A DNA stretch of 64,000 nucleotides from a virus. A program made the translations under genes and the position numbers. Shown here in pieces: positions 1 through 64,000 of this stretch (positions are counted from its first letter, which is position 1; the number at the start of each line of letters is the position of its first letter). The notes beneath the pieces were generated by a model, which was not told the DNA's origin, ran no database searches, and was given only the letters and a program-made list of their open reading frames with translations. Where the stretch lies: the IMG/VR virus record IMGVR_UViG_3300027327_000001; one strand, given 5' to 3'.

Positions 1-148
1 AATTATACATCACGCCGCGCCCGCGGACCTTCCGCTTGGCGCAGAGCGCGAGCCTATTTCTGACTGTCTGCTGGGTTACTCCGAAGGCTTGAGCCAGCCA
101 CGGGCCGCTAACGCCTTCGGTGAAATCGAAGCCTTCAACATCCGGCAT
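1..148 (-). CDS. HTH-type DNA-binding protein, N-terminal part only (gene runs off the window start)
   Basis: The ATG at 146-148 overlaps the TAA of the upstream ORF (TAATG). Hand translation gives MPDVEGFDFTEGVSGPWLAQAFGVTQQTVRNRLALCAKRKVRGRGVMYN, with the helix-turn-helix-like stretch LAQAFGVTQQTVRNRL. Confidence 0.45.
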   Translation of the reverse strand, partial: MPDVEGFDFTEGVSGPWLAQAFGVTQQTVRNRLALCAKRKVRGRGVMYN

Positions 149-696
149 TAGACATCAAACTGCGACTCGCTGACGATGGTCTCAAGAATCATCGTCGCAG
201 CAGGGATTCCGCCATCAACGAATCCAGCTGCCAGACGCCTCAGGCACCGGAGGACGTGAAGCCTGCTCGTGCCTGTTTCCAAATCGCTAAACTTTTCCAC
301 GCCCGCGGTTGAGAGCGTATCGGTTAGCAAGCTAATCAAGAATTGCAATTCTTCATCGTTCTTGAACAAATTGCAAAATTCGCCATACGCCACCGCCAAT
401 TCGTCCGCTGTAGGATGCCTCGGCGGGCCGGCCTTGGCAACGTGGTCGAACAGAGTTGACGGCTTCGAAGCCGATGCCGAACCCTCGCCCGTCGATTGAG
501 TGCCGACAATTTCCCTGCCGACTTCGATTTTTTTGCTTGGGCCTGCAACGGATTCCAAGGTGTCGGCTATCCGCTCTAACGCACTGGCGATGCGATCCAC
601 GGAATCAAATGGAACCTTGAGCGGCTTGCAGTCGCGGGATGCTTCAGTGCGTGACGCTTCGGTGTTGATGTGGTCTGGGCGTATGACGTTTTCCAT
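148..696 (-). CDS. hypothetical protein
   Basis: The ORF-track frame is 148..852. I prefer the internal ATG at 694-696 (MENVIRPDH...) because the 5' 150 nt encode low-complexity FGFGF and run into the 843-893 hairpin. The stop is coupled to the downstream gene. Confidence 0.45.
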   Translation of the reverse strand: MENVIRPDHINTEASRTEASRDCKPLKVPFDSVDRIASALERIADTLESVAGPSKKIEVGREIVGTQSTGEGSASASKPSTLFDHVAKAGPPRHPTADELAVAYGEFCNLFKNDEELQFLISLLTDTLSTAGVEKFSDLETGTSRLHVLRCLRRLAAGFVDGGIPAATMILETIVSESQFDV

Positions 697-842
697 GCGG
701 CCAATTAAAGCGTTTTCCCGAAAGTTGTCAAATATTATTTTGCCGGAGCGAGATTCATGTCTCGACCGGAATGAGAACTGAAATCCAAACCCGAAACCCA
801 AGCCCAAATCGAAATCGAAAAAATTCTGACGATTAGCCCAAT

Positions 843-893
843 ATGCACACACCCTACGCCCCCCTTTAAGGGGGGGCTAGGGGGTGTGTGCAT
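843..893. repeat. imperfect GC-rich palindrome or hairpin with C8/G7 homopolymer arms
   Basis: The sequence is tgcacacaccctacgcccccc-tttaa-gggggggctagggggtgtgtgca. It sits at the boundary between the left operon and the control region. Confidence 0.7.
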
Positions 894-1203
894 GGGCTGC
901 CGTTCGGAAGAAAATTTGAAAGAAAAAAATGATGAAAAAATGATGAATTTGAAAACCGGAAATTCATTGCTGGATCCGAGTGATTCGGAAGATGGGGGAT
1001 TTAGGGTGGAACTTGAGCATCGGCATTAATTTCCGCTAATTTTTTCGTCTCAGAGCCAATACCCGTCGAGAATTCCGAATATTGATGGGTAGAATCATGT
1101 CGCATGTCGGCAAATCAGGTCGTTTTCGTGCAAAAAACTGCCAAGATCGGCGGCTCCGCGCTCCCCGCCCGGTGGGCCGGCGGGCCAGAAGGACCCGCTA
1201 TGG

Positions 1204-1266
1204 TATACCGTATGCGAAATACCAGATACCAGATCCCAAAATACCACATACCAAATGCCAAGAACC
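1204..1266 (+). repeat. cluster of ATACCA-like short direct repeats
   Basis: The sequence is ataccgtatgcgaaATACCAgATACCAgatcccaaaATACCAcATACCAaatgccaagaacca. Confidence 0.6.
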
Positions 1267-1346
1267 ACGCTGCACCGCGGCATGTAAATGCTGCAGCGCA
1301 GAAAAATCATGCTGCATTGCAGCATCGGGCGACCGGGCGCGCCTTG

Positions 1347-1559
1347 GCACTCGACGATTGGGAGTGCTAACGGCGGCGATGATGCGCCCGGTCAAGGGCG
1401 TTAGCACTCGTCGATAGCGAGTGCTAGCAGCATCCGACCGCGACCGGCGGCGTGTGTGAAGTTTACCTAGCTAAACTAATTTACTAAACCACTGCGGCCG
1501 CCTGGCAGTGGCGGCCCGATGACCGGCGACGCCTGGCACTCGACGCTTGAGAGTGCCAG
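1347..1559. repeat. three related palindromes sharing a GCACTCG..CGAGTGC core
   Basis: The three sites are 1347-1367 gcactcgacgattgggagtgc, 1402-1426 tagcactcg-tcgatag-cgagtgcta (perfect 9-bp arms) and 1533-1559 ctggcactc-gacgcttga-gagtgccag (perfect 9-bp arms). Confidence 0.7.
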
Positions 1560-1593
1560 AATCGCGTTGACCGGCGACGGCGGCGGCGATTAT

Positions 1594-1881
1594 TTTGTTC
1601 CGCATATCGGCACTTTGTTCTGCCTTTAGTTTGTTCTCTTTTTCGGCTGAATGTTCCGGATTCGCAGGTGTATCAGACTACCGGAAAATTCAGAGGCTAC
1701 CCAGTGGCGCGTAAAATCGCTCTGGGAGCTATGGCGCGTCGAGAACAGGGTTCCGATTTTGTTCCAAATAGGGCGAATTGGGCGGCCCGGCTGCATGGGC
1801 ACAAGATATTGCGCCTAAGCTTGAGAGCCGCCACTATATGGAGTATGACACACAATATGTAGTGCGCGTTCACTTTTGTTC
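1594..1881 (+). repeat. five TTTGTTC direct repeats
   Basis: TTTGTTC occurs at 1594, 1614, 1630, 1758 and 1875, all in the same orientation. Confidence 0.55.
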
Positions 1882-2696
1882 TGAATTTAGGGCCGGTGTT
1901 CCGTAGTTACCTATTTGTATCTAGCCCGTAGCGGCCTGTAACTCGACGCTGGGGCATGCCTGAACTTTTTGATACCAAACTACCTAAGTAGGCTTGTATG
2001 CCCTGGGAGCGATTCTAAGCGGCGCTGCATGCCCTCACCGATTTTCGGCACTTGTGGCTAAAAGCGAGAATCGCGCTTGGATTCGACGCTGACTCGACCA
2101 CTCGACTCGACGAACCGGCGGCCACGCGACGGCGATTGAGCGATGCCTTGCCAGCTGGTCGAGTGCTCTTGCCCTGGCAGTGCTTGGCAGTGCCTTGAAC
2201 GAGTGCAGGGCGGCCCGTCAAGCAGTGCTTGCCAGCCGTCGAGGGCTTGCCTGCATGGACTTGGCAGGCGCGCCTGGCGCTGCTCGCAATCGACCTGCGA
2301 TGCACTGGCTACCGGCGATCGCGCGCCTTGCCTAGCAGCGCCTGAAGCGGCCGCCGGCGGCCGCTACTCGACGGCGATTCGACGGCGAATCCGTCCACCG
2401 GCGGCCACTCGAATCGACTGCGAATCGACCTGATTCGGCCCGTCGAATAGGCGCGCTGATTCGGAGCGCGCGGCAGCTGTCGAGTGCGATTGCCAGTGCC
2501 GCGGCTAGCTACCGGCGGCGCCGGAATAGTCCCCAGCGGCCATAGGGCGGCCATAGAGCATCATTGCGCATGATTCCGGTGTATCCCACTGCATAGCGAC
2601 TAGGCGCGCTCTAGGGTAGCTCTGTAGGCTTGTCCGGCGAAAAGAAAAAAACTTTGTCGGAATCAAAAATATGTGCCGATTTTGTGCAATTAGTGC

Positions 2697-2725
2697 TTGC
2701 AGGGTAACCGCATATCCGATATACG
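2697..2725 (+). promoter_or_regulatory. candidate sigma70-like promoter of the early operon
   Basis: TTGCAG (2697-2702), 17 nt, then TATACG (2720-2725), about 35 nt upstream of the first early gene. Confidence 0.3.
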
Positions 2726-2758
2726 GGAGTCCACATTGACATATCGGAGACAAGCTAA

Positions 2759-3031
2759 ATGACCAAAACAGACAACCTGGACGCGAAATTGCAACTTGCT
2801 TTTCAGCGCCTGCAAGCCGCGCAAGACAACCTTGAAAACCTGCATGATGAGCTTGCCAAGTGCGGTCACGCGATAGACTCTTGGGCGATGCATGTAGGCG
2901 ATCAATCGAGTGTGCAAGCGGGCCGCGAAATATGGGCTAGCCTGACTCCTATGCAAGATGCCCTGCAAAAGCTTGCTATCGTCAACCGCAAATTTTCAAG
3001 CGCACTCGACACTTTCCAAGATCGCTCTTGA
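2759..3031 (+). CDS. hypothetical helical protein
   Basis: The ORF track gives 90 aa. A GGAGA SD lies 8 nt upstream of the ATG. This is the first gene of the early operon. Confidence 0.65.
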   Translation: MTKTDNLDAKLQLAFQRLQAAQDNLENLHDELAKCGHAIDSWAMHVGDQSSVQAGREIWASLTPMQDALQKLAIVNRKFSSALDTFQDRS

Positions 3032-3108
3032 GTCCCGCTTCACCGGCCGCCGTGCGCGGCCGGATTACCGGCACTCAACCGGACAACCAGATCAAGGAGA
3101 CAGAAAAA
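3032..3108 (+). promoter_or_regulatory. early intergenic cassette copy A (GC hairpin + ACCGG..ACCGG box + SD)
   Basis: cgcttcaCCGGCCGCcgtgcGCGGCCGGattACCGGcactcaACCGGAcaaccagatcAAGGAGA. Confidence 0.8.
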
Positions 3109-3468
3109 ATGACCAAATTACAGATTGAATTTTCAATGCTCAAATTCGCGGTGTGGGGACTGCCGCGCGTATCAATGGCGTCGATTGAAGGCGTCGATTG
3201 CGGCTATCTGTTTAACGAGCCGGGCGGCGATTGCGTATTGCCGTGCGAGAGCTTGAAGCGCATTGCAGGCGATCACAAATACCCGCCTGATTACTACAGC
3301 GCCAAGTGTTCGGCCCGTGCCGCCTGGAATACGTTGAGCGCTCGCGAGCAGTGCTATCGGCTGATGCGATCGGGAAGTTCGGCACTGGCAGACATTGCCC
3401 TGCAGTGGCTGGTCGATAACGGCCGCGATGATATTTTCGACGATATTTCACGCGAATTTGGCAACTAG
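3109..3468 (+). CDS. hypothetical protein
   Basis: ATG at 3109 (MTKLQIEF...) follows the cassette SD. The ORF-track frame 3028.. merely reads through the cassette. Confidence 0.65.
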   Translation: MTKLQIEFSMLKFAVWGLPRVSMASIEGVDCGYLFNEPGGDCVLPCESLKRIAGDHKYPPDYYSAKCSARAAWNTLSAREQCYRLMRSGSSALADIALQWLVDNGRDDIFDDISREFGN

Positions 3469-3548
3469 TGTTTCGCTTCACCGGCCGCCGCGCGCGGCCG
3501 GATTACCGGCACACTGAACCGGAAAACCAGTCAAGGAGACTAAACGAG
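3469..3548 (+). promoter_or_regulatory. early intergenic cassette copy B
   Basis: cgcttcaCCGGCCGCcgcgcGCGGCCGGattACCGGcacactgaACCGGAaaaccagtcAAGGAGA. Confidence 0.8.
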
Positions 3549-3980
3549 ATGACCAGAATAGCATATTGGACATATAACAGTGATACGCATTGCGGCCATT
3601 GCGCGCACAAGATTTTCAGCGCGCAATCTCTCTTTGAAGGAACAGCCGTAGACTCCGAAGATAATCCGGTTGTGCCCATGTTCGAACATGAAGATCATCA
3701 TCCCGACGGAGTCCATTGCGGGACCTGTTCAGAGGAATTGATGCCGTCGAGATTCCCCGGATTCATCGCTTTGAATGATCCCTACATGCAGGAGCTTATC
3801 AACGGATCCGATTGCCGCGAGTCCGCATACGCGGCCGCGCAAAAAGCAGTCAAAAAATTTCAGTATCTCGACGAGAAACTTGAAGAGCATCGGAATTACG
3901 ACTGGGACGAGAATCACGACGATTTAACCGCGACTCTCGACTGGATCGACGCATACGAGCACGCGGCGCAATCGCTCTAG
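3549..3980 (+). CDS. hypothetical Cys/His-rich (zinc-binding-like) acidic protein
   Basis: MTRIAYWTYNSDTHCGHCAHK...HCGTCSEE contains CxxC pairs. The ATG follows the cassette SD. Confidence 0.65.
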   Translation: MTRIAYWTYNSDTHCGHCAHKIFSAQSLFEGTAVDSEDNPVVPMFEHEDHHPDGVHCGTCSEELMPSRFPGFIALNDPYMQELINGSDCRESAYAAAQKAVKKFQYLDEKLEEHRNYDWDENHDDLTATLDWIDAYEHAAQSL

Positions 3981-4054
3981 TGTCCCGCTTTTCGCGCCTC
4001 AAGCGAGGCGCGATTACCGGCACATTCGACCGGACAACTGATAGGAGCTTGAAC
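3981..4054 (+). promoter_or_regulatory. early intergenic cassette copy C
   Basis: cgcttttCGCGCCTCaagcGAGGCGCGattACCGGcacattcgACCGGAcaactgatAGGAG. Confidence 0.8.
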
Positions 4055-4426
4055 ATGATAACCGCAATAAATGAAGCCAGTTTTGACTATCCGCAATCCT
4101 TGAGCCTGACTTTTTCATCGCCTCAGAAAATCGGCCGCGCTACCGTTATCCGCGTGTGTATCGACGTTGAAGGCGATCATTGCATAGTGGGCAATATCTA
4201 CCGCTTGCGCGATACTGGCGCGTTGCGCCTGACTCCCAGCGTCTCGGATATGGTTGGCAACGCGGCATATGGTCACACGGATTTTGCCCGCGCGCGCCGC
4301 GCGATAATCGAAAAGTGGGACGTGATGACGCTGGTTGAGCGCGCCGCGACACTCCTTGAGTGCGACGACTCCCGCGTCAAAAGAGCCGCTATGGACGTAT
4401 GCAGGGACTGCATGACCGACTCCTAA
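4055..4426 (+). CDS. hypothetical protein, paralog family 1
   Basis: MITAINEAS... The C-terminal region FARARRAIIEKWDVMTLVERAATLLEC resembles the products of 4518..4838 and 6212..6610. Confidence 0.65.
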   Translation: MITAINEASFDYPQSLSLTFSSPQKIGRATVIRVCIDVEGDHCIVGNIYRLRDTGALRLTPSVSDMVGNAAYGHTDFARARRAIIEKWDVMTLVERAATLLECDDSRVKRAAMDVCRDCMTDS

Positions 4427-4517
4427 AGGCGAAACCCGGCGCCGCCTGGCGCCGGTTCTAGCGCGCCTGGCGCCGCGCTACTGATGAGCCTAGCCAAGAG
4501 ATAAAGGAGACTCGACA

Positions 4518-4838
4518 ATGACCACATTCAGCCTGCACTTCACGCCTGTATTTTGCGATAGGCGCGACGGATCAAAAAGTTGCGACTTGATGATCGCGGG
4601 CCACAGCGTCGGCGCTCTAGTGCAGGAGCGCGGCGGCCATATCGACGCGACAATTGGAGTCGATGATCTGTTTGTAATGGATCGCTATGATAGCTTCACA
4701 GCGGCCCGCATGGCTATTCGTGAGCAGTGGCACGCGATGAGCATAGCCAATCGCGCGCGTGTGCTTCTCGACTGCAAGGTTTCCGCATTGCGAGAATTGG
4801 CAATCGACTACCACAGCGGCAATCTTTGCAGCTGCTAG
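4518..4838 (+). CDS. hypothetical protein, paralog family 1
   Basis: An AAGGAGA SD is present. FTAARMAIREQWHAMSIANRARVLLDC aligns with the 4055 and 6212 products. Confidence 0.65.
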   Translation: MTTFSLHFTPVFCDRRDGSKSCDLMIAGHSVGALVQERGGHIDATIGVDDLFVMDRYDSFTAARMAIREQWHAMSIANRARVLLDCKVSALRELAIDYHSGNLCSC

Positions 4839-4914
4839 AGCATCGCTTATCGGGCCGCCGCGTGCGGCCCGAAGACCGGCGCTTTAACCGGAAAACCAGA
4901 TAGGAGATAGGCAC
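4839..4914 (+). promoter_or_regulatory. early intergenic cassette copy D
   Basis: cgcttatCGGGCCGCcgcgtGCGGCCCGaagACCGGcgctttaACCGGAaaaccagatAGGAGA. Confidence 0.8.
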
Positions 4915-5262
4915 ATGAAAATCGAACCTGTAACCACTAAATCCGTAATGTCGCCTGGGGGTAGCATGACGCATGAGTCGGAATACCTATTCCCGGCTGA
5001 TGATTATGGACGGGCCGCGCTCAAAACTTTCGTCAATAGCGCCGCGCGAAAGCGAGCGCACTTTTACGCGCTGTCCGGTGTTCAGCCGCGCGTAATCGGT
5101 AGCGATGATCAAGTCTATCCCGCATTTGAAACTATCAACTTGGGCCGCCGTCAATGGACGGAATTAGCGACTAAGATTCTCACTTCGAAGTTTCGCCGGC
5201 CGCACGCGTTGCGCGTGCGCATGGTCGAGACTCAACTTTCTGTGCATGTATTCATGAACTAG
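4915..5262 (+). CDS. hypothetical protein
   Basis: ORF track, 115 aa, following the cassette SD. Confidence 0.6.
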   Translation: MKIEPVTTKSVMSPGGSMTHESEYLFPADDYGRAALKTFVNSAARKRAHFYALSGVQPRVIGSDDQVYPAFETINLGRRQWTELATKILTSKFRRPHALRVRMVETQLSVHVFMN

Positions 5263-5340
5263 TGCGTCGCTTATCGGGCCGCCGCGTGCGGCCCGAATAC
5301 CGGCACATTCGACCCGGAAAACCAGATAGGAGATTACCGA
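5263..5340 (+). promoter_or_regulatory. early intergenic cassette copy E
   Basis: cgcttatCGGGCCGCcgcgtGCGGCCCGaatACCGGcacattcgACCCGGAaaaccagatAGGAGA. The hairpin is identical to that of copy D. Confidence 0.8.
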
Positions 5341-5625
5341 ATGACCACACTGCAGCAAAAATTCGATAGGGTTTTTAGCCCTGGAGTGCCCACAAAATCG
5401 CGCGTCGAGGCGATGAACGATACCGCGATCGCGGCACTAGTGAATGAGCATGAAGGCGATGACGCGGCGCAACTGGCAGCTGCTGAAAGCGCGTGGGATA
5501 CGCTGGAGTCGAGACTTGACGATATGGACGAGTCGACTTTCGATTACGAGTTTGTCCTTGAAGACTATTACGAAGTTGAGGCGCTGATCAACGCTTTGGA
5601 TAGCCGCATTGCGCTTGACGGCTAG
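5341..5625 (+). CDS. hypothetical strongly acidic protein
   Basis: 94 aa and rich in D/E (…ESRLDDMDESTFDYEFVLEDYYEVE…). Confidence 0.6.
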   Translation: MTTLQQKFDRVFSPGVPTKSRVEAMNDTAIAALVNEHEGDDAAQLAAAESAWDTLESRLDDMDESTFDYEFVLEDYYEVEALINALDSRIALDG

Positions 5626-5700
5626 AGCATCGATCTTGGGGCGGCTGCGGCCGCCCATTGACCGGCGCTTTGACCGGATAACTCGATAGGAGAATCAAAA
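5626..5700 (+). promoter_or_regulatory. early intergenic cassette copy F
   Basis: GGGGCGGCtgcGGCCGCCCattgACCGGcgctttgACCGGAtaactcgatAGGAGA. Confidence 0.75.
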
Positions 5701-6117
5701 ATGAAACTGAAATTGTGCCCTGAAAATGGGAAGAAAATTGCGGCTGCGCTCGCAACTGTCAATGGCGGTTCGCACACGCACACATTCACTATGGGATCGC
5801 AAATTTCGCAGGAAATAGCTGAAGAGGCGGAGTCACGCCTCAGAAAATTCGGACTGTGTAACTCTAAGCGCCGCGGCGCGATAGTGATCGGCCAAAGCGG
5901 TTCGATACTGCCAAGCAGTTACGGATATCCAGCGCGCACAACAACAGTCACTTTGTATCGCGGCGTGCGCGACTGGTTCATTACGGATATTTCCGAGTCG
6001 TCGCTCTATCCCAAGACTCGACCTGTATTCCGAATCGGATTGCATGAATACCAGATTGAGAGCGCGCAAGAATCGATGCGCGCCGCGCTGGGGATCGCCG
6101 ATATTAGCGCGTCATAG
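5701..6117 (+). CDS. hypothetical protein, paralog family 2
   Basis: 138 aa. It shares its layout with 10095..10514 and 10511..10933: MK(L/I)..., ...RL..FGL..., then ...W(F/Y)(I/L)T(D/R)... Confidence 0.65.
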   Translation: MKLKLCPENGKKIAAALATVNGGSHTHTFTMGSQISQEIAEEAESRLRKFGLCNSKRRGAIVIGQSGSILPSSYGYPARTTTVTLYRGVRDWFITDISESSLYPKTRPVFRIGLHEYQIESAQESMRAALGIADISAS

Positions 6118-6211
6118 AGAGCATCAAGGCGGCGGCCATGCGGCCGCCGTCTTCCAGTCGCGCGGATTAGTGGCCGCGCCTGATGAGCAACGCGAAACTG
6201 GATAGGACAAA
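6118..6211 (+). promoter_or_regulatory. variant intergenic region with two GC hairpins and no ACCGG box
   Basis: GGCGGCGGCCatGCGGCCGCCG followed by GCGCGGattagtggCCGCGC. Confidence 0.6.
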
Positions 6212-6610
6212 ATGACAAGATTCAACCTGCAGTTCGGCGATATTCGCCTACTGGAAAATGGCAACGAGATTATGCCAGTGGCTATCGACTCCGTCGAAAT
6301 TGGCCGCTTGATCAAGTGGCCGAACAGTTGCGTAATTCTCGAAAGTGGTGAATTGGCGCGCGTGCTGGGGCCTGAGGAGCGCAGCAATACCTTGCGCCAC
6401 TGTCTCGACTGGCAAGACGCTAAGGCGCGCTCTAGGCACTCCTGGGAGGCTATGAAAGAGCTTGAAAGAGCCGGTAGACTACTCGACGACGAAAGATATT
6501 ACGTCAAGGAGATCGGCAAGAATTTGCTTGCCGAAAGTATGATGCGCAACGGCGGCTGCACGTCGCAAGCGGCCGGCCGCGCGCTGTTGGATATCGTGTT
6601 GACGGATTAG
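6212..6610 (+). CDS. hypothetical protein, paralog family 1
   Basis: 132 aa. AKARSRHSWEAMKELERAGRLLDDE aligns with the 4055 and 4518 products. Confidence 0.6.
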   Translation: MTRFNLQFGDIRLLENGNEIMPVAIDSVEIGRLIKWPNSCVILESGELARVLGPEERSNTLRHCLDWQDAKARSRHSWEAMKELERAGRLLDDERYYVKEIGKNLLAESMMRNGGCTSQAAGRALLDIVLTD

Positions 6611-6682
6611 AGTATCGACTTTCCGGCCGCCGTGCGCGGCCGGATTGCCGGCACTTTCGACCGGACTACAGGAGATACGAGA
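6611..6682 (+). promoter_or_regulatory. early intergenic cassette copy H
   Basis: tCCGGCCGCcgtgcGCGGCCGGattgCCGGcactttcgACCGGActacAGGAGA. Confidence 0.8.
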
Positions 6683-7243
6683 ATGACAAGCAAATTTACG
6701 TTCACTTTCGCGGACGTTTACGATTGGATCGTTGCCGGCCGCGAATGGGCCGGCATGACCGGTAGCGAGGCGGCCGGCAATGCGGCAAGCGAATGGGCCG
6801 ATGAAAAGTATTCGGAATTTTGCCGCTACGGGCCGTCGCAAGACTTTGAAGACTGGATGCGCACAACCCATTTGCAAGACATTAACGGCATTGCAGCGTG
6901 GGCCGCCGATGCCGCTTTAGCTCAAGCGGATAGGGACGGCCGCTATTGGCCGTCGCAAGATCTTGTTCGAGAAAAATTTGAACAAGTCTTTGCCGATCGC
7001 GTCAATGTCGTCGACAGTTTTTGCCGTCGAGTCGTCGAATTGGCGCCAGAAATTGACGTGCAATATGCGTTCAAATATGAGCGCGACGCACTTGATAATT
7101 GCGACTCGATGCATGCCGTATATCGCGCTATCGGCAAATCTCTTTTGGTCACTCGCACGCATTGGCACGTTCTTCGAGTGCGCCAAGAACTCGAGGAGCT
7201 GGAAGAATTTGGCGACATACAGGATCGTCCTCAAGTCGCTTGA
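6683..7243 (+). CDS. hypothetical protein
   Basis: ATG at 6683 (MTSKFTFTFADVYDW...) follows the cassette SD. 186 aa. Confidence 0.65.
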   Translation: MTSKFTFTFADVYDWIVAGREWAGMTGSEAAGNAASEWADEKYSEFCRYGPSQDFEDWMRTTHLQDINGIAAWAADAALAQADRDGRYWPSQDLVREKFEQVFADRVNVVDSFCRRVVELAPEIDVQYAFKYERDALDNCDSMHAVYRAIGKSLLVTRTHWHVLRVRQELEELEEFGDIQDRPQVA

Positions 7244-7314
7244 GTCTCGCTTTCTGGACGGCTGCGGCCGTCCAGTTACCGGGACTCACCGGACAACAGA
7301 TAGGAGACTCGACA
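7244..7314 (+). promoter_or_regulatory. early intergenic cassette copy I
   Basis: CTGGACGGCtgcGGCCGTCCAGttACCGGgactcACCGGAcaacagatAGGAGA. Confidence 0.8.
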
Positions 7315-7566
7315 ATGAACAATATCGACCTGCACAACGTCAAGGCGGCCGAACTGATAAACTCTCAATGGATGGATGAGCACAAGAAAATCATAGCGGC
7401 GGCCGTCCTGGACGTTACCGAGAAGCGCCTTGCGCAAATGCCTATTCCGATAGCGACGTTCGACCACCGAGGATTTAGGCCGGCGATCAATGACGGCGGC
7501 CGCTACAGGGATCATTTGGACGATAAAATTATCCTGAACGCCTTCATTCGCGACTTGAATAGCTAG
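7315..7566 (+). CDS. hypothetical protein
   Basis: ATG at 7315 (MNNIDLHNVK...) follows the cassette SD. 83 aa. Confidence 0.6.
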   Translation: MNNIDLHNVKAAELINSQWMDEHKKIIAAAVLDVTEKRLAQMPIPIATFDHRGFRPAINDGGRYRDHLDDKIILNAFIRDLNS

Positions 7567-7646
7567 CGACTCTCGACCGGTAGGCATTGCTAGCCAGTGC
7601 CTACCAGCCGGAAGTTGAGCCGGAAAACCCAATCGGAGAACTGACA
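7567..7646 (+). promoter_or_regulatory. early intergenic cassette copy J (diverged: GCCGG..GCCGG)
   Basis: GGTAGGCAttgctagccagTGCCTACCagCCGGaagttgagCCGGAaaacccaatcGGAGA. Confidence 0.65.
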
Positions 7647-7862
7647 ATGACCAAAGCACAGATGCAGGACGAATTGAAAAAGCGCAATTGGTTCGTCGAC
7701 CGCAATCCGTATCGAAATTGGCGCTGGTGTGTCTATCGAACTGAATTTTCCGCGATAGGCGAAAAGCAAATTATTTTGTGTGAGAGCAACGGCCATAGAA
7801 CGCGATTGGCGGCGGTCGAGAACGCCATAGAACGCGGGTTCGGCGATGGCGTTGCCTGGTAA
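7647..7862 (+). CDS. hypothetical protein
   Basis: ATG at 7647 (MTKAQMQDELKKRNWF...). 71 aa. Confidence 0.6.
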   Translation: MTKAQMQDELKKRNWFVDRNPYRNWRWCVYRTEFSAIGEKQIILCESNGHRTRLAAVENAIERGFGDGVAW

Positions 7863-7941
7863 TCGACTCCCGCTCTTAGGGCCGCTTATGCGGCCCGTAG
7901 ACCGGTAGTTGAACCGGAAAAACCAAATAGGAGAATGAGCA
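7863..7941 (+). promoter_or_regulatory. early intergenic cassette copy K
   Basis: GGGCCGCttatGCGGCCCgtagACCGGtagttgaACCGGAaaaaccaaatAGGAGA. Confidence 0.8.
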
Positions 7942-8382
7942 ATGACATTGCAACTAACAGAAAACTTGAGCGCAATTTTTGAGCGCGCAAAAACGGGAAT
8001 CGCGGCCGATTTTGCCGGTAAAGTTACCGGCGATGATACGGGAAATTTTGACTGGAAATGTGCCGACGCATGGGCGAATTTTGCGCCCGGTGAAGCGCCT
8101 CCGACGTTGGAATACGCCAACGGAATCGAAAGATTCGAGTTTGCCGACGGAAGCGCGATCGTCGCTGATTGCTTGACTTGGGAATACGGATTCAATGGCG
8201 ATGATTGCAGCGACAAGGAATTGATCGCGGCCGTTGTGGATGCGGAAAAAAGTTTCGCAGCGTTCATCGGCGAAACATATCCGGCGAAACGCGATCCGAA
8301 CGAATATTGGCCGGATAGCGAATTTACGGAAGGCGATCCCGCGTTCACCTTCCCGACGTTTTTGTGGCCCGCGTTCGGCTAG
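7942..8382 (+). CDS. hypothetical protein with an RFxFxDGS-type domain
   Basis: 146 aa. IERFEFADGSAIVADCLTWEYGFNG resembles the repeated domain in the 35449..37047 proteins. Confidence 0.65.
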   Translation: MTLQLTENLSAIFERAKTGIAADFAGKVTGDDTGNFDWKCADAWANFAPGEAPPTLEYANGIERFEFADGSAIVADCLTWEYGFNGDDCSDKELIAAVVDAEKSFAAFIGETYPAKRDPNEYWPDSEFTEGDPAFTFPTFLWPAFG

Positions 8383-8396
8383 TGGATGGATGACGC

Positions 8397-8426
8397 TTGC
8401 GCGTAACCGCAAAAGCATGGTAGAAT
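8397..8426 (+). promoter_or_regulatory. candidate internal sigma70-like promoter with extended -10
   Basis: TTGCGC (8397-8402), 18 nt, then tgg-TAGAAT (8421-8426). This junction lacks the hairpin/ACCGG cassette. Confidence 0.4.
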
Positions 8427-8451
8427 GAACCGAATCATAGGAGACTCAAAC

Positions 8452-8790
8452 ATGACCACAGAAATTCCGGCACTCAAACTCAACGATAAGACGATGCAGG
8501 ATGAAGTTAACGCGGCGCCAACGCTGTATGAGAAAATCGACGCGGCGGCCGGCAAGCTTTGGCAAGTGGATGCTAAAGCGCATGAATGCACGGGCGCGCT
8601 GGAGTCAGCGCTTAGCGAAGATTTTGCGAGTATCGAAGCGTATCTAGTCGAACTGGAAAATATGCAGGAACCGCGGTTTTTGGATGCGGTTATCCAGTCC
8701 GTAACGGACAACTTCGGCGAATATGTCACGTCCGAATGTATGCCAGAAATAAGAATATTCGTCGCCAAAGTTACCGAACACGAGCTTTAG
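8452..8790 (+). CDS. hypothetical acidic protein
   Basis: ATG at 8452 (MTTEIPALKLND...) follows an AGGAGA SD. 112 aa. Confidence 0.6.
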   Translation: MTTEIPALKLNDKTMQDEVNAAPTLYEKIDAAAGKLWQVDAKAHECTGALESALSEDFASIEAYLVELENMQEPRFLDAVIQSVTDNFGEYVTSECMPEIRIFVAKVTEHEL

Positions 8791-8863
8791 AATCTCGCTT
8801 TTCGGGCCGTTGCGGCGGCCCGATTACCGGGACTCTACCGGATGAAGGAAAAGGAAACAGAAA
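8791..8863 (+). promoter_or_regulatory. early intergenic cassette copy L
   Basis: cgcttttCGGGCCGttgcggCGGCCCGattACCGGgactctACCGGAtgaAGGAAAAGGAAA. Confidence 0.8.
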
Positions 8864-9331
8864 ATGGAATTGATTAAAATATCGCTGAATGACGAAATCG
8901 CTACCCGATTGATAAACGAAAAGGATGATCTCGACGAGCGCATTGAAAAGGTGAAGGAAATTCAAGACTCCATGCTAAGAGAAATTGAAGATATGGAGTG
9001 CGACGAAGATCCGCGCTTTGACGCGCTGGATCAAGATTTGTCATGGATTGGTGATTACCTGATCGAACTGCGAGCCGTCGAGTCCTATTGGAAGGCGCTT
9101 CAAGCCAATAGCGACTTCCGGCCATGCCATTTTCCGGGCCCGCTTGCGCGCGTGCAAGGCGAACAGCGCGACAGCGACGGCGACGCAAACGTTTTCGACG
9201 TGCTAGTTGAAGCGGACAATTACGAGTCGGCGAAAAAGGCGGCCGATGAGTTTCTTCGCTACAGTTCCGATGCGAATATCTGCTACCAGTGCAGCGACTG
9301 CACAGAAATTATTGTGACGCTCTACAACTAG
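8864..9331 (+). CDS. hypothetical acidic protein
   Basis: 155 aa and D/E-rich in the N-terminal half. A C-terminal CxxCxxC is present (CYQCSDC). Confidence 0.6.
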   Translation: MELIKISLNDEIATRLINEKDDLDERIEKVKEIQDSMLREIEDMECDEDPRFDALDQDLSWIGDYLIELRAVESYWKALQANSDFRPCHFPGPLARVQGEQRDSDGDANVFDVLVEADNYESAKKAADEFLRYSSDANICYQCSDCTEIIVTLYN

Positions 9332-9402
9332 AATCTCGCTTTCCTTGCCGCGCGCGGCAAGGTTACCGGGATTTTCCGGACAACAACTAGGAGACTGAAA
9401 AA
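9332..9402 (+). promoter_or_regulatory. early intergenic cassette copy M
   Basis: cgctttCCTTGCCGCgcGCGGCAAGGttACCGGgattttCCGGAcaacaactAGGAGA. Confidence 0.8.
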
Positions 9403-10038
9403 ATGACCAAATTTCGCAAGCAATTGAAAGTCGATAAATCGCTTTTTCGCGCTGTCCGCAATGGACTTGACGGCAAGCACACGCGCCCGGCATTCAACGG
9501 GATCCATGTAGCTTCAGACGCTTCCCGACTGACATTGACAACCACAAATGGCGCAATGTGCATGATAGGAACACAAATTTGGACTGGGGAAGACGACTCG
9601 GACAACTGGGGCGATCTTCCCGCGAAAGGAGTCATACTTCCGAACAGAACTTGCCGCCGCGTCAAAAAGGGAAAGCCTGGTGACATTATCGAGATCGAAA
9701 TTAACAGCCTGGAAAATGGGGCCGGCAATTTCGAAATCTTGGATGGTCGATACACTTCCTACAGCGACGTTTTGACGGATTACCCGTTCCCGCCTGTTCA
9801 ACAGGTTATGCCGCGCTCGTTCGCGCCACAGGATGAATTTGGCTTGGGCGGCGAAGTGCTTGCCAGATTGAGCGCGGCCGGCAAGGAATTCGCGCGCGCC
9901 TATACGCGCTTGCGCTTCGAAGCGCCAGACGAGTCGGAAGACGGAATCCCGAAAAACAAAATCATGGTGGACTACTACCGAATTTCGGAAGGCAGATTCG
10001 AGCTGGAATTGCAGGCATTCGCGATGCCAGTTCGCTAA
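9403..10038 (+). CDS. putative DNA polymerase III beta (sliding clamp)-like protein
   Basis: TRPAFNGIHVASDASRLTLTTTNGAMCMI resembles the DnaN N-terminal motif (R..L.GV.....L...ATDG.R). GRYTSYSDVLTDYPFPPVQQVMP resembles the DnaN FPDY..V.P inter-domain motif. At 211 aa it is shorter than a full clamp. Confidence 0.4.
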   Translation: MTKFRKQLKVDKSLFRAVRNGLDGKHTRPAFNGIHVASDASRLTLTTTNGAMCMIGTQIWTGEDDSDNWGDLPAKGVILPNRTCRRVKKGKPGDIIEIEINSLENGAGNFEILDGRYTSYSDVLTDYPFPPVQQVMPRSFAPQDEFGLGGEVLARLSAAGKEFARAYTRLRFEAPDESEDGIPKNKIMVDYYRISEGRFELELQAFAMPVR

Positions 10039-10094
10039 TGAATTAGCAACGCGGGCGGCGGTTCCGTCGCCCGCGCCAACCTAAGGAAAAGAAA

Positions 10095-10514
10095 ATGAAA
10101 ATCGAAGTTTTGGACAAAAACAAGGATGAAATTTACGAGGCTTTAGCCCCGGTTCGTCGGGCCGCTAGTGGCGATGATTTAGGCTATTTTGAAAAGGTTC
10201 GTAGCGAGATTAGATACGCGGACGAACGCCTTGAGCAATTTGGCCTGATCGGATCGGTAATTAGCTGCGATTGCCGCCTTCACCTGGAAACCGGCAATAT
10301 ACATTTTCGCGCGCCAAGAAAGGCAATGACGGTCGAGATAACGCGCGATTATGGCCGCTGGTATTTAACGGACGTTTTCGAGTCCGTCCAACAACCGGAC
10401 ACATGGCCGAAGCGCGACATTCTGATCACAAAAAAGCAATACGATTTTTCGATTGAGCAATTGACGCATGACCTAGGAATCGTCGTGGTCGATGAAAAGG
10501 AGGATTCAAAGTGA
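10095..10514 (+). CDS. hypothetical protein, paralog family 2
   Basis: 139 aa. It aligns with the 5701 and 10511 products (…ERLEQFGLIG…DCRLH…RWYLTDVFES…). Confidence 0.65.
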   Translation: MKIEVLDKNKDEIYEALAPVRRAASGDDLGYFEKVRSEIRYADERLEQFGLIGSVISCDCRLHLETGNIHFRAPRKAMTVEITRDYGRWYLTDVFESVQQPDTWPKRDILITKKQYDFSIEQLTHDLGIVVVDEKEDSK

Positions 10515-10933
10515 AAATAAATCTAAAAGACAAAGGCGCCATTGGAAGCGCATTGATCAAAAACTGGAACGAGGGAGAATACAACGTTAGAGTCTGGGGC
10601 GTTTATGAACTCCGTGACATGGTAGAAGACGCAGATCAAAAACTGGACGAACTCGGACTTATTGATCTTGATCGGAAGCACGGCCGCGATTGCGATTGCC
10701 GCCTAGTCGCTCAATGCTGCACTGGCGCGCATTTCGGCGGCAATAATAGGATCGTTCAAAAGGTTACGATAAAGCGCGAAAAATATACCTGGTTTCTAAC
10801 GCGGATAGAAGCTTCGGAGCTTCCGAACGGCCAATGGCCGCAATTCAAAATTTTCCTTAGCCAAGCGCAAATCGACAGAGCGCAAAAAATGCTTCTCGAA
10901 CACCTGAAAATATTTGTGGACGGAACCGAATGA
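10511..10933 (+). CDS. hypothetical protein, paralog family 2
   Basis: The GTG start overlaps the upstream TGA (GTGA). 140 aa (…QKLDELGLID…DCRLV…TWFLTRIEAS…). Confidence 0.65.
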   Translation: MKINLKDKGAIGSALIKNWNEGEYNVRVWGVYELRDMVEDADQKLDELGLIDLDRKHGRDCDCRLVAQCCTGAHFGGNNRIVQKVTIKREKYTWFLTRIEASELPNGQWPQFKIFLSQAQIDRAQKMLLEHLKIFVDGTE

Positions 10934-11008
10934 TCGTCGCTTTGGGAACCGGTTCGCCGGTTCCTGAACCGGCGATTATGCCGGACAACTGATTACAGGA
11001 GACTAAAA
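10934..11008 (+). promoter_or_regulatory. early intergenic cassette copy N
   Basis: cgctttGGGAACCGGttcgCCGGTTCCtgaACCGGcgattatgCCGGAcaactgattacAGGAGA. Confidence 0.75.
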
Positions 11009-11200
11009 ATGCAAATGACCAAAGCCTTGAACTTGAACGCGATCGCGGTTCCCTATCAACCGCTTATGGCGGATCGCCTTGCCGAACTCGAATTGCTGCA
11101 TGAATTTGGCTTTGCCAGTCGTCGAGACGTGAAGGAGCTCAAGCATCTTCAGGGGCTTACTCGGACGATTGAGAGAGAGCAGGAAGAATCCTACCACTAA
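11009..11200 (+). CDS. hypothetical small protein
   Basis: 63 aa, following the cassette SD. Confidence 0.55.
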   Translation: MQMTKALNLNAIAVPYQPLMADRLAELELLHEFGFASRRDVKELKHLQGLTRTIEREQEESYH

Positions 11201-11279
11201 TAGCAAGTGCCGCTTTCCGGGCCGCTTAGGCGGCCCGTCGACCGGCGCTTTGACCGGAAAACCCATAGGAGAACTGAAA
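11201..11279 (+). promoter_or_regulatory. early intergenic cassette copy O
   Basis: cgctttCCGGGCCGCttagGCGGCCCGtcgACCGGcgctttgACCGGAaaacccatAGGAGA. Confidence 0.8.
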
Positions 11280-11654
11280 ATGACGCAAGAAATTATGCTT
11301 GGTGACTATCTGCTTATCGGACAAGACATTGAGGATCTCATTGAACGCCTGGAAGACGTTCGCGACGATCCGGAAAGCCGCGACTTGGACGAGGACGAAC
11401 AAAACCAGTTGGACATATGGACGAAATTCAAAAACGAGTGCGAAGGCTGTGATGATATCGGGCACATTATTTTTCGCCGTGAAGATACGTTCGCGGACTA
11501 TTGCAAAGAACTTGCAATAGATATGGGAGCAATTACCGGTGACGAAAAATGGCCGCTTAATTGCATAGACTGGGAAAAGGCGGCTAGAGAAGAAAGGCAT
11601 AGCTACTTTGAAATAGAAGTTAACGGACACGAATACCTTTACTTTGCCGAATAA
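11280..11654 (+). CDS. putative ArdA-like antirestriction protein (single domain)
   Basis: The N-terminus is acidic. HIIFRREDTFADYCKELAIDMGAITGDEKWPLNCIDWEKAAREERHSYFEIEVNGHEYLY aligns by eye with the ArdA C-terminal domain (IIIHSD..YDVARYYIEETGALGE....YIDY..YGRDL......G.F). Confidence 0.45.
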   Translation: MTQEIMLGDYLLIGQDIEDLIERLEDVRDDPESRDLDEDEQNQLDIWTKFKNECEGCDDIGHIIFRREDTFADYCKELAIDMGAITGDEKWPLNCIDWEKAAREERHSYFEIEVNGHEYLYFAE

Positions 11655-11717
11655 TCGGCGATGGAACCCGGCGGCTGCTCAAGCGGCCGCCGTTGCAACT
11701 CAAACGGAGACTCAAAA

Positions 11718-12344
11718 ATGACCAAGCCAACAATCGAAGTCGAGATACCTTTTGCCGGATTCTATTATTCAGTGCATGACTCGGCGATGGATACGCATTT
11801 AGAGGTATTTTGCGACGATGACGAAGACGAAATTGAAAGCGCTTTTCGGTCGATAGACTGGCACAAGGCGAATGAGCTTTACGCCAAATTTTATTTCGAC
11901 CAATTCCTACAGGATTTTTTGCCGCGGCTTATCGACGCGGACTCGTCGCCGGCGATTGAATACGGCCACAGATGGCAGCCGGCCGAATACAATTTCGCGA
12001 CGGATCGAATATTCGGAGTCGTCAATGCGGACGTGTTCGAACGCATGTTTGAGCAGTGCGATCGCGCCGCGCTTGACGCGGAAGCAAAGCGACTGTTTAC
12101 CAGCGGGCCGGGCTTTATGAGCTTCTATAGCCCGCGCATGGCTGATTGGCCGGCCGATAGGTCTGCTTGGGACGTTAACCAAAATTCCGCCGTCCTCTAT
12201 GGATGGCTTCGAACCTTCGGCGGTTCGGATTGGCTGCAAGAGTTTCAAGCATGGGAGATGGATTTTTTCTATCTCGATTGCATATCCGACAATCTGGATG
12301 AGATTTTCGGATCCGCCGGCCTGAACTTCGAACGCGCCAACTAG
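11718..12344 (+). CDS. hypothetical protein (resembles plasmid leading-region or anti-restriction-neighbourhood proteins)
   Basis: ATG at 11718 (MTKPTIEVEIPFAGFYYSVHDSAMD...). A QPAEYNFATDRIFG motif is present. 208 aa. Confidence 0.6.
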   Translation: MTKPTIEVEIPFAGFYYSVHDSAMDTHLEVFCDDDEDEIESAFRSIDWHKANELYAKFYFDQFLQDFLPRLIDADSSPAIEYGHRWQPAEYNFATDRIFGVVNADVFERMFEQCDRAALDAEAKRLFTSGPGFMSFYSPRMADWPADRSAWDVNQNSAVLYGWLRTFGGSDWLQEFQAWEMDFFYLDCISDNLDEIFGSAGLNFERAN

Positions 12345-12425
12345 CCGCTGAAGAGGGCGGCGCCGGCAAGCGCCGCCCGAAACTCCGATACGGAGTCCGG
12401 CAATCTTGCCAAAAAGGAACTGAGA

Positions 12426-13103
12426 ATGAGAACGATAGAAACGAAAGTTTACGCCTATTCCGAGTTGTCGGAAAAGGCGCAAAAGGTAGCGAAGAATTGG
12501 CTTTGCGAAGATGTCTTAGGGAATGATGATGATTGTTGGAACGATCCCGCGATTGACACCTTCAAGCAGGTTTCCGCGGCGCTTGGAATTGAGCTATTCG
12601 ACGACGAAAAGACCGGACGCGAATCCGTTCACTACAGACTAAATTTCATGTCGGACGATGGCGCTTTTTTCACCGGCGATTACTCCTACAAGGCAGGTAG
12701 TGTTGGAGCGATCCAGAAATTCAATGACGGCGAACTTACGCGAATTGCCAAGGATCTATATTCCCTTCAGTGCCAGTTCGGAAGAGAATTGACAGCGGAA
12801 ATTAGGGTTGTCGACGTCGGCACAATTATCACGATGGGCGATGACGAATACGAAAATTTGATTATGAAGGTCAAGGGACAAAGCACGTTTGGAAAGTCCG
12901 TCACAGTGCATTCCGGGCGCTCGTATGGCAACGTCGAAAGCGCGTTAAAGGTGTTGATGGGCGATCTTGCCAATTGGCTTTTCGAGCAGATTAGAGAAGC
13001 AAATCATTACTATTACAGCGAGGAAAACACTGTGATTCTTATGGAATTGAACGGCTACGAATTCCTTGCCGATGGCCGAGTCTTTTGGGAAGGTAGCCAG
13101 TAG
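12426..13103 (+). CDS. hypothetical protein
   Basis: 225 aa: MRTIETKVYAYSELSEKAQKVAKNWL ... MELNGYEFLADGRVF. The SD is AAGGAA. Confidence 0.6.
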   Translation: MRTIETKVYAYSELSEKAQKVAKNWLCEDVLGNDDDCWNDPAIDTFKQVSAALGIELFDDEKTGRESVHYRLNFMSDDGAFFTGDYSYKAGSVGAIQKFNDGELTRIAKDLYSLQCQFGRELTAEIRVVDVGTIITMGDDEYENLIMKVKGQSTFGKSVTVHSGRSYGNVESALKVLMGDLANWLFEQIREANHYYYSEENTVILMELNGYEFLADGRVFWEGSQ

Positions 13104-13318
13104 TGGCGCCGCTGGATCGCGCATTAACACGCTTTTTCGCAGCGCTCGGAGCCGCTGGTGTGCTGGCATGGGAAGGATTCACCGACGACAGTTCGGCGGC
13201 GTTCGTATTCGCCGCCGCCCTGCTTCTCTACGCGCTTCCTGGGCTTGTTGTCGCGCTCTTGAGCCTAGCGAGCCATACCAGCGACGATGAGACTAGGAAG
13301 CCAAAGCGGAAGCGCTGA
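13103..13318 (+). CDS. small membrane protein (two predicted TM segments)
   Basis: The GTG start overlaps the upstream TAG. Hydrophobic stretches are FFAALGAAGVLAW and AAFVFAAALLLYALPGLVVALLSLA, followed by a basic tail. Confidence 0.5.
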   Translation: MAPLDRALTRFFAALGAAGVLAWEGFTDDSSAAFVFAAALLLYALPGLVVALLSLASHTSDDETRKPKRKR

Positions 13319-13337
13319 AGGCTATCGCAGACAACGG

Positions 13338-13366
13338 AAAAGGCGGCCATGTGCCGCCTTTTTTCA
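13338..13366. terminator. intrinsic terminator between convergent operons
   Basis: aaAGGCGGCcatgtGCCGCCTtttttc. It has a T-run on plus and an A-run upstream, so it is usable on both strands. Confidence 0.75.
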
Positions 13367-13534
13367 TATCAAGCCTTCTTCGTAGGCAAAATCTTCTCTT
13401 ACGAATAGGATCAAATGATCGCGATGGGCTATCTCGCTATGCGGCACAAAAAGGATCTCCTGGTCGATCCGGACAAGCAGGCCTTTCGGCGTTTCCCGCT
13501 GCACTTCGTCAATGTTGATCTCGACTTCATTCAC
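13364..13534 (-). CDS. hypothetical small protein (56 aa, below the ORF-track cutoff)
   Basis: The GTG at 13534 overlaps the TGA of the upstream gene (GTGA). Hand translation: (M)NEVEINIDEVQRETPKGLLVRIDQEILFVPHSEIAHRDHLILFVREDFAYEEGLI. Confidence 0.4.
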   Translation of the reverse strand: MNEVEINIDEVQRETPKGLLVRIDQEILFVPHSEIAHRDHLILFVREDFAYEEGLI

Positions 13535-13962
13535 CGCTTGATTCCTTTCTTTGGGTAGGCGATCGCCTTGGCCGCTGGATCGTAGCGGCCGTTGAAAATA
13601 AATTCAATGCACTGCAAGGCGGTTCCGTCTCGAACCATGCGAGACGATACCCGGAGCACTTTAAATCCTAGCAAGATAGCTTCCGCGGCGCGCCTGCAAT
13701 CGTAGTCGATGCCGTCGACGCGCTGGTGACTGCCTGGCTTGCCGTATTTCGCGCCGTCAATCTCGACCAGCAACTTGGGGCCGGCCCGGAGCTTGGCATG
13801 AAGCGTTTCGCGATCCAAATTTTTGCCCAGCACGCTTTCGTAATCTCGAACCAAAAAATCGGCCCGAAAATTCTTCCGCGGATGAAATTGGTATTGCCGT
13901 TCGTAGTAGAATTTGGTCGCGTGCTTCAATTGGAATTCAAGCTCGTCTTCGTTTTTGCTCAT
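13531..13962 (-). CDS. DUF559/Vsr-like endonuclease-fold protein
   Basis: FRADFLV...LLVEIDGAKYGKPGSHQRVDGIDYDCRRAAEAILLGFKVLRV matches the ADF..VE.DG..H....D..R...L..G..VLR pattern of Vsr/DUF559 PD-(D/E)xK proteins. It lies in the same operon as a C5 MTase. Confidence 0.55.
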   Translation of the reverse strand: MSKNEDELEFQLKHATKFYYERQYQFHPRKNFRADFLVRDYESVLGKNLDRETLHAKLRAGPKLLVEIDGAKYGKPGSHQRVDGIDYDCRRAAEAILLGFKVLRVSSRMVRDGTALQCIEFIFNGRYDPAAKAIAYPKKGIKR

Positions 13963-13976
13963 GTCGGCCTCTCTAT

Positions 13977-14124
13977 GGATGGCGCCAGCCGTTCTAAAAT
14001 TTTCAAGTAGGATGGCGCCAGCCGTTCTAAAAATTAGGATGGGCGCAGCCAGTCTAAAAATTTTTTAAGGATGGCGCCAGCCGTTCTAAAAATTCTGATA
14101 GGGATGGCGCCAGCCGTTCTAAAA
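13977..14124. repeat. array of five 23-bp direct repeats GGATGGCGCCAGCCGTTCTAAAA (iteron-like)
   Basis: Copies start at 13977, 14010, 14037 (degenerate), 14069 and 14102. The period is 27-33 bp, with AT-rich spacers of 4-10 bp. Each copy contains the palindrome TGGCGCCA. Confidence 0.9.
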
Positions 14125-14143
14125 TTTCGGGAACGCTGGTTTT

Positions 14144-14218
14144 TGGCTCCGGCGGCAGGTCTCGAACCTGCGACCGATTGATTAACAGTCAATTGCTCTA
14201 CCGCTGAGCTACGCCGGA
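14144..14218 (-). tRNA. tRNA-Asn (anticodon GUU), CCA encoded
   Basis: Hand fold: acceptor UCCGGCG/CGCCGGA, D arm GCUC-AGCGGUA-GAGC, anticodon arm AUUGA-CUGUUAA-UCAAU, variable CGGUC, T arm GCAGG-UUCGAGA-CCUGC, discriminator G, CCA. Confidence 0.9.
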
Positions 14219-14260
14219 ACGAAAGCGAGTCTAGCTTGGGATTTGTCTTGTGTAAATTAT

Positions 14261-14283
14261 GGATGGCGCCAGCCGTTCTAAAA
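14261..14283. repeat. sixth copy of the 23-bp repeat, on the other side of the tRNA
   Basis: A perfect GGATGGCGCCAGCCGTTCTAAAA that overlaps the TAG stop of the C5 MTase gene. Confidence 0.9.
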
Positions 14284-15690
14284 TTTTTGGGCCGGCGGCG
14301 CATCCTCATCTTTTTTTTGCGCAATAGGAATTCCATGCTTGCTCCAAACTTCATCCATGAGCTTGATTCGATGGCCGAGCCAGTTCATGCAATTTACGGC
14401 CATCGAGTTGCCGAGAATCGCGTAGCGCCTGGTCTTGGGCATTGGCTTGCCGCGGTGCTCGACAAGCGTGTAGTTGTCGGGGAATCCGAAAAGCCGCTCG
14501 ACTTCAAGAGGCGTGAGCTTGCGGACAACGTAACCGTCCGTGATGGCGATATAGCCTTGGCCGGGAGCTCCGCCGGGCTTGTTGATTGACGGCGTTATCT
14601 CGCCGTCGCCACCGGCAAGCCGCACGTGTCCCTGCTGGTTCTGCGCGAACGCCACGGCCTGCGGCGGATTGCCCGTGTCGATGGTTCCACTAACGCCCTC
14701 CCACGCGCCGAAGCTCGATTGCCTTGCCTGGAATGCGACTGCCTGAGGATGCCCGGTTTGACACGTGTAAGCGGCTTCGTCTTCGCGCCAGCCATTGCCG
14801 TTCGGAGAGGATTTGGGATTGGTTCTATCCGCCTTTTCATGGATGGCGACGACCTTCTGCACGATTAGGTGACCTTCCCGCCCTCTCTTGTCCGCCTTCA
14901 TATGTCCCACAATTGCGGGGGAAACGGGTTGGCATGCAGTTTCTTGGCACTCGTCTTCTGCCGGACCGCCGCCGCCTTTCGCCGACTGCGCCGTGACCGC
15001 TTCGCAGACTCCAGGCTCTGCGACTCCGTCGCCCGCTTCAAGCCCGCTATTTTCCTCAGAACCGTATCCAAGAAACCCGGCAGTTTCCTGCCTTCTTTTT
15101 CTGCGCGGTGGATGATGCCTCTGCATGCTCTCCCGCTCAAATAATACTCCCGCAGGTGCTCGCCAGTCACTTCCAAGACATCCAACAACGAAGACACGCC
15201 GTCGCTGCTGGGGGACGGCACGAGGGTGTGATTGAACTCGGATATATTGAGAGTCGAAGATTCTGTAGCTGAGACTATACCCGCATTTAACCATCGCCCC
15301 GAGGATGGTTCCAAACGCCCGTCCTCCGTCCATTGACAGGAGTCCGGGGACATTTTCCCACAAAAACCATCTTGGTTGTAGTCGAGAAAGAATTTCCACA
15401 TAGGTGAGTGATAGGTTGCCACGCGGGTCATCCAGGCCACCGCGTCCTCCTGCGATGGAGTAGGACTGGCAGGGGGTTCCTCCAACAAGAACGTCAATTG
15501 ATTTTCGGTCATCCGACAGCCTTTCTAAAAGAGTAGTCATGTCGCCGTAGTTCGGGACGTCGGGATAGTAGTGATTTAGCAGCGAGCAGCAATGCGGATC
15601 CACTTCGGCAAAGAATTGCGGCTCCCAGCCAAGCGGTTCCCATGCGACGGTAGCTGCCTCTATCCCAGAGCAGACGGAGCCGTATTTCAT
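14278..15690 (-). CDS. dcm: DNA (cytosine-5) methyltransferase
   Basis: Motif I is GSVCSGIEA, motif IV GGTPCQSYS, motif VI WENVPGLLS and motif VIII PQQRRRVFVVG. Motif IX is RKLTPLEVERLFGFPDNYT and motif X RYAILGNSMAVN. Confidence 0.9.
   Translation of the reverse strand: MKYGSVCSGIEAATVAWEPLGWEPQFFAEVDPHCCSLLNHYYPDVPNYGDMTTLLERLSDDRKSIDVLVGGTPCQSYSIAGGRGGLDDPRGNLSLTYVEILSRLQPRWFLWENVPGLLSMDGGRAFGTILGAMVKCGYSLSYRIFDSQYIRVQSHPRAVPQQRRRVFVVGCLGSDWRAPAGVLFERESMQRHHPPRRKRRQETAGFLGYGSEENSGLEAGDGVAEPGVCEAVTAQSAKGGGGPAEDECQETACQPVSPAIVGHMKADKRGREGHLIVQKVVAIHEKADRTNPKSSPNGNGWREDEAAYTCQTGHPQAVAFQARQSSFGAWEGVSGTIDTGNPPQAVAFAQNQQGHVRLAGGDGEITPSINKPGGAPGQGYIAITDGYVVRKLTPLEVERLFGFPDNYTLVEHRGKPMPKTRRYAILGNSMAVNCMNWLGHRIKLMDEVWSKHGIPIAQKKDEDAPPAQKF
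14898..15512 (-). CDS. nested alternative-frame ORF (204 codons) inside the C5 MTase gene; coding status uncertain
   Basis: This same-strand ORF overlaps MTase motifs IV-VIII. Its translation is protein-like (…CQWTEDGRLEPSSGRWLNAG…TLNISEF…SSLLDVLEVTGEHLREYYLSGRACRGIIHRAEKEGRKLP…). See findings. Confidence 0.3.
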   Translation of the reverse strand: MTENQLTFLLEEPPASPTPSQEDAVAWMTRVATYHSPMWKFFLDYNQDGFCGKMSPDSCQWTEDGRLEPSSGRWLNAGIVSATESSTLNISEFNHTLVPSPSSDGVSSLLDVLEVTGEHLREYYLSGRACRGIIHRAEKEGRKLPGFLDTVLRKIAGLKRATESQSLESAKRSRRSRRKAAAVRQKTSAKKLHANPFPPQLWDI

Positions 15691-15962
15691 TTAAATTGCT
15701 TTTCTTTCGCGCTGGCGGCGATGGCACTTCGGATTTTTCTCTTGATTTCGTTCAGAGTCGAGCCATTTTGACGCAATGCATGGGAAATATGATCGTCTTC
15801 GTAGTAAAAGCGATCTGGCCCGCTAATCCATCTTTCGGACCTGTCTTTGGGCTTACTGTTTTTCATGACAATTCCGATATGAACATTCAAGCCCGCATGT
15901 TTAAGATAAATCTGATGAACCGTGGCCGTAAAAAAATGGAATCTTATGCATGATTTTGGCAT
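15687..15962 (-). CDS. small protein, tandem paralog 5 of 5 (most diverged)
   Basis: 91 aa. It shares …H/P.G(I/Y)… and the C-terminal L.EIKRKIRSAI with its neighbours. An ATGA overlap joins it to the MTase start. Confidence 0.6.
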   Translation of the reverse strand: MPKSCIRFHFFTATVHQIYLKHAGLNVHIGIVMKNSKPKDRSERWISGPDRFYYEDDHISHALRQNGSTLNEIKRKIRSAIAASAKEKQFK

Positions 15963-16228
15963 TACTGAGCTCCCTTCTCCTTCATGCTCGCGCCGACCTG
16001 CATTCTGATCTCGAATTTGAGATCATTCAAATTCCAATGCTGGTCGAAGAGGACAGAAGGATCGAAATATGGCGACAAATGTTCCGTTGGACGGCTTTTC
16101 CAACCGGTGAATGTCTTCTCGATTAATCCTATTGGAACGTCCAAGCCGCGCTCGCGCATGTAAATACGCCAATTGCCGGAAGCCGCTTCGCGCTTGAATT
16201 CTATTGTTCTTTTCGGATGAATCGACAT
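15962..16228 (-). CDS. small protein, tandem paralog 4 of 5
   Basis: 88 aa: …VPIGLIEKTFTGWKSRP…LNDLKFEIRMQV…. Confidence 0.65.
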   Translation of the reverse strand: MSIHPKRTIEFKREAASGNWRIYMRERGLDVPIGLIEKTFTGWKSRPTEHLSPYFDPSVLFDQHWNLNDLKFEIRMQVGASMKEKGAQ

Positions 16229-16229
16229 G

Positions 16230-16496
16230 CTACTTTCCCGTCTCCTTCAGGGTTTCTAGGATCGCCGCCTTAACCTTGCGCTTCAATTCCGGCAGGGTTT
16301 TGGCCTCCTGGAAAATAACGTCAGCGTCGAAAAACTCCGATTTCGTTATTATAGAAGTGCTGCTCCATCCGCCTCCCCATTGCTTAATGCAATAGCCGAC
16401 AGGCATGAGCATGCCGCCCTCGTCTACGAGAATAGATTCAACGCCTAATTCGCCCATAGTCTCGAAGGTGACTCTTTTCTTGGGATTCTTGGACAT
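16230..16496 (-). CDS. small protein, tandem paralog 3 of 5
   Basis: 88 aa: …MPVGYCIKQWGGGWSS…LPELKRKVKAAILE…. Confidence 0.65.
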   Translation of the reverse strand: MSKNPKKRVTFETMGELGVESILVDEGGMLMPVGYCIKQWGGGWSSTSIITKSEFFDADVIFQEAKTLPELKRKVKAAILETLKETGK

Positions 16497-16497
16497 G

Positions 16498-16758
16498 CTA
16501 GTTTCCTTTCTGTTTCATGCTGTCCGCGATCGTGGCTCTGACTTTGCGCTTGAGTCCGTTCAGTGTGCGGTCGTAAAGGAAAAGATCTCGATAGTCGTAA
16601 AGCTCTGACGTTTCTGTCGGCCTGCTGCTCCATCCGCCTCCCCAATCTCGACTGCAGAAGCCGACCGGAATCATCATGTCGCCATCACGCAGTAAAATAT
16701 CGTGAACACTTAACTGTTGGAATTCGAATACGACTTTCAATTTGCGGCGCACGGCCAT
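16498..16758 (-). CDS. small protein, tandem paralog 2 of 5
   Basis: 86 aa: …IPVGFCSRDWGGGWSS…LNGLKRKVRATIAD…. Confidence 0.65.
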   Translation of the reverse strand: MAVRRKLKVVFEFQQLSVHDILLRDGDMMIPVGFCSRDWGGGWSSRPTETSELYDYRDLFLYDRTLNGLKRKVRATIADSMKQKGN

Positions 16759-16759
16759 G

Positions 16760-17026
16760 CTAAGCTCCTCTGTTCGTCATCAAGCCTTGCGCGATCGCTT
16801 CTCGGACCTTGCGCTTGAGTCCGTTCAGAGTCCGGTCATGACAGTAAAGCACCTTATAGTTTTGAAACTTTACATTTTTTATCGGCTCGCTTCGCCATCC
16901 TCTCCAATCACGACAGCAATAACCTACCGGCCAACTCATTTCACCGTCGTCGATGAAAATTTCGTAAGTGCGGGACACTACTGCGTCCCGCTTGAATACA
17001 ACTTTCGTTTTGCGGCTTGCGGCCAT
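16760..17026 (-). CDS. small protein, tandem paralog 1 of 5
   Basis: 88 aa: …WPVGYCCRDWRGWRSE…LNGLKRKVREAIAQ…. Confidence 0.65.
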   Translation of the reverse strand: MAASRKTKVVFKRDAVVSRTYEIFIDDGEMSWPVGYCCRDWRGWRSEPIKNVKFQNYKVLYCHDRTLNGLKRKVREAIAQGLMTNRGA

Positions 17027-17944
17027 CTACTTTCCTTTCGGGAATTGACGGACATTAAGAAAGTCCGGAATCGGTTCTAGTCGCGCCATCTGCTTCATGA
17101 AGAATGCCACGCGGTTTCTAGCGCATTCCTGCATCAACTTGAGTGCCCATGCATTATCCATGTGCCTGGCCTTCGGTCCGGACTCGCCGCCGACAATCAC
17201 TTGATCCAGACGATTCAGCATTCCTCTAGTTCCGGATCCAATCCACCCGGTGAGAGCGTTTATTGGAGGGCCGCGCCTCGGATCAATATCTTCAAGAGAC
17301 ATTGCCCCAATGAGCGGTTCGGCGCTCAGGAAGCGTTTTGCCGCTTTCGCTCCGAGCAAGTGCGGAATTCGAATATTCGCGGTCTTCTGATCCTCGGCTG
17401 AAACGCCTAGCCAGACGTTTTTAAGCGGCCAATGGCGCGCGTAGTCGATGATGCCGCGCTTCTCGGCAATGTCGGACATCGCTTGGAAAACAGCGTTCTC
17501 GAACCACAATGCCGTTGTTCCCTGCGCGGTTGCTCCGAACAACTTCTCAAGTCGCATATGGCGCTTGGTGAGCACTTTGAAAGTGTGCTGCGGCGCCAAT
17601 CCCATGACGGCGAATATCTGATGCAACCAGCTTTGAGGAACGTTTTCGAGAAATATATCAGTCATCGAGCAAACAAACACGCCCCGCGGCGCCGTCCAAT
17701 GCAAAGGATAGTTGAGCACGCGTTGATCGAGGTAAAGCTCGACCTTGCTCGAGTCCTGATTGGCGAAACGGACGGGATTTTGAAACCTTGTCTGTAGGCG
17801 TTCGGCATAGCAATTCTTGCAACCGTCGCTGACATGCACGCAGAAGTGGCCGCGCCCTCCGGTTTCGAGATTGTAAGCTCGTATCGGATTCCATGATTCG
17901 GCGCGGCCGCCTGGGTTTGAAACCCATTCAATTTTTGTTGGCAT
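17027..17944 (-). CDS. DUF5131 (phage Gp37/Gp68) family protein
   Basis: MPTKIEWVSNPGGRAESWNPIRAYN....GHFCVHVSDGCKNCYAERL is the characteristic N-terminus with the Cys cluster of this family. 305 aa. Confidence 0.75.
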   Translation of the reverse strand: MPTKIEWVSNPGGRAESWNPIRAYNLETGGRGHFCVHVSDGCKNCYAERLQTRFQNPVRFANQDSSKVELYLDQRVLNYPLHWTAPRGVFVCSMTDIFLENVPQSWLHQIFAVMGLAPQHTFKVLTKRHMRLEKLFGATAQGTTALWFENAVFQAMSDIAEKRGIIDYARHWPLKNVWLGVSAEDQKTANIRIPHLLGAKAAKRFLSAEPLIGAMSLEDIDPRRGPPINALTGWIGSGTRGMLNRLDQVIVGGESGPKARHMDNAWALKLMQECARNRVAFFMKQMARLEPIPDFLNVRQFPKGK

Positions 17945-17953
17945 TGGTCTTCC

Positions 17954-18370
17954 TTAGAAAGGTATCGTGTCGCCGGTGTCTTCCTGACCAGGTTCGCCTT
18001 CAAGCTCCGAGGCGGTTTTGCCGCTGCATGGCGGTATCTCCAACTCGACGCTTTCCGGAGTTTCCGTCTCATACGGCAGCCCCATCGCATTCAAACTCGT
18101 GCGATGCTCGTGATAGTAGAGGATCGGCTCGTTGTTTGCAGCCGCGTAGGCGCGGGCGACCTTCTCCTCAATCGGAGTCAGGCAGTAAACCGAGGACGGC
18201 GGAACGAAGTGCGTAGCGGCAACCGCCTGCTCGTCGCCTACGTAAACGTCCACGCGAAGGAATTTCGCGCCGCCGAGCTCGTATTCGCTCACGAGTCCGC
18301 AAATCCTTCTGTGCCCCATCATTTCGAGCAGGGCGAATGTGAAAAACTGGCTTGTGAATTCGGTGGTCAT
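17954..18370 (-). CDS. hypothetical protein
   Basis: ORF track, 138 aa. The stop and start are coupled to the neighbouring genes. Confidence 0.55.
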   Translation of the reverse strand: MTTEFTSQFFTFALLEMMGHRRICGLVSEYELGGAKFLRVDVYVGDEQAVAATHFVPPSSVYCLTPIEEKVARAYAAANNEPILYYHEHRTSLNAMGLPYETETPESVELEIPPCSGKTASELEGEPGQEDTGDTIPF

Positions 18371-18801
18371 TTGAGTCTCCTCATGAAGTCAATTAGTTCG
18401 CTGGTGCTGAAAATATTCCAGCCGACGCTACCATATTGCTCCCAGTATCCGTCTGAAATATTGACGAAAACCGGAATATCGCAAGCTACGGCGGTTGCGA
18501 CTTCCGCCCTGCATCCCTTGGAATCATTCCACGGCTTTTGAAGCACGAGCAGGCAATTGACGCCGCGGCAAATCAGGGGCAGTTCGACATAAAAATAGTG
18601 GCGCGGGCTAAGAGGTAACCGGCATGTCGGGTCGATTCTGCGCGACATTTCCTCTATCTCGGCCGTTACTTTGATGGGATTGATCACTTGAAAGCCGTGG
18701 CCTGTGAACAGTTCGTCGAATTCCGTGAACAGCGGTTCGTTGTAGTCAGGAACGCCGCGCATCGGCGCGGAAATGTATATCATTTTTCTGTTGCCGGTCA
18801 T
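18367..18801 (-). CDS. DUF4406 / nucleoside 2-deoxyribosyltransferase-like protein, paralog 3
   Basis: MIYISAPMRGVPDYNEPLFTEFDELFTGHGFQVINP matches the DUF4406 N-terminus (IYI.GPM.G..DYN...F......L...G..V.NP). The ATG at 18801 overlaps the upstream TGA (ATGA). Confidence 0.6.
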   Translation of the reverse strand: MTGNRKMIYISAPMRGVPDYNEPLFTEFDELFTGHGFQVINPIKVTAEIEEMSRRIDPTCRLPLSPRHYFYVELPLICRGVNCLLVLQKPWNDSKGCRAEVATAVACDIPVFVNISDGYWEQYGSVGWNIFSTSELIDFMRRLK

Positions 18802-19283
18802 TTTGATAGGTTCCATACGTAGAGGCAAGCCATGTCTCTTGACATGAATTGACTGTTTTTTGTGTCTGGCTCATACATGAGCCAAGTGACATAATTTTTT
18901 TTGCTAAGACCGGTCATTCTGACCCATTCTTGTCTCGGAATATGGTGATTAATGAAGACCGGTATACCGCACGACAATGCCAGATCGACGACCCATCGTC
19001 CTTCAGGATCCTCGTGCCAATCGGGACTCTCTACGAATAGCGCGTTCGCGTGGAGAGCGATTGCTGAAGCTTCCTCAGCCAGATAACACCTTGTCGGCAA
19101 CGGAATTTTGGTTTCCGGGTCTTCATCAAGAGCCAAAGCGTTTACTCGATCTCTCACTTGGAAAGGATCGTCGACGGTTACTCCGTTATCTTCAAGGAAT
19201 CTTTTCCTGTATAATTCCATCACTTCTTGAAGCATGGCGTAATGGAAACTAAGCGGCGTCCAGTAATATATTTTTATTGTCAT
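18798..19283 (-). CDS. DUF4406-like paralog 2
   Basis: MTIKIYYWTP…DPETKIPLPTRCYLAEE…WHEDPEGRWVVDLALSCGIPVFINH aligns with both neighbours. Confidence 0.6.
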   Translation of the reverse strand: MTIKIYYWTPLSFHYAMLQEVMELYRKRFLEDNGVTVDDPFQVRDRVNALALDEDPETKIPLPTRCYLAEEASAIALHANALFVESPDWHEDPEGRWVVDLALSCGIPVFINHHIPRQEWVRMTGLSKKNYVTWLMYEPDTKNSQFMSRDMACLYVWNLSK

Positions 19284-19362
19284 TTTCTTAGATCCCATAC
19301 CATGCGGCAAGCTTCCGTGGTTGTCATGAATTGACGTGGAAGATACTCCTTTCTGTTGCTGG

Positions 19363-19848
19363 TCATTGCGCTATGTCCGATAAGTAGAAGCACGCATTCT
19401 TTGTTGACATGAATTCAATCTTATTAGTGCCAGGTTCGTGCAATTCCCACGTCAGATAATTCTCGCTGTAAATACCCGTCATGGATGCAATAACTTTTCT
19501 TGAGCGACAGTGATTAACAAAGACAGGTTTGCCGCAACATAGGGCTAGATCGACGAGGCATCGTCCTTCGGGATACTCGATCCATTCGGGTTCCTCTACG
19601 AATAGTGCGATCGCATGGAGAGCGACTGCCGAAGTTTCCTCGGCCAAATAATATTTTGCAGGCAACGGAATTTCGGTTTCGGGATCCGCCTCAAGAGCCA
19701 ACTCATTTACTTTGTCTCTAACTTGGAACCGATCATTGATTGTAACGCCGTATTCTATGCGAAAGCTTTTCCGCGCTAATTTTAGCATGTCTTCAATAAT
19801 GACACGATTAAGGCGAGGCGGGAACCAGTAGTAGATTGGAATGGTCAT
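19363..19848 (-). CDS. DUF4406-like paralog 1
   Basis: MTIPIYYWFP…DPETEIPLPAKYYLAEE…WIEYPEGRCLVDLALCCGKPVFVNH. Confidence 0.6.
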   Translation of the reverse strand: MTIPIYYWFPPRLNRVIIEDMLKLARKSFRIEYGVTINDRFQVRDKVNELALEADPETEIPLPAKYYLAEETSAVALHAIALFVEEPEWIEYPEGRCLVDLALCCGKPVFVNHCRSRKVIASMTGIYSENYLTWELHEPGTNKIEFMSTKNACFYLSDIAQ

Positions 19849-19898
19849 TTAAGTCTCCTTGTCATGCAACATAATCATTTGTAGTTACGATGCAAGCC

Positions 19899-20993
19899 CT
19901 ATCTCTGCTCATTTTCAGTTTCGGCGGCTTCGAACGGAGAAGCTTCCCACGTAATGCCGCGATCCTGTATCCTGCGCCGTAGCCATATCTTCTCGCGCCG
20001 GCCGTAATTCTGCTTCTGGACGTATAGCCCCAGCTTCGCTTCAGGATCGTCCTTGCCTTTCTTCTGCTGCTCGCCGTGAAGCTGATGATAGCCCAGGCTG
20101 AGAAGCGTCCGGACGCTGTTGCGCCACTCCGTATGCCCGCTCCAGTATTTATTCGACTGCGACGGATGGGCGACGAACATCACCGCGCAATTCGCTCGCT
20201 CGGCCCAATGATTCCACTCGTCCAGGAAGGCTCTGACGAAGCCTCGAACGTTCTCATCCGAACCGAACGCGGCGCCAATAGGATCAACAATCAAAAGATC
20301 CGCTTTAAAATCTTCGCACACCTTGCGGAGCTTGTGTCCGGTCGCCAGCGTCTCCGATACTGTCTGAACGTGTTTTCCGAGGACTGGACCGAATAGGAAT
20401 CCCTCGCCTTGAAGCGTCACGAACTTGATATTGCCGCGCCACTTTCCGCGCTGTATCGCCGGCAAAGTGTTGTTGCGGAAATTGCGCGAGAATGCGTCGC
20501 GCTTGTCCTCATACGATGCAAAGACGATCTTGCGCTCGCGTTCCGGAGCCAGGAAATTGTGGGGAGTGAAGCTCGCCCACTCCGGTTCACCGGATGCCAG
20601 GGCCGCCGCTATCTGGCACATGAGGTTGGTCTTGCCAAGATTGGCGGTTCCCGACAGATAGCAGACGGACGCTTCCAGAATGAGTCCGGGTATGAGCCAC
20701 TTCGGATCGCCAGGATTGGGATCAAGCTCATCGTAGGTCGTGAGCGGCTTACGATTCTTAGCGATTGACAGTATTGAATCGCCGATTGCAGCAGGGTCCT
20801 TGCTGTTGTCCAAGTCCTTGACGAGCTGGGCGGCCTTGGGGCCGGCCCGCAGCTTGTCGACGGCTTCCCGTAGCTTGGCAATCGTCTCATCGTCAACGTA
20901 GCCCTGCCGGTCGAGAGCAGCTGCGACATAGCGCAGCAGGTCTTTCGGATCGTCGAATGACTCCTCGCGAAACGGTTCATCCGTGGATTGCAT
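19899..20993 (-). CDS. RepA/DnaB-like RecA-fold NTPase (AAA_25-type), probable replicative helicase
   Basis: The Walker A-like motif is SGTANLGKTNLMCQIA and Walker B is LLIVDPIGAAFG. …VMFVAHPSQS… is also present. It overlaps the primase gene. Confidence 0.65.
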   Translation of the reverse strand: MQSTDEPFREESFDDPKDLLRYVAAALDRQGYVDDETIAKLREAVDKLRAGPKAAQLVKDLDNSKDPAAIGDSILSIAKNRKPLTTYDELDPNPGDPKWLIPGLILEASVCYLSGTANLGKTNLMCQIAAALASGEPEWASFTPHNFLAPERERKIVFASYEDKRDAFSRNFRNNTLPAIQRGKWRGNIKFVTLQGEGFLFGPVLGKHVQTVSETLATGHKLRKVCEDFKADLLIVDPIGAAFGSDENVRGFVRAFLDEWNHWAERANCAVMFVAHPSQSNKYWSGHTEWRNSVRTLLSLGYHQLHGEQQKKGKDDPEAKLGLYVQKQNYGRREKIWLRRRIQDRGITWEASPFEAAETENEQR

Positions 20994-22065
20994 GCTGGCG
21001 CTCGAGGTCGTATCGCCACTGCCAATGTGCTTCCTCGGAAATGATTGAAAGACGCTCCTCGTCTACATCCGCGAATTCTATTCGCCCCAGCCGTTCTGCA
21101 GGATCCCCGCCCGACTCCGGAACAAATACGGTCGCACGGATTCCCATTGCGTTGATCTTCGAGCCGAGAATTCGAGACACTTCCTTGCCCGTCTCGTCGT
21201 CGTCTCGGTAAATCCCCACGGATTGCAGCGCCTGCAGTTCGGCTACCTGATTGACAAGCTCATCGGACTTGAACGAAGCCGTTCCTATCATCGCCGCAAC
21301 CGGAACCGGATACGTCGACGCGAGCGCCAGCGCGTCGGCAATGCCCTCGCAGAAAGCCATCTTGCGGCAGCCGTTGATCAGCCCGATCACGTGGCAGCAG
21401 TCCAGATTGGATCCCATCGTGCGCTTTTTCAGCCCGCCTTTCGCCTCGTCGCGATCGCGGCAGGGATAGCCGTCTACGGTGAGCGCGATCATGTGGACGC
21501 TTCTAGGCGCGATCCTCGTTGGATTTTCGTGGCGCCACTGGGTGAACGGCATCACGGCGGCAATAAGGCTGCCGGCGCCTTCGTGATCGGGATTGCCGAG
21601 CGCCGGCACCCATCGCTGCATCACCGGCCAACTCACCTTCGGATGCCAAATCCCGCGCCTTGCAGCCCACTTTCGCACCGGATGCGAAGCGTCGAGAGGA
21701 ATTTCCTTCGAGTATTTCCAGAACTGCCCGGCAAGATCCTCGCGCTGCTTGCGCCTTTCCCGATGCTCCTTGCTCTCCCGTTTTTTCTTCTCGGACCTTT
21801 CCTTGGGCGGTTCCCGCGTGTCTCCCTTGACCATTCTCAGTGCCTCCTTCTGACTCATTCTCCGCTTGTCTTCCAAATACGTAACAGCGTCGCCCTTCGC
21901 GCCGCAGCCAAAGCAAAAGTAAAGCCCTCGCTCGCAATCGACGTGGCAACTGGGATTCCTGTCGTCGTGAAACGGGCAAAGGACATGTATGGAACCGTAG
22001 GTTTTCCGGAATCGTATTCCGTCCTGCTGCATGAGTGACACGAGATCGGTTTTGTCATCGCTCAT
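20977..22065 (-). CDS. DNA primase (CHC2 zinc finger + Toprim)
   Basis: CPFHDDRNPSCHVDCERGLYFCFGCGAKGD is a CHC2 zinc finger. The Toprim-like acidic motifs are FCEGIADALA and IYRDDDETGKE. Confidence 0.8.
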   Translation of the reverse strand: MSDDKTDLVSLMQQDGIRFRKTYGSIHVLCPFHDDRNPSCHVDCERGLYFCFGCGAKGDAVTYLEDKRRMSQKEALRMVKGDTREPPKERSEKKKRESKEHRERRKQREDLAGQFWKYSKEIPLDASHPVRKWAARRGIWHPKVSWPVMQRWVPALGNPDHEGAGSLIAAVMPFTQWRHENPTRIAPRSVHMIALTVDGYPCRDRDEAKGGLKKRTMGSNLDCCHVIGLINGCRKMAFCEGIADALALASTYPVPVAAMIGTASFKSDELVNQVAELQALQSVGIYRDDDETGKEVSRILGSKINAMGIRATVFVPESGGDPAERLGRIEFADVDEERLSIISEEAHWQWRYDLERQHAIHG

Positions 22066-23401
22066 CGCGCTTCCCCTTCGCGATTCTGTATTTCATGAAC
22101 GCCCAGGATTTCGCGTATCCGAGATCTCGACCCAGGGCCTTGTAGTCCGAAAGCGTCTCGCAAAGCCGGACGGCGTGGGCGACGTTCCTTTTGTCCCATC
22201 CGTATGCCGTGCGGTTGATCTGAATCGCAGCGTCATTGACGGTGATGAATTTGCACTCGACTTCTTCCGGAAGATCGCGCGGATTGCCGGCGCCGTTCTC
22301 GGACCTGTCCTGCCGGCGCTCAGGTCGCTTCTTCACGCCGTCGAGACTCCACAGGTATGCGCTGAGCGGCCCGCCCAGACGCTGGCAGTTGCCTACGGTA
22401 TCGACGACGACGGACTCTCCGGAAGGATGCTCGTGCGGCCTTAGAGCGCGCCCTATGCCCTGCAAATGACGGACGACGGAAGCCGTTGGCCGCATGAGCA
22501 AAGCGCAGGTCGCGCCCGGTATATCGATGCCTTCTCCGAGAACGTCCACGCTGAACAAAATTTGAGTCCGTTGAGATCGGAAGTCGTCTATCGCAGCGTC
22601 GCGCTCGTTGGGATGCATTTCGCCGTCGACATACCCGGCGGCAAATCCGCCTGCCTCGAATTTAGATCGGGCTTCGATGCCGTGTTGCCGCGTGATGCAG
22701 AAAGCGATTGTCTGGTGGGTGCCGGCTTCATGCCGCCATGCCGTCAAAGCGTTGGCGATCTTGCCTCTGACTCGTTCTTCGGTTTGCTTGCGAGCGTATT
22801 CCCCGCCTCGCTTGCGGATTCCCTTGATGTCCACGATGTCGACGGACCGAATCCGATACCTCGATAGCGCGCCCAGTTCTATTAGTTCTGCTACCGGCGG
22901 TCCGTAGACCATTTTTCCATAGATGCCGCGGAAGCCCCTGCCGTCGAGACGCGCCGGCGTTGCCGACAGTCCGAGCATGGCTTCCGGATTGAGAAGCTCA
23001 ATGGCTTGGACGTAGGTATTCGCCGCGCTGTGGTGAGCCTCGTCGATGACAAGCAGATCGCAATCGAGCGACCAGTATTTCGTCTCCTTGCGCGCTATCA
23101 ACGTCTGCACTTGAATGACTTGGCATCGAGCATAGGGATTGGGCGCGACGTTGGCTGCGATAACGCCAGGTTCGATGCCGACCGCTCTCAAGTCGTCCAC
23201 CCATTGCTTGCGCAACTCCCGCGTGTGAACGATTACGGCGGCGGTATTGCCCCATTGGTGAACGGCTTTCGAGATCAGATCGCAAGCCAGCTTGGTTTTT
23301 CCGCCGCCTGTCGCCATTTGCGCCATGACGCGCGGATCAACTCGCCAGGCATCTATTATTTCCCGTCCCAACTGGGCTTGATATGGACGCAGAATCACCA
23401 C
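22055..23401 (-). CDS. SF2 DEAD/DEAH-box DNA helicase
   Basis: LRPYQ…MATGGGKTK (motif I), LLVIDEAHHSAA (motif II), GLSATP (motif III), then the helicase C-terminal motifs (…VLGEGIDIP…QGIGRALR). Confidence 0.85.
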   Translation of the reverse strand: MVILRPYQAQLGREIIDAWRVDPRVMAQMATGGGKTKLACDLISKAVHQWGNTAAVIVHTRELRKQWVDDLRAVGIEPGVIAANVAPNPYARCQVIQVQTLIARKETKYWSLDCDLLVIDEAHHSAANTYVQAIELLNPEAMLGLSATPARLDGRGFRGIYGKMVYGPPVAELIELGALSRYRIRSVDIVDIKGIRKRGGEYARKQTEERVRGKIANALTAWRHEAGTHQTIAFCITRQHGIEARSKFEAGGFAAGYVDGEMHPNERDAAIDDFRSQRTQILFSVDVLGEGIDIPGATCALLMRPTASVVRHLQGIGRALRPHEHPSGESVVVDTVGNCQRLGGPLSAYLWSLDGVKKRPERRQDRSENGAGNPRDLPEEVECKFITVNDAAIQINRTAYGWDKRNVAHAVRLCETLSDYKALGRDLGYAKSWAFMKYRIAKGKRDER

Positions 23402-24171
23402 TATTTCAAGTCTTCCCCAATTGATTCTTCGAGCTTCTCAATGTTCTTAAGAATCTTGCTCGCCCTCGTTTTTATTTGCGGAATGTCGCCTCTCATCGCC
23501 TCTCTAAGCTGAATGGCAGATCCTATCCTGCGAGCCTCGGTGCGGGGATCGCTCCAAAACGTGACCATGTGCTCGGCTTCCTCTTTAAACTCTGCAAACC
23601 ACTTCAAATCACGGTCGTATTTCTCCTGCATCCTTTGCAATGCTTCGTCGTGCGACCTTTGCTTATATTTGAGCTGGTATTCCAATTGCTTCCGGACTTC
23701 CCGACTGACTCGCTGGCGAATATCCTCTTCGCTCAGGTTCAGCGTGTTCTTCAGCATCGACGCAACGAATGCGCGGTCTATTTCGGAGCCGCGAGCCTCG
23801 TTCCTAGGCGCGTCCTTGACTATCCTCAAAGCGCCGTTCGCGCTGCATCGGATATACCCCCAGGTTTCGGGAATCTCGGACGGCTCGGCAACGTTGGTCG
23901 TCGCGAGAAGCCACCAAAAGTCACATTTCTCGCGGATAACTTCGGACTTGCGCGGCTTTTTCAACTCGTTCATCCAGTCAGCGCGTGTCCTTTTTATTTC
24001 AAAGCCGTGGATTACGAAGCCGTGCGACGGCCATAAGCTCATCGCGATGGCATCCGCGCTCGTCTGCTCTTTCGGAAAGCCGGGCGAATTACGGACTTCG
24101 AAACCTAGGAACCAGGCGTTAGCGGGGTAGCGCTTTCTCAGCGCTACCCCGATGTCGTGTATGGCGATCAT
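23401..24171 (-). CDS. MmcB-like PD-(D/E)xK nuclease-fold protein with a C-terminal helical region
   Basis: …SADAIAMSLWPSHGFVIHGFEIKRTRADWMNE… resembles the D…(E)xK core of the MmcB family. Confidence 0.45.
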   Translation of the reverse strand: MIAIHDIGVALRKRYPANAWFLGFEVRNSPGFPKEQTSADAIAMSLWPSHGFVIHGFEIKRTRADWMNELKKPRKSEVIREKCDFWWLLATTNVAEPSEIPETWGYIRCSANGALRIVKDAPRNEARGSEIDRAFVASMLKNTLNLSEEDIRQRVSREVRKQLEYQLKYKQRSHDEALQRMQEKYDRDLKWFAEFKEEAEHMVTFWSDPRTEARRIGSAIQLREAMRGDIPQIKTRASKILKNIEKLEESIGEDLK

Positions 24172-26198
24172 ACGTAAATGCTCTCGCCGGCGACCGTTTC
24201 AGTAACCAGGACGGCGATGCCTTGTTCTCTGGCCATTTCCTGAATGGTCTCAATCGCGCTGTAGCGATGCGTGGACGACAGTATGTCGATGCCGTCGACA
24301 ACCACTGCCGGCGCGTGTCTCATGCATCCTACGGTCAATCTGAGCGCGGTCTTAGCCATCCACTGCTCGCTAGCGCAAGCGTCGGCCAGCAGGCTGCCTT
24401 TGACTGTCAGTGACGGCGAGTTGTTGATGCCGACCCCAGACCACGGCGCGATTTGGACAAGCCAGTTATTGACCTCGACGATTTTGTCCTTGAGCTTTTT
24501 CGCTCTCACGCCGTGCGCCGTCGTCGAGACGAGTCGACTCATAGCATCCCACATCACGACTCGCTCGTGAGCAGCCCACGCATTCTGCTTCGCTTTGACA
24601 ATCGTGTGCTGGCGCGTCGCCGAAGTTACGTCGTCGGATGCGCGATCGCGGACGACCTTCGCAGCCTCCAGATCGGCATCGTTCGGCAAGTCCGGCTCCT
24701 CGAATTCGATGCGCTCCAACTCCTCGATTTGGCCGTTGACGCGGGCGACCTTGCTTTCGTGCGCGCTTCTGCCCTCGGCCGCTTCGACCTGCTGGCGCTT
24801 CAATTTCCCCACCCTCACGCTCGCATCATGAACATCCGACTCAAGCTTGCGGTTTTCGGCGCGATGATCAAAATAAGCCTGATCAGCTATCTCGACTACG
24901 CCGCGCTGATTTGAAATCTCCTGAAGGATGCCGCCGAGATCGGGAAAATCAGGTGGCGAGTCGTCGGTTGCCCGCACTATCTCAAGACATTTTTTCTTGT
25001 GAATCTCCTGTAGATTCGCCAACAGCTGCTGTGTCGACCGGACCGCGGCTTGCCACAGACGATCACATGTCGGACAGCAATAATTGTCGTCGAGAGTGGG
25101 GTCGCAAATCAGCTTGTCTATTTGTTCCGAAATCTTGTCTTTTTCGCGCTCCAGCGCCTTGATCTTTCTTTCGTGCTCATCGACGAGCTTCTGGTGGTCT
25201 CTCTTGATCCTGACTTCAGAGTCGAGAATGTCCTGAAGCTTGGCCTTTTCGCGACTTTGAGTTGCTCGTTTCTCGGCGTAAAAATCCGAGTGCGCATTGC
25301 ATTGGCCGGTAATGGATTCGAGGTGTTCATTCGCCTGCTCCAATTCGTCATCGCCTGGAGCATCGGGGAATTGGACTCTGTTCAGAGCCGACTGCTGGTT
25401 CCGGAGATCGGTCATTCGGCGGTCGTGCGCCTGCTTGCGCTGGACATATTCGCTGTGCTCGTCAGCCATATTTCGCAGTGCGGCGAGCGCCGAGCTTGCA
25501 GACTCGAAATCCCGTTTCGCATCCGCAACGCGGCGTTCGCAAGTCGCGGGAGTGAGCGATTCATACTCGGCCATCCATCCCCGCGGCGCCCACGCGGTCG
25601 CCACGCTGGGCCCGTAGGTGGCGTGCTCACCTGTGGACGCGACCGCATTCTGCCAGTCGCGCTTTGCCTCGGCGCGCTTCTCCTGGACCTTGCCTTCGTA
25701 TACCTGCCATGAATGCGGTTCATCCTGAAGAATCTCGGTCGCCGCCTCTTCCGCCGCTTCGCGATTGGCCTTGCCCATGACCTTCACGATCTCGTCGGTC
25801 AAATACTCATGAGTAATCGGATCGGCGACAATGGCTTCGAGCCAGTCCTCTTTGCCGCGCTCGCTCGGATCAAGGACGGCCAGCAGCGGCGCCTTGGGGG
25901 GATTGTCGCCGCGGGTCGTGAATCCGCGAATTGGCTCCCATGTGATCTCCCAATCGCCGTCATCATCCTCGAGGCGGGCGAATGACTGCGCAGAGTCGGC
26001 GCCGCGTCGGACGTAGGCTCCGAGACGGTTGCCGCCGCGCTTCTGAGGATCTCGCGTTCTCGACAGGCACGCGGCGAGACAGGACGCGATCGTGCTTTTG
26101 CCGGCCTGATTGTCAGCCGCTACGACGGTAACGTATCCGGGACGGAATGTTTCCTCGTAATGCTCAATCGGGCCGATATTCGATATAGTTAGTTTCAT
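24168..26198 (-). CDS. SbcC/Rad50-like SMC-type ATPase
   Basis: The N-terminal Walker A is AADNQAGKST. A long coiled coil contains the CxxC hook-like CCPTCD. The C-terminal D-loop/Walker B-like motif is VVVDGIDIL. Confidence 0.7.
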   Translation of the reverse strand: MKLTISNIGPIEHYEETFRPGYVTVVAADNQAGKSTIASCLAACLSRTRDPQKRGGNRLGAYVRRGADSAQSFARLEDDDGDWEITWEPIRGFTTRGDNPPKAPLLAVLDPSERGKEDWLEAIVADPITHEYLTDEIVKVMGKANREAAEEAATEILQDEPHSWQVYEGKVQEKRAEAKRDWQNAVASTGEHATYGPSVATAWAPRGWMAEYESLTPATCERRVADAKRDFESASSALAALRNMADEHSEYVQRKQAHDRRMTDLRNQQSALNRVQFPDAPGDDELEQANEHLESITGQCNAHSDFYAEKRATQSREKAKLQDILDSEVRIKRDHQKLVDEHERKIKALEREKDKISEQIDKLICDPTLDDNYCCPTCDRLWQAAVRSTQQLLANLQEIHKKKCLEIVRATDDSPPDFPDLGGILQEISNQRGVVEIADQAYFDHRAENRKLESDVHDASVRVGKLKRQQVEAAEGRSAHESKVARVNGQIEELERIEFEEPDLPNDADLEAAKVVRDRASDDVTSATRQHTIVKAKQNAWAAHERVVMWDAMSRLVSTTAHGVRAKKLKDKIVEVNNWLVQIAPWSGVGINNSPSLTVKGSLLADACASEQWMAKTALRLTVGCMRHAPAVVVDGIDILSSTHRYSAIETIQEMAREQGIAVLVTETVAGESIYV

Positions 26199-27058
26199 TG
26201 GTTGCTCCTATTCAGTTTCTTCCAGGGCGAGCTTTCCTGCTGCGCGTCCGCCGGCGCGTCCTGGATTGGGTTGTTGTCCTCTGCCGGCTTCGGCGGGGAG
26301 TTTGTGAGCGGCGGCTTAGGTTCAGGCTCAACGGGCGCGGTTTCGATTGGCGCTTCCTGCTCCTGCACGATCTCCGCGTCTTCGACTTCAACGTCGGCGG
26401 CCTTCGCGCTCTCTGCCGGATGCACCTGCGTTTGCGTCTGAGCGTGCTGCTCGTATTCTTCAGCAGTCATTTCGCCGTCAATGGCCACGCCTTCGATAAC
26501 GTCTCCGAAAAGGCGCTTGCCGAGACGGCCTGTCGCTCTCGCGATCAACATGTCCTCGGTGTAGAGCATCCAAACCGAATCGTTGCCCTTGCTTGTTTGC
26601 TTGATCAGATGCTGGAATTCCTTTCGCGTTGCTTGAACAGTTCGCTCAAGTCCGTTGTCGGCGCGCTTGCCGTGGCCTTTGGCGGCGATAACGGTTCCAT
26701 TGTTGTCATGGACCGGGTAGACATCGAACAATGCGCATACCGGACTCGACAGGCAAAGCGCGCGAACGCCGGCAGCATTCAGTTTGATCAAGTAGCCGCC
26801 GCCCTTCGCCTGAATCACGTCCATGCATCGATAAGCCGCCATCGGCTTCATGCCCAGCTCCATGCCCGCTTGCATGATGCCGGCAACTTTCGCCACGTCC
26901 TTTTCGCTCGACGGATTCAAACCGACCATCGCGCAAGCGAATCTCGCCAGTCTCGATAGCTCGTCTAAAGACCGTGGCATGATCGGCTGAACGGCGCCGG
27001 CGCTCGCGAATACGGCAATGTCCGACGCTCGCTTTTGGGTTTTGTCTTCAGTCATCAT
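26195..27058 (-). CDS. recT: RecT-family single-strand annealing protein
   Basis: …GMELGMKPMAAYRCMDVIQAKGG…LNAAGVRAL… and …WMLYTEDMLIARATGRLGKRLFGDVIEG… fit the RecT pattern. It is adjacent to an exonuclease. Confidence 0.6.
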   Translation of the reverse strand: MMTEDKTQKRASDIAVFASAGAVQPIMPRSLDELSRLARFACAMVGLNPSSEKDVAKVAGIMQAGMELGMKPMAAYRCMDVIQAKGGGYLIKLNAAGVRALCLSSPVCALFDVYPVHDNNGTVIAAKGHGKRADNGLERTVQATRKEFQHLIKQTSKGNDSVWMLYTEDMLIARATGRLGKRLFGDVIEGVAIDGEMTAEEYEQHAQTQTQVHPAESAKAADVEVEDAEIVQEQEAPIETAPVEPEPKPPLTNSPPKPAEDNNPIQDAPADAQQESSPWKKLNRSNQ

Positions 27059-27791
27059 CGTTTCCTTTCTTGACGATTAGCGGGCAATCCTCGGTAGCGT
27101 ATATGCGGCAGCTGTCGCCGCAGAAGCGCGAGAAAGGATTGGCTCTGACGTTTTTGATCTCGCGGTCGTGCTTCAGATAGAATTCCCAGAATTCTATCGC
27201 TCGATAGGCGAGCAGCTTGCACGCCTGCAAACCGAATTCTACTGGCTCGCCGACGAAGATTTTGTCGGGATCCTTGCGCCGGCGAATTGGAATGATCCAC
27301 GGATTCTCGGTCGCTTCGGTGAGAATGGAATAGGCTCCGAGCGCGACCGCGTAGGAGATCTCGTTTGTCGTCCCGGTTTTCACGTCGATGACACGGCCGT
27401 CGCTCAGGCAATCGACGCGGCCCACGACGTTCACGCTTCGTATTTTCGACTCGACCGGAAGCTCGTAGGCTATTTCGCCTCCGAGCGACGATAGGAATTC
27501 GTGTCCCAGATCCGCTATCCTTGCGGCTTGCGCGATCGCGGGAATTGCTGAAGGCGTTGTCCTGTCGTATCGAACCAGTTGACTCGCTATTTCCTCGCTC
27601 ATCCACGAAAGATTCTTGGATGAACGGCCGCGCGACAGATTTTCGATTTGATCATGCGCCAAGGTTCCGACCAGCGCCGCGGCGCTTACCGGCGAAGACT
27701 CTCCCGGATTGTAGTAAGCGTCGAGAGTCTGGCGTTCGCAGTCGAGAATACGACCGAATGAACTGCAATGTTGGGATTGGCCCTGCTTCAT
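27048..27791 (-). CDS. Cas4/RecB-family PD-(D/E)xK exonuclease with a four-Cys cluster
   Basis: The pattern is an N-terminal Cys (LDCERQ), GTLAHD, VGRVDCL…VIDVKTG, …YAVALGAY…, then the C-terminal CGDSCRIYATEDC. Confidence 0.7.
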   Translation of the reverse strand: MKQGQSQHCSSFGRILDCERQTLDAYYNPGESSPVSAAALVGTLAHDQIENLSRGRSSKNLSWMSEEIASQLVRYDRTTPSAIPAIAQAARIADLGHEFLSSLGGEIAYELPVESKIRSVNVVGRVDCLSDGRVIDVKTGTTNEISYAVALGAYSILTEATENPWIIPIRRRKDPDKIFVGEPVEFGLQACKLLAYRAIEFWEFYLKHDREIKNVRANPFSRFCGDSCRIYATEDCPLIVKKGNDDD

Positions 27792-27814
27792 AATTGCTCC
27801 AACTGGTCGCTCTT

Positions 27815-27842
27815 AAGATAGTCCGCCGATTGCCAATGTCAA
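27815..27842 (-). promoter_or_regulatory. candidate sigma70-like promoter of the recombination/replication operon
   Basis: On the minus strand: TTGACA (27842-27837), 16 nt, then TATCTT (27820-27815), about 25 nt upstream of the ATG at 27791. Confidence 0.45.
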
Positions 27843-27960
27843 GCAACGCACCGCAATTCTTTATTTCGGACTGCCGGCGCAATATGTCGAAGCCGAGCGC
27901 GAAAATGCGCACAATATAGATCTTTTTTTCTCTATACGGGCTAAATTCCGCTAAAAGCAC

Positions 27961-28073
27961 TTGCAACAAGCGAAAAATTTATTATTTTTTAGTTACCTTC
28001 GATTGCTGACTGGTCATTGGCGCGAAGTCTCCCCTGGCCGGCGTAGCCACCTACGCCGGCCAGATTATTTTTG
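27961..28073 (+). ncRNA. candidate small RNA (promoter-like element plus strong intrinsic terminator, no ORF)
   Basis: TTGCAA (27961-27966), 16 nt, then TATTTT (27983-27988). A perfect 13-bp hairpin follows: ctggccggcgtag-ccac-ctacgccggccag at 28034-28063, followed by attattttt. Confidence 0.3.
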
Positions 28074-28081
28074 CGCGCAGG

Positions 28082-28110
28082 TTGACTCTCCGATACAGTA
28101 ACACCATATT
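28082..28110 (+). promoter_or_regulatory. candidate sigma70-like promoter of the plus-strand modification operon
   Basis: TTGACT (28082-28087), 17 nt, then CATATT (28105-28110). AGGAGA and the ATG at 28132 follow. Confidence 0.45.
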
Positions 28111-28131
28111 GTGTTCGACCAGGAGACGCTA

Positions 28132-28344
28132 ATGACCAAGGCCAAGACCGCCAAGCGGCAATTTCGCAACCAGATTCGAATACTCTACAGCCTGGATTTT
28201 TACGATCTAGACGGTGTGGGCCTCGAATTCTGGAGAGCTTTTCGCGACAATCCCGCAAAGACTCTTCTCACTTGCAGCGACAAGAACGCCGACATCGTTT
28301 GGCGCGCCGTAGAAAAAAGGATGAACTATGTCCCGAAAGACTGA
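28132..28344 (+). CDS. hypothetical small protein
   Basis: ATG at 28132 (MTKAKTAKRQ...) follows an AGGAGA SD. 70 aa. Confidence 0.55.
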   Translation: MTKAKTAKRQFRNQIRILYSLDFYDLDGVGLEFWRAFRDNPAKTLLTCSDKNADIVWRAVEKRMNYVPKD

Positions 28345-28981
28345 CTCAACAGCAGTGATGCAGAGGAGAGTTGAACCGAAGGACTCGCTCGACGACTTCC
28401 CGTCGCCGCCGTGGGCGACGCGGGCATTGATGGAACACGTTATTTTCAAGGACGAATTTCTGTCCAAGATACCGCGGAGAAGCGTTCTCGAACCGACCTG
28501 CGGCCGCGGCCACATGGCAAGCACGCTAGAAGAATATTTCGGTGAAGTTGTCGCTTCGGACGTTCACGACTACGGCTATTCGAAAATGAACTTTTGCACT
28601 GATTTCCGAAAGCTCAGGTGGCCAGGCGCTGACTGGATTGTAATGAATCCGCCTTTCCGACTGGCCGAGGAATTCGTTCATCACGCGCTTTTCCACGCGA
28701 TGGAGGGAGTGGCCGTCTTCGAGCGGTTGTCTTTCCTCGAGGGACAGGGGCGATACAATCATATATTTCGAGAGATTCCGCCGACGACGGTAGCCGTATT
28801 TTCGCAGCGCGTCGCGCTCGTGTCGGGAAGAATTGACAAGAAAGCTCAATCGGCCACGAGCTACGCGTGGTTTGTTTGGGGGGAGCAAAGCGGTATCGTT
28901 CGCCCACAGACAAATGTGGTTTGGATACCACCCTGTCGAAAAGAACTTGAAAAAGACGGCGATTACGCCGTAAAGTTTTAA
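28328..28981 (+). CDS. SAM-dependent DNA methyltransferase (N6-adenine type, NPPF motif)
   Basis: DDFPSPPWATRAL, motif I-like LEPTCGRGHM and motif IV IVMNPPF are present. Confidence 0.7.
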   Translation: MSRKTDSTAVMQRRVEPKDSLDDFPSPPWATRALMEHVIFKDEFLSKIPRRSVLEPTCGRGHMASTLEEYFGEVVASDVHDYGYSKMNFCTDFRKLRWPGADWIVMNPPFRLAEEFVHHALFHAMEGVAVFERLSFLEGQGRYNHIFREIPPTTVAVFSQRVALVSGRIDKKAQSATSYAWFVWGEQSGIVRPQTNVVWIPPCRKELEKDGDYAVKF

Positions 28982-29142
28982 CGCGGTAGCTAGTATTCCT
29001 ATGAAGTCCTCGCGAGTGGCGGCTCAGGCCGCGCATCACTAACGCCGAATCCGCAGCTTTTCATTATTCGGCGCGCTGTGCAAACCCGACTAGCGTAATG
29101 ACAAGCGGGAAATGCGCGGAAACTCGCAACAAAGGAAGGCAA

Positions 29143-29379
29143 ATGGACAAGGCGACAAAGAGAAGGACGCGGATACGCCAGCAGACCGCGGCTCGAATGC
29201 GACGGATGAGGGCGCAGCGAATAGCCCAGGGCCTGTGCCGAGTCTGCGGCGGCCCGATGGAGAAATTGGAGAAGACCGGCAAGAAAGGCAGGCCGGCGGC
29301 AAGCACATGCAAGTCCTGCCGCGACGAGCGAGTCCAGAAGATCAAAGCCAAGAAAGAGACCGCGAATGACGAAAGTTAG
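29143..29379 (+). CDS. small basic zinc-ribbon-like protein
   Basis: ATG at 29143 follows AAGGAAGG. MDKATKRRTRIRQQ…CRVCGGP…CKSCRDE contains two CxxC pairs. Confidence 0.5.
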   Translation: MDKATKRRTRIRQQTAARMRRMRAQRIAQGLCRVCGGPMEKLEKTGKKGRPAASTCKSCRDERVQKIKAKKETANDES

Positions 29380-29626
29380 CATTGAGGAAAAACTTGCGAG
29401 GTTGATGATCACGAAAGAATCTTTCGACAAATTCGTAAAGCAAAAGCTTCTCGAATGGGAAAAGAAAACCCAATACGCACCGGTTCCTTACAAGCCCTGG
29501 CTAGCTGCGATGAGGAAAGCCGAAGGAAAAATTAAGAGACACCATGACCAAGCGAGAAAGACTCCGACTGAAAGAAAGCATGCAAGAAATTTGCAGGCAA
29601 CTAGACGTTATGAGAGTCGAAGCTAA
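29366..29626 (+). CDS. hypothetical protein (3' end uncertain)
   Basis: ORF track, 86 aa. The last ~28 codons overlap the alternative small ORF 29544..29717. Confidence 0.4.
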   Translation: MTKVSIEEKLARLMITKESFDKFVKQKLLEWEKKTQYAPVPYKPWLAAMRKAEGKIKRHHDQARKTPTERKHARNLQATRRYESRS

Positions 29627-29717
29627 GACAACCGAATTGCGTTTTAGAGACCTAAACGCGACAGTCGTTCAGCTTGGCCACAAAATTGACGACGTTACAT
29701 CGGATGACGACGAATGA
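29544..29717 (+). CDS. hypothetical small coiled-coil protein (57 aa, below the ORF-track cutoff)
   Basis: Hand translation: MTKRERLRLKESMQEICRQLDVMRVEAKTTELRFRDLNATVVQLGHKIDDVTSDDDE. Its TGA overlaps the ATG of the MTase (ATGA). Confidence 0.35.
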   Translation: MTKRERLRLKESMQEICRQLDVMRVEAKTTELRFRDLNATVVQLGHKIDDVTSDDDE

Positions 29718-32209
29718 CGACGCGAATACTCGTCGGAGACTGCCGAGACGCTCTGAAGATTCTTCCGGATCAGTCCGTCCACTGCGTCGTAACCAGCCCG
29801 CCGTATTGGGGCCTGCGCTCCTACGGAAAGGACCGCGGCATGATCGGACTGGAAGAAAGTTTTTCCGATCACCTAGCCAATTTGATTGAAGCCTTCAGAG
29901 AAGTCCGCCGCGTTCTTCGAGACGATGGGACGCTCTGGCTCAACTATGGCGACGCTTACGCCGGCAGCGGCAAAGGTGGTGGCGGTTGGTCTCCGAAGCA
30001 AGCGAGCAATCAAGGCTCTTTCGACGACGCGATCAAGAACAACCAGGGCTATCGCAAGGACGGATTCGGCCCACAGCAGCTTATGATGATGCCGGCGAGA
30101 ATAGCGCTCGCCATGCAGGAAGACGGTTGGCAGCTTAGGTCCGAGATCATTTGGTGCCTTTCCGGTGGAACGTGGCTATACGCCAGAACGCAGAAAGGCG
30201 ACGGCATACACATGCTGCGTGATTTGGCACGTCTGGATCCGTCAACTGTCAAGCTTTGGAACGGCCAGAAGTGGACGCAAGTCCTAGGATGGTCGCAATC
30301 CGAGACGCGAGACGACCCGCTTGAATTGGTTTTAAGATCGGGCGAACGCATAGGATGCACGAAGACGCACAAGTGGCCGACGCAGAGAGGTCTTTTGGAA
30401 GCATCGGAACTGCGTGTCGGAGACTGTCTACAGTCGGCCACGCTACCAGAGAAGCGAGGGGCGGCTAGACCGGAATGGATAACGGATTTGGCGCTTTGGT
30501 TCGCCGGATTGTATCTCGCCGAAGGCAACATTTACGAAAAAACGATTTCGATTGCCGGCCACGTCAACAATGTAAGCCGATGGAATAGAATCAAGGTTCT
30601 GTGCGATCACTACGGCGCGTTGCCAAAACTCTACATCGACGGCAACCGTCAATCTATTGTCATCAAAGGCGCGGCTGCTCTGCTGGCGGTTCTAAGCGTG
30701 ACAATCTCCGGCTCCGTAGCCAATGACAAGCATCTTCATTACGGTATCTGGAACTGGGACAACGCTTCGATACAGAAGATTATGCGCGGATACCTTGAAG
30801 GTGACGGGCATTGGGACGGAGGGAGATACCGTCTTGGATTCACAAGGAACTACGAACTTGAAAGAGATTTTCGCTGCGCAGCGGCAAGACTCAATGCGAC
30901 TCTGACGCTGAAGCCTAGCGTAGCTAACATCGGAGAAAAGGAATATCCTTCTTTCAGAGGTGAGTGGCGATGGACAAGAACAGGACACCGGAACGAAAAA
31001 GATAGGAATGAAATTGTTGAGATAAGAAAATCTCGCGCGAGGAAATTCTACGATGTGGGCGTAGAGGACTCTCCGAACCTGTTCTGCCTAGCGAGCGGCG
31101 TTCTCACTCATAATTCCAAGGTCGCTCCAATGCCTGAAAGCGTAACGAACAGGCCGACATCGGCGCACGAGAAAGTATTCCTGTTCTCGAAAAGCAACTC
31201 GACAAAATTCTGGACGCACCCGAAATTGGGGGGAACCAGGCAGCGACCGGAGCATGATCATTATTGGGTTAACAAGCTCACCGATGAAATATCGCACGTG
31301 GAACCGGAAGGCTGGAAGGATATTAGAGACGACCGCGGGCACAAAATTTGGTCGCGGCGCAACGGATGGGTTGGACACAACTATTTCTACGATCACATCG
31401 CCGTCCGGACGGAAATGAAAGAATCATCGCGGCAAAGGATGGATCAGGCCACTTTCGACGAGCAGACCGGGGGGCCGAAGGATCCAAAGTCCGGCAACAG
31501 GTCGCATCGACTTGTTCTGGAAAACCTGAAAAAGAGAACGCCGAAGGACATTGACGGGCGTTCTGCGAGGATGGGTCGTGAAGTAGGATGGCGGAAAAAT
31601 GACAAGCAACGCGGGCACTCGCGCCGGCACGACGGCTTTAATGATCGATGGGATTCAATGACAAAAAGCGAGCAGCAGTCGAACGGCGCCAACATGCGTA
31701 ACGTAATGTCGGTCACGCCGGCCGGCTTCTCCGGAGCGCACTTCGCCACCTTCCCGCCAGCGCTCGTCATACCGTTCGTATCGGCAGGCACCAGCGAAGC
31801 CGGTTGCTGCTCGGAGTGCGGCGCGCCTCTTGCTCGAGTCGCTGAAAGCGCTCTCGTTCCCACGGCCAAGGCTGCCCGAACCAACGTCGTAGACGGCAGG
31901 GACGACGCAGCGGACGACAATTGCGGAGCATCCAATCGCCAGAAGGACGGTTGGATTCCAGGATGGTCCAAGCAATTCAGGACCAAAGGCTGGGCGCCGA
32001 CCTGCGACTGCGAAGATGCGCGCGTGGTTCCGTGCGTCGTGATGGATCCTTTCGGCGGCGCGGGAACGCTCGGACTGGTGGCCGACAAGCTGCAGCGCGA
32101 TGCGATTCTCATAGAAATAAATGAAGGCTACGCGGCAATGGCTCGCGACCGCATCCTCGGCGACGCGCCGCTCATGGCCGACGTCGATTTGATAGACGCA
32201 AAGGAGTAG
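29714..32209 (+). CDS. N4/N6 DNA methyltransferase (PF01555-like, SPPY first) interrupted by an intein
   Basis: Motif IV is VVTSPPYWGLRSY. The conserved EIIW|…|SKVAPMPESV…HEKVFLFSK box is split by the intein. HFATFPPAL follows, and motif I is VMDPFGGAGTLG. Confidence 0.85.
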   Translation: MTTRILVGDCRDALKILPDQSVHCVVTSPPYWGLRSYGKDRGMIGLEESFSDHLANLIEAFREVRRVLRDDGTLWLNYGDAYAGSGKGGGGWSPKQASNQGSFDDAIKNNQGYRKDGFGPQQLMMMPARIALAMQEDGWQLRSEIIWCLSGGTWLYARTQKGDGIHMLRDLARLDPSTVKLWNGQKWTQVLGWSQSETRDDPLELVLRSGERIGCTKTHKWPTQRGLLEASELRVGDCLQSATLPEKRGAARPEWITDLALWFAGLYLAEGNIYEKTISIAGHVNNVSRWNRIKVLCDHYGALPKLYIDGNRQSIVIKGAAALLAVLSVTISGSVANDKHLHYGIWNWDNASIQKIMRGYLEGDGHWDGGRYRLGFTRNYELERDFRCAAARLNATLTLKPSVANIGEKEYPSFRGEWRWTRTGHRNEKDRNEIVEIRKSRARKFYDVGVEDSPNLFCLASGVLTHNSKVAPMPESVTNRPTSAHEKVFLFSKSNSTKFWTHPKLGGTRQRPEHDHYWVNKLTDEISHVEPEGWKDIRDDRGHKIWSRRNGWVGHNYFYDHIAVRTEMKESSRQRMDQATFDEQTGGPKDPKSGNRSHRLVLENLKKRTPKDIDGRSARMGREVGWRKNDKQRGHSRRHDGFNDRWDSMTKSEQQSNGANMRNVMSVTPAGFSGAHFATFPPALVIPFVSAGTSEAGCCSECGAPLARVAESALVPTAKAARTNVVDGRDDAADDNCGASNRQKDGWIPGWSKQFRTKGWAPTCDCEDARVVPCVVMDPFGGAGTLGLVADKLQRDAILIEINEGYAAMARDRILGDAPLMADVDLIDAKE
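30155..31114 (+). mobile_element. intein (320 aa) with a LAGLIDADG homing-endonuclease domain
   Basis: It begins with Cys (CLSGGTWLY, block A). Block B is GCTKTHKW. The LAGLIDADG motifs are FAGLYLAEGN and MRGYLEGDGHW. It ends with FYDVGVEDSPNLFCLASGVLTHN followed by the +1 Ser. Confidence 0.85.
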
Positions 32210-32212
32210 GCA

Positions 32213-32395
32213 ATGAAAAACTACATTGAGACTCACATGTATGAACTAGCGATTACCCTGTGCGCCGGGGGAGTGCTAAGCTTCATTGTCTTGGGTTACC
32301 TCAATGGAGGTATCCTTGGCGCGCTGTTGATGTTTGGAATGTTCAGCTTGTTCTTCGGCCTGGTAGCGGCCATTAACTCTGGGAAAGGAGACTGA
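32213..32395 (+). CDS. small membrane protein (two TM)
   Basis: 60 aa. Hydrophobic stretches are LAITLCAGGVLSFIVLGYL and ILGALLMFGMFSLFFGLVAAI. Confidence 0.55.
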   Translation: MKNYIETHMYELAITLCAGGVLSFIVLGYLNGGILGALLMFGMFSLFFGLVAAINSGKGD

Positions 32396-32396
32396 C

Positions 32397-32828
32397 ATGG
32401 GCGATTTGAATCAGATGGTTTGGTATGTGTTGACTTGGGTCATCGGCATATGGTTGTTTTTGGTCTGGTGTGTCATTCCCGCTAGTAAAACGAAAATGGC
32501 ATTGGTTTTCGCTATTTTATTCTGGGTCTTGGCCGGCTCGTTCATTTGGGGCCAGGCCCACGCCAGCACGCTTGATTGCACGGAGAATCTTGGGCATCTG
32601 ACTTACGCCTACAGCAAGGTTCTAGACTGGTATGAGAGCATCGTGGCCACGCACCGAAGCATAATCGAGATTCTCGTCGACAATCACGAAACGCTCACGC
32701 CTGAGAATCTCGACAAATTCCGAGTCTATCTCGCCATCGACAGCACCGCCGAACGTGAAGTCGAAGCGTTGCAGTTCCTGCAAATGCAGTTGTTCATCGA
32801 GTGCGGACTCACCGTAGAAGGCTGGTAA
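32397..32828 (+). CDS. membrane protein (two N-terminal TM segments)
   Basis: 143 aa, with WYVLTWVIGIWLFLVWCVI and MALVFAILFWVLAGSFIW. Confidence 0.55.
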   Translation: MGDLNQMVWYVLTWVIGIWLFLVWCVIPASKTKMALVFAILFWVLAGSFIWGQAHASTLDCTENLGHLTYAYSKVLDWYESIVATHRSIIEILVDNHETLTPENLDKFRVYLAIDSTAEREVEALQFLQMQLFIECGLTVEGW

Positions 32829-32856
32829 TGACACTTCACATGATCGTGATCGTGTG

Positions 32857-33327
32857 ATGAAAATCCGTCCCTGCACGATACGTGCGGCCAGAATATACAT
32901 CGCCGAAAATCACCGGCACAACGCAGCGCCCAACGGGGCGCTGTTTGCTGTCGGACTCGAGCGCGACAACGGGGAACTGGCCGGCGTGGGGCTTTGCGCC
33001 CGACCGGTCGCCAGGATGCTCGCAGACGGCTTCACGTGCGAGATAACGCGCCTTTGCACGGACGGAACGCCTAACGCCTGCTCAATGATTTACGGCGCGC
33101 TGTGCCGCGCTGCAAAAGCCCTGGGATACAAGCGGGTTGTCACCTACACGTTGCAGAGCGAGCCTGGCTCGTCGCTGAGAGCGGCCAACTTCAAGATAGC
33201 GGCCGAAGTCCGCTACAAGAGTTGGAACACGCCTAGCCGCCCGCGAGAGATAGTGGAGGTTGACTTGCTCGGCGAGCGCCGTAAGTATTCGACAGAACCG
33301 AAAATCAGATGGGAAAGGAATTTCTAA
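32857..33327 (+). CDS. GNAT-fold-like protein (XF1762-like family), putative acyltransferase
   Basis: …AENHRHNAAPNGALFAVGLE…LAGVGLCARPVARMLADGFTCEITRLCTDGTPNACSMIYGALCRAAKALGYKRVVTYTL..EPGSSLRAANF. This pattern is recalled from prophage proteins next to MTases. Confidence 0.45.
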   Translation: MKIRPCTIRAARIYIAENHRHNAAPNGALFAVGLERDNGELAGVGLCARPVARMLADGFTCEITRLCTDGTPNACSMIYGALCRAAKALGYKRVVTYTLQSEPGSSLRAANFKIAAEVRYKSWNTPSRPREIVEVDLLGERRKYSTEPKIRWERNF

Positions 33328-33542
33328 TGACGGCGCAATTGAAAAAGATGAAGATGCATCATCTTCCGAACGGCGAGCTTTACTACACGAATGACGACGT
33401 GAATGCGGCCGTCGATGCCAGATACCAGGATGTTGTTCACCTGGACCCGGATTTCGAGCCGCCAAGCCCTGTCATCGAGCGCCTCAACCTTCCCGTCAAA
33501 TCTCGGAGTGAGATCATCTTGATGATGAACCCTGGTAAATAA
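33327..33542 (+). CDS. hypothetical small protein
   Basis: The ATG at 33327 overlaps the upstream TAA (TAATG). MTAQLKKMKMHHLPNGELYY… 71 aa. Confidence 0.5.
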   Translation: MTAQLKKMKMHHLPNGELYYTNDDVNAAVDARYQDVVHLDPDFEPPSPVIERLNLPVKSRSEIILMMNPGK

Positions 33543-33546
33543 AAGA

Positions 33547-33571
33547 AACGGGAGCGCATTGCGCTCCCGTT
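33547..33571. terminator. intrinsic terminator between convergent operons
   Basis: A perfect 11-bp stem, aacgggagcgc-att-gcgctcccgtt. On the minus strand it is followed by tcttttattt. Confidence 0.7.
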
Positions 33572-33604
33572 CAGGCTAGTCCCTGCAAGATGACTGCAGA
33601 TTAT

Positions 33605-33650
33605 CAGACAAACCACGAACTGTAAAACGATACTGCCGCCGTGCAACACC
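33605..33650 (-). pseudogene. orphan duplicate of the 3' end of gene 33713..34171 (remnant of a fourth paralog)
   Basis: 45 of 46 nt are identical to 33717-33762. In frame it reads …SLWCCTAAVSFYSSWFV* but has no start and an upstream in-frame stop. Confidence 0.65.
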
Positions 33651-33712
33651 ATAAAGAAATGGGCGCCGACTTGCGGCGCCCACATCAGAATCGGTGGCAT
33701 CATCGGTAGAGA

Positions 33713-34171
33713 CTACCAGACAAACCACGAACTGTAAAACGATACTGCCGCCGTGCAGCACCATGATGCGACAGACCACATTCGCCAATGCGTAGCAGAT
33801 TTTTGCGCGTAATGAACCTGGTTCTCCGCTATCTCGACTTTGGTTTTAAGTAATTCGTCTCTTTGCTCGACACTGTGATCCAGACGATTGTATTTCTTTT
33901 GCAGCTCGTCGAAGGCTTTTTTCAGCTTGGCGTTTTCGGCACACGCTGCACTTAGCTTTGCTGACAATTCGGTGGAAAACTCCTCTTCCACACGATTTAG
34001 CAGCGCCTCCGCATCGGTGACGCGTTCGTAACCCTTGATGCTGGTAAAGATGATCGACTCCGCATCTTCTAAAACATCTACGATGCGGGCGCGCCACAAC
34101 TCGTTCTTGTCTTCGAACACTTCCGTTCGAATCTCACACGTTTCATGGATGATGTGGGTTTCTTTGAACAT
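33713..34171 (-). CDS. tail-anchored coiled-coil protein, paralog C
   Basis: 152 aa. The N-terminal domain is …EIRTEVFEDKNELWRARIVDVLEDAESIIFTSIKGY…, followed by a coiled coil and the C-terminal TM segment WSVASWCCTAAVSFYSSWFVW. Confidence 0.65.
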   Translation of the reverse strand: MFKETHIIHETCEIRTEVFEDKNELWRARIVDVLEDAESIIFTSIKGYERVTDAEALLNRVEEEFSTELSAKLSAACAENAKLKKAFDELQKKYNRLDHSVEQRDELLKTKVEIAENQVHYAQKSATHWRMWSVASWCCTAAVSFYSSWFVW

Positions 34172-34226
34172 GATTCTTTCCTTTGTTCAGTCTTTAATTC
34201 AAGCGGTCGCCGCGGCTATGGCAGGT

Positions 34227-34730
34227 TCAGATAAACAAGCAAAAGCCGAGTAAGATCGCCGCTACGCACCATCCGGTGATCGCCCAACCTTGGCAGTTGG
34301 CCGCATAGTCAAGGTTGGCTTGGCGCTTTCGCTCAAGGTATACAACCCGCGACTCATATTCTCTGATAGTGGCTTCAAGAATGCGGACAGTTTTTGCCGA
34401 GACATCGTATCTAGTCCCGACTTCTTTTAAGGCAGTCTGTGATTTGCGGTAATCGCGTTTAACGATGTCGTATTCCCGCGTCAGTTTGAGCAATTTGTCA
34501 TTCGTTTTCACGAGACAGGATTCGATGTCGTGAGTCATTTCGTCCTGCACTCGATGAATATCCCCAATCGCACTGTCCTTAAAATCGTAGTCCTTGCTGC
34601 CAGTAAAGATAATTGATTCTTCGCCTTCGCAAATCGACAGGATTCGGCCCCGAAATAAATCATTTTCGTCTTTGAAAATTTCCATTCGAAGACCGTCCCT
34701 TTCGGTGATCGTCTCGGTTTTCTCGCTCAT
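34227..34730 (-). CDS. tail-anchored coiled-coil protein, paralog B
   Basis: ATG at 34730 (MSEKTETITERDGLRMEIFKDENDLFRGRILSICEGEESIIFTGSKDY…) follows AAGGAA. The C-terminal TM segment is WAITGWCVAAILLGFCLFI. Confidence 0.65.
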   Translation of the reverse strand: MSEKTETITERDGLRMEIFKDENDLFRGRILSICEGEESIIFTGSKDYDFKDSAIGDIHRVQDEMTHDIESCLVKTNDKLLKLTREYDIVKRDYRKSQTALKEVGTRYDVSAKTVRILEATIREYESRVVYLERKRQANLDYAANCQGWAITGWCVAAILLGFCLFI

Positions 34731-34800
34731 GATAATTTCCTTATTTGAACTGGATGCTGACTCGGTCGACCGAGTCAGCAATTGAGGCGCTGCCGGCGTT

Positions 34801-35337
34801 CTAGTATACGTAGGGGATTGCCGCGACGGCCGAGACGACGATGCAGTAGGCGATGAAGATGCAGCCGATGATGCGATGCTTTTTCTCGGCTGCTTCCGTC
34901 CGCTTCTTCTCTCGGTCGTAGCGCTTTCGGCTGCCGACAATGATCGCGTCCTTCTCCTCGCACTCGAGCGTCAGGAATCTCGCATCTTTTTCCAGCCCGC
35001 CGATTTCGTTGTTCAGCAATTCGATTTTTGCATCCCGTTTTCCGATTTCTTTCAGCTGATCCACAATCACATTCTTTTGACCGAAAATCGTCATTTCCGC
35101 GTCTCGGCGCGCTTCTTTTTGGACAAAGAGAGCCTCGTCTATCGCGCCGTTGGGAAGCGGGTGCCCCTTTGTGCCGGTGAAGATAATCTTTTCGCAAGGA
35201 ACAATCGTATCGTCGACCACTTTGCTTCCGGACATTTCGACAAAGCGGCTTCGGAAATTCCCCGCCTTGTCTTCGAACCATTCCGCGCAAAGTAAGTCCG
35301 TTCCGAATATGCGTCGGTGCTGATGATCATTGGTCAT
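34801..35337 (-). CDS. tail-anchored coiled-coil protein, paralog A
   Basis: ATG at 35337 (MTNDHQHRRIFGTDLLCAEWFEDKAGNFRSRFVEM…EKIIFTGTKGH…) follows AAGGAGA. The C-terminal TM segment is IIGCIFIAYCIVVSAVAAIPYVY. Confidence 0.65.
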   Translation of the reverse strand: MTNDHQHRRIFGTDLLCAEWFEDKAGNFRSRFVEMSGSKVVDDTIVPCEKIIFTGTKGHPLPNGAIDEALFVQKEARRDAEMTIFGQKNVIVDQLKEIGKRDAKIELLNNEIGGLEKDARFLTLECEEKDAIIVGSRKRYDREKKRTEAAEKKHRIIGCIFIAYCIVVSAVAAIPYVY

Positions 35338-35448
35338 GTTGCTGTCTCCTTGAATCGGCATTAGGCTTGTCCCTTTCGTTCGGTATCTCGTCAGATGCGG
35401 CTACCAACGCCGCATGAGGGCGGGAAGGCGTTCGCCTTCCCGTTAAGA

Positions 35449-36192
35449 TCATTTCTTGGCTTCTGTTCGTAGCCGCCAGTATTCAATATCGAGCGTGTTT
35501 ATGCGAACGAACTTCGGGTCGTCGGTATGGTTCAAGTGTTCGAACGCCTTCACAAGCTCAATGATACCGGGGTCATCCAAAAATTCACGGTGGATACCGT
35601 AGAACGTTTCTTTTCTCGCTTCATCGATAACAAGTGCCGTGCCGTCACTCCACTCGTAGCGGAGCATCGACGCAATTTCAATTGACGTATTTTGTCTTGC
35701 GATTGCTTGTATTAACGATACCGAGTATGTCAGAGACATATTTTTGTCGTATGCCTGGCAAAATCCATAAGCCATTCCCTTCTCGGAATCCGCAAGCAAC
35801 TGATCAATATCGGATTCCTTCTCTAAATGAGCAACACTCGGCAGGAAGTCCGTCGCCCACAGAAACTCCGGGTTTTGGCTGGTGAAGCGCCTGATCGCTT
35901 TCTGAAACTCTGGATTCTCCAAGTCCTTTGCGTGGAAGCTCCAACCCCATTTAAACATCTTTCCTGACGCTACCACCGCGGAACCGTCGGGCCATTGGAA
36001 GCGCACCCGTTCGCTGCCGATCTCATACTTCTTAATGGAACAGTCTGCGTGTCGTATCCATTCGAAGTCATGCTCGCTGAGTGATTTGGATCCGCAATAT
36101 CTCGGACCCTGCCCATTTCCCGCATTCGTAATCGCGTCCATGACCGTCTCGTATCGCTTGCCGATTGTTCGTCTCATAATTTCCATATTCAT
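35449..36192 (-). CDS. hypothetical protein with two RFxWxDGS-type repeats
   Basis: 247 aa, with VRFQWPDGSAVVASGKMFKWGWSFHAKDLENPEFQKAIRRF and LRYEWSDGTALVIDEARKETFYGIHREFLDDPGIIELVKAF. Confidence 0.6.
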   Translation of the reverse strand: MNMEIMRRTIGKRYETVMDAITNAGNGQGPRYCGSKSLSEHDFEWIRHADCSIKKYEIGSERVRFQWPDGSAVVASGKMFKWGWSFHAKDLENPEFQKAIRRFTSQNPEFLWATDFLPSVAHLEKESDIDQLLADSEKGMAYGFCQAYDKNMSLTYSVSLIQAIARQNTSIEIASMLRYEWSDGTALVIDEARKETFYGIHREFLDDPGIIELVKAFEHLNHTDDPKFVRINTLDIEYWRLRTEAKK

Positions 36193-36395
36193 AATTTTTC
36201 CATTTCCTTGATGTAGTCAACGAGCAGACGAATGTCGCACCGAATGCCCGCTATATCCCTCGCGAACCATCCAAGCTCGACATACGTCCTCTTGCGATAA
36301 AGAACTGTGCGAGCGACGGAGATCCTCATATCCCTGTCAGAGATATTGTTGATTCTCGCCGACGCTCGCCAGTCTCTGAGGGCAATATCCCTCAC
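36189..36395 (-). CDS. hypothetical small protein
   Basis: ORF track, 68 aa, tightly packed between its neighbours. Confidence 0.5.
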   Translation of the reverse strand: MRDIALRDWRASARINNISDRDMRISVARTVLYRKRTYVELGWFARDIAGIRCDIRLLVDYIKEMEKL

Positions 36396-36396
36396 G

Positions 36397-37047
36397 CTAT
36401 CTGCCGACTTCGAGAGCCATAGGATCCTGTCTGCGGAAGGCGTTTGCGACGACGCTTGGGAACACGTGCGCCGGGTCGAATCCCCTGACTCCCTGCGTGC
36501 TGTCGATGGCGCGAAGAACGCCGCGGTTGTTGAAGTCCTGTCTCTGAAACCCGAACTCGAATCGATGCTCGGAAAAGAGCAGTCCGGAACCGTCCGGCCA
36601 ATCGTAGCGATGCGACCTGAAGGTCGACGACACGATGATGTTGAGCGACCCGAACATACTGTCGTATTCGTCGCCGGCGTAGAGCCATCGCCACCCTTTC
36701 ACGTCCCTCTTGTTCTGATTGTAGTAATTATAGGCCATGCCGGTCGTGGACTTCTTGACCGCTTTCTGCAGCAGTTGCTGGCATCGGTCGATCTCGTCGC
36801 GGCTCATCAAGCGCTCTTTGATGCCGATCATGAAGTTGTCCAGGGAACGCAAGTCAGCCTCCATTAAATCAAGCTCGTGACGAACCGCCTTATCGTTCAC
36901 AAGGTTACGGTTTTGAGCCGTCTCCTTCATGTGCGTCACCTTGTCGTAAAGGACGCTGTTGGCGAGAGAAAGCTTGGCGTAGTCGTCGGAAATAGCGTTG
37001 ATGAATTGCGCGATCACGGGATCGTTAAGCTGTAGATGATCGGTCAT
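36397..37047 (-). CDS. hypothetical protein with one RFxWxDGS-type domain
   Basis: ATG at 37047 (MTDHLQLND…) follows a GGAGA SD. …HRYDWPDGSGLLFSEHRFEFGFQRQDFNNRGVLRAI…. Confidence 0.6.
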   Translation of the reverse strand: MTDHLQLNDPVIAQFINAISDDYAKLSLANSVLYDKVTHMKETAQNRNLVNDKAVRHELDLMEADLRSLDNFMIGIKERLMSRDEIDRCQQLLQKAVKKSTTGMAYNYYNQNKRDVKGWRWLYAGDEYDSMFGSLNIIVSSTFRSHRYDWPDGSGLLFSEHRFEFGFQRQDFNNRGVLRAIDSTQGVRGFDPAHVFPSVVANAFRRQDPMALEVGR

Positions 37048-37119
37048 TGTAGTCTCCGGTAATGGGTCGCGGGGCTGCGCAGCCGTCAACTTTACGCAGC
37101 CCCGCCCTAAGGTTTCCAG

Positions 37120-37149
37120 AGTCTACCACATAAGGAATTGGGATTACAA
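37120..37149 (-). promoter_or_regulatory. candidate sigma70-like promoter
   Basis: On the minus strand: TTGTAA (37149-37144), 18 nt, then TAGACT (37125-37120). A 9-bp-stem hairpin (ggggctgcg…cgcagcccc) follows in the leader. Confidence 0.35.
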
Positions 37150-37184
37150 GCGTTAATTTCGCCTAATTGAAATTAATTATCACG

Positions 37185-37481
37185 CTAGTCGATAACGTGT
37201 GTGTCGACGTGCTTTACGCCGTGATCAGGATTCTTCGAGCATTCAGGGCAGAACAGAAAACGGTATCCCAGATCTCCAAACGCCGCAATGTAAACCAATT
37301 GCTCCGTCCAACCGTGCTTTTTGAGATATTCGCCGTGGTCATCGTCGGTTAACTTGTATGCTTTACACCCCTGGCACTTCATCACGAACCGTTCTCGGCT
37401 CTTTTCTTTAGCTGTTTTGCCCCCGACGATTACGCGTTGGAATCTATTGTGCGTGATGAAGCGAACCGGAGAATCGCTCAT
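37185..37481 (-). CDS. zinc-ribbon-like small protein
   Basis: 98 aa, with CQGC…CPEC. Confidence 0.55.
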   Translation of the reverse strand: MSDSPVRFITHNRFQRVIVGGKTAKEKSRERFVMKCQGCKAYKLTDDDHGEYLKKHGWTEQLVYIAAFGDLGYRFLFCPECSKNPDHGVKHVDTHVID

Positions 37482-37774
37482 TGACTGCCTTTAGGAGGCT
37501 CGGCATCCCAAGTCCGATCCCAGATACCGAGTTTGTCATGGGCGCAATGCGCGTAGGCTTTCACTCGCTTGTAAGCGATTTGCAAACGGGTAACTTCGGA
37601 TGGCTCGCCTTCATCGACGAACTTGCATTCAAGCGCCGGCTTCTGCGCCGGCCACTTCTGCGTAGTTGGAGCGACGGGCGCCGACAGTTCGGGAACCTTG
37701 GGAGCGCCGCACGATGAGATCCCCGCAATGATGAGCAGGCAGAGAATAACCAAAAATGTATATTTCATTTCCAT
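37478..37774 (-). CDS. o-spanin (outer-membrane lipoprotein spanin subunit)
   Basis: The signal peptide plus lipobox is LLIIAGISSC. The mature part is Pro-rich. It lies immediately downstream of the i-spanin and endolysin. Confidence 0.7.
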   Translation of the reverse strand: MEMKYTFLVILCLLIIAGISSCGAPKVPELSAPVAPTTQKWPAQKPALECKFVDEGEPSEVTRLQIAYKRVKAYAHCAHDKLGIWDRTWDAEPPKGSQ

Positions 37775-38058
37775 TGCACCTTACATCCTGGCACGCACAG
37801 CGTTTCGGAAGCTCCGGGTTCGGCCTTCGGTATGGCCTCAATCTCGGCTTCCAGTTGCACGATGCGTTCCTTGTCGCGATCGCGGGCGAGCCGGCTTTCT
37901 TCTATCACCTGCTCGGAGCTCGCCTTCTGCGCCGCGTGCGCGATGACAAGCCGCCCTGCTTCGATGCGCGAAACCGCGCCCTTGTCTATGTAGTAGACAA
38001 AGAATCCGAGAAACAGCGGCACGACGACGAACGCCAGCGGTAGCATGAAGCGGGTCAT
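37765..38058 (-). CDS. i-spanin (inner-membrane spanin subunit)
   Basis: The N-terminal TM segment is LPLAFVVVPLFLGFFVYYI, followed by a charged coiled coil. It overlaps the o-spanin start by 10 nt. Confidence 0.7.
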   Translation of the reverse strand: MTRFMLPLAFVVVPLFLGFFVYYIDKGAVSRIEAGRLVIAHAAQKASSEQVIEESRLARDRDKERIVQLEAEIEAIPKAEPGASETLCVPGCKVQWK

Positions 38059-38678
38059 ATCCCTAAAATCACTTCGTTGTAGTGGCGGGTTTCTTCCGGA
38101 ATTACCGGCTTCGCGCCCTTGTAGAGAATCCAGCCGTGAAGCTCTTGGTTGTCGAGCGCGTTCTTCGGGCCGAAGTTGTAGCAGATGTATCCGAGCGCGG
38201 CTATGTCGTCTTCCGTCCGCCCGCCGAGATCAGGTGTCCAGAAGTCCCGACACCACTTCACGTATCGGACCTGTCCGAAAATGGCTTCACGGCAGTCCCA
38301 GGGATCAATGTTCAAGTCGCCCGCGGTTCCCGGAAGAAACTGCGCCACTCCGATTGCTCCCGAAGACTTGTTGTAAGCGTCGCAGCGCCAGGACGATTCC
38401 TGCCGGCCCTGCTTGGCGTTCTCGCACTCGGTTCCGCCGCCCGGATGCCGGCGAACGGCGGCGGCGTAATGCTCGGCAAGATGGCGAGGGGGCTGCGCTT
38501 CGCAGTCCGGGTCGAAGAAAGTTGGCTTGTCCGTCTTGGCGGTCGCCAGGACGGGCGCGGAAAGGCTTGGAGCGCTCACGCTAGGCTTGTCGAACGCCGT
38601 TCCGATTTTAGCTTGCGGAAGCTCAACCAGTTCGGCGCAGAACAGCCCGAACCAGGCGCAAGCGACCTTCAGAAACAT
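38055..38678 (-). CDS. endolysin, lytic transglycosylase (SLT domain) with an N-terminal signal or SAR-like segment
   Basis: …ECENAKQGRQESSWRCDAYNKSSGAIGVAQFLPGTA… matches E..ES…A.S..GA.G..Q…TA. The N-terminus MFLKVACAWFGLFCA is hydrophobic. Confidence 0.75.
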   Translation of the reverse strand: MFLKVACAWFGLFCAELVELPQAKIGTAFDKPSVSAPSLSAPVLATAKTDKPTFFDPDCEAQPPRHLAEHYAAAVRRHPGGGTECENAKQGRQESSWRCDAYNKSSGAIGVAQFLPGTAGDLNIDPWDCREAIFGQVRYVKWCRDFWTPDLGGRTEDDIAALGYICYNFGPKNALDNQELHGWILYKGAKPVIPEETRHYNEVILGI

Positions 38679-38679
38679 C

Positions 38680-39078
38680 TTAGCCGCTATACATGCTGAA
38701 GAAAGCGTAGATGATCACGGCGTAGTAGATCGTCGAGCTTCCGTATTGCGTTCCGATAGACGTGTTGTCGCCGGGCTTCTCGCCATCGGTTCCATGCCGT
38801 TCACGGATTACCGACATTTCCGAGCCTGCCGAGTAGACATCGAGCTTCTTGATGCCGCGCAGGAAGTGCATCAGCAATCCGGCGAGGAAAGCCATGATGA
38901 TGACCATCGCAAGCTGCGCTGAGAACGTGATCGACTCCTGGAAGAATTTGAAAATCTTCGTCTCGTCGCCGTAGTAGTAAAGCGCAGTCAAGTAGCCGCC
39001 GACCAAGACCAGGAAAATTAGGAACGTTAGGCGATCACCTACCTTAATTGACGGAATCGTAATTTGAGTCATGCTCAA
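38680..39078 (-). CDS. membrane protein, holin candidate (about three TM)
   Basis: 132 aa, with LTFLIFLVLVGGYLTALYYY, LAMVIIMAFLAGLLMHF and the C-terminal IYYAVIIYAFFSMY. It lies directly upstream of the endolysin. Confidence 0.5.
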   Translation of the reverse strand: MSMTQITIPSIKVGDRLTFLIFLVLVGGYLTALYYYGDETKIFKFFQESITFSAQLAMVIIMAFLAGLLMHFLRGIKKLDVYSAGSEMSVIRERHGTDGEKPGDNTSIGTQYGSSTIYYAVIIYAFFSMYSG

Positions 39079-39419
39079 TCCTTCCTTCTGACAGCGGCCT
39101 TTATTTCCTGTAGATCTGATGCAATACTATTAATATTGAGAGCTTTCAAGTCAGATTTTATTTCGTCGACCTCTTTCTGAATGTGCTCAGACCGCTCGTC
39201 GAACACGGCAAATTTCTCGCTGCCGGCACTGAACAGCGCCATGTTCTGCTTGTCTCGCTCCACGCACTCCTTCTCGTGGCGGCCAATGCGCCTGAAGATT
39301 ATTAGAACGAGAGCGAAGCCGGCAAATTGCATCAGGAGAATGATCATCTCCATAAATGCGAGGCCTTCCATCGTTCCGGTGGACCAATCTAGAAGGCGGT
39401 TGAAAACTGGCTCGACCAT
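39075..39419 (-). CDS. single-TM coiled-coil membrane protein (holin or antiholin candidate)
   Basis: 114 aa, with the TM segment MEMIILLMQFAGFALVLIIF followed by a charged helix. Confidence 0.45.
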   Translation of the reverse strand: MVEPVFNRLLDWSTGTMEGLAFMEMIILLMQFAGFALVLIIFRRIGRHEKECVERDKQNMALFSAGSEKFAVFDERSEHIQKEVDEIKSDLKALNINSIASDLQEIKAAVRRKD

Positions 39420-39440
39420 GAGCTTACTCCAATCTCTCCG

Positions 39441-39734
39441 TTACGCTGCGAGTATCATTGCGATGGATTTTACGACGATGAAGATGAGCGCGAAAATCCC
39501 GAAGCCCACCATAAAATCCATCACATCGAGGCCTGCCGAGTCCTTCTTGCGGATCACGCTAAGCCCTTGATAGGCTATGTAGAGGACCGCCCAGAGAACG
39601 CCGGCGACAATGTATTCCGTTCCTAGCCCGCCTAGGATCGCGTAGCCCGCGGCGAAGCCCTGCCAGTGATGGCCGAGCGCTTCCATCGGATAGAGGCGCC
39701 AGCCGTCGATGTAAGTCTTTCGCTGTTCTTTCAT
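39441..39734 (-). CDS. membrane protein (about three TM), holin candidate
   Basis: 97 aa, with GFAAGYAILGGLG, IVAGVLWAVLYIAYQGL and MVGFGIFALIFIVVKSIAMILAA. Confidence 0.45.
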   Translation of the reverse strand: MKEQRKTYIDGWRLYPMEALGHHWQGFAAGYAILGGLGTEYIVAGVLWAVLYIAYQGLSVIRKKDSAGLDVMDFMVGFGIFALIFIVVKSIAMILAA

Positions 39735-39952
39735 GATTTATCCGGCATCATTTGCCCGCAGTGCGGGCATTGCTCGACGGGAGTTTCGTCTTCTTCAGAC
39801 GGGAAAATCCCGTGCTCCTTGAAGTAGCCAAGCGCGCTGATAGCCTCCTGTTTGGTAGGCCACTTCGCGCCTTCCCGCCGCTCTCCGGACTCGAGCGTCA
39901 CGACTGGTTGGAACCAGCCGCGACACCGATTTGTTTTGACCGAGAATCTCAC
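39731..39952 (-). CDS. small protein with an AP2-like segment and a C-terminal CxxC
   Basis: The preferred GTG start at 39952 overlaps the upstream TGA (GTGA). …GAKWPTKQEAISALGYFKEHG…CPHCG. Confidence 0.45.
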   Translation of the reverse strand: MRFSVKTNRCRGWFQPVVTLESGERREGAKWPTKQEAISALGYFKEHGIFPSEEDETPVEQCPHCGQMMPDKS

Positions 39953-40299
39953 TGTCTGTGAGCGCGATCGTTCACGCCTTCGACCCAAAGCTCAATTTCT
40001 TTGGAGTCGTGGTCGCCGTCGAGAACCTTGCACGTGAGGGCGAAAAAGCCGTCGAAAGCGTAGATGCTGGCGACTTGAATATGTTCTTCGCCCAACTTGA
40101 ACACGGCTGGGAACCAGCGACGATGAGAAGTCGCGGGCTTCGTCTTGTCCGTGCAGTCGCGCCCGACGATTGAAGCGTCGAGAGTCTTTTTCATTTCCGT
40201 TACGACCGGCAGGCCGTCAATCGCATCCTTGGGTATGTTTCTAACCGTGAGGAAAAAGAACTTGTCTCCGTCCTCCCCCTCGTATTTCAATCTGCTCAT
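39949..40299 (-). CDS. hypothetical protein
   Basis: ORF track, 116 aa. An AAGGAGA SD lies upstream. Confidence 0.55.
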   Translation of the reverse strand: MSRLKYEGEDGDKFFFLTVRNIPKDAIDGLPVVTEMKKTLDASIVGRDCTDKTKPATSHRRWFPAVFKLGEEHIQVASIYAFDGFFALTCKVLDGDHDSKEIELWVEGVNDRAHRQ

Positions 40300-40421
40300 T
40301 CAGTTCTCCTTTCTTTAATGCGGCACACGCGCCGCCCTGAATTCACGCCGGCATCGGAATGAAGTATGCCGGCTCCTGCTCCCACTCTACTTTGTAGTAG
40401 TTGGAGTCACAGTCATATTCC

Positions 40422-43400
40422 TTATCGCGCCCATATGCCGACAATAGCGTATTGACCCAAGCGATCACTGTCCAAATCGTTACCCGCTTTGGTCATGGTT
40501 AGTTCAGTGCCGGCAGCATTAATACTCGCGGTCACGCCGATCCACGCTTTAAACTGGGCAGCATCCGGATTGGCTTCTGCGAATGGGAAGTTTCTAGCAG
40601 CCTGCGTCAAAACAACTTTTTCAAGTGTTTCTTTGAAATAAGAAACATTGACTCCGTTCGTCTGAGTCATGGCAACAAGAAATTCAATATCGTCAGCGCG
40701 CACCGTGTAGGGACTAGCGCCGGCAACCGGTCGCCACGCATTCGATTTGCGCACTCCTACCCATGTCGAATCAACCACGCCGCCGTGCGTAATCTGCACT
40801 TCCACATGGCCCTCTATCGTATTCGAGGTCCGGTCGATGGTTCCTGCGTTTGCATCGTTGATGGGAATCGAAAGCACCGTTCCGTTGGTATCGGCGGCGG
40901 CCAGGCCTTCGGATGTGGTCACTCCCGCTATGTTTGCGCCGGCGACGCTGACAGCGATAGCCGCGTTGTTCGCTACCGCACCGACAGGTTTCCACTCAAA
41001 GAGCAGCGTTTGCGCGCCGTGTCCGCTAATCCATTGATTTATCGGGCGCAGGCGCTGAGTGCGGGCCAGAGCGACCGTGGTCTTGTCGTCGACTCCGGTC
41101 AAGCCTGTCGTCAGCCGGTTGTCAATCTGGTTGATCTGAGCCAGCGCCCGGCCGGAAAGCTCGCCGTGATAGGCCGTGTGGAATCGCTCGACGCGCTTCT
41201 GGATGGCGCTCGCGCCGCCCGATACAACGCCGCCGCCGTAATACTCCCAATTCTCATCGGACGCTAAGTCGTCGGAAGCGTAGATTTGCGCCGACGACGC
41301 GCCGTGCCGCATTTGATACTGGATAGGGGCCAGGCCCAAATCTATCCGGATGAGAATTTCGCTATCGTCCGGAACGGGATTCAATACCGTGTGCCACTGC
41401 GTCGTGTTTGGAATATCGGCGGCGGGATCAATCGGAGTCGGGTCTACGCGGCTCAATTTCTGCCCAAGCGCCGAGCCTGCCGCGATGGCGGCGAACTGAG
41501 CTTCCGCCGCGGGCGCGTTCTGCCACGTTACGCCGTCGACAATGCGGTCCACGTCCGAGACCAAAGGTTCGACAACATCAAGCCGGCCGCTGTTGGTCTG
41601 CGCTGCTTCAAGCGCTTCCGTAGCGCCGTCGCGGGCAGTCTGATCGGTGCCGTCGCCGCCGCCCGCCGCCGCTTGTCCACTAGCTGTCAGGAAGCCGATG
41701 CGTAGCGGAATAGCGTCCCTATCTGCTAAGTTTGTAGTGAAAAGGATGTTTGTGCCGTTATGCCCTAGAAACCCACTTTGGTTGCTAATGGAAATGCTGA
41801 TGTCAATTCTTTCGGTCGTGCTTGAGCTTGCGGATCCCGCAGTGCCCGCAACCAAAGCCTTCAATTGGGCAATTTCTATTATCTGCCACGGACCAAATGC
41901 AGAGCTGTTTACCGATCTCGCGCCTACCGACAAGACGAAATCGCGATCAGGCAGCGCTAGCCCCGTATCTAACCACTCAAGAGCTGTCGTCACATCAAGC
42001 GCGCCGGCGCTTAGGATTCCGCTTATCGTCACCGGAACTTCTGTATCGCCGCCGCCGCCGCTTGCCGCCGCGCCGGCCGTATCCGTGATCACGCCCCACG
42101 TGCTTGCGCCGAGATACTGAACCGCAACGCAATTGCCGGCAGCGATTTTAAGCGTCTGCCCGGCGCCTTCAATCCGGTTTGTGACTCCAACGTCGAACGT
42201 CAGTGCGGCGGTCGAGTTGTTGAGCAGTCGCGCCCACCAGCCCGTTGGCACGACTTCGCCGAGCGAGATTGTCAGTTCCGCGGCGCCCGTCGCCCTGATC
42301 GTGTCGCCGCGATCGGAGACCTGCAGTGCGTAATTCGCGCTCTTGCCGCTAACGCCGGCGAATTGCCGGTATGAGGCGATGGCGGCATTGATCTGCGCGG
42401 CTACGTCGGCGGCATCGAGATCGTCAGCCTCGGCCGCATTTATGAGCGCCTGAACCTGCGCTTGAGACAGGCCGGCGTTGCGCAGAGCGGCGGGAACGCT
42501 GGCCGAGTATGTCGTGGTCGTGCCGTCAGCTTCAGCAACGCGCGCCGTCAGCGTCAGGCCGTCGGGGGAAAATTCTATTCCGGAAAGAGAGCCGTCCGCG
42601 CCGCCGCCGCCGCCTGTGCCGCCCGTCGTGTCTCCTAGAGCCAGCGTTACCGTCGAGCCGTCCTTGCGATCAATGACGACGCTGCGCGCCGCGCCGGCTC
42701 CCGTAACGCGGGCATCGAGAAAGAGCTTGTTCAATTCGGCTTGCGTCAGGCCGATGATTCCGAGCAGGAATGATTGCGTCAACTCGGACTCGAGCACGAA
42801 GCCGGGAACGGCATCCGTCCCTGCGATAAGCGGGCCGCCGTCGATGGCGTAATCCTTCACCAAGCCCCTGACGACGCGCTCAACGTCGTCGCTCGACGGC
42901 CGCGGGATGGATCCTACCGAGAATATATCGACGAACGGTCGAGACAGCGGCGGGTCCACGAGACCGAGCGCCGGATCGGACCCTCCAATGAGAGAGGCGT
43001 AGAGCGTCGTATCGACATCAAGCTCAAACCCGTTCAGCGCGTCGACAACATCCTGCTGAGTGTGCGAGATCAGGTGCTCGATTGAAACCGTCTTGGCCGC
43101 AGCGTCGTATTCGGCGCCCAGTTCGGAACCGTCGATGCCGCCTGCGAAGACGAATTGATCCAAGGCCGCCCCGTTCACTCGCGGGAAGGAGTTGGCGCCG
43201 CCTGCGGAAACGGCCGTGACTCCGGCGATGCCGTTGAGCGCGTCGCGCACTTCTATCAGCGTAGCGCCGGCAGCCGGAATCTCGACATTAATAATGCGTA
43301 TCGGCAGGCCGCTAGGCTGCGCGCCTTCTTGCTGCGCCGTAACTACGGCGCCCGCCGCATCGCCGACTCTGATGGCCCATCCGTTGCCCAAGTCGCCGGA

Positions 43401-44213
43401 CGTGTCGAATCCCGCCGCCTGCGCGCCCAGGGTAACCGTGAGCGTGCCGCCGCCCTGGCCCGCTATCTGCAGCGATGCCTGCACAGGCTCATTGCCGGCG
43501 ACGGTTCGAAGGCGCCACTGATCCCCCGCGTCTTCGCGGGACAGGGCTATCTTTACGCCGCGCCAGTTGTGATCGGCTATATCCGCTTCCAGAAGGCCTT
43601 TTTCCGGAAGGAAGACGGCGGGCAGGCCGCCATCGGCCAGCCCGAAGCCGGCCACCCATTCCAATGTCTCCGGCTCGACGCTGTAGAAGCCTTGCTTGAT
43701 CGGCGCCTCGTCGTCGTCTCGAACGCGGATGAATTCTCCGTTCGGAGCGAGCGCCCTGCCGTCCGCGGTAATGATCCTGAAAGAGACCGGCGTGCCTACG
43801 ACCCAAGCATTCACCACCTGATCTTGCGTTTCGATGTAGAATTCGCGATCGCCTGACCTAGTGCTGGAGGTTTCATACGCCACGCCGTCCAGGACAATGC
43901 TTAAATCGCCTGCCGACTCCGCTTCAATCGCAAGCTCGTCGGTAAACTCGATGTAGATGTAGCGGTTCGAGTCATACGCAAGAACAGCGTTCAGATCCGA
44001 TCTCTCGTCCTGCAGTTCGGCGATGAAGTTGCCGATCCCGCGGTCAAGCCGCACCGGGTCTATCGTGAAGGTGGTGTCCTCTTCCGTCAGAGCTTCGTCG
44101 AGGTAGTAGTCCCTCTCGAGGTAGACGAGGGACCCCTTTTTCGGATACGGAAGAACCTCGACATTGCGGATGCCGCCGCCGCCCGCTCCTATTCCTCGTC
44201 TAAGCAGAGTCAT
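40422..44213 (-). CDS. tail fibre / host-recognition protein
   Basis: 1263 aa and rich in Gly/Ala/Thr with beta-rich repeats. It is the last large gene of the tail module. Confidence 0.65.
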   Translation of the reverse strand: MTLLRRGIGAGGGGIRNVEVLPYPKKGSLVYLERDYYLDEALTEEDTTFTIDPVRLDRGIGNFIAELQDERSDLNAVLAYDSNRYIYIEFTDELAIEAESAGDLSIVLDGVAYETSSTRSGDREFYIETQDQVVNAWVVGTPVSFRIITADGRALAPNGEFIRVRDDDEAPIKQGFYSVEPETLEWVAGFGLADGGLPAVFLPEKGLLEADIADHNWRGVKIALSREDAGDQWRLRTVAGNEPVQASLQIAGQGGGTLTVTLGAQAAGFDTSGDLGNGWAIRVGDAAGAVVTAQQEGAQPSGLPIRIINVEIPAAGATLIEVRDALNGIAGVTAVSAGGANSFPRVNGAALDQFVFAGGIDGSELGAEYDAAAKTVSIEHLISHTQQDVVDALNGFELDVDTTLYASLIGGSDPALGLVDPPLSRPFVDIFSVGSIPRPSSDDVERVVRGLVKDYAIDGGPLIAGTDAVPGFVLESELTQSFLLGIIGLTQAELNKLFLDARVTGAGAARSVVIDRKDGSTVTLALGDTTGGTGGGGGADGSLSGIEFSPDGLTLTARVAEADGTTTTYSASVPAALRNAGLSQAQVQALINAAEADDLDAADVAAQINAAIASYRQFAGVSGKSANYALQVSDRGDTIRATGAAELTISLGEVVPTGWWARLLNNSTAALTFDVGVTNRIEGAGQTLKIAAGNCVAVQYLGASTWGVITDTAGAAASGGGGDTEVPVTISGILSAGALDVTTALEWLDTGLALPDRDFVLSVGARSVNSSAFGPWQIIEIAQLKALVAGTAGSASSSTTERIDISISISNQSGFLGHNGTNILFTTNLADRDAIPLRIGFLTASGQAAAGGGDGTDQTARDGATEALEAAQTNSGRLDVVEPLVSDVDRIVDGVTWQNAPAAEAQFAAIAAGSALGQKLSRVDPTPIDPAADIPNTTQWHTVLNPVPDDSEILIRIDLGLAPIQYQMRHGASSAQIYASDDLASDENWEYYGGGVVSGGASAIQKRVERFHTAYHGELSGRALAQINQIDNRLTTGLTGVDDKTTVALARTQRLRPINQWISGHGAQTLLFEWKPVGAVANNAAIAVSVAGANIAGVTTSEGLAAADTNGTVLSIPINDANAGTIDRTSNTIEGHVEVQITHGGVVDSTWVGVRKSNAWRPVAGASPYTVRADDIEFLVAMTQTNGVNVSYFKETLEKVVLTQAARNFPFAEANPDAAQFKAWIGVTASINAAGTELTMTKAGNDLDSDRLGQYAIVGIWAR

Positions 44214-44572
44214 TAGAATATCTGCGAGACGGCGAGCAGCGCGCTATCTATTTGAACGAGTCCGCCCTCGACTCTCATCCAGAGAATCGAGTCCGCGGTC
44301 TGCTCGAACACCTGCGAATCGCCGATGTCTTCCCACGGATGGCCTACAGCGGTAGGCGGGTCGTCGGTGTCGGTGTATGCGTGCCTGACAATCGCGCCTC
44401 GCGATTTTACGGCTATATCGAAAAGGTAACTCGCATCCTCTTCAAGACTCAGCAGCTTCGTCACATTCGTCCACGCGCCGCTGAGCTTCAGGTTCATTGT
44501 TAAGTCAGCCATTGAGTAACCCTGTTCCAACGCCATTAGCATAGGCGCGCGGGAAAAGCTTTGCAATAGCAA
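44213..44572 (-). CDS. hypothetical tail-module protein (start uncertain)
   Basis: ORF track, 119 aa. The first codon is TTG, with several downstream ATGs. Confidence 0.45.
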   Translation of the reverse strand: MLLQSFSRAPMLMALEQGYSMADLTMNLKLSGAWTNVTKLLSLEEDASYLFDIAVKSRGAIVRHAYTDTDDPPTAVGHPWEDIGDSQVFEQTADSILWMRVEGGLVQIDSALLAVSQIF

Positions 44573-44575
44573 AAA

Positions 44576-45322
44576 TCAAGGCTTCGCCCAGATTGAATCA
44601 TCTGCCGGATCGTAGGCCTGGAGCATGGGAACCGTCATTTCTCCAACCTTGATCTGCTCGGCGAGGCAGACCGCCCGCAACCGCTCGCGCTCGTCGTCCT
44701 GCTCTTTAGTCGTCGCGCCTCGAAGCCGGCGCAGAATCTCATGCTCAATGCTGGTGGCTTCGTATTGCTCCGTTATTCTGCGCTTGCACTCGCGCCGCAC
44801 GTGATCCCACTTCGCCGTATACGTCTCCATCCATATCATCGATTCCTGCGCGTTCAGAATCTCGTCCCACGTCGGTTTCGGCGACGCGTCTGGATCCGGC
44901 TTCGCGAATCCCTGCTCCTCGGTAACGTAGACGACGCGCCTGCCGATTCCGTAGCAGGGGAACCGCGGCGGCGCTTTCTTCCACCCGGCGGGAACCTTGC
45001 CCGGCTCGGACCAGATTCGGTTGATCTCGTGAACAGGCTTGGTGGCGCGGTAGGCGTATTCGTTCAGTTCGTAGTTGTAGGGCTGCGGCTTTGCGCGCGC
45101 CTCGTCCGCGATCGTGAAAAAGCCGCGCCAGCCTCCGGCATCGACGACATGGCCGGGAACGAGATACTCAGGGGGATTCCAGCCGTAGGCCTCGTATTCG
45201 CCCTGCAAGCGGATTGGCCTCAGCCCACCGGCAATCGAGCCGGCCATGACTGAATAGGGAAGCTTCAGGCCCTGGTTCTCGACCATCCACGATAGAATCT
45301 CGTCGAGTCTGCGAACTAGCAT
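44576..45322 (-). CDS. hypothetical tail-module protein
   Basis: ORF track, 248 aa. The start abuts the upstream stop. Confidence 0.55.
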   Translation of the reverse strand: MLVRRLDEILSWMVENQGLKLPYSVMAGSIAGGLRPIRLQGEYEAYGWNPPEYLVPGHVVDAGGWRGFFTIADEARAKPQPYNYELNEYAYRATKPVHEINRIWSEPGKVPAGWKKAPPRFPCYGIGRRVVYVTEEQGFAKPDPDASPKPTWDEILNAQESMIWMETYTAKWDHVRRECKRRITEQYEATSIEHEILRRLRGATTKEQDDERERLRAVCLAEQIKVGEMTVPMLQAYDPADDSIWAKP

Positions 45323-46390
45323 TTAACTATTCTCCAGCCACATGACGGCGCTGTCACGATAGCCCGCTTCGATATTGTGAACGCGATGCTTTACCCACGC
45401 GGGGAAGACTATGGCCTGCCCCGGCTTCATCGGTATCTTGCCGAAGCCGTCTATCTCGAACTCGCCGCCCTCGTCGGCGTTGCGGATTAAAGCCGAGATT
45501 GAAAGCGACCGGCGGTCGTCGGTTCCCTCGGCGCGGTCATTGTGCATGTTGAAGAATGATCCCGGCCCGTATGTCGTGTATTGCACGCCGTTGATTCCGG
45601 ATGCGTCTATTCCCCAATCGTTCGCTTCGCGGGCCGTCATTGCTAGCCTGTCGGATAGCCAGCGCCATTCGGGAAGGTGGCCGACGAATGCGATCTCGCT
45701 CTTTCTTACGCTCGTATCCAGTCCTTCGCGCGTCATCGTCCCTGCTTCGAGCGTGAGGGCCATTGAGTCTTTAAGGCACTTCTCCAACTCGAAGTCGCTA
45801 AGGCAGTCCACGACCTTGTAGGATTGCGCTACGGGCGCTTTCGGAGGCTTGGGAAAGAAAGGCTTGTAGTCCAGCTTGAATTCCGGGTCGCCTTCGAATC
45901 CAGGCTGCTCCGAGTAGTGCAGGAATAGCTGGTAGGCTTCCCTGCCTTTGAACGGCTGCCTGCGATGCCACTGCTTGCGGCCGTTCATCAGAACCGCCCT
46001 ATCCCCTAGATCCTCGAAGGAATGCCAGTTCCCGTCATCGTCGTGAACTTCGATGGTCCATGAATGATCCCGCCAGATATTTATCGATAGCGTCCAGTCG
46101 AGTCCGGGGCGGTCGTAGTGCATCCTCAATTCGCCGCCCTTGTAGACGAGCCTGGCGAACGAATTTACCGGCCACAATTTCTTGCCAACGGCTTCCGACA
46201 CGTGCGGCAGGAATCTATGAAGCAGCTGCTCGCCGACCTTCGGCTTGTATACGCCAAGCGTATTCGGCGCGAATTGCTCATCGACGACGTGATGGCAACC
46301 CATTCTGCTAGGCCACTTCAGGCACATCTTGATCGACGATCTGTCGGCGCCTACGATGTGCTTCTCGCGCGTTAGTTCGATGTATTGCAT
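45323..46390 (-). CDS. protein with two 2OG-Fe(II) oxygenase-like (double-stranded beta-helix) domains
   Basis: The N-terminal domain has LRMHYDRPG…WHRRQP…FLHY. The C-terminal domain has FFNMHNDRAEG…VKHRVHNIE…RDSAVMW. Each carries HxD…H. The preferred ATG at 46390 follows AGGAAG. Confidence 0.65.
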   Translation of the reverse strand: MQYIELTREKHIVGADRSSIKMCLKWPSRMGCHHVVDEQFAPNTLGVYKPKVGEQLLHRFLPHVSEAVGKKLWPVNSFARLVYKGGELRMHYDRPGLDWTLSINIWRDHSWTIEVHDDDGNWHSFEDLGDRAVLMNGRKQWHRRQPFKGREAYQLFLHYSEQPGFEGDPEFKLDYKPFFPKPPKAPVAQSYKVVDCLSDFELEKCLKDSMALTLEAGTMTREGLDTSVRKSEIAFVGHLPEWRWLSDRLAMTAREANDWGIDASGINGVQYTTYGPGSFFNMHNDRAEGTDDRRSLSISALIRNADEGGEFEIDGFGKIPMKPGQAIVFPAWVKHRVHNIEAGYRDSAVMWLENS

Positions 46391-46398
46391 TTCGCTTC

Positions 46399-49300
46399 CT
46401 AACTCCATGTAAGGCTAGCCGAAGTCCACGGGCCAACTCGCAATCCGTTTGAAGATTCGAGTCTCGCTCGACCGTAGAATACAGTTCCAGCGCTCGCAGA
46501 TACAGCATAAGTAAATGTTTGCCAATTTCTGCCTCCACTAGGGCTATTTGGATTTGTATCCGTTTCTCTGTAGATTATGTTACTAAAATTGCTTGTTCGA
46601 CTAAATTGAAAGCTGCATGCATACCCACTAACAAATCCAGACGGCGACTGCGCCCAAGCGAATAGATTGTCTCTAAATTGCTCGAAGGCAAACGATGCAA
46701 GACCGGGCAAGTTAACCGTAGGCGCAGGGCTAACGGACGGGCTTGGGCTAACGGACGGAGTCGGCGTTGGAGTCGGAGTGGGAGTAGGTGTGGGTGTTGG
46801 AGTCGGCGAAGGAGTAGGCTGAGTAAAGTCACCGCGCGGAGGATTGACACCCCAAATACTCCGAAGATAGATAACATGATCATCGCGGTAGATAGCCAGC
46901 ATATCCTTCGTGTCCCCAACTTTATGAACAATCAAATCATAGTTGCTCAGGAGCGTTGAGGTTGCTACAGCCGGATTAAGTGGTATGGATTCTGTGGGTA
47001 TGGATAATGTATCCCAACCGTTACCGAGATAACTAACCAAAAAAACAAGGAATTCGTGCGATGCCCAGTCCGGCACGGAAAACGCTACTGCGCGCGATCC
47101 CAGGGCGATGCCACGACCAGTTCCGTAATCACCTATCTTCCTCCAGTTTCTTACATCCGAATCGATATGATCCGCAGTCAGCGTTCCGCGGATAACAGCC
47201 GCGTCGAACTCTGCAAAGCCGTCCTGCTGAATAACCCAGCCATCGGAGTCTTTAACATAGTTGTCCGAACTGATTCTGTTTTCAATCGCAAGATCAAAAA
47301 TGTTCCCCTGGTCTATTCTCGCGAATTGCAACTCTCCGTGAACCGCACTCAGGTTTTCAAGAAACGCATTCTCTGCCTTAATCGCGCCAATAGAAGCGTC
47401 GGCAATGGCGGCTTTATTGATATAGACAGTTCCGTCCTGAACAATGAACGGAACCACTGAGTTTTCGTCGGTCGTCTCAGCCGATGACGGAAGAATTGCA
47501 AATCTGTCCGCATCGATCAAAAGACGAGTGAAATTGCCGTCATTGAAAAGCCCGATGCCGGCCGTCCGATCTGCGACTTTCGTCTTGATTAGCCACTGCG
47601 CCAATTGAGCGACGGTCGTGCTGCCGTCGACGTTCTCGATAAGCTCGACTCTAGCCTCTAGAAGCTCCTGAGCCTGCGCAAGACCGTCCGTAGCCTGATC
47701 CTCAATGACACTCCATTCGCCGGCAGCGTCGACGTCCGTCCCAACATCTTCCATAACCGGAAACGGAGAAGGTGCATCGGCGCCGTCAACTTGAACATCT
47801 AGCGTTCCGCTATCGGGCCAGTTGCTTTCATCCGCGGACAAGCCAATAGCAAATTTGTTTCCCGCTCTCGATACAGTTATAATCACGTAATCTACCAATT
47901 CACCGGGAGCACCGGCCATGATCGACATGCCCGGTTCCACCTTCTCAATGAAAAGCGGAAGATCCGAGTCGCCAACTTGAATAGTCAATACGTCAATAGG
48001 ATCGCCGAGCGCGGCGCGAAGCTGCGTAATCGAAGCGGCTACCGCCATTACGCCTTGCGTCGTCCTGTCAAGCCTCTCGGAAAGCGCTGTCCTCGCCGCT
48101 ACGTTGTCATTCCTGTCAGCGTCCATCAACAGGCCAGCGACGTTGAAATAGCCTTCCACAAGCTCCCTAGCTGCCGACTGAGACGACCCGGCAATCCGTT
48201 CGAAGTCGTCAACATTGATTGGCGACAGCAGTTCGCGCGTAAGCGGATCGTTGAATATCTCGTCGGACAACCTGCGTATGGCCTGCGCCGGATGCTCCGC
48301 TACTTCGACTTCGACCGACTCCGACAAATCGCCGATAACCGACGACTGAGATTGCCACGCGATCCAGTAATACCATACTCCCGGATCAACCGGCTTGTCG
48401 GTGAACGAGATCGTATTGCTGGCGCCGACTTGAGTTGCCGACGACGGATCATTGTCTCTTGCCCTATATACAAGCGTGGTAGCGTGGTTCTGGTAAGCGG
48501 CCAAAGGATTATCCCAGAACAGAAGGACAACGCCAAGACCGCCGCGACCGCTCAGACCCTTGGGCTGAGGCGGATGCTCGTAGGCGTAGGACAGCAGGTC
48601 TCGAATGTGAACGTGGACTATTCCCGTTGGAATCCCGTCGCCTATTGCGTTGACCGCCCGCATTCTGACTTGATACTGTCGGTTGACAACAAGGTTGGCG
48701 ATCCTATGCGCAAATCTGTCCGCTTCAGGAACCACGGCCCAGGCTCCGTCCAGTTCGTATTCGTAGCGGATGATCGTTGAGTGCCCATCCGTAGCAGGCT
48801 CAGCCCAGCGTATTTCCAGTTCTTCCCCGATAGACAGGGCGACGAAATTAGTAGGCGGGCTTGGAACCGTCTTGACGACCGGATCCGGACCGACCCGCAA
48901 TGAGATTGAAGGCGTGCCAGGCGCGAGCTTGTTGAAGGCGCGGACCCTGAATGTATAGGTGTTGCCGTTGACGAGACCCGTTACGACGAATTCACGCGCG
49001 TCCGGACCGCCTGCCGACCGCCATTGCCCGCCGTCCTGCTGATACTGATAGCCGAGTATCGGCGAACCGCCGCTTGAGATCGGCGGCTCCCACCTAAGCG
49101 TTACCTGGCCGTCGCCTATCTCGATATTGAAACGCCTCGGATTCGACGGCCCAAGGCCGGCGCCCGGCACTTCGAAGTTGGGAGTGGTCCGAGCGAACAC
49201 GTCCTCGACGCAGTTGACTTTGATGCTCGGACTTCCGGGCGTTCCGTAATCGACGGACACGACTCTCAATACCGCGCTGTTCAAATCCCTAGCCACGTCG

Positions 49301-50664
49301 GTAATGCGAATCACGTCGCCCGGAACCACGCCGTATGCCGAGCGGCCGAGCTCGACTTCGACCGCTAGGAATTCTTCGGAGCTTGACGCAAGCTCGCGTC
49401 GGGCAACCTTCCACGCCGTGTCGATATTTCGAATGCCGCGGAAGTTTCTCGTAATTGACAGGACGGCGCCCGCTTTCGCGATCGCGCCAATATTCTGCAG
49501 CGAAACCTGGTTGCCCATGTCCGCCTCGGGATCTGTCCATTGAACCACGATCTCGTTGACTATTTCGCCCGCCGACTTCCGAGCGACGCTAGCTACGCGG
49601 CTGCTGGCTTCGTCGTATTCCGGAAGATTGTCGAAGTCGTAGCCGGCTCTCAGCAGTCGTATCGTGAGAAGACCCGTTATCGGCGAAGCGTAGAACACGG
49701 CTTCGACGTGATCCATTAATTCCTGAACAATATCCTGAATTGATTCCTGCGATTCGTATTGAATCGAAATCCCGAATTCCTCGTCGAACAGCGTCCTAGC
49801 CGCGTTTCTGAAAGATACGTCGTCGAGAAACGAAAGCGGAATCTCCCCTCCCCATACGGCATCCGTCAGGCACTCTCTTATGACATGAATAGGATTCACG
49901 TCCGGCCCGATGGTCCAGCTTTTACTATCGACTTCCTGGAACGGCGCGTCCGCATCCGTCGATTGATAGTCCGTTATTCGCTTCGTGATGTTTTCCGAAG
50001 GCGCTATCGTCCTGGCGGAATCGAACCATCCGGGCTGCACGTCGCCGACTCTCGTTACGAGAAAGTCCGCTGGCGGAATGTTCGGCGAACGTCCCCAGTA
50101 GAAGCCGCCGGCCCCTTCCCCGGAGCCTTGGTGGAAGAATGCGATTGTCGCGATTCCGCGGTAGCCCGGCATGGTTCCGGGGGTTTCTCCGTATAGCGAC
50201 GTGATGGAAGGCGGCATAGTCTGCGCCAGCGAACCGTCCGTCCACACGACGCGGCCATTGATTCCGCCTTCGCGCTGCGAGCCTCCGCCGAAATTCGGAT
50301 CGTCAATCAGGAAGTCGAGGGGAAGATCGGTTGCGACCGTCTTCTCCCGAAGCCTAAGACGGCGTATCGAGTCGATGCTGCCGATGCAGATTCCGTAGTG
50401 AACGGTTAGGTAGTAGTCCGCACGCGAGTCCCGCTCGACCGGAACCTGCCGCTTGTGAACCGAGAAAAGGACGTTGGGACTTTTGATATTCACCGTCCCG
50501 AATACGACGGGAATCGACCTGCCGACTTCAGACGTTGGCGCCTGCAGTTCCTGTGGCTGCCCGCCGCCAGCTTGCGTCCGACGAGGCGGCTTCGGAGCAA
50601 GGACGTAGCTAATCGCGCTAAGGACGATCGCCACGAATAACTGAACGAAGAAATTCCAGGCCAT
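46399..50664 (-). CDS. host-specificity (lambda J / GTA g15-like) central tail protein with FN3 repeats and a PT-linker-attached C-terminal domain
   Basis: The ATG at 50664 overlaps the upstream TAA. The N-terminal TM-like segment is FFVQLFVAIVLSAISYVL. FN3-like repeats are present (…GQVTLRWEPPISSGGSPILGYQYQ…, …LEIRWAEPATDGHSTIIRYEYE…). A (PT)n/(PS)n linker lies near nt 46730-46830. Confidence 0.7.
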   Translation of the reverse strand: MAWNFFVQLFVAIVLSAISYVLAPKPPRRTQAGGGQPQELQAPTSEVGRSIPVVFGTVNIKSPNVLFSVHKRQVPVERDSRADYYLTVHYGICIGSIDSIRRLRLREKTVATDLPLDFLIDDPNFGGGSQREGGINGRVVWTDGSLAQTMPPSITSLYGETPGTMPGYRGIATIAFFHQGSGEGAGGFYWGRSPNIPPADFLVTRVGDVQPGWFDSARTIAPSENITKRITDYQSTDADAPFQEVDSKSWTIGPDVNPIHVIRECLTDAVWGGEIPLSFLDDVSFRNAARTLFDEEFGISIQYESQESIQDIVQELMDHVEAVFYASPITGLLTIRLLRAGYDFDNLPEYDEASSRVASVARKSAGEIVNEIVVQWTDPEADMGNQVSLQNIGAIAKAGAVLSITRNFRGIRNIDTAWKVARRELASSSEEFLAVEVELGRSAYGVVPGDVIRITDVARDLNSAVLRVVSVDYGTPGSPSIKVNCVEDVFARTTPNFEVPGAGLGPSNPRRFNIEIGDGQVTLRWEPPISSGGSPILGYQYQQDGGQWRSAGGPDAREFVVTGLVNGNTYTFRVRAFNKLAPGTPSISLRVGPDPVVKTVPSPPTNFVALSIGEELEIRWAEPATDGHSTIIRYEYELDGAWAVVPEADRFAHRIANLVVNRQYQVRMRAVNAIGDGIPTGIVHVHIRDLLSYAYEHPPQPKGLSGRGGLGVVLLFWDNPLAAYQNHATTLVYRARDNDPSSATQVGASNTISFTDKPVDPGVWYYWIAWQSQSSVIGDLSESVEVEVAEHPAQAIRRLSDEIFNDPLTRELLSPINVDDFERIAGSSQSAARELVEGYFNVAGLLMDADRNDNVAARTALSERLDRTTQGVMAVAASITQLRAALGDPIDVLTIQVGDSDLPLFIEKVEPGMSIMAGAPGELVDYVIITVSRAGNKFAIGLSADESNWPDSGTLDVQVDGADAPSPFPVMEDVGTDVDAAGEWSVIEDQATDGLAQAQELLEARVELIENVDGSTTVAQLAQWLIKTKVADRTAGIGLFNDGNFTRLLIDADRFAILPSSAETTDENSVVPFIVQDGTVYINKAAIADASIGAIKAENAFLENLSAVHGELQFARIDQGNIFDLAIENRISSDNYVKDSDGWVIQQDGFAEFDAAVIRGTLTADHIDSDVRNWRKIGDYGTGRGIALGSRAVAFSVPDWASHEFLVFLVSYLGNGWDTLSIPTESIPLNPAVATSTLLSNYDLIVHKVGDTKDMLAIYRDDHVIYLRSIWGVNPPRGDFTQPTPSPTPTPTPTPTPTPTPTPSVSPSPSVSPAPTVNLPGLASFAFEQFRDNLFAWAQSPSGFVSGYACSFQFSRTSNFSNIIYRETDTNPNSPSGGRNWQTFTYAVSASAGTVFYGRARLESSNGLRVGPWTSASLTWS

Positions 50665-51515
50665 TAATAGAACCTGTTGACATACCCAACCGGATTCTGC
50701 GTTGGAATCCACGGCTGGCCGCCGAAATTGACGATGTTGTTGTGAAGCTCCCTGCAGTCGTCGGTTTGGTGATTGCAGCCTAGAAAAATATTGATAGGCG
50801 TGCCGCCGCCTAGTCCGTGCGTGTCTCCGCTGAGCAGCAGCACGTCGCTCGACGCGCCCTCATGCACGTCCAGAATCGTTCTGACGTGCGTTCCCGCGTC
50901 GAGCGCGCTGCGCCACGATATGTAGCCGCCCTTGTATTTGTCCTTCGGAAAGCGGCCGTTCCACGCGTGTCCGAGACGAATTGCGTTCGTTCCCACCTGC
51001 GACGGAGTCGGCGTTCCCTGTATCGTTCGCGCCGCCTTGCAGCCTCGGCCGTATAGCGTCCACGTGCAGCTTCGCTGATATTGCCGCTTAACCCCGACGC
51101 GCTCCAGCGCTCGCGTAATGAGCCTGCTGGTTATCTGCGCCGATGCTCCGTCCGGCCGCGTTACGCCTTCCACGAAGCCCATCCAGACGACGAGGAACTG
51201 CCTATCGGGATCGTCGGCGTGTCCCTGCCGTATCTGCAATGTGGGCTGCTGATACGGAATGCGCAGCGATAGAAAATCGACCACGCCGGCGTTCGGCGTT
51301 ATGTCTACGCGGAGCTCGCCGCTGTCTATCTCGGCGCTTGATTCGATGCTCGTCCTGCCGATAGGCTCAGGCTCGTAGTTACGTCCCTGAAACACGATCC
51401 TCGATGTGTGATCGGTATACCCGAAATATTCATCCGCGCCCTGCCCGGTCGTGAAAAGATACAGCGATACGGGAGTCGCCGCGTCTTCCGAGCTTTCGAA
51501 ATTCGAGAAAGCCAT
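50664..51515 (-). CDS. BR0599/DUF2163-like minor tail protein
   Basis: …PVSLYLFTTG…YFGYTDHTSRIVFQGRNYEP.PI.R… and the C-terminal FLGCNHQTDDCRELHNNIVNFGGQPWIP match the phage BR0599 family (GC..T...C...F.N..NFGG.P.IP). Confidence 0.65.
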   Translation of the reverse strand: MAFSNFESSEDAATPVSLYLFTTGQGADEYFGYTDHTSRIVFQGRNYEPEPIGRTSIESSAEIDSGELRVDITPNAGVVDFLSLRIPYQQPTLQIRQGHADDPDRQFLVVWMGFVEGVTRPDGASAQITSRLITRALERVGVKRQYQRSCTWTLYGRGCKAARTIQGTPTPSQVGTNAIRLGHAWNGRFPKDKYKGGYISWRSALDAGTHVRTILDVHEGASSDVLLLSGDTHGLGGGTPINIFLGCNHQTDDCRELHNNIVNFGGQPWIPTQNPVGYVNRFY

Positions 51516-53674
51516 TAGCTTATCGTCTCTGCCGGCAGCGTGCGAAGCGTCATGACCGTCTCGCCAACTGCTGTAGAGCGCCAGTCAACCGACAGCGAGT
51601 CCGTCTCGAAGCGGCAAAGGTGTATCCACGAGATCATTTTAATGTCGTCTTCCGGAAGAACTTCGGGCAGCGGATTCGAGAAATTGATTGTGCTGACATT
51701 TTCGCCGGCCTCCACGCTGTCAACGCCGATAACGAAGCTTCCCCTCCGATGCACGAAGCGCAGATACTTGAACACGTTCGAGCCGTTGTAGGCGTTCGAC
51801 AAGGCCAGGCCCGGCACATTCATGGATCGTCCGGACGTGATGCCGGGCGGTATCGCCACTTCATGCACGAATGACGGCATCCAGAAACCTTTCTGCCGTC
51901 CTCGGCACCGATGGAACAGGCCGAGTATCCTTTCCTCGGTATCCGATTTGAGGACGTATCGCAAGCGAATGGACCGCGAAGCGAACGGCCGCGGGAATAT
52001 CCGGTCGACCGCGCCGGTTCGAAAGTCGATGTCTTCCCAGCCCTGCACGGTTCCGATCTGAGGCGCGCCGGCGAAATTGGGAGCTATGTCGAAATACTCC
52101 CTGCCGCCGAGCGAGGCCGGCGGAATCGACGAAAACCCGCGCATCCAGTTGAAGACGGGATCCGCCGCCGCGTTGACTCGCATGGTTCCCGCCCGCGAGC
52201 TTCTGGCGGCCACGAGATTGCCGCTGACAGGCCTGACGAGAACGCCGAAATAAATATAGGTTCCTGTCGGAAGATCGCTATCGGTTCCGAAAACCATGCG
52301 CACATTTACCGGGCCGCCCGTTATTGGCAAGGCGCTGGCAACGGACTCCACTATTCCGGGAATCACATGAACGCCGACCTTGCAGAAGACATTGGCTCCC
52401 GGCCGGATCCAGGCCGGCCTGTCGTCTAGCCTTACCGAGCCTTCGCCTCGACTAAGAAAGGACGGAAGCTGAAACCTGTAGCGCGGATGCGGGATGTATG
52501 TGTCGCGCCCCTGGAATGATGAATTCCTCGCCATGAACGTTCTGAATTCAAGAGGATCTAGAAACGCTTCGAATTCGTATTGCAGCCGCGGTTCGCTTCG
52601 ATAGGCTATGCGCTGCTCGGTTCCAGCCCTATGCGACACCACGCCGGTAAAGAACGTATAGACCTCACGGACGGAATTCGCCCATTGGATTCGGTAGTCT
52701 CCGTAAGTCCCTTCGACGATGTTCAGCAGGTTCGTTTCTTCCCGATTCCTGTATTGCAGATTAACCGACAATGTTCCTGCGCCGCTTCCCGCCATGTTCG
52801 GAACTTCGAGATCAATAGCTTCCGCGACTTCGATATGATTGAAGTCGAACGCCATGCCGCCCGCTCCCGATCCTCTGAATGCCGGCGCCAAGTCGATGGT
52901 CTCAGGCACTTCATTGTGAATGAGCGAGAATGACATGCTGCCGACCGCCGAGCCTTCCATGCGCGATGTCAATGCCTGGGCCGGCCTGTGCTGAAAGGAA
53001 AAATCGAGAGCGCCGGAACCGGTTCCGCTCATGGACTCGAGCAGGCTTTGAACAGCGCGCTTGAATTCGAGAAGGAATTCCATGCTTCCGGTTCCGGATC
53101 CTTCCATCGTCTCCGGCACCAATTGGATGACTTCCGGCACTTCGTGATGCACGAGATTCACGACGAGCGATCCGGCGCCGGTTCCCGCCATCGCCGTCAG
53201 CCCAAGATTTATTGTCCTGACTACGATCTCGTCTGCGAGAATTAGTTCGGTGGCCGCTCTGTCGGCTTGCGAAAGACGACGATACGCAGTTATGAAGTCG
53301 CCGAAGTTTCTGCCGATATTGTATCGGTAAGGCTCGGAAGCGTCGCCGGCAAGGTTTCCTCGCGCTCTCGAACCCGGCAATTCAAGCGTAAGCGTTCCCG
53401 CCCGTATCACGATTGCCGGATTGAACAATTCCCAAGCGTCGGACAGATCCGGGCCGGCGCCCGCGCTCGACTGAGTGTCGGACTCGGTATTGATTTGAAC
53501 AAGTCCGAAATCGACAATTCTCAGGTAGCGCAGTTTGGCGGTCGATGTGGCATCGCGCGTCAGGGCCGACGGAATGTCTATAGACAAACGGCTACTGGAA
53601 AGCGTAGATCCCCATTGAAGATCGCTGGTGCCCCCAGTTCTCCCGTCGCCTATCGTCGCGGTGACGCTAGCCAT
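51515..53674 (-). CDS. minor tail protein (distal-tail position) with an internal six-fold ~25-30-aa repeat
   Basis: 719 aa. The call rests on its position between the TMP-proximal gene and the BR0599-like gene. Repeats M.GSG.GS..F.L.H.EVPE.I.L occupy aa 159-315. Confidence 0.55.
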   Translation of the reverse strand: MASVTATIGDGRTGGTSDLQWGSTLSSSRLSIDIPSALTRDATSTAKLRYLRIVDFGLVQINTESDTQSSAGAGPDLSDAWELFNPAIVIRAGTLTLELPGSRARGNLAGDASEPYRYNIGRNFGDFITAYRRLSQADRAATELILADEIVVRTINLGLTAMAGTGAGSLVVNLVHHEVPEVIQLVPETMEGSGTGSMEFLLEFKRAVQSLLESMSGTGSGALDFSFQHRPAQALTSRMEGSAVGSMSFSLIHNEVPETIDLAPAFRGSGAGGMAFDFNHIEVAEAIDLEVPNMAGSGAGTLSVNLQYRNREETNLLNIVEGTYGDYRIQWANSVREVYTFFTGVVSHRAGTEQRIAYRSEPRLQYEFEAFLDPLEFRTFMARNSSFQGRDTYIPHPRYRFQLPSFLSRGEGSVRLDDRPAWIRPGANVFCKVGVHVIPGIVESVASALPITGGPVNVRMVFGTDSDLPTGTYIYFGVLVRPVSGNLVAARSSRAGTMRVNAAADPVFNWMRGFSSIPPASLGGREYFDIAPNFAGAPQIGTVQGWEDIDFRTGAVDRIFPRPFASRSIRLRYVLKSDTEERILGLFHRCRGRQKGFWMPSFVHEVAIPPGITSGRSMNVPGLALSNAYNGSNVFKYLRFVHRRGSFVIGVDSVEAGENVSTINFSNPLPEVLPEDDIKMISWIHLCRFETDSLSVDWRSTAVGETVMTLRTLPAETIS

Positions 53675-53681
53675 GACTGGA

Positions 53682-54092
53682 TTACACGGTTACGACTTCG
53701 TAGGCGGCGCTCTGCCTCGCGTAGCTCGTATTCCGAGCAGCGGTCAATTCATTCGCATCGTGGTTCGCTCCTGGGTCCGCGCTGTGCAATCTAAACTGCA
53801 GGCCCAGCGTTCCCGCCGCGCGATTCATCATCGCCGCAAGAGCAGCGTCCGCATCGCCGAGCGCTCCGTTGTCCGGCGTGAACGCCCAGTCGTAGGCGAA
53901 GCCGGACGGAATGCGATACGAGTCGCCGTTCTCCAGAATCTCCAGGGCTGCCGCCAGCGCGTCGGACTCTCCGAGAAACGAATAATTCCCGCCGCTGGTT
54001 TCCATCCACGCCGTCACGCGCGTCGGCTTGTCATTCCAATCGGCAGCCGCCGTCCAAACCGCGTTCGCCGTTGTGCGTATTCTCACAGCCAT
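53682..54092 (-). CDS. hypothetical tail protein
   Basis: ORF track, 136 aa, immediately downstream of the TMP. Confidence 0.55.
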   Translation of the reverse strand: MAVRIRTTANAVWTAAADWNDKPTRVTAWMETSGGNYSFLGESDALAAALEILENGDSYRIPSGFAYDWAFTPDNGALGDADAALAAMMNRAAGTLGLQFRLHSADPGANHDANELTAARNTSYARQSAAYEVVTV

Positions 54093-54094
54093 GC

Positions 54095-57000
54095 CTAGAC
54101 TCCCAATATCGTCTTCGTTGCGGACTTGTTGTTCTGGATCGCGTTAAGAACCATACGCTGGCCGCGTCGAGTTGACAACGCTTCTTCAGCGAATGACAGC
54201 GCGTCGATGGCATTGATCACGGTTACATCGCCCGAACCGCCCGGCGCTGCTCGATTTGCCAAATTTCGCTGGTCTTGCTCAGTCAGAACCGTTTCGCCGC
54301 TCTGCAGGACGCTAAGATATTCGTCGCCCGCAAGAAAGTTTCTGCGGAAAGGCGCGCCGTCGCCCGGAACGTTTCCGCCGCTGTGGAAGGAAAGCAGGTC
54401 TCCCGAAGACACTCCGAATCCTCGCAGTATCGAAGCAGCCGCGTTGAACGCCAGTTGCTCGATAATCATGTCGGCGATGCGCTGCAGGAAGTTGGCGGCG
54501 AAAGTGCGGAAGCCGTCAGCGAGCGCCTGCACCGCGTTCTGTCCCTCGACCACGCCTTTGACGAACAGGCTCAGGCCATCGTTGATGCTGCCGGCAAGCG
54601 TCTCGGTGATCTCGTCCGCGGTCGTCCGGAATATCGTATTCATATCGCGGATGACGGGACTCGTTTCTTCAAGCCTCAGCTTCAAGGCCTGAACAGCGGG
54701 ATCCGTCTGATCCAACGCAGCGACCAACTCAAGCGCTCTGGCTACGAGCTTTTGAATCTGCTGATCCACTGCATCAAGCTCGCTCTGCCCGCCGAGCAAT
54801 TCTCCGGGCAGCCTTTGCGCCGATCCTATCAGCCCTCGCAGATCCTGCAGGTCGCCGATGCGCTCCTGCAATCCCGCTAGCTCGCCTTCGACTCCGACCG
54901 TCTGCAATTCCATTCTGAGTTGAGCGACTTCCAATTGCAGCCTTCTAACTTCCGGCGTGACGTTCGTCAGGCTATTCGCGTAGTCGTCAATCTTCCTAGC
55001 CGCTTCGTCGGCTTCGGCGGACACCCGCTCGTATTCGGCCCGAAGCTCGGCAACCGCCGCGGTGTCGCCCCGTCTCGACGCTTCCTGCAACGCGCCGCCC
55101 ACAGTCTTTGCAAGCTGCTCGAGGTTCCGGAATTCTTCGGAAAGAATGTCTATTTGGGAACGCCCCGCTCTGGCGGCGGGAGGTGGCCTGAACGCCTCTA
55201 TCAACGCAAGCTGGATCGCTATGGCGACTTGAAGCGCGGCGCCTTCGAGCTCGCCCATGCCCGCGATTGTCTCATTGATGCTAGGCTTCAAATCGGCGAG
55301 CGCCTGGTCGACGTTCGCGAGCAAGGCTCCCGCCTGCGTCGCTCCCTGCTCGTTTCCTACGCGATTGAATTCCTTGATCAGCGTCTGCAATTCTCGCCTC
55401 TGGCGAGACAGGGATCGGACCTGCGCTTCAAGAACGCCGAGAATGGCAGCGTCCGACTGGTCCGTGAGGTTCGCCTCCAAGTCTTCCAGTTGCAGCAGGT
55501 AGGCGCGCAGTTCCGGAGTCAGCGTTCCTATGGCGCGTATGGTGTCCTGGATTTTCCGCAATTCCTCTCGGATTTGCTCGTCCTGATCCGCTATCGCTTC
55601 CGCAACGGCCGACGCGCTCTGATCCGTGGGCAGCGCGCCTTGCTCGATTTGCGCTTCGTATTGGGCGAGCAGGGCATCCCTTTCCTGATGAAGCGCAGCC
55701 GTTCGACGCTCCGACTCCTGCGTGGCGCGCCTAAGAGCTTCGGGAACCGCCTGCCCGACCTGAGCTATCAATTGGTCATTTGCCGCCACCTGCAGCTTCT
55801 CGGCGACCGTCTGCTGCGTGATTACTCCGGTATAGCTGCGACTAGTAGTTATCAGACCTTTCAACTCGTCTTCCAACGCGCCGATTTGCTGTATGAACGC
55901 CTGCGCGGCGGCTGGGTCGTCAGCCAGGACAGCCGCTGTCAAGCCTTGCTCAGCGCTTCTTACGAGTGCCGATAATTGGTCAATCCTGCCCTGAATGCCT
56001 TCACCGACCGCGGCGTTGAAAAGGTCTGCGTCCGTCGACGAAAGCGCGTCGGCAACCTTGTCTCGGAAGGCGAGCAACTCCGGCCCGGCATTCGCGCCAA
56101 GCTCATTTACGAGACGATTCAGATCAGTAAGCAGGCCCTGCATCGCCTCGCGAGCGTTCGAGAATTCTTCGGCAAGCGCGTCGAGATCGATGTTCGCTCC
56201 ACCAGCCAATCCTTCTCGAACGCCTTCCAGTATCGCGCCGGTCGCAGTCTGAAAGCCCTCTATCCGAGACTGCACGCCTCCTAATTCCGCTGTCGCTCCA
56301 AGCGTCTCCAGTTCTTTGCGGAGCGCTATGACTTCAAGTTGCATTATTCTGAGCGCGGGAGTCGCATCCTGAATGCCGCTGATATAGTCTTCAAGACTGC
56401 CGCCAACTTGATCAAGCGCTCCTTTAACGAGATCCAATTCCGTTCTCAGCCGTTCAATTTCATCATAGTCGCCGGCTTCGGAAGCCCTCTCTAGCGCTTC
56501 CCCCAATTGCTCGGCGAGCGGTTTCAACTGCTGCGTTGCGCGATCAAAAGCGTTGGGAATCGCCTGCCCCACCTGAGCTATCAACTCATCGTTGGCGGCT
56601 CTCTGCAGGCTCTCGGCGACCGTGTGCCGCGTTATTGAGCTCGTGTATCTTCGCCTAGTCTCTATTAGGCTTTTCAACTCTGCATCCAATGCGCCAATCT
56701 GATCAGTCAACGCCTGCGCCGCGGCATCGTCGTCCGAGACAAGAGCCTCGGTCAAGCGCTTCTCGGCGTTTTCCACAAGCGACGCCAGCCTGTCGATTCT
56801 CACTTGAATGCCGTCGCCGACCGCGGCGTTGAAAAGGTCTGCGTCCGTCGACGAAAGCGCGTCGGCAACCTTGTCTCGGAAGGCGAGCAACTCCGGTGCG
56901 GCGTTCGCGCCAAGATCATCCACGAGACGATTTAGATCAGTAAGCAGACCCTGCATCGCCTCGCGAGCATTCGAGAATTCTTCGGACAGCGCGTCGAGAT

Positions 57001-60000
57001 TAAGGTTCGCTCCGCTAGCCAACCCCGCCCGAACACCTTCCAGTATCGCGCCGGTCGCAGTCTGAAAGCCTTCTATTTGCGACTGCACGCCTTCGAATTC
57101 GCTTACCGCTCCGAGCGACTCCATTTCTTTGCGGAGATCGGCGACTTGGAGTTGCATTGTCCTTAGAGCGGGAGTCGCGTCCTGAATCCCGTTGACATAA
57201 TCGTCCAGCTTGCCGCCAACTTCGTCAAGAGCCGCGGTCACTTGATCTAATTCCGCTCCCAAACGCGCCACTTCCAAATCGTCGCCAACGGCGTTTGTGA
57301 GCGCCTTTCCCAACTCCCTGGCTAGCTGTTCCAGTTCTTTCAATTCTTCCGACAAAATCTCAACTTGAGATTTTTCCTGCGGCGGCTTGAAAGCGTCGAT
57401 AAGCGCCACTCGAATGCCGATTGCCGCCTGTTTCGCTTCCGGCCCAAGGCGGCCTAGCAGTCCTATCGTTTGCTCTATGCTCGGCTGCAGGAAGGCAAGG
57501 CGGTTGTCTAGAATGGTAATTTCAGCCTGAGTATCGCGTAATCCCGTCGTATTATTTTGGGCCCTGAATTCGTCGGCGATTGTCCGCAGCCCGTCCCTTT
57601 GTGCAACTGCGTCATCGACCAGCGCCTGCAGTTCAGCGATTATCGCGGCCTGCGACTCGTCCCTGACAGTCAATCGCAATACTCTCAACTCATCGATGAA
57701 TTTTATTATTTCCGGAGTTAGAGTCCCTAGCTGCCCAATAGACGTGCGAATTCCCTGGATCTGGAGGTCTATTTGGCTATCATTGAACTGGATGGTATTA
57801 AGCACTGACAAAGGCTCGGTAGCGGTTGGCAGATCGCCCTGCCTAATAATTGCTCCGTATAAATCAATAAGAGCGTCCGTCTCTGCTTCAAGCGCCTTGG
57901 TTCGCTCCTGCGCTGCGCGAATGGCGTTGGAATAGTCAGCCTGAAAAACCTTGTTCTGGTTCAGCAGCGCATCGTTCGCTAGACTCTCAATCCTCTGGGC
58001 AGCAGTTTGCCTTGTGATCGCATTCTCATATGTCTTTCGAAGACTCGTTAGACGCACCAATTCATCGCCTTGGGACCTCAATTCTTCCGTAAGCTCGTTC
58101 GCGCGAACATCTTCATTCCTGGCGAATGCCGCGTCTCTGGCTGCCTTCGTTTGCTCCTGCAGCCTTTGAACGTCCTGTATTCTGGAATCGAGTCCGGTGC
58201 GCACAGCGGCATTGAATTGCTCGCCGGCAGGAAGCCTCAGCGTCTCCCTAAGCGTATCACGGAACGCGAGCATTTCCGGCGTGGCATCCGTTCCCAGGAA
58301 TCTGATAAGCTCATCCATGCTACTAAGCAGTTCCCGCACGCCCTGGCGCGCATCGCCGAATTCGCCGAAAATGTCATCAAGGTTGAGCGCGTCGCCTCTG
58401 CCTAGTCCGGTTCGCACGCGATCAAGGATGCCTCCGATTGATGTTTCGAACTGCCTGAAACGCTGCTGCAATCCTCCGAAATCGCTCTGCGCTCCAAGCA
58501 ATTCCAATTCCTCGCGCAGCTTCGACACTTCAATCTGAAGAGTCCGGACTTCCGGAGTTATGGTTTGCAGCTGGCCGGTGTATTCGAGAAATTTCCCCGC
58601 CGCCTCGTCGGCCTGCTCCGTGACTCCTCGAAGCTCAGTTCGCAGACGCGCCGCCTCCGCATTGTCGCCTCGGCTTACTGCATCTTCCAGAGCGCCGGCG
58701 AGCGCCTTTGCCACCCGCTGCAGCTCGTTGAAGTCGTCGAGCAGGATTTGAGTTTGGGACTCGCCAGGCTGCGGCTTGGTGGCAGAGATTAAAGCCAGAC
58801 GCAACGCGATCGCGGCCCTGGACGCCTCCGGCCCAAGGTCTCCCCATGAATCTATCAATAAGGCTACGTCGGCATCCAATTCCTCGATTTGCTTCTCGGT
58901 TGCGGCCAGGTTCGACTCGACTTCCGGCAATTGCGCGGTATTGCCGGAGTCGGCGAGATCCTGCGCCGCCCGCTGCAATCCGCGCCTTTGGCTAGATAGC
59001 GAATTGACCAGCGTTTCCAATTGCCCAAGTATCGCTACCTGCGACTCTTCCCTGAGATTGGCATCAACGGATTCCAATTCCTTCAAATAGGATTGAAGCT
59101 CAGGAGTGAGCGCGCCTATGTCTTCAACTGTCTTCCGTATTTCTTCAGTCTGCGCCCGGATTCTCTGATTGGCTTCTTCTATCTCGGCTTCAATGGCCTC
59201 CGCTTGAGGATCCTGCGGCGTTACGCCTTGGTCGAGAAGCGCGCCATACCTTGCGATAATAGCGTCTCTTTCTTCGAAAAGCGCGGTGATTCTCTGAGTC
59301 GAAGCCTGTATAGCCGCCCTCGTCGCACCTGGTATCCTGTCGCCGATCTGCGTAACAAGCTGTTCGTTAACTACGAGTTGCAATCTCTGGGCGGCAGTCA
59401 ATTCGCCGGTAATTTCGGCATACCCCGCTTGCAATGCGATAAGCCGCTTGATCTCCTCGCCGAGCCTGCGCGACTCCTCGGCACCCTCTGCGAATCCAAC
59501 CGTGTCTCCAGACAGGAAGGCATCGCCGAGGCCGGCGTTTATCTGCTGCTGCAGTGCATTAAGCTCGTCAATTCGGTCCTGTATGCCTTCGAACGCGGCG
59601 CCCCTGAATTGATCTCCGCTGCCGGTCGAAAGCAATTCCGCAATGCTGTCGCGGAATGCAAGCATTTCTGGAGTGGCGCGGTTTCCAAGCTCGGCAATTA
59701 GCCTGTTAATATCCTCTAGAAGCGTCTCCAAGCCCGTGCGCGCGCCGGCAATCTCGTTTTGCAGCCCGACCAGGCCGAAAGTATCACCGCCAGCGAAGGC
59801 GGCCCTCACCGAATTCAATGCTTCCGTCAAAGCGTTCTGGAAACCGACCGCGGACGTTTGAGCGGCCGAGAAGTCGAACAGGGCGTTGCCCTCGCCCTGC
59901 GCTTCCACGATCCGGTTTATCTCCGCTATTCTCGCAGCGGTATCGGCGCCTTGAACCTCCAACTGCTCAAGAATTTTCAACTCGGAACGCAGCGAGTTTA

Positions 60001-63000
60001 TGTAATCCTGAGTAGCCTGATCCCTATCGCGTATTATATCGCCGTCCAGTGCGTCGAGCGCGCCGCTGCTAAGCTGCCTTGTCAGATCTCTATTGAGGCC
60101 GTCCACTATTCTCCGATAGGTGCGCGCCTGGCGCTGGTAGAAGTTGGCGAGCGATTGCCGCCCGTCGTCTTCTAGATTGGCGATAAGGTTGTTTACCGCC
60201 GCTATGTCCGCCGACAGGCTTGCCGCCAGTATCTCCTGAAATTCATTGTCGCCAAGCTCGCCGAGGACCTTTTCGAGAGCTTCCCTGGCCGTATTCAACT
60301 GCTTTACGGATGCTTCCGTTAAAACCCTTATGGCTTCGTCGGTCGCATCAATATCGGCATCCGGAGTCGTCTGATCTTCCAATTGACGCTGCCGCGTTTC
60401 TTCTAGCGCTTTAAGCTCCCTCGTCAGCGCTCTCGCAGCTTCGACCTGGCCTTGCGCCCGCCTGATGCTCGACCGAGCCTGGACCTCTGCCTCCGTCTGC
60501 TGGCTATTTAGTCTCTCAATAGCGGCGGCGGCTTCATCGGCATTGGTTCCGAAAAGAGCCATCACGTCGCTCGTGTCGGCGAAGGCGAGGCTAAGCGCGT
60601 CAACGCCCTCGGCCGCTTCCACCAAGTCAGGTATTGCCGCCCGTAAATCGGTGTTAAACCCGGTAACGGCGTCGCTATCGGCAGTCTGCGCTATTTCTTC
60701 AAGACGGCGACGGAATTCCTCTAGCGTTATTTCGCCGTTGGCGAGGGTTTCGATAAGATCATCGATATTGTTGAATGCGTTCTCTAGAACTATATCTTGA
60801 ACGCCGATGCTGGCCTGCCGCAAGCCCGCCCTGAGCACGCTGACTATCCCCTGAGCATCGCTCGTCGCATCACTCAAGGCTTCAGTGGTTTCAGTCAGAG
60901 ACTGCTGTATTTCGTCGCCGGCGAGGTTGTCTCTAATATATTCCTGGACTTCGACAACGGACGTTCCGTATCTGTCGAGCGCGTCTCTGGCGACATCAAG
61001 AATGCTGCGGTTGCCCTCAAGCGCCCTCGTCGCATCGTCTGCTCGCGTGATCATGAATCCGAGTGCGGCGCCGATTCCCCCGAATGCCAGCGCGATAGGA
61101 GCAGACGAAAGCGCTAGCAGCGCCGTGTGAAGCCGGGTGAAGTTGACAGAGAGCGCGGCGGACAAAGCCCCCATCGTTCCCATCTGAGCCTGCAGGGCGC
61201 GGAATTGCGCGTTCGCTGCGCCCACCGCTGCCGGCAGAACGGCCAAGTGCCGGACAATCGCCACGAAGAAAGGCGCGATGGCGATTCCTATGAGTCCAGT
61301 TATCGTTGCCGTGAGCCGGTCGAAGTTGTTGACGAGCGCGCGGGCGATATTTGAAAGACCGGCCATAGCGGCGCCGATGTTGTCAAGCAAAACGCCGAAG
61401 TCTTCAGAGATCAACGTATCTGCGAAATCTTCGAACAGCGCCTGCAAAGAATCGATCAGGCCGCCGGAGCCAAGCCTTTGAAACGCTTGAAAGCCGGAAT
61501 CGCCAACCCGACCTATGGCGGCGGCGACCGAATTCAGCGACCGTTCAAGCTCGGATCCGAACCGCGCCTCCAAAGCGTCTCCGAACAGCGTCAGGTTTTC
61601 CGCGCCGATCTGCCCCTGCTCGACGAGCTTGAACAATTCCTCGGTCGAAATTCCGAGTGCGGTTGCGAATATGTTCACCGCGCCTGGAAGCCGGTCGCCC
61701 AACTGCTGACGCAGTTCCTCCATCGACACGGTGCCCTTGGAGATAATCTGGGACAGCGCGACGAATATTCCGTTGACTTGATCCAGTGACAGATTCTGGA
61801 CTCTGGCCGCTTCCGTTACCTGCCGGAATAGCCGGCTGAGAGCCTCGCCCTGGAGAACGGTTCCCTGCGCCGCGATCTGCAATGCCGAATACTGCTGAGC
61901 CAGCGAACCGAATTCGAGACCGAGGCGACCCGCGGTTCTGCGAAGGCGGTCCAACTCCTGCTCGACTCTGGAATCTATTCCGTCGAATGCGGCAAGCAGC
62001 CTGTTCGTCGCCTGCTCGACCGTGGAGAAGACCTCGACAACTCTCTGGAACGTGCGAACGATTCCGAAAAAGCCGATGTAGGTTGCGACGAGAAGCGCGA
62101 GCCTGTCCCTGACTCTGCCGAGCAGATTGAGAACCGCGCCGAAACGCTGCTGCAACTGCCGGTAGGCATCGGCGAGAAACCGCGTCGAATTGACTGCCCG
62201 GCTAGTCTGCGCCGCCGTCGTCTGAAACGCTGCCGCCTGCCGCCTCGTCGATGCCGCGGTCTTCGCCTGGGCGGCCGCAAGCCGCTGCGCCGCGTCAGCA
62301 GCCCGCCTCAAGTCCTCACGATACTTCGCCAGCGACGATTGCCCCCTGGCGGCGGCGGACGTGAATCTCGCCTGGGCATTCGCGAGACTGTCCAGATCGC
62401 TACCGGAACTCCGCAGCACGCCGCGCATCTGCTGAAGAGTCTGAACCTGCCCCGTCAGTTCCTCTCTGGCGCGCCGAGCTTGCGTCCTGAGCTTCTCGAA
62501 CTGCAGAACCTGCTGCTGCGTATTCGGGCCTACGCTGGCGATCGCCCTGCCCATTTGCGTAGCTTGCTGCGACAGGCTCCGGTAGCTGGCGCGGACGCGC
62601 TCGACGACCTGATTCTGATCCTGGAACGCCCGCAGGAATTCCCGCCTTATCGTTTGGCCGGCTTGCTGGTAGGCGTTGGCCGCATCCTTCGCTACGCGCT
62701 CGACCTTGCCAAGCTCCGTTGCGCTGGATCTAATCCGCGTATTCGCCTCTCCGAGCGAAGACGCCGCGCGCTTGGCGGCAAGCCCAAGGCGATCCTGCTC
62801 CGCTTCGGCAAGCTTTATTGCCTGAATGGACTCTCGGACTCGAGCGCTTAAATTTCTGGTTTCCTGAGCGACGTTTCGCTTGCTTCTGCCAAGCTGCTGC
62901 AGTCGCGCTCGCTCGGCGGCGTATTGCGCGATCAGCTCGCTCGACGCCTGGCGCAGCCTGCCGACTTCAGCCGCCTGCCTTTTCGATGCATTGGCTAGCC

Positions 63001-63292
63001 TGCCGACTTCCGGAAGCAGTTGCCTTTGCGCGGCGACGAAGCCATTCAGAGCCGTTTCCGCCTTGTTGACCTCTCGCGCTACCGCGGCGCCGAAACTCGC
63101 GGCGCCTACCTGCGCCTGAAGCTGCTTTACAGCCGCTCCGAGACGGCCGAAGGACGCGCCGGCATCCTGCGTGGATGCCCGTATCGACTTCGTTTCTCTT
63201 TGGAATTTGGCTAGGGCCTCGTTGGCCTGCCTGACGCTTCGACTTACTTCATCCCGCGCTTTCAGGATAATGTTGACGGTTCTGTCTACCAT
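54095..63292 (-). CDS. tail tape measure protein (3065 aa)
   Basis: A giant Ala/Leu/Glu/Gln-rich helical ORF directly downstream of the G/GT chaperone pair. It has a central hydrophobic segment (…LIGIAIAPFFVAIVRHLAVLPAAVG…) and internal long repeats. TAGGAG-N6-ATG precedes the start. Confidence 0.85.
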   Translation of the reverse strand: MVDRTVNIILKARDEVSRSVRQANEALAKFQRETKSIRASTQDAGASFGRLGAAVKQLQAQVGAASFGAAVAREVNKAETALNGFVAAQRQLLPEVGRLANASKRQAAEVGRLRQASSELIAQYAAERARLQQLGRSKRNVAQETRNLSARVRESIQAIKLAEAEQDRLGLAAKRAASSLGEANTRIRSSATELGKVERVAKDAANAYQQAGQTIRREFLRAFQDQNQVVERVRASYRSLSQQATQMGRAIASVGPNTQQQVLQFEKLRTQARRAREELTGQVQTLQQMRGVLRSSGSDLDSLANAQARFTSAAARGQSSLAKYREDLRRAADAAQRLAAAQAKTAASTRRQAAAFQTTAAQTSRAVNSTRFLADAYRQLQQRFGAVLNLLGRVRDRLALLVATYIGFFGIVRTFQRVVEVFSTVEQATNRLLAAFDGIDSRVEQELDRLRRTAGRLGLEFGSLAQQYSALQIAAQGTVLQGEALSRLFRQVTEAARVQNLSLDQVNGIFVALSQIISKGTVSMEELRQQLGDRLPGAVNIFATALGISTEELFKLVEQGQIGAENLTLFGDALEARFGSELERSLNSVAAAIGRVGDSGFQAFQRLGSGGLIDSLQALFEDFADTLISEDFGVLLDNIGAAMAGLSNIARALVNNFDRLTATITGLIGIAIAPFFVAIVRHLAVLPAAVGAANAQFRALQAQMGTMGALSAALSVNFTRLHTALLALSSAPIALAFGGIGAALGFMITRADDATRALEGNRSILDVARDALDRYGTSVVEVQEYIRDNLAGDEIQQSLTETTEALSDATSDAQGIVSVLRAGLRQASIGVQDIVLENAFNNIDDLIETLANGEITLEEFRRRLEEIAQTADSDAVTGFNTDLRAAIPDLVEAAEGVDALSLAFADTSDVMALFGTNADEAAAAIERLNSQQTEAEVQARSSIRRAQGQVEAARALTRELKALEETRQRQLEDQTTPDADIDATDEAIRVLTEASVKQLNTAREALEKVLGELGDNEFQEILAASLSADIAAVNNLIANLEDDGRQSLANFYQRQARTYRRIVDGLNRDLTRQLSSGALDALDGDIIRDRDQATQDYINSLRSELKILEQLEVQGADTAARIAEINRIVEAQGEGNALFDFSAAQTSAVGFQNALTEALNSVRAAFAGGDTFGLVGLQNEIAGARTGLETLLEDINRLIAELGNRATPEMLAFRDSIAELLSTGSGDQFRGAAFEGIQDRIDELNALQQQINAGLGDAFLSGDTVGFAEGAEESRRLGEEIKRLIALQAGYAEITGELTAAQRLQLVVNEQLVTQIGDRIPGATRAAIQASTQRITALFEERDAIIARYGALLDQGVTPQDPQAEAIEAEIEEANQRIRAQTEEIRKTVEDIGALTPELQSYLKELESVDANLREESQVAILGQLETLVNSLSSQRRGLQRAAQDLADSGNTAQLPEVESNLAATEKQIEELDADVALLIDSWGDLGPEASRAAIALRLALISATKPQPGESQTQILLDDFNELQRVAKALAGALEDAVSRGDNAEAARLRTELRGVTEQADEAAGKFLEYTGQLQTITPEVRTLQIEVSKLREELELLGAQSDFGGLQQRFRQFETSIGGILDRVRTGLGRGDALNLDDIFGEFGDARQGVRELLSSMDELIRFLGTDATPEMLAFRDTLRETLRLPAGEQFNAAVRTGLDSRIQDVQRLQEQTKAARDAAFARNEDVRANELTEELRSQGDELVRLTSLRKTYENAITRQTAAQRIESLANDALLNQNKVFQADYSNAIRAAQERTKALEAETDALIDLYGAIIRQGDLPTATEPLSVLNTIQFNDSQIDLQIQGIRTSIGQLGTLTPEIIKFIDELRVLRLTVRDESQAAIIAELQALVDDAVAQRDGLRTIADEFRAQNNTTGLRDTQAEITILDNRLAFLQPSIEQTIGLLGRLGPEAKQAAIGIRVALIDAFKPPQEKSQVEILSEELKELEQLARELGKALTNAVGDDLEVARLGAELDQVTAALDEVGGKLDDYVNGIQDATPALRTMQLQVADLRKEMESLGAVSEFEGVQSQIEGFQTATGAILEGVRAGLASGANLNLDALSEEFSNAREAMQGLLTDLNRLVDDLGANAAPELLAFRDKVADALSSTDADLFNAAVGDGIQVRIDRLASLVENAEKRLTEALVSDDDAAAQALTDQIGALDAELKSLIETRRRYTSSITRHTVAESLQRAANDELIAQVGQAIPNAFDRATQQLKPLAEQLGEALERASEAGDYDEIERLRTELDLVKGALDQVGGSLEDYISGIQDATPALRIMQLEVIALRKELETLGATAELGGVQSRIEGFQTATGAILEGVREGLAGGANIDLDALAEEFSNAREAMQGLLTDLNRLVNELGANAGPELLAFRDKVADALSSTDADLFNAAVGEGIQGRIDQLSALVRSAEQGLTAAVLADDPAAAQAFIQQIGALEDELKGLITTSRSYTGVITQQTVAEKLQVAANDQLIAQVGQAVPEALRRATQESERRTAALHQERDALLAQYEAQIEQGALPTDQSASAVAEAIADQDEQIREELRKIQDTIRAIGTLTPELRAYLLQLEDLEANLTDQSDAAILGVLEAQVRSLSRQRRELQTLIKEFNRVGNEQGATQAGALLANVDQALADLKPSINETIAGMGELEGAALQVAIAIQLALIEAFRPPPAARAGRSQIDILSEEFRNLEQLAKTVGGALQEASRRGDTAAVAELRAEYERVSAEADEAARKIDDYANSLTNVTPEVRRLQLEVAQLRMELQTVGVEGELAGLQERIGDLQDLRGLIGSAQRLPGELLGGQSELDAVDQQIQKLVARALELVAALDQTDPAVQALKLRLEETSPVIRDMNTIFRTTADEITETLAGSINDGLSLFVKGVVEGQNAVQALADGFRTFAANFLQRIADMIIEQLAFNAAASILRGFGVSSGDLLSFHSGGNVPGDGAPFRRNFLAGDEYLSVLQSGETVLTEQDQRNLANRAAPGGSGDVTVINAIDALSFAEEALSTRRGQRMVLNAIQNNKSATKTILGV

Positions 63293-63301
63293 GCGCGGCT
63301 C

Positions 63302-63517
63302 CTAGCGATTGCGCAGAATCTCCGCTATCGTGTCTCCGAACCTCTTTGCCGACTTCTCGCTAAGGCAGCCTTCAACCGCCTGCTTGAGCAAGGTCATGGT
63401 TTCCGCCAGATCCACATCCTTGCGCTGCTTGATCAAGACACTCTCGTCTAGCAGCCTGCCGAAAGGATACTCCGCGGCCCACGGATGACCCTCGGAGTAG
63501 CACAGACTTACTTTTTC
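63302..63517 (-). CDS. T-extension of the tail assembly chaperone, reached by a -1 frameshift from the G frame (GT fusion)
   Basis: The frame is open from 63685 to 63302 and lies -1 relative to the G frame. It ends 10 nt before the TMP start. Confidence 0.55.
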   Translation of the reverse strand, partial: EKVSLCYSEGHPWAAEYPFGRLLDESVLIKQRKDVDLAETMTLLKQAVEGCLSEKSAKRFGDTIAEILRNR

Positions 63518-64000
63518 GCGGACCGCGCTTTGGAAGGCCCACCAACTGTCGGGGAGGGTTCGTCGTCCGGAACCGCTTCCGTCATCACCGTCTGCACGCT
63601 CGCCATCGCTTCGAAGGCCATCGCGACTATTTTTTTTAAAGACTCGATGGATACTACGGAAAGCTCTATGATCTTGCCAAGGCATTCCGCTTGCACGACG
63701 GTTGGCAGGGAGCCGGCGACGCGCTCCGACTTTTTGACTTCTTCCGGATCTTCGTCGTAGGAGTCATTGGCGAGGCAGATGATAGTCGGAATACACTCCG
63801 GACACTCCGCGACCATGACTTTCACGATCCTGGACAAGTCCGACGACGCATCGGTGCCGGCAAATTTCTCGTTGTAGATCTTCGCCAGCTTGGGGCCGAA
63901 TCGGGAAGCGAGAATTTCCAGATCTCGCGACCCGAGGCCGCGAAGATCAATATCCTGCCCGGCATACTCGACGGACTCCGTTTGGATTACTACCTGACTG
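63508..64000 (-). CDS. tail assembly chaperone G-like protein (5' end beyond the window)
   Basis: The frame is open from the window end to the TAA at 63508-63510 by hand translation (…VVIQTESVEYAGQDIDLRGLGSRDLEILASRFGPKLAKIYNEKF…SAKK*). Its position upstream of the TMP supports the call. Confidence 0.6.
   Translation of the reverse strand, partial: SQVVIQTESVEYAGQDIDLRGLGSRDLEILASRFGPKLAKIYNEKFAGTDASSDLSRIVKVMVAECPECIPTIICLANDSYDEDPEEVKKSERVAGSLPTVVQAECLGKIIELSVVSIESLKKIVAMAFEAMASVQTVMTEAVPDDEPSPTVGGPSKARSAKK
63511..63517 (-). promoter_or_regulatory. candidate -1 programmed frameshift heptamer G-AAA-AAG
   Basis: The minus strand reads gcG AAA AAG TAA. These are the last two sense codons of the G frame, and the -1 frame continues as REKVSLCYSEGHPW…. 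Confidence 0.5.

Follow-up and report, generated by a model that had tools for sequence, protein, structure and literature searches.

At 14 gene junctions of its early operon, this phage carries copies of one cassette, and according to covariation and folding each copy is a single composite RNA hairpin in which a lower stem encloses an upper GC hairpin. We propose, with moderate confidence, that the cassettes are predicted intercistronic cleavage and stabilization sites in a polycistronic early transcript, probably cut by host RNase III.

A composite hairpin at 14 gene junctions

The phage genome comprises ~75 kb; the 64-kb window (the whole stretch of DNA analysed) was scanned, and the remaining ~10 kb was fetched and scanned too. 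The window contains 15 matches to the motif ACCGG-N7-13-CCGGA, versus 1.1 expected from shuffles, and 12 of them are junction copies on the plus strand of the 3.0-11.3 kb region. When the copies were used to build a covariance model, this recovered 14 sites in the window (45.8-77.1 bits), all on the plus strand, each starting at a stop codon (Table 1) and lying between it and the next ribosome-binding site; no further cassette was found by this model in the rest of the 64 kb or in the remaining ~10 kb. The repeat that a preliminary description had placed at about 14 junctions is therefore real, with exactly 14 copies, and the model-and-scan check proposed there returned only these junction sites on this genome. 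Contrary to that description, the copies are not strictly consecutive: the series is interrupted at junctions 4424, 6115, 8380 and 10036.

Table 1 Cassettes and other junction and promoter elements of the early operon (cassette start positions are those of the upstream stop codons)
Feature	Position	Strand	Basis	Fold z
Cassette copy 1: stop codon, lower stem, C·C internal loop, upper GC hairpin, second CCGGA box	3029..3087	+	68.7 bits	-3.1
Cassette copy 2	3466..3527	+	69.3 bits	-3.0
Cassette copy 3	3978..4038	+	66.3 bits	-5.8
Cassette copy 4	4836..4896	+	77.1 bits	-3.5
Cassette copy 5, second box ACCCGGA	5260..5322	+	67.3 bits	-3.4
Cassette copy 6	5623..5682	+	68.7 bits	-3.3
Cassette copy 7, pair 17:47 C-G, not U-A	6608..6669	+	70.5 bits	-3.7
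Cassette copy 8	7241..7297	+	72.3 bits	-6.0
Cassette copy 9, most divergent: longer upper stem, GCCGG boxes	7564..7628	+	45.8 bits	-3.6
Cassette copy 10	7860..7922	+	64.4 bits	-5.7
Cassette copy 11, with L027 orthologue	8788..8846	+	69.7 bits	
Cassette copy 12	9329..9384	+	65.0 bits	-4.3
Cassette copy 13, near-perfect 22-bp duplex, one C·C mismatch	10931..10989	+	67.3 bits	-5.5
Cassette copy 14	11198..11262	+	67.3 bits	-5.0
Type II hammerhead ribozyme	4427..4499	+	Rfam RF02276, 44.8 bits vs gathering score 37	
GC hairpin after stop at 6115	6127..6150	+	fold and sequence	
Type III hammerhead-like ribozyme, minimal stem II	6152..6203	+	Rfam RF00008, 32.1 bits	
GC hairpin without cassette features	10050..10075	+	fold; no covariance-model match	
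GC hairpin without cassette features	11670..11691	+	fold; partial match only, 7.6 bits	
Junction with three short hairpins, not cassette	12355..12410	+	fold	
Sigma70-like promoter, operon start, TTGCAG-N17-TATACG, GTAACCGCA in spacer	2697..2725	+	read from sequence	
Second sigma70-like promoter, TTGCGC-N18-TAGAAT, upstream TG, GTAACCGCA in spacer	8397..8426	+	read from sequence	

The lower stem comprises ~9 bp and begins at the upstream stop codon or at most 5 nt from it, the stop codon lying within or adjoining its 5' strand in all copies. A conserved C·C mismatch comes next, followed by a U-A pair and a small, variable loop; the upper GC stem (~9 bp, with an apical loop of 3-5 nt) tops the structure. 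In the alignment, the stop codon and YCG (columns 7-15) form pairs with the first box's CGG and the 5-6 nt that follow (columns 49-57), and the 'CGCTT' box stands opposite the first 'ACCGG' box; what had been taken for two separate signals are opposed strands around a small internal loop. The four-part layout of the preliminary description was thus right about the hairpin but incomplete, as it overlooked the lower stem, through which the stop-codon region pairs with the bases that follow the first CCGG. Nor is ACCGG..ACCGG one box: its first ACCGG is a lower-stem strand, so that the bases between the boxes are no spacer and the box no single element.

Pairing is kept in 92% of cells in the lower stem and in 93% in the upper stem, compared with 32-48% in slid controls. 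Both sides have changed in 5/9 lower-stem and 8/9 upper-stem pairs, counts inflated by shared ancestry because the 17-copy set stems from one phage and one relative; the upper-stem figures bear out the earlier claim that the hairpin keeps its pairing despite sequence change. As 15 lower-stem and 14 upper-stem haplotypes occur in 17 combinations, the two stems were compensated independently, and the orthologue of copy 11 in a relative, L027 (~77% identical), shows compensated changes in both. RNAalifold recovered the lower stem unprompted, and the composite hairpin is the minimum-energy structure of every single copy (17/17), with single-sequence z-scores of -3.0 to -6.0 and stabilities of -23 to -32 kcal/mol. 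The core YCG-C-U / A-C-CGG is invariant, while neighbouring stem positions vary freely. Hardly any unpaired nucleotides are conserved: there is a single C·C mismatch and a 2x2 loop, itself variable. The apical loops show no conservation, the Shine-Dalgarno is unpaired in the folds, and no Rfam family matched the cassette.

The pair found most often at two lower-stem positions is a G·U wobble (11/17 copies each), and the covariance model scores 46-77 bits on the plus strand versus 12-27 bits on the reverse strand. Both observations point to a cassette that acts at the RNA level and is specific to the sense strand.

Predicted processing of the early transcript

Five junctions had been described as carrying only a hairpin. 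This holds for 10039-10094, 11655-11717 and 12345-12425, whereas 4427-4517 and 6118-6211 hold hammerhead ribozymes. The type II hammerhead directly follows the stop codon 4424-4426 and has an intact core (CUGAUGAG and CGAAAC), with cleavage predicted after C4458 (GUUC^U). The type III-like element, whose RF00008 match lies below the gathering score of 48.5 bits (local E 1.1e-5), likewise has its core intact (GUC, CUGAUGAG, CGAAAC), and cleavage is predicted after C6159 (GUC^G). Junction 6115 retains a cassette-like 5' flank (TAGAGAGCATC) and a GC hairpin lacking the lower-stem 3' strand and the second box; the hammerhead replaces this 3' half and fills the slot of both missing parts. The two hammerheads would do the cassettes' job in cis, leaving a hairpin on either side of the cut, and their occurrence at two equivalent junctions implies that cutting, not structure alone, is presumably selected there. 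For hammerhead arrays on either side of single phage genes, cutting of long transcripts to gene length has been proposed and demonstrated in vitro (PMC3088659).

Nearly all copies have a composite stem of 22 nt per strand (range 21-24), equivalent to two helical turns, and two turns are also typical of RNase III substrates, in which internal loops confine cleavage to one strand and so give protective 3' hairpins (PMC1540722). Folded in the same way, the five early RNase III signals of phage T7 measured 18-25 nt per strand: the upper stem had 9-13 bp and a 3-5-nt loop, an internal loop adjoined it from below, and the lower stem had 4-9 bp. These signals (R0.3, R0.5, R1, R1.1 and R1.3) resemble the cassettes as sense-strand hairpins between early polycistronic cistrons, in their ~9-10 bp upper stem, small loop, interruption below, lower stem and about two turns overall, in sharing sequence among the copies of one phage, in lacking a U-tract, and in an expected upstream mRNA product that ends in a hairpin (PMC1540722). 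The T7 early region has five signals as compared with 14 cassettes in 8 kb here, and the conserved part differs, being the top of the lower stem with the C·C mismatch here and the upper stem with the 3' loop in T7. The cassette is further set apart by a lower stem that starts at the stop codon and by an extra invariant CCGGA box downstream; the two have no sequence similarity, and cleavage of the cassette is predicted. The T7 cut positions used in this comparison are those we take to apply; the T7 annotation lists none.

Of the roles considered earlier, mRNA processing or stabilization is favoured by the covarying sense-strand fold, the T7-like two-turn looped geometry and the ribozymes in equivalent slots. 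With 14 T7-like hairpins and two hammerhead junctions, the phage probably divides its long early transcript into mRNAs of one gene each. A double-strand-specific, helix-measuring endonuclease, most likely host RNase III, would cut the cassette at the conserved interruption, ~12-13 nt below the apical loop, where the 'AC' of the first ACCGG lies. The interruption may confine the cut to the 3' strand, as in T7, and the upper hairpin would stay with the upstream mRNA and shield it from 3' exonucleases. RNase III does not require a conserved sequence, and the invariant YCG:CGG pairs, C·C mismatch and second CCGG may therefore signify a sequence-specific factor. It also counts against processing that the lower stem includes the stop codon in most copies, so that translating ribosomes must keep opening the structure.

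A possible but doubtful alternative is that the hairpin stays intact as a structural insulator, blocking 3' exonucleases and isolating each translation start from the upstream coding sequence; the stop codon near the next Shine-Dalgarno would aid re-initiation, and the CCGGs would pair once a terminating ribosome had melted the lower stem. The stop codon in or beside the lower stem of all copies, the stability of the hairpins, the unpaired Shine-Dalgarno and the plain GC hairpins at three other junctions agree with this. A simple barrier, however, needs neither a fixed 22 nt per strand nor a conserved C·C interruption at a set distance from the loop; the upper hairpin alone would suffice, and the hammerheads in equivalent slots favour selection for cutting.

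We consider it unlikely that the cassette is the site of a sequence-specific RNA-binding protein or of a nuclease other than RNase III, whether an early protein of the phage or an enzyme of the host (RNase E, for example), that recognizes the repeated ACCGG together with the YCG-C-U / A-C-CGG core. This core and the second box are indeed invariant amid freely varying stem positions, the two boxes are never apart, and the early proteins, almost all ORFans, could hide such a factor. Yet nuclease and RNA-binding domains were absent among the window proteins scanned, the linker is not consistently AU-rich, unlike an RNase E site, and a length fixed at two turns better fits an enzyme that measures helices.

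DNA-level readings and known systems

A DNA-level element, whether a phage-specific promoter or terminator-promoter unit, a regulator operator or a gene-shuffling recombination scaffold, is in our view highly improbable, even though T4-type phages use repeated conserved intergenic cassettes in such a way (PMC2839356). The first box and the following bases covary with the stop-codon region, which is unexpected for a promoter or operator, and RNA is indicated by the G·U wobbles and by the model scores, which differ between the strands. Box-to-box spacing ranges from 10 to 14 nt, the cassettes contain no -10-like hexamer, and no U-tract terminator was found at the junctions; together with the RNA-helix covariation, and in an operon already served by two conventional sigma70-like promoters, its only ones, this speaks against the promoter or terminator-promoter unit suggested earlier. 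The results argue neither for nor against the binding site for a phage regulator suggested there. The recombination scaffold draws its sole support from one indel relative to L027, which removes exactly one junction and two genes, ends at junction elements and could be a by-product; no recombinase was found in the proteins scanned.

The exact GTAACCGCA motif occurs at two places only, in the spacer of the 2697..2725 promoter and at 8403. The sigma70-like promoter previously noted at 8383-8451 is plausible by eye and identical in L027 (8397..8426), but was not among the hits of a simple consensus scan.

Several later ribozyme classes were discovered beside hammerheads, but we give almost no credence to a new self-cleaving class here: the cassettes share junction slots with the two hammerheads, match no Rfam family and conserve their structure, yet they have very few conserved unpaired nucleotides, no evident pseudoknot or multi-helix junction, unconserved apical loops and the outline of a plain interrupted duplex.

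The prophage hammerhead arrays of Perreault et al. 2011 (PMC3088659) likewise place cleavage elements at successive junctions of a long phage transcript, and two genuine hammerhead-type elements occur in the present operon. They differ in that most junctions here carry a non-ribozyme hairpin. We know of no description of hammerheads and non-ribozyme hairpins mixed within one operon. Early-mRNA sites of Bacillus phage SP82 are reportedly cut by B. subtilis RNase III (Panganiban and Whiteley, 1983); likened by description only, they too are said to be hairpins that recur in early phage transcripts with conserved sequence and serve as processing sites, in another host group and in smaller number. 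The PeSL cassettes of T4-type phages (PMC2839356, PMC4122927) are also short conserved intergenic stem-loop cassettes that recur among small non-essential early genes and may mark indel boundaries. PeSLs, however, combine a strong sigma70 promoter with an effective terminator, whereas the present cassette lacks promoter hexamers and a U-tract, and its conserved boxes are RNA-helix strands. The start-associated sequences (SAS) and extended start-associated sequences (ESAS) of Cluster K mycobacteriophages (PMC3203893) similarly are lineage-specific, one-orientation repeats just upstream of non-structural start codons, with an inverted repeat and variable spacer. There, the differences between the arms of ESAS lend RNA pairing no support, and ESAS was proposed to be a DNA-binding site, whereas pairing in the cassette is repeatedly compensated; SAS overlaps the ribosome-binding site, whereas the cassette ends 10-25 nt upstream of it.

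The second CCGG box

The second CCGG is invariant in 14/14 window copies and its box is missing from every non-cassette junction, the two boxes always occurring together. The element that the preliminary description did not recognize is thereby half explained, its first ACCGG as a lower-stem strand. Under the processing model, the freed first CCGG might, more tentatively, pair with the second, so that the downstream mRNA would begin with a hairpin of 4 bp. Such a hairpin would protect this mRNA while keeping its A-rich leader and AGGAGA Shine-Dalgarno accessible, and folding of the putative downstream product gave it a probability of 0.65-1.0. CCGG is palindromic, so that CCGG:CCGG pairing is trivially possible, and one compensated change supports it; in the L027 orthologue of copy 11, CCGG..CCGG is replaced by CCGA..TCGG with pairing kept.

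Composite fold of the junction cassette

The preliminary description reported a hairpin cassette repeated at consecutive junctions of the early operon, and its recurrence is confirmed: the pattern ACCGG-N7-13-CCGGA occurs 15 times in the window versus 1.1 expected, with 12 of the 15 being plus-strand junction copies. A covariance model built from the copies retrieved exactly 14 plus-strand sites in the window (46-77 bits) and no others, and its scan of approximately 10 kb outside the window found no cassette. The position is always between a stop codon and a Shine-Dalgarno sequence. Public gene calls let the second gene of the operon (3028-3468, 146 aa) start from a TTG at 3028, inside cassette copy 1; judged by the conserved AGGAGA-ATG layout, the better start is the ATG at 3109 (119 aa).

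For structural analysis, the 14 junction copies were aligned with three orthologous copies from a contig of ~77% identity (17 sequences). RNAalifold, given no prior structure, forms a helix with one strand made of the stop-codon region and the YCG of CGCTT, and the other of the first ACCGG's CGG plus the next 5-6 bases. In the resulting lower stem 92% of the cells are paired, compared with 32-48% in slid controls. Both sides have changed in 5 of its 9 pairs and, as had been claimed for the GC hairpin that forms the upper stem, in 8 of 9 pairs there, counts that come from one phage and one relative and are inflated by shared ancestry. The composite fold is the minimum-energy structure of each of the 17 sequences on its own, with z-scores of -3.0 to -6.0. 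Since the lower stem covaries and folds in all 17, CGCTT and the first ACCGG are two sides of one core; thus, of the four-part layout originally described, the hairpin stands, but these two do not exist as separate boxes. The general lesson for genome scans is that what looks like a pair of sequence boxes around a hairpin may in fact form an additional, outer helix.

From its base (UAGAGC.../...GCUUU) the lower stem leads up to the conserved core, which comprises the YCG:CGG end of the helix, a C·C mismatch that is A·C in three of the copies, and a U-A pair with C-G in its place in two, followed by a small variable 2x2 loop and the upper stem. The C·C interruption (alignment columns 16:48) occupies a constant position in all copies, about 12-13 nt from the apical loop. 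Almost all copies have a composite stem of 22 nt per strand (range 21-24), and the apical loops show no conservation among them. The lower stem occurs in 15 haplotypes and the upper stem in 14, and together they make up 17 combinations: copy 4, for instance, has the lower stem of copy 6 with a different upper stem, and the upper stem of copy 5 with a different lower one. Pairing has therefore been kept through many independent changes, and the orthologue comparisons add further compensated changes at columns 11:53 and 7:57. The cassette is an RNA-level feature. On the reverse strand its sites reach only 12-27 bits with the covariance model, and at two lower-stem positions the commonest pair is a G·U wobble (11 of 17 copies each), which corresponds to an A·C mismatch on the opposite strand.

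The second CCGG lies 0-4 nt past the stem, shows no variation among the 14 window copies and is missing from every junction without the first box. CCGG is self-complementary; in the intact RNA its first copy is locked in the lower stem, and for a fragment that begins with the core, folding gives a 4-bp hairpin of the two boxes right at the 5' end (probability 0.65-1.0). A plain two-hairpin model (GC hairpin plus CCGG:CCGG) was rejected, as all 17 minimum-energy folds place the first CCGG in the lower stem; the CCGG:CCGG hairpin would exist only as a post-cleavage or ribosome-opened state. In one orthologue of the relative, CCGG..CCGG is replaced by CCGA..TCGG, which keeps both the box hairpin and the lower stem. 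As this is a single compensated event, the 5' cap hairpin of the two boxes is a putative one. A restriction or methylation signal was dropped, CCGG being neither depleted nor enriched (437 observed versus 409 expected).

Ribozymes, promoters and gene families of the early operon

The early region (2.7-13.1 kb) holds a plus-strand run of 22 small genes, nearly all ORFans. Two of its junctions, previously taken to carry plain hairpins, proved by Rfam and local searches to contain hammerhead ribozymes, assigned by the core CUGAUGA ... GAAA, an NUH at the cleavage site and three stems.

Ribozymes and promoters of the early operon
Feature	Position	Strand	Evidence
Sigma70-like promoter	2697-2725		TTGC-NN-GTAACCGCA, with GTAACCGCA as spacer motif
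Type II hammerhead	4427-4499	+	Rfam, 44.8 bits versus cut-off 37
Type III-like hammerhead	6152-6203	+	Local search, 32.1 bits versus cut-off 48.5; core intact
Sigma70-like promoter	8397-8426		Same TTGC-NN-GTAACCGCA motif; identical in the ~77%-identical relative L027 (164-194)

The type III-like element stays below the gathering score because its stem II is minimal. Its junction, that of the stop codon at 6115, begins like a cassette (TAGAGAGCATC plus GC hairpin) and carries the hammerhead in place of the lower-stem 3' strand and the second box. At both hammerheads a hairpin lies just upstream of the predicted cut, and the downstream fragment starts directly with stem I. The 14 cassettes themselves gave no Rfam match even at E<=10 (101-nt search), and sensitive scans of 2400-13600 and 3020-3120 for other Rfam self-cleaving ribozyme classes returned only hammerheads and chance-level matches.

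Hammerheads have been found flanking single genes in prophages, their arrays cut ~2-kb transcripts in vitro, and Perreault et al. proposed hammerhead processing into gene-length mRNAs (PMC3088659). The role of self-cleaving ribozymes in bacteria and phages is largely unknown; here, hammerheads and an RNase III-type hairpin appear interchangeable in position, natural evidence that both may cut a long early transcript into single-gene, hairpin-capped mRNAs. If true, the operon would be the first natural case of hammerheads and protein-nuclease sites as interchangeable modules and would permit a direct test of the hammerhead role.

Within the 64 kb, the exact 9-mer GTAACCGCA occurs only at the two sigma70-like promoters, and this common spacer motif suggests an operator or a phage-specific promoter feature. 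In the early operon, diverged paralogue families were noted (5701-6117/10095-10514/10511-10933; 4055-4426/4518-4838; 3109-3468/6212-6610) whose members are 23-42% identical over the aligned parts; gene duplication has therefore taken place either together with the junction elements or between them.

Comparison with T7 RNase III signals and alternative readings

RNase III substrates typically span two helical turns, and internal loops limit cutting to one strand, leaving a protective 3' hairpin (PMC1540722). Folded in the same way as the cassette, the five early intergenic RNase III signals of T7 display an upper stem of 9-13 bp that ends in an apical loop of 3-5 nt and is separated only by an internal loop from a lower stem of 4-9 bp, altogether 18-25 nt per strand; the copies share sequence among themselves. 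The cassette likewise forms a two-turn stem, its 22 nt per strand (21-24) falling within the T7 range, and the conserved C·C with the 2x2 loop interrupts it 12-13 nt from the apical loop. All 14 copies lie on the sense strand between cistrons of what two promoters and no terminators suggest to be a long transcript. Dunn and Studier's map reportedly places the T7 cuts, which the T7 RefSeq record does not annotate, on the 3' strand at the internal loop and about 13 nt away from the apical loop; the matching position in the cassette is A-C of the first ACCGG. On these three structural features, the cassette would work like the T7 RNase III signals and is best called a putative member of the group. 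It differs from those signals in its very dense spacing, its anchoring to the stop codon, an extra box able to form a hairpin and the hammerheads mixed into the operon.

On the basis of this comparison, we propose that the two sigma70-like promoters drive long transcripts, as no U-tract terminators are present, and that the two-turn interrupted hairpin at 14 junctions is cut at the conserved core, probably by host RNase III, with the hammerheads cutting at two further junctions. Each product would keep a 3' hairpin and gain a 5' hairpin, presumably through the second box, leaving the leader and the Shine-Dalgarno sequence open. We give this model, including the enzyme, the cut position and the part played by the second box, about an even chance of being correct. 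With 14 hairpin sites and two ribozymes in 8 kb, the system is compact and easily tested; it could show how phages tune many small early genes one by one in stability and expression, and the cassette could serve as a natural insulator part in synthetic operons.

That the stem acts uncut, as an insulating or coupling hairpin, is unlikely, since such a role leaves both the fixed length and the conserved interruption unexplained. Recognition by a sequence-specific protein or another nuclease would explain the invariant cassette bases; however, neither a phage-encoded RNase nor an RNA-binding protein was found among the phage proteins scanned, and we consider this reading quite improbable. CsrA-type GGA sites and RNase E AU-rich linkers were also considered, and neither fits consistently. 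The cassette might alternatively be a translation-gated two-state switch, in which terminating ribosomes melt the lower stem so that the first CCGG pairs with the second, and the two-turn stem forms and is cut once upstream translation stops; a dedicated factor may read the C·C core. Each boundary would then be processed, or its neighbours stabilized, according to the translation of the upstream gene; this reading is rather speculative and we hold it to be doubtful.

Roles at the DNA level conflict with the covariation, the wobble pairs, the 10-14 nt box spacing and the missing promoter and terminator features, and are very improbable. Regarding PeSL elements, the cassettes of T4-type phages that combine an early promoter with a stem-loop, no promoter-like site was detected at any cassette, and the first box is a helix strand, which together with the box spacing speaks against a PeSL promoter; none of the cassette hairpins runs into a U-tract, and the junctions yielded no entry in the terminator scan. 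An intrinsic (Rho-independent) terminator is equally at odds with the hairpins being followed by (A)ACCGGA(A/C)AAC. Sigma54, ECF-sigma and response-regulator direct-repeat readings of the boxes were dropped in view of variable spacing and covariation. A DNA-level observation is the single indel relative to L027, where junction 10036 and the two paralogous genes at 10095-10933 are absent (L027 position 1802): both ends fall on junction elements, the indel extending precisely from a stop codon up to the cassette that follows. Recombination at the repeats is thus possible, as a by-product, from this one case.

Further element classes were compared. The SAS of Cluster K mycobacteriophages measures 13 bp and overlaps the ribosome-binding site, and their ESAS are 17-bp inverted repeats with differences that argue against RNA pairing (PMC3203893). 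The cassette has no sequence resemblance to either, and its arm differences are compensated. Integron attC sites are imperfect palindromes that lie between RYYYAAC / GTTRRRY core sites and have an integron integrase in their neighbourhood; the stem base of the cassette lacks such cores, and the annotated genes include no integrase or recombinase family. In a lambda-type nut site, boxA (CGCUCUUA) is single-stranded and precedes a boxB hairpin whose loop is conserved, whereas in the cassette the CGCUU-like box either pairs or belongs to the internal loop, and the apical loops vary. Finally, a new ribozyme is scarcely credible, since the fold amounts to a simple interrupted duplex with hardly any conserved unpaired bases.

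The phage and its relatives

The phage genome measures ~75.3 kb, 64 kb of which make up the window. Several metagenomes yielded this phage with 100% identity, the copies from six samples showing zero polymorphisms, and it is also present in one NCBI assembly. It encodes tail and baseplate proteins, a helicase, a primase, DNA methyltransferases and one tRNA-Asn; a lambda-like head module lies in the part beyond the window. The tape measure protein (54095-63292, minus strand) is unusually long with 3,065 aa and implies a very long tail. N4-like hairpin promoters, an initial guess from the 3,065-aa ORF, were dropped because this ORF is the tape measure and the phage a siphovirus with lambda-like head genes. 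Baseplate families (phiJL001 Gp84, BR0599) hint at an alphaproteobacterial host.

No close cultured phage was found, the top helicase identity being 38.7%; megablast searches of phages and a protein-based metagenome scan each returned zero matches. Two early proteins compared with 5.8 billion proteins yielded one homologue for one and none for the other. The sole relative found is the 2-kb contig of ~77% identity. Pattern scans of three public collections (viral, genome and metagenome) gave only single matches per contig, at roughly the estimated chance rate, and none carries the cassette structure; the cassette is specific to this phage lineage.

Outside the early operon, three genes (14278-15690, 29714-32209 and 45323-46408) code for a C5 cytosine methyltransferase, another large protein that is methyltransferase-like, and a 2OG-Fe(II) oxygenase beside the tail genes. 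The minus strand carries five tandem paralogous genes at 15687-17026 (86-91 aa, mutual identity 27-47%) without family assignment. Between the head module and the early operon lies a 1.9-kb gap without long ORFs (853-2758). Inside it the palindrome GCACTCGACG-N-GAGTGC recurs four times (1336-1959) and a TTTGTTC iteron four or five times (1594-1890), and the gap may represent an origin, a cos site or a regulatory region.

Follow-up and report, generated by a model that had tools for sequence, protein, structure and literature searches.

A six-copy array of a 23-base motif in the phage IMGVR_UViG_3300027327_000001 lies between a C5 cytosine DNA methyltransferase (MTase) gene and a Vsr-like nuclease gene and brackets a tRNA-Asn gene, an arrangement that the first-pass annotation of this DNA had described and that our coordinates confirm. 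The six copies have the look of attachment sites for a single sequence-specific factor, and our favoured, if tentative, reading is that they form operator-type protein-binding sites controlling transcription across the tRNA-nuclease junction. The present evidence makes the array a repeat of regulatory appearance that awaits explanation rather than a surprising new system. The phage, which stems from marine-sponge metagenomes, is a lambda-like siphophage with a genome of about 75 kb. Positions refer to the window, i.e., the whole 64,000-nt stretch of DNA that was analysed, and are compiled in Table 1; all genes flanking the array and the tRNA are located on the minus strand.

Table 1. Repeat copies, genes, and transcription signals at the array locus (window coordinates)
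Feature	Position	Strand	Remarks
Repeat copy 1, exact	13977..13999		14 nt upstream of nuclease ATG
Repeat copy 2, exact	14010..14032		33 bp after copy 1
Repeat copy 3, degenerate, GGATGGGCGCAGCCAGTCTAAAA	14037..14059		covariance-model match, 28 bits
Repeat copy 4, exact	14069..14091		motif match and covariance model
Repeat copy 5, exact	14102..14124		copy nearest tRNA 3' end
Repeat copy 6, exact	14261..14283		contains C5 MTase TAG stop (14280-14278)
tRNA-Asn, anticodon GTT, CCA end encoded	14144..14218	-	ARAGORN; Rfam, 71 bits
Sigma-70-like promoter, TTTACA-17-TAGACT	14228..14256	-	PWM score 12.3, top score in 13.3-14.4 kb
Nuclease, 143 aa, Vsr/DUF559/EDxHD fold	13531..13962	-	homologues in unrelated phage contexts
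C5 cytosine DNA methyltransferase, 470 aa	14278..15690	-	target-recognition domain uncharacterised
Bidirectional intrinsic terminator, AAAAGGCGGCCATGTGCCGCCTTTTTT	13338..13363	both	at convergence point
Terminator-like hairpin, CCAGCCGTTC / GAACGCTGG, then TTTTT	14110..14144	+	-11.5 kcal/mol, T5; in centroid structure

The unit GGATGGCGCCAGCCGTTCTAAAA is present in five exact copies, whose plus-strand starts are those given in Table 1, and exact copies arose by chance in none of 100 dinucleotide-preserving shuffles. The array, with a G+C content of 47%, is the top-scoring tandem repeat of the window (Tandem Repeats Finder score, 151), and all six copies share one orientation. Five copies had previously been counted within 13977-14124; four of them are exact, but the fifth, copy 3, is degenerate, with 18 of 23 positions identical to the unit and five mismatches, and retains the blocks GGATGG, CAGCC, and TCTAAAA. 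Each exact unit features a 14-bp near-dyad, GGaTGGCGCCAgCC, symmetric at 12 of 14 positions and built around the perfect 8-bp palindrome TGGCGCCA, and every unit carries an asymmetric 9-bp tail. The palindrome had been ascribed to every copy, which holds for the exact ones; in copy 3, three of the five changes fall within the dyad, all at its three central base pairs, and the palindrome is replaced by TGGGCGCA. In the direction of flanking transcription, i.e., on the minus strand, the unit reads TTTTAGAACGGCTGGCGCCATCC. The periods of the array are 33, 27, 32, and 33 bp. The earlier range of 27 to 33 bp was therefore right, but its equation with roughly three helical turns fits three of the steps only, as the 27-bp step amounts to 2.57 turns and the phasing is not uniform. 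The spacers (TTTTCAAGTA, ATTA, ATTTTTTAA, and ATTCTGATAG) are A+T-rich, as had been noted, span 4 to 10 bp, and are unrelated to one another in length and sequence. Copy 6 is separated from copy 5 by 159 bp, or 15.1 helical turns, a distance that encloses the tRNA promoter and the tRNA gene. Its location beyond the tRNA with an overlap of the MTase stop codon was reproduced, as was the 14-nt gap between the end of copy 1 and the nuclease start codon (ATG at 13962).

The identical array was found in nine loci from independent assemblies and is thus not an assembly artefact. Among the copies of the array fetched from independent assemblies, 11 of 11 were 100% identical, with invariant copy number. 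The constraint falls on the core sequence: since slippage would duplicate the spacers as well, the identical cores are either constrained or homogenised, and their occurrence beside unrelated spacers argues for sequence-specific recognition. The same uniformity bears on the view that the array has no present function and is left over from recombination or cassette shuffling around a tRNA gene and a mobile nuclease gene, with gene conversion keeping its copies alike. The mobility of the nuclease gene, the lineage-specific character of the region, and the position of direct repeats on both sides of the tRNA, like those of an inserted cassette, would suit such an origin, but five perfectly identical cores beside fully diverged spacers are hard to explain without selection, and the copy number is constant across the 11 independent assemblies. 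We regard a functionless remnant as highly improbable.

Within the genome, the motif is unique to this locus. A mismatch scan and a covariance-model search with filters off detected no further copies in the rest of the window, in agreement with the first-pass annotation, and extension of the search to the wider genome, as it had proposed, revealed none in 9.85 kb outside the window, bringing the sequence covered to about 74 kb. Neither the exact nor the degenerate motif had a match in IMG/VR or GTDB genomes, a 21-mer of the unit had zero occurrences in 185,579 GTDB species genomes, and blastn with the motif returned nothing from PLSDB or INPHARED. A generic dispersed repeat of the REP or MITE type, an outcome that had been raised earlier, was consequently rejected, as no scattered copies exist in the 74 kb of phage sequence or in any of these four databases; restriction of the motif to one locus and one orientation suits a local regulator better than a generic repeat. 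The looser tandem core TGGCGCCAGCC...TGGCGCCAGCC gave at least 119 metagenome matches and five in IMG/VR. Every match listed was either an unrelated coding repeat or a hairpin array of another kind; apart from one freshwater family of 32-bp repeats, their stems extended past the pattern no further than expected by chance. Searches through protein anchors likewise retrieved no sequenced relatives with the array locus, and the fetched copies displayed no polymorphism. Specifically, the best homologue of the C5 MTase shared 46% identity, and the homologues had no arrays downstream; DUF5131 homologues reached 52% identity in contexts that were not syntenic; the RepA-like NTPase and a family of 88-aa paralogues had no match in IMG/VR; and TerL had none in GTDB genomes. 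The region around the array is lineage-specific.

Several known element types were also rejected. For a CRISPR array or solitary CRISPR-like repeats, spacers of 4 to 10 bp compare with the usual 26 to 40 bp or so, a spacing already judged too tight in the first-pass annotation, and at E ≤ 1 none of the Rfam families of CRISPR direct repeats gave a match. A cos or pac site is at odds with the lambda-type terminase module located about 14 kb away, and attP arm sites with the finding of no integrase in the regions scanned.

The genes on either side of the array differ in character. The 143-aa nuclease has intact catalytic residues, and its leader is filled by copies 5 to 1. Homologues of this protein are encoded between tail genes in other phages, where neither arrays nor tRNAs were found, and in view of these unrelated contexts the gene behaves as a free-standing mobile (homing-type) endonuclease gene. 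The similarity of the C5 MTase to HhaI and HaeIII is confined to the catalytic domain, so that no specificity can be derived from it; GGCGCC is not avoided in the window, with 53 sites versus about 28 expected. For the tRNA-Asn promoter, the predicted transcription start lies a few nucleotides before the tRNA, and the -35 element begins 4 nt after copy 6. On the other strand, the plus-strand operon is closed by the terminator at the convergence point, with about 600 bp left to the array. A scan of about 45 neighbouring proteins yielded no Pfam or PHROG assignment to DNA binding, and five adjacent 88-aa paralogues have a predicted fold without a PDB match.

If the array is an operator, its six units would be double-stranded DNA sites for one sequence-specific protein, probably a dimer, that reads the 14-bp dyad and the asymmetric tail, GTTCTAAAA. 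With copy 6 abutting the -35 element and five sites paving the 150 bp from the tRNA to the RBS of the nuclease gene, the array, once occupied, would be an operator or roadblock that limits transcription from the MTase operon and the tRNA promoter into a potentially harmful nuclease gene. It could also modulate the tRNA promoter itself, and copy 6 may cooperate with copies 4 and 5 via a loop of 159 bp, or about 15 helical turns.

The operator idea had been put forward in the first-pass annotation, and one part of it finds some support: the array has the form of recognition sites, a specific sequence with 12/14 dyad symmetry being repeated at a promoter region, and copy 6 adjoins the strongest promoter-like site of the region, with copies 6 and 5 bracketing promoter and tRNA. 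The other part, a protein to bind it, found no match, as none of the neighbours scanned against Pfam and PHROG emerged as a candidate DNA-binding protein. The pattern of change in copy 3 also points to an operator, in that the outer blocks GGATGG and CAGCC and the tail TCTAAAA are kept while the centre of the dyad is changed; sites of dimeric helix-turn-helix proteins typically tolerate central changes and keep their outer blocks. Further arguments are the nature of the downstream gene, a nuclease with intact catalytic residues of the sort that phages control tightly, and the unchanged state of the array in every independent assembly examined. On the other hand, no promoter lies downstream of copies 1 to 5, which leaves only roadblock or distance action for these sites, and the helical phasing is uneven. 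Moreover, neither the G·U pairs on the plus strand nor the T5 hairpin after copy 5, both described below, is predicted by a DNA-binding model.

Two other roles for DNA sites were considered together, namely that the units are tandem weak promoters or that they form a plasmid-type partition site; either is very unlikely. Each unit, read in the sense direction, begins with TTTAGA, and a TA-containing hexamer (CATAAT, TAATTT, and others) lies 15 to 17 bp further on, with PWM scores of 7.9 to 8.9 for two copies, and an account of halovirus HF2 mentions intergenic repeats that carry promoters (PMC8707807). Against this, no unit passed a consensus promoter scan, and TAGAAC within the unit does not have the final T needed by a -10 element. 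A sigma-54 promoter was rejected as well, since the place of the -12 element, which requires TTGC, is taken by GTTC in the unit. As to partition, centromeres such as F sopC are likewise built of direct repeats with an inverted repeat in every unit, but no ParA or ParB genes were found in the regions scanned, and the lambda-type cos terminase is encoded 14 kb off.

Transcribed as RNA, the two strands of the array differ. On the plus strand, the unit forms a hairpin, absent from the first-pass annotation, whose 7-bp stem includes two G·U pairs. The folding energy ranges from -10.2 to -12.7 kcal/mol on the plus strand versus -4.0 kcal/mol on the minus strand, and for copy 3 the plus-strand hairpin is weaker (-6.5 kcal/mol) and shifted in register. 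Both non-Watson-Crick positions of the stem are G·U on the plus strand, for which the estimated chance of an accident is about 1 in 18. In the hairpin at 14110-14144, an inverted partial copy at 14131-14139 pairs with the right arm of copy 5. This hairpin is terminator-like for plus-strand transcripts only, and together with its T5 tract it ranks among the ten or so best such sites in 128 kb, both strands counted.

These features could indicate a structured plus-strand RNA of about 200 nt, antisense to the nuclease leader, with five near-identical hairpins of 7 to 9 bp closed by GCCA loops, A/U-rich linkers, and the U5-tailed hairpin at its end. Such an RNA might titrate a hairpin-binding protein in the manner of a decoy or sponge, or it might repress the nuclease mRNA as a cis-antisense RNA; in a variant, the hairpins would be a fail-safe barrier that halts read-through before the tRNA and the MTase operon. 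The far better folding of the units on the plus strand and the G·U nature of both odd pairs there speak for it, as do the residual folding of the degenerate copy 3, the strand-specific terminator-like hairpin after copy 5, and the use of plus-strand-specific structures by the same phage elsewhere (13 covarying stem-loops and a hammerhead ribozyme). However, no convincing promoter was found, the best candidate (ATGAAA-19-TAGAAT, 13882-13912, score 10) being equalled by 56 sites of the window, and the plus-strand operon has already been ended upstream by the strong 13338-13363 terminator. Copy 6, located beyond the tRNA, would belong to another transcript, and a purely structural RNA has no need of identical sequences. 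Comparison with Rfam gave no family match, the CRISPR direct-repeat, Csr, and Rsm families included. Of the hallmarks of Csr/Rsm RNAs, a terminator-like 3' end is present and GGA occurs in every unit, but this GGA is buried in the stem, unlike CsrA-bound sites, and no significant promoter accompanies it. We consider a plus-strand RNA unlikely overall, and a CsrA sponge is disfavoured by the paired GGA.

A more specific proposal is a decoy-RNA gene that titrates a host hairpin-recognising protein in a defence-rich sponge symbiont and, being antisense, would also silence the adjacent homing-type nuclease gene. Candidate targets are a Cas6-type crRNA-processing enzyme or another RNA-binding defence or regulatory factor; CRISPR and further defence genes are reportedly enriched in sponge microbiomes (PMC5099237), the type of sample from which the phage stems. 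We would call this proposal doubtful and decidedly improbable.

Transcription in the sense direction is certain, because the array is located between the tRNA promoter and the nuclease gene, and the units may accordingly be thought of as acting in minus-strand RNA. Stems between units would enclose the tRNA and fold the 5' UTR of the nuclease mRNA, and, as processing sites for a double-strand RNase of the RNase III type, they would free the tRNA and determine how stable this mRNA is and how well it is translated. The minus strand from 14300 to 13950 folds at -116 kcal/mol (z = -4.2 versus shuffles), with a 17-bp stem of the copy 6 region and 14143-14123 that encloses the tRNA and with copies 5/1 and 4/2 paired as nested stems. 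Likewise, copy 6 or the 5' half of copy 5 can serve in minus-strand RNA as a pairing partner of the inverted piece at 14131-14139, and pairing with copy 6 would again enclose the tRNA. RNA processing elements are interspersed in the plus-strand operon of this phage, which lends this reading some further plausibility. Yet a strong fold score is expected from any array of near-palindromes, single units are weak in the sense direction (-4 kcal/mol, with two A·C mismatches), and the pairing between units has two C·U mismatches per 14 bp, and we find a role in sense RNA quite unlikely. A programmed frameshift at the MTase stop codon was dismissed separately: the slippery sequence A_AAU_UUU is present, but the downstream hairpin is weak in the sense direction, and the proposal was judged an over-interpretation.

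Two kinds of RNA element were observed elsewhere in this phage, namely 13 covarying stem-loops located between plus-strand genes from 3.0 to 11.3 kb and a type II hammerhead ribozyme, also between plus-strand genes. Spread through the operon next to the array, they suggest that this phage operon undergoes systematic RNA processing, and they may be a more valuable lead than the array. The 13 stem-loops score 56 to 90 bits with the covariance model R1, which comprises an outer stem, an internal loop, an inner stem, and an ACCGG...CCGGA tail, and in form the family is similar to T7 RNase III processing sites. Family members and array units have in common a T-rich lead-in, a 7-bp G+C-rich stem, and a 4-nt loop, and the best match to the unit outside the array is a family member (17/23, in the same orientation to local transcription), a similarity with P of about 0.13 by shuffling. 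The array units, unlike the family, are weak hairpins in the sense direction. They were rejected as members, since they do not have the outer stem or the ACCGG...CCGGA tail, and model R1 detected nothing in 13.9-14.3 kb at E ≤ 10.

The first-pass annotation had noted a likeness to iterons as well. As a cis-acting element of replication, the array would provide iterons for a phage initiator, serving as an origin or as a distal enhancer like P4 crr, and its partners would be the RepA-like AAA_25 NTPase, the DnaG-type primase, and the helicase. These are encoded 5.6 to 9.4 kb away, so that the replication module does lie at about the distance of 6 to 9 kb assigned to it before. A variant is a polar replication-fork barrier at the convergence zone. 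In favour of a replication element, the array is the strongest tandem repeat of the window and the only six-copy array in the examined sequence; its 23-bp units are co-oriented, with A+T-rich spacers and phased A-tracts; and with six units, five of them exact, it has the three or more direct repeats of about 17 to 23 bp in one orientation that mark iterons. Plasmid origins may have split iteron clusters, which the 5+1 layout recalls, and the replication genes are nearby on the same strand. Nevertheless, no test backed the idea. No A+T-rich unwinding block adjoins the array, which is outside the 12 most A+T-rich 60-bp windows (these are elsewhere, e.g., 911-970 and 27941-28000), and no DnaA-box-like TTATCCACA was found near it with up to one mismatch, a box that may not be the host's. 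No initiator gene contains or adjoins the array, its neighbours being the MTase, the tRNA, the nuclease, and small unknown proteins, and no partition gene was detected among those scanned. Cumulative GC skew peaks at the array, next to a point of convergent transcription, and has its minimum at about 27.8-28.3 kb, where a divergent promoter region lies immediately upstream of the replication genes. Its spacing is irregular, and its place between a tRNA and a mobile nuclease gene is apparently an accessory region. A replication function is, in our estimation, improbable.

If the operator or roadblock reading is true, the locus would be a compact case of a phage insulating mobile nuclease and tRNA genes from a long upstream operon, and it would hint that one of the many genes without annotation in this sponge-symbiont phage encodes an unrecognised DNA-binding protein. 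If the array works as RNA, the few non-coding RNAs listed for phages would be joined by a multi-hairpin decoy or antisense regulator. In both cases, the locus is a small and unique one that is easily tested.

Among known systems, CsrB/RsmZ and phage RNA anti-CRISPRs resemble the plus strand of the array in their arrayed stem-loops, A/U-rich linkers, and terminal intrinsic terminator. Phage RNA anti-CRISPRs (Racrs) are solitary CRISPR-like repeats, present as single units downstream of a promoter (PMC10651486). The array differs from both groups in that its GGA is in the stem, not the loop, and that neither an Rfam match nor a promoter was found, and from the anti-CRISPRs in that no CRISPR repeat resembling its unit was found. 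Centromeres such as F-plasmid sopC and those bound by ParB or ParR share with it tandem direct repeats that each contain an inverted repeat; in contrast to them, partition genes were not found, and the genome is that of a cos-packaging lambda-like siphophage. The origins lambda ori, RK2 oriV, and P4 ori/crr feature co-oriented direct repeats of about 20 bp in split clusters, with primase and helicase genes in the same genome, and the lambda iterons have internal dyad symmetry as do the array units. Iteron origins differ by their unwinding element, host-factor boxes, and linked initiator gene, by periods of about 22 bp versus the irregular 27 to 33 bp here, and by location, that of the array being terminus-like by skew and transcription. 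In the classical operators of lambda (OR/OL), gal (OE-OI), and lac (O1-O3), the sites differ in affinity, whereas five sites of the array are identical; its units, moreover, have an asymmetric 9-bp tail and are all co-oriented, five of its sites are in the leader and not over the promoter, and a repressor gene was not found. What the array has in common with these operators is a set of short dyad-symmetric sites with A+T-rich spacers, one of which abuts a promoter, and a second group of sites an integral number of turns away (159 bp), so that the promoter is enclosed between them.

The exact 23-bp motif GGATGGCGCCAGCCGTTCTAAAA starts at positions 13977, 14010, 14069, 14102, and 14261 and had no match in 100 dinucleotide-preserving shuffles; no other tandem repeat in the window was ranked as high by Tandem Repeats Finder. 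The unit consists of a 14-bp near-dyad, GGaTGGCGCCAgCC, followed by the asymmetric tail GTTCTAAAA. The cluster of five copies described in the first-pass annotation does contain five units, but one of them (copy 3, 14037 to 14059, GGATGGGCGCAGCCAGTCTAAAA) is degenerate, with 5 of its 23 positions changed, three at the central base pairs of the dyad and two in the tail; the blocks GGATGG, CAGCC, and TCTAAAA are kept. The palindrome TGGCGCCA, previously assigned to every copy, is present in the exact copies but missing from the degenerate one. As had been noted, the tRNA-Asn(GTT) gene (14144 to 14218, minus strand) is bracketed by copies 5 and 6, and the stop codon (TAG) of the C5 cytosine methyltransferase (MTase) gene lies within copy 6. 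The proposed helical phasing of the repeats does not extend to the 27-bp step, which is out of phase; copy 6 lies 159 bp, or 15.1 helical turns, from copy 5.

The four spacers between the clustered copies (TTTTCAAGTA, ATTA, ATTTTTTAA, and ATTCTGATAG) are all A+T-rich, as expected from the earlier description, and mutually unrelated. All 23 bp are the same in five cores, although the spacers have nothing in common; because slippage would have copied the spacers too, the cores are taken to be constrained or actively homogenized. Judged from the sequence, such conservation implies sequence-specific recognition. Of the readings considered, a nonfunctional remnant appears the least likely. In the 3′ coding end of the MTase gene, an inverted, degenerate version of the unit (14281 to 14308, minus strand) forms with copy 6 an imperfect palindrome centered on AAAATTTTT; it scores just 15 bits (E value, 0.86) and may be due to chance.

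The motif is not a generic repeat. Both a Hamming scan and an unfiltered covariance-model search found no further copies in the window, in line with the first-pass annotation, or in 9.85 kb of the genome outside it. The motif had no match in IMG/VR, in 185,579 GTDB species genomes, or in PLSDB and INPHARED, and the matches listed by a metagenome scan for two nearby core copies were all either unrelated coding repeats or arrays of another kind. The same scan brought up an unrelated 32-bp tandem repeat, CTTCTTTGGCGCCAGCCAAAGAAGCATCAGAA, a perfect hairpin with a 10-bp stem that forms arrays of two to four copies on at least six contigs (labeled L026, L038, L039, L040, L062, and L068) of the JGI metagenomes Ga0247834 and Ga0247837. 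No relatives carrying the array locus were found: the closest homologues of the MTase and of the DUF5131 protein are 46% and 52% identical, the latter in nonsyntenic contexts, and IMG/VR contains no relatives of the RepA-like protein or of the 88-residue family. The phage copies that were fetched are all 100% identical. The array is real and unique, and its units form a clearly constrained set of putative recognition sites.

The window covers the greater part of a siphophage genome (about 75.2 kb) recovered in repeated assemblies of marine-sponge metagenomes, on contigs of 75,239 to 75,286 bp; accession number MKWU00000000 stems from studies of Aplysina, Petrosia, and Sarcotragus sponges (PMC5099237, PMC5649159). 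Its main features are listed in the table. The length of the tape-measure protein would imply an unusually long tail. Three 32-nt repeats with the inverted repeat GCACTCGACG..GAGTGC, and several TTTGTTC repeats nearby, lie at 1336 to 1556 and 1590 to 1900, in a gene-poor region not far from where the plus-strand genes begin; they resemble a principal regulatory switch. The window is richest in A+T at 853 to 1081 (23% G+C at 911 to 970), where AAAAAATGATG occurs twice along with a palindrome of G/C runs; this stretch, in a divergent gap adjoining the gene ahead of the terminase genes, is a candidate for a cos site or an early-promoter region.

Features of the phage genome (window coordinates)
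Feature	Position	Strand	Remark
77-nt element	3028-3107	+	
77-nt element	3466-3546	+	
77-nt element	3978-4055	+	
77-nt element	4836-4914	+	
77-nt element	5260-5340	+	
77-nt element	5623-5700	+	
77-nt element	6608-6689	+	
77-nt element	7240-7314	+	
77-nt element	7863-7941	+	
77-nt element	8788-8864	+	
77-nt element	9329-9401	+	
77-nt element	10930-11009	+	
77-nt element	11205-11279	+	
77-nt element, weak copy	7566-7646		Outside the 13
Type II hammerhead ribozyme	4427-4499	+	44.8 bits; Rfam gathering threshold, 37
Bidirectional terminator	13338-13363		Meeting point of array-side transcription and plus-strand operon
Nuclease, 143 aa	13531-13962	-	Vsr/EDxHD fold
Five tandem paralogous genes, 86-91 aa	15687-17026	-	24-47% identical; directly upstream of MTase
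Replication/recombination operon	19.9-27.8 kb	-	
Second DNA methyltransferase, 831 aa	29714-32209	+	
Tape-measure protein, 3,065 aa	54095-63292	-	With tail genes
Lambda-like head module	Just outside window start		GpA terminase, gpW, portal, S49 protease, gpE capsid

The earlier account is correct except in four details, the last being that everything around the array is transcribed from the minus strand. The replication operon, which encodes a PD-(D/E)XK nuclease, an SbcC-like ATPase, a helicase, a DnaG-type primase, and an AAA_25 RepA-like NTPase, continues without gaps through DUF5131, the five 88-residue paralogues, and the 470-residue MTase. The fold predicted for the paralogues, a β-sheet with a C-terminal helix, is confident (pLDDT, 85), with no significant match in the PDB, and they belong to no Pfam or PHROG family. 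The best σ70-like promoter of the region, TTTACA-17-TAGACT, is located 4 nt after copy 6 and is followed on the minus strand by the tRNA gene, copies 5 to 1, a ribosome-binding site, and the nuclease ATG, confirmed to lie 14 nt from the last copy. We tentatively favor, as a possibility short of a probability, a candidate operator or roadblock array acting on DNA and governing transcription across the MTase-tRNA-nuclease junction. This reading, already suggested in part by the first-pass annotation, is the most economical: it explains why the cores are identical and contain a dyad, why the motif is confined to one locus, and why copy 6 is placed at the tRNA promoter. That the units act as tandem promoters or as a centromere seems very unlikely.

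The alternative of iterons, also raised initially, or of a distal replication element has nothing in its favor beyond the repeats themselves and is improbable. With 47% G+C, the array ranks outside the most A+T-rich windows, no DnaA-box-like site was found near it, and neither an initiator gene nor a partition gene could be detected. Moreover, its position coincides with the maximum of the cumulative GC skew, next to convergent transcription, whereas the skew minimum falls in the divergent intergenic region at 27.8 to 28.3 kb, upstream of the replication genes. An origin is therefore unsupported.

In a second register, the unit can form a 7-bp hairpin, GGAUGGC-GCCA-GCCGUUC, with two pairs that depart from Watson-Crick pairing, being G·U on the plus strand but A·C on the minus strand; on the plus strand, the folding free energy per copy is −10.2 to −12.7 kcal/mol, versus −4.0 kcal/mol on the minus strand. 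Just past copy 5, the right arm of that copy pairs with an inverted partial copy (14131 to 14139), and the resulting hairpin is followed by TTTTT, though on the plus strand alone. An operator or roadblock leaves unexplained both this terminator-like hairpin and the strand-specific G·U pairs. They would suit a plus-strand multihairpin RNA, but such a transcript has no credible promoter, the best candidate being equaled or exceeded in score by 56 other sites in the window, and copy 6 is left unexplained; we consider this RNA rather unlikely. On minus-strand RNA, 14131 to 14139 is predicted to form an alternative 17-bp stem with the copy 6 region, enclosing the tRNA; processing structures on the sense strand are quite unlikely.

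Both RNA readings stay live because the phage relies heavily on RNA-level punctuation elsewhere. Nearly every gap between plus-strand genes from 3.0 to 11.3 kb is filled by a structured element of about 77 nt, consisting of the upstream stop codon TAG, CGCTT, a G+C-rich two-tier stem-loop, ACCGG, a short variable stretch, CCGGA-AAC, and the Shine-Dalgarno sequence AGGAGA, immediately ahead of the next ATG. A covariance model built on eight copies detected another five, for a total of 13 that score 56 to 90 bits. Covariation among them is strong: 93% of the cells pair and 13 of 18 pairs changed on both sides, values reached by none of 500 shuffles; the signal collapses when the partners are slid. 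At two pairs, most sequences (9 of 13 and 8 of 12) have G·U or U·G when read on the plus strand, indicating a strand-specific structure. The element, which may serve in RNA processing or antitermination, has no match in Rfam and no member among the IMG/VR loci scanned, and the family deserves an analysis of its own. The only plus-strand intergenic gap of that stretch without it holds the hammerhead ribozyme, whose cores (CUGAUGAG and GAAA) are intact. Minus-strand open reading frames at 7590 to 8348 and 8379 to 8768, taken from a longest-ORF map, are contradicted by public gene calls and the element positions, which indicate plus-strand genes at about 7315 to 7566, 7942 to 8382, and 8452 to 8790. 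According to the family model, the array units are not members, yet their best match outside the array is one family member (17 of 23 positions, same orientation relative to transcription; shuffle P of ~0.13). In addition, the tRNA-Asn leader CTAGACTCGCTTTCG (14219 to 14233, minus strand) copies the 5′ part of the element (TAGAATCTCGCTTTCC), with the tRNA in the position held there by the hairpin.

The downstream gene had been termed Vsr-like, which is correct as to fold but does not describe its behavior. Pfam gave only a subthreshold DUF559 match; in the family alignment, D35, E67, D69, H79, and D83 are invariant, along with other residues. The top two PDB matches of its AlphaFold model (mean pLDDT, 79) were 3hrl, a DUF559-like endonuclease, and 3r3p, the catalytic domain of the homing endonuclease I-Bth0305I, each with a probability of 1.0 and a target-normalized TM-score of 0.69. 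In the contexts examined, none of its homologues (n = 11; 47 to 58% identical) adjoins an MTase gene, a tRNA gene, or repeats; they occupy unrelated positions, e.g., between tail genes (phage contigs including those labeled L192, L193, and L194). The pairing of nuclease and MTase is probably accidental, and the nuclease gene behaves as a free-standing mobile gene, with a distribution of homologues typical of a homing-type endonuclease.
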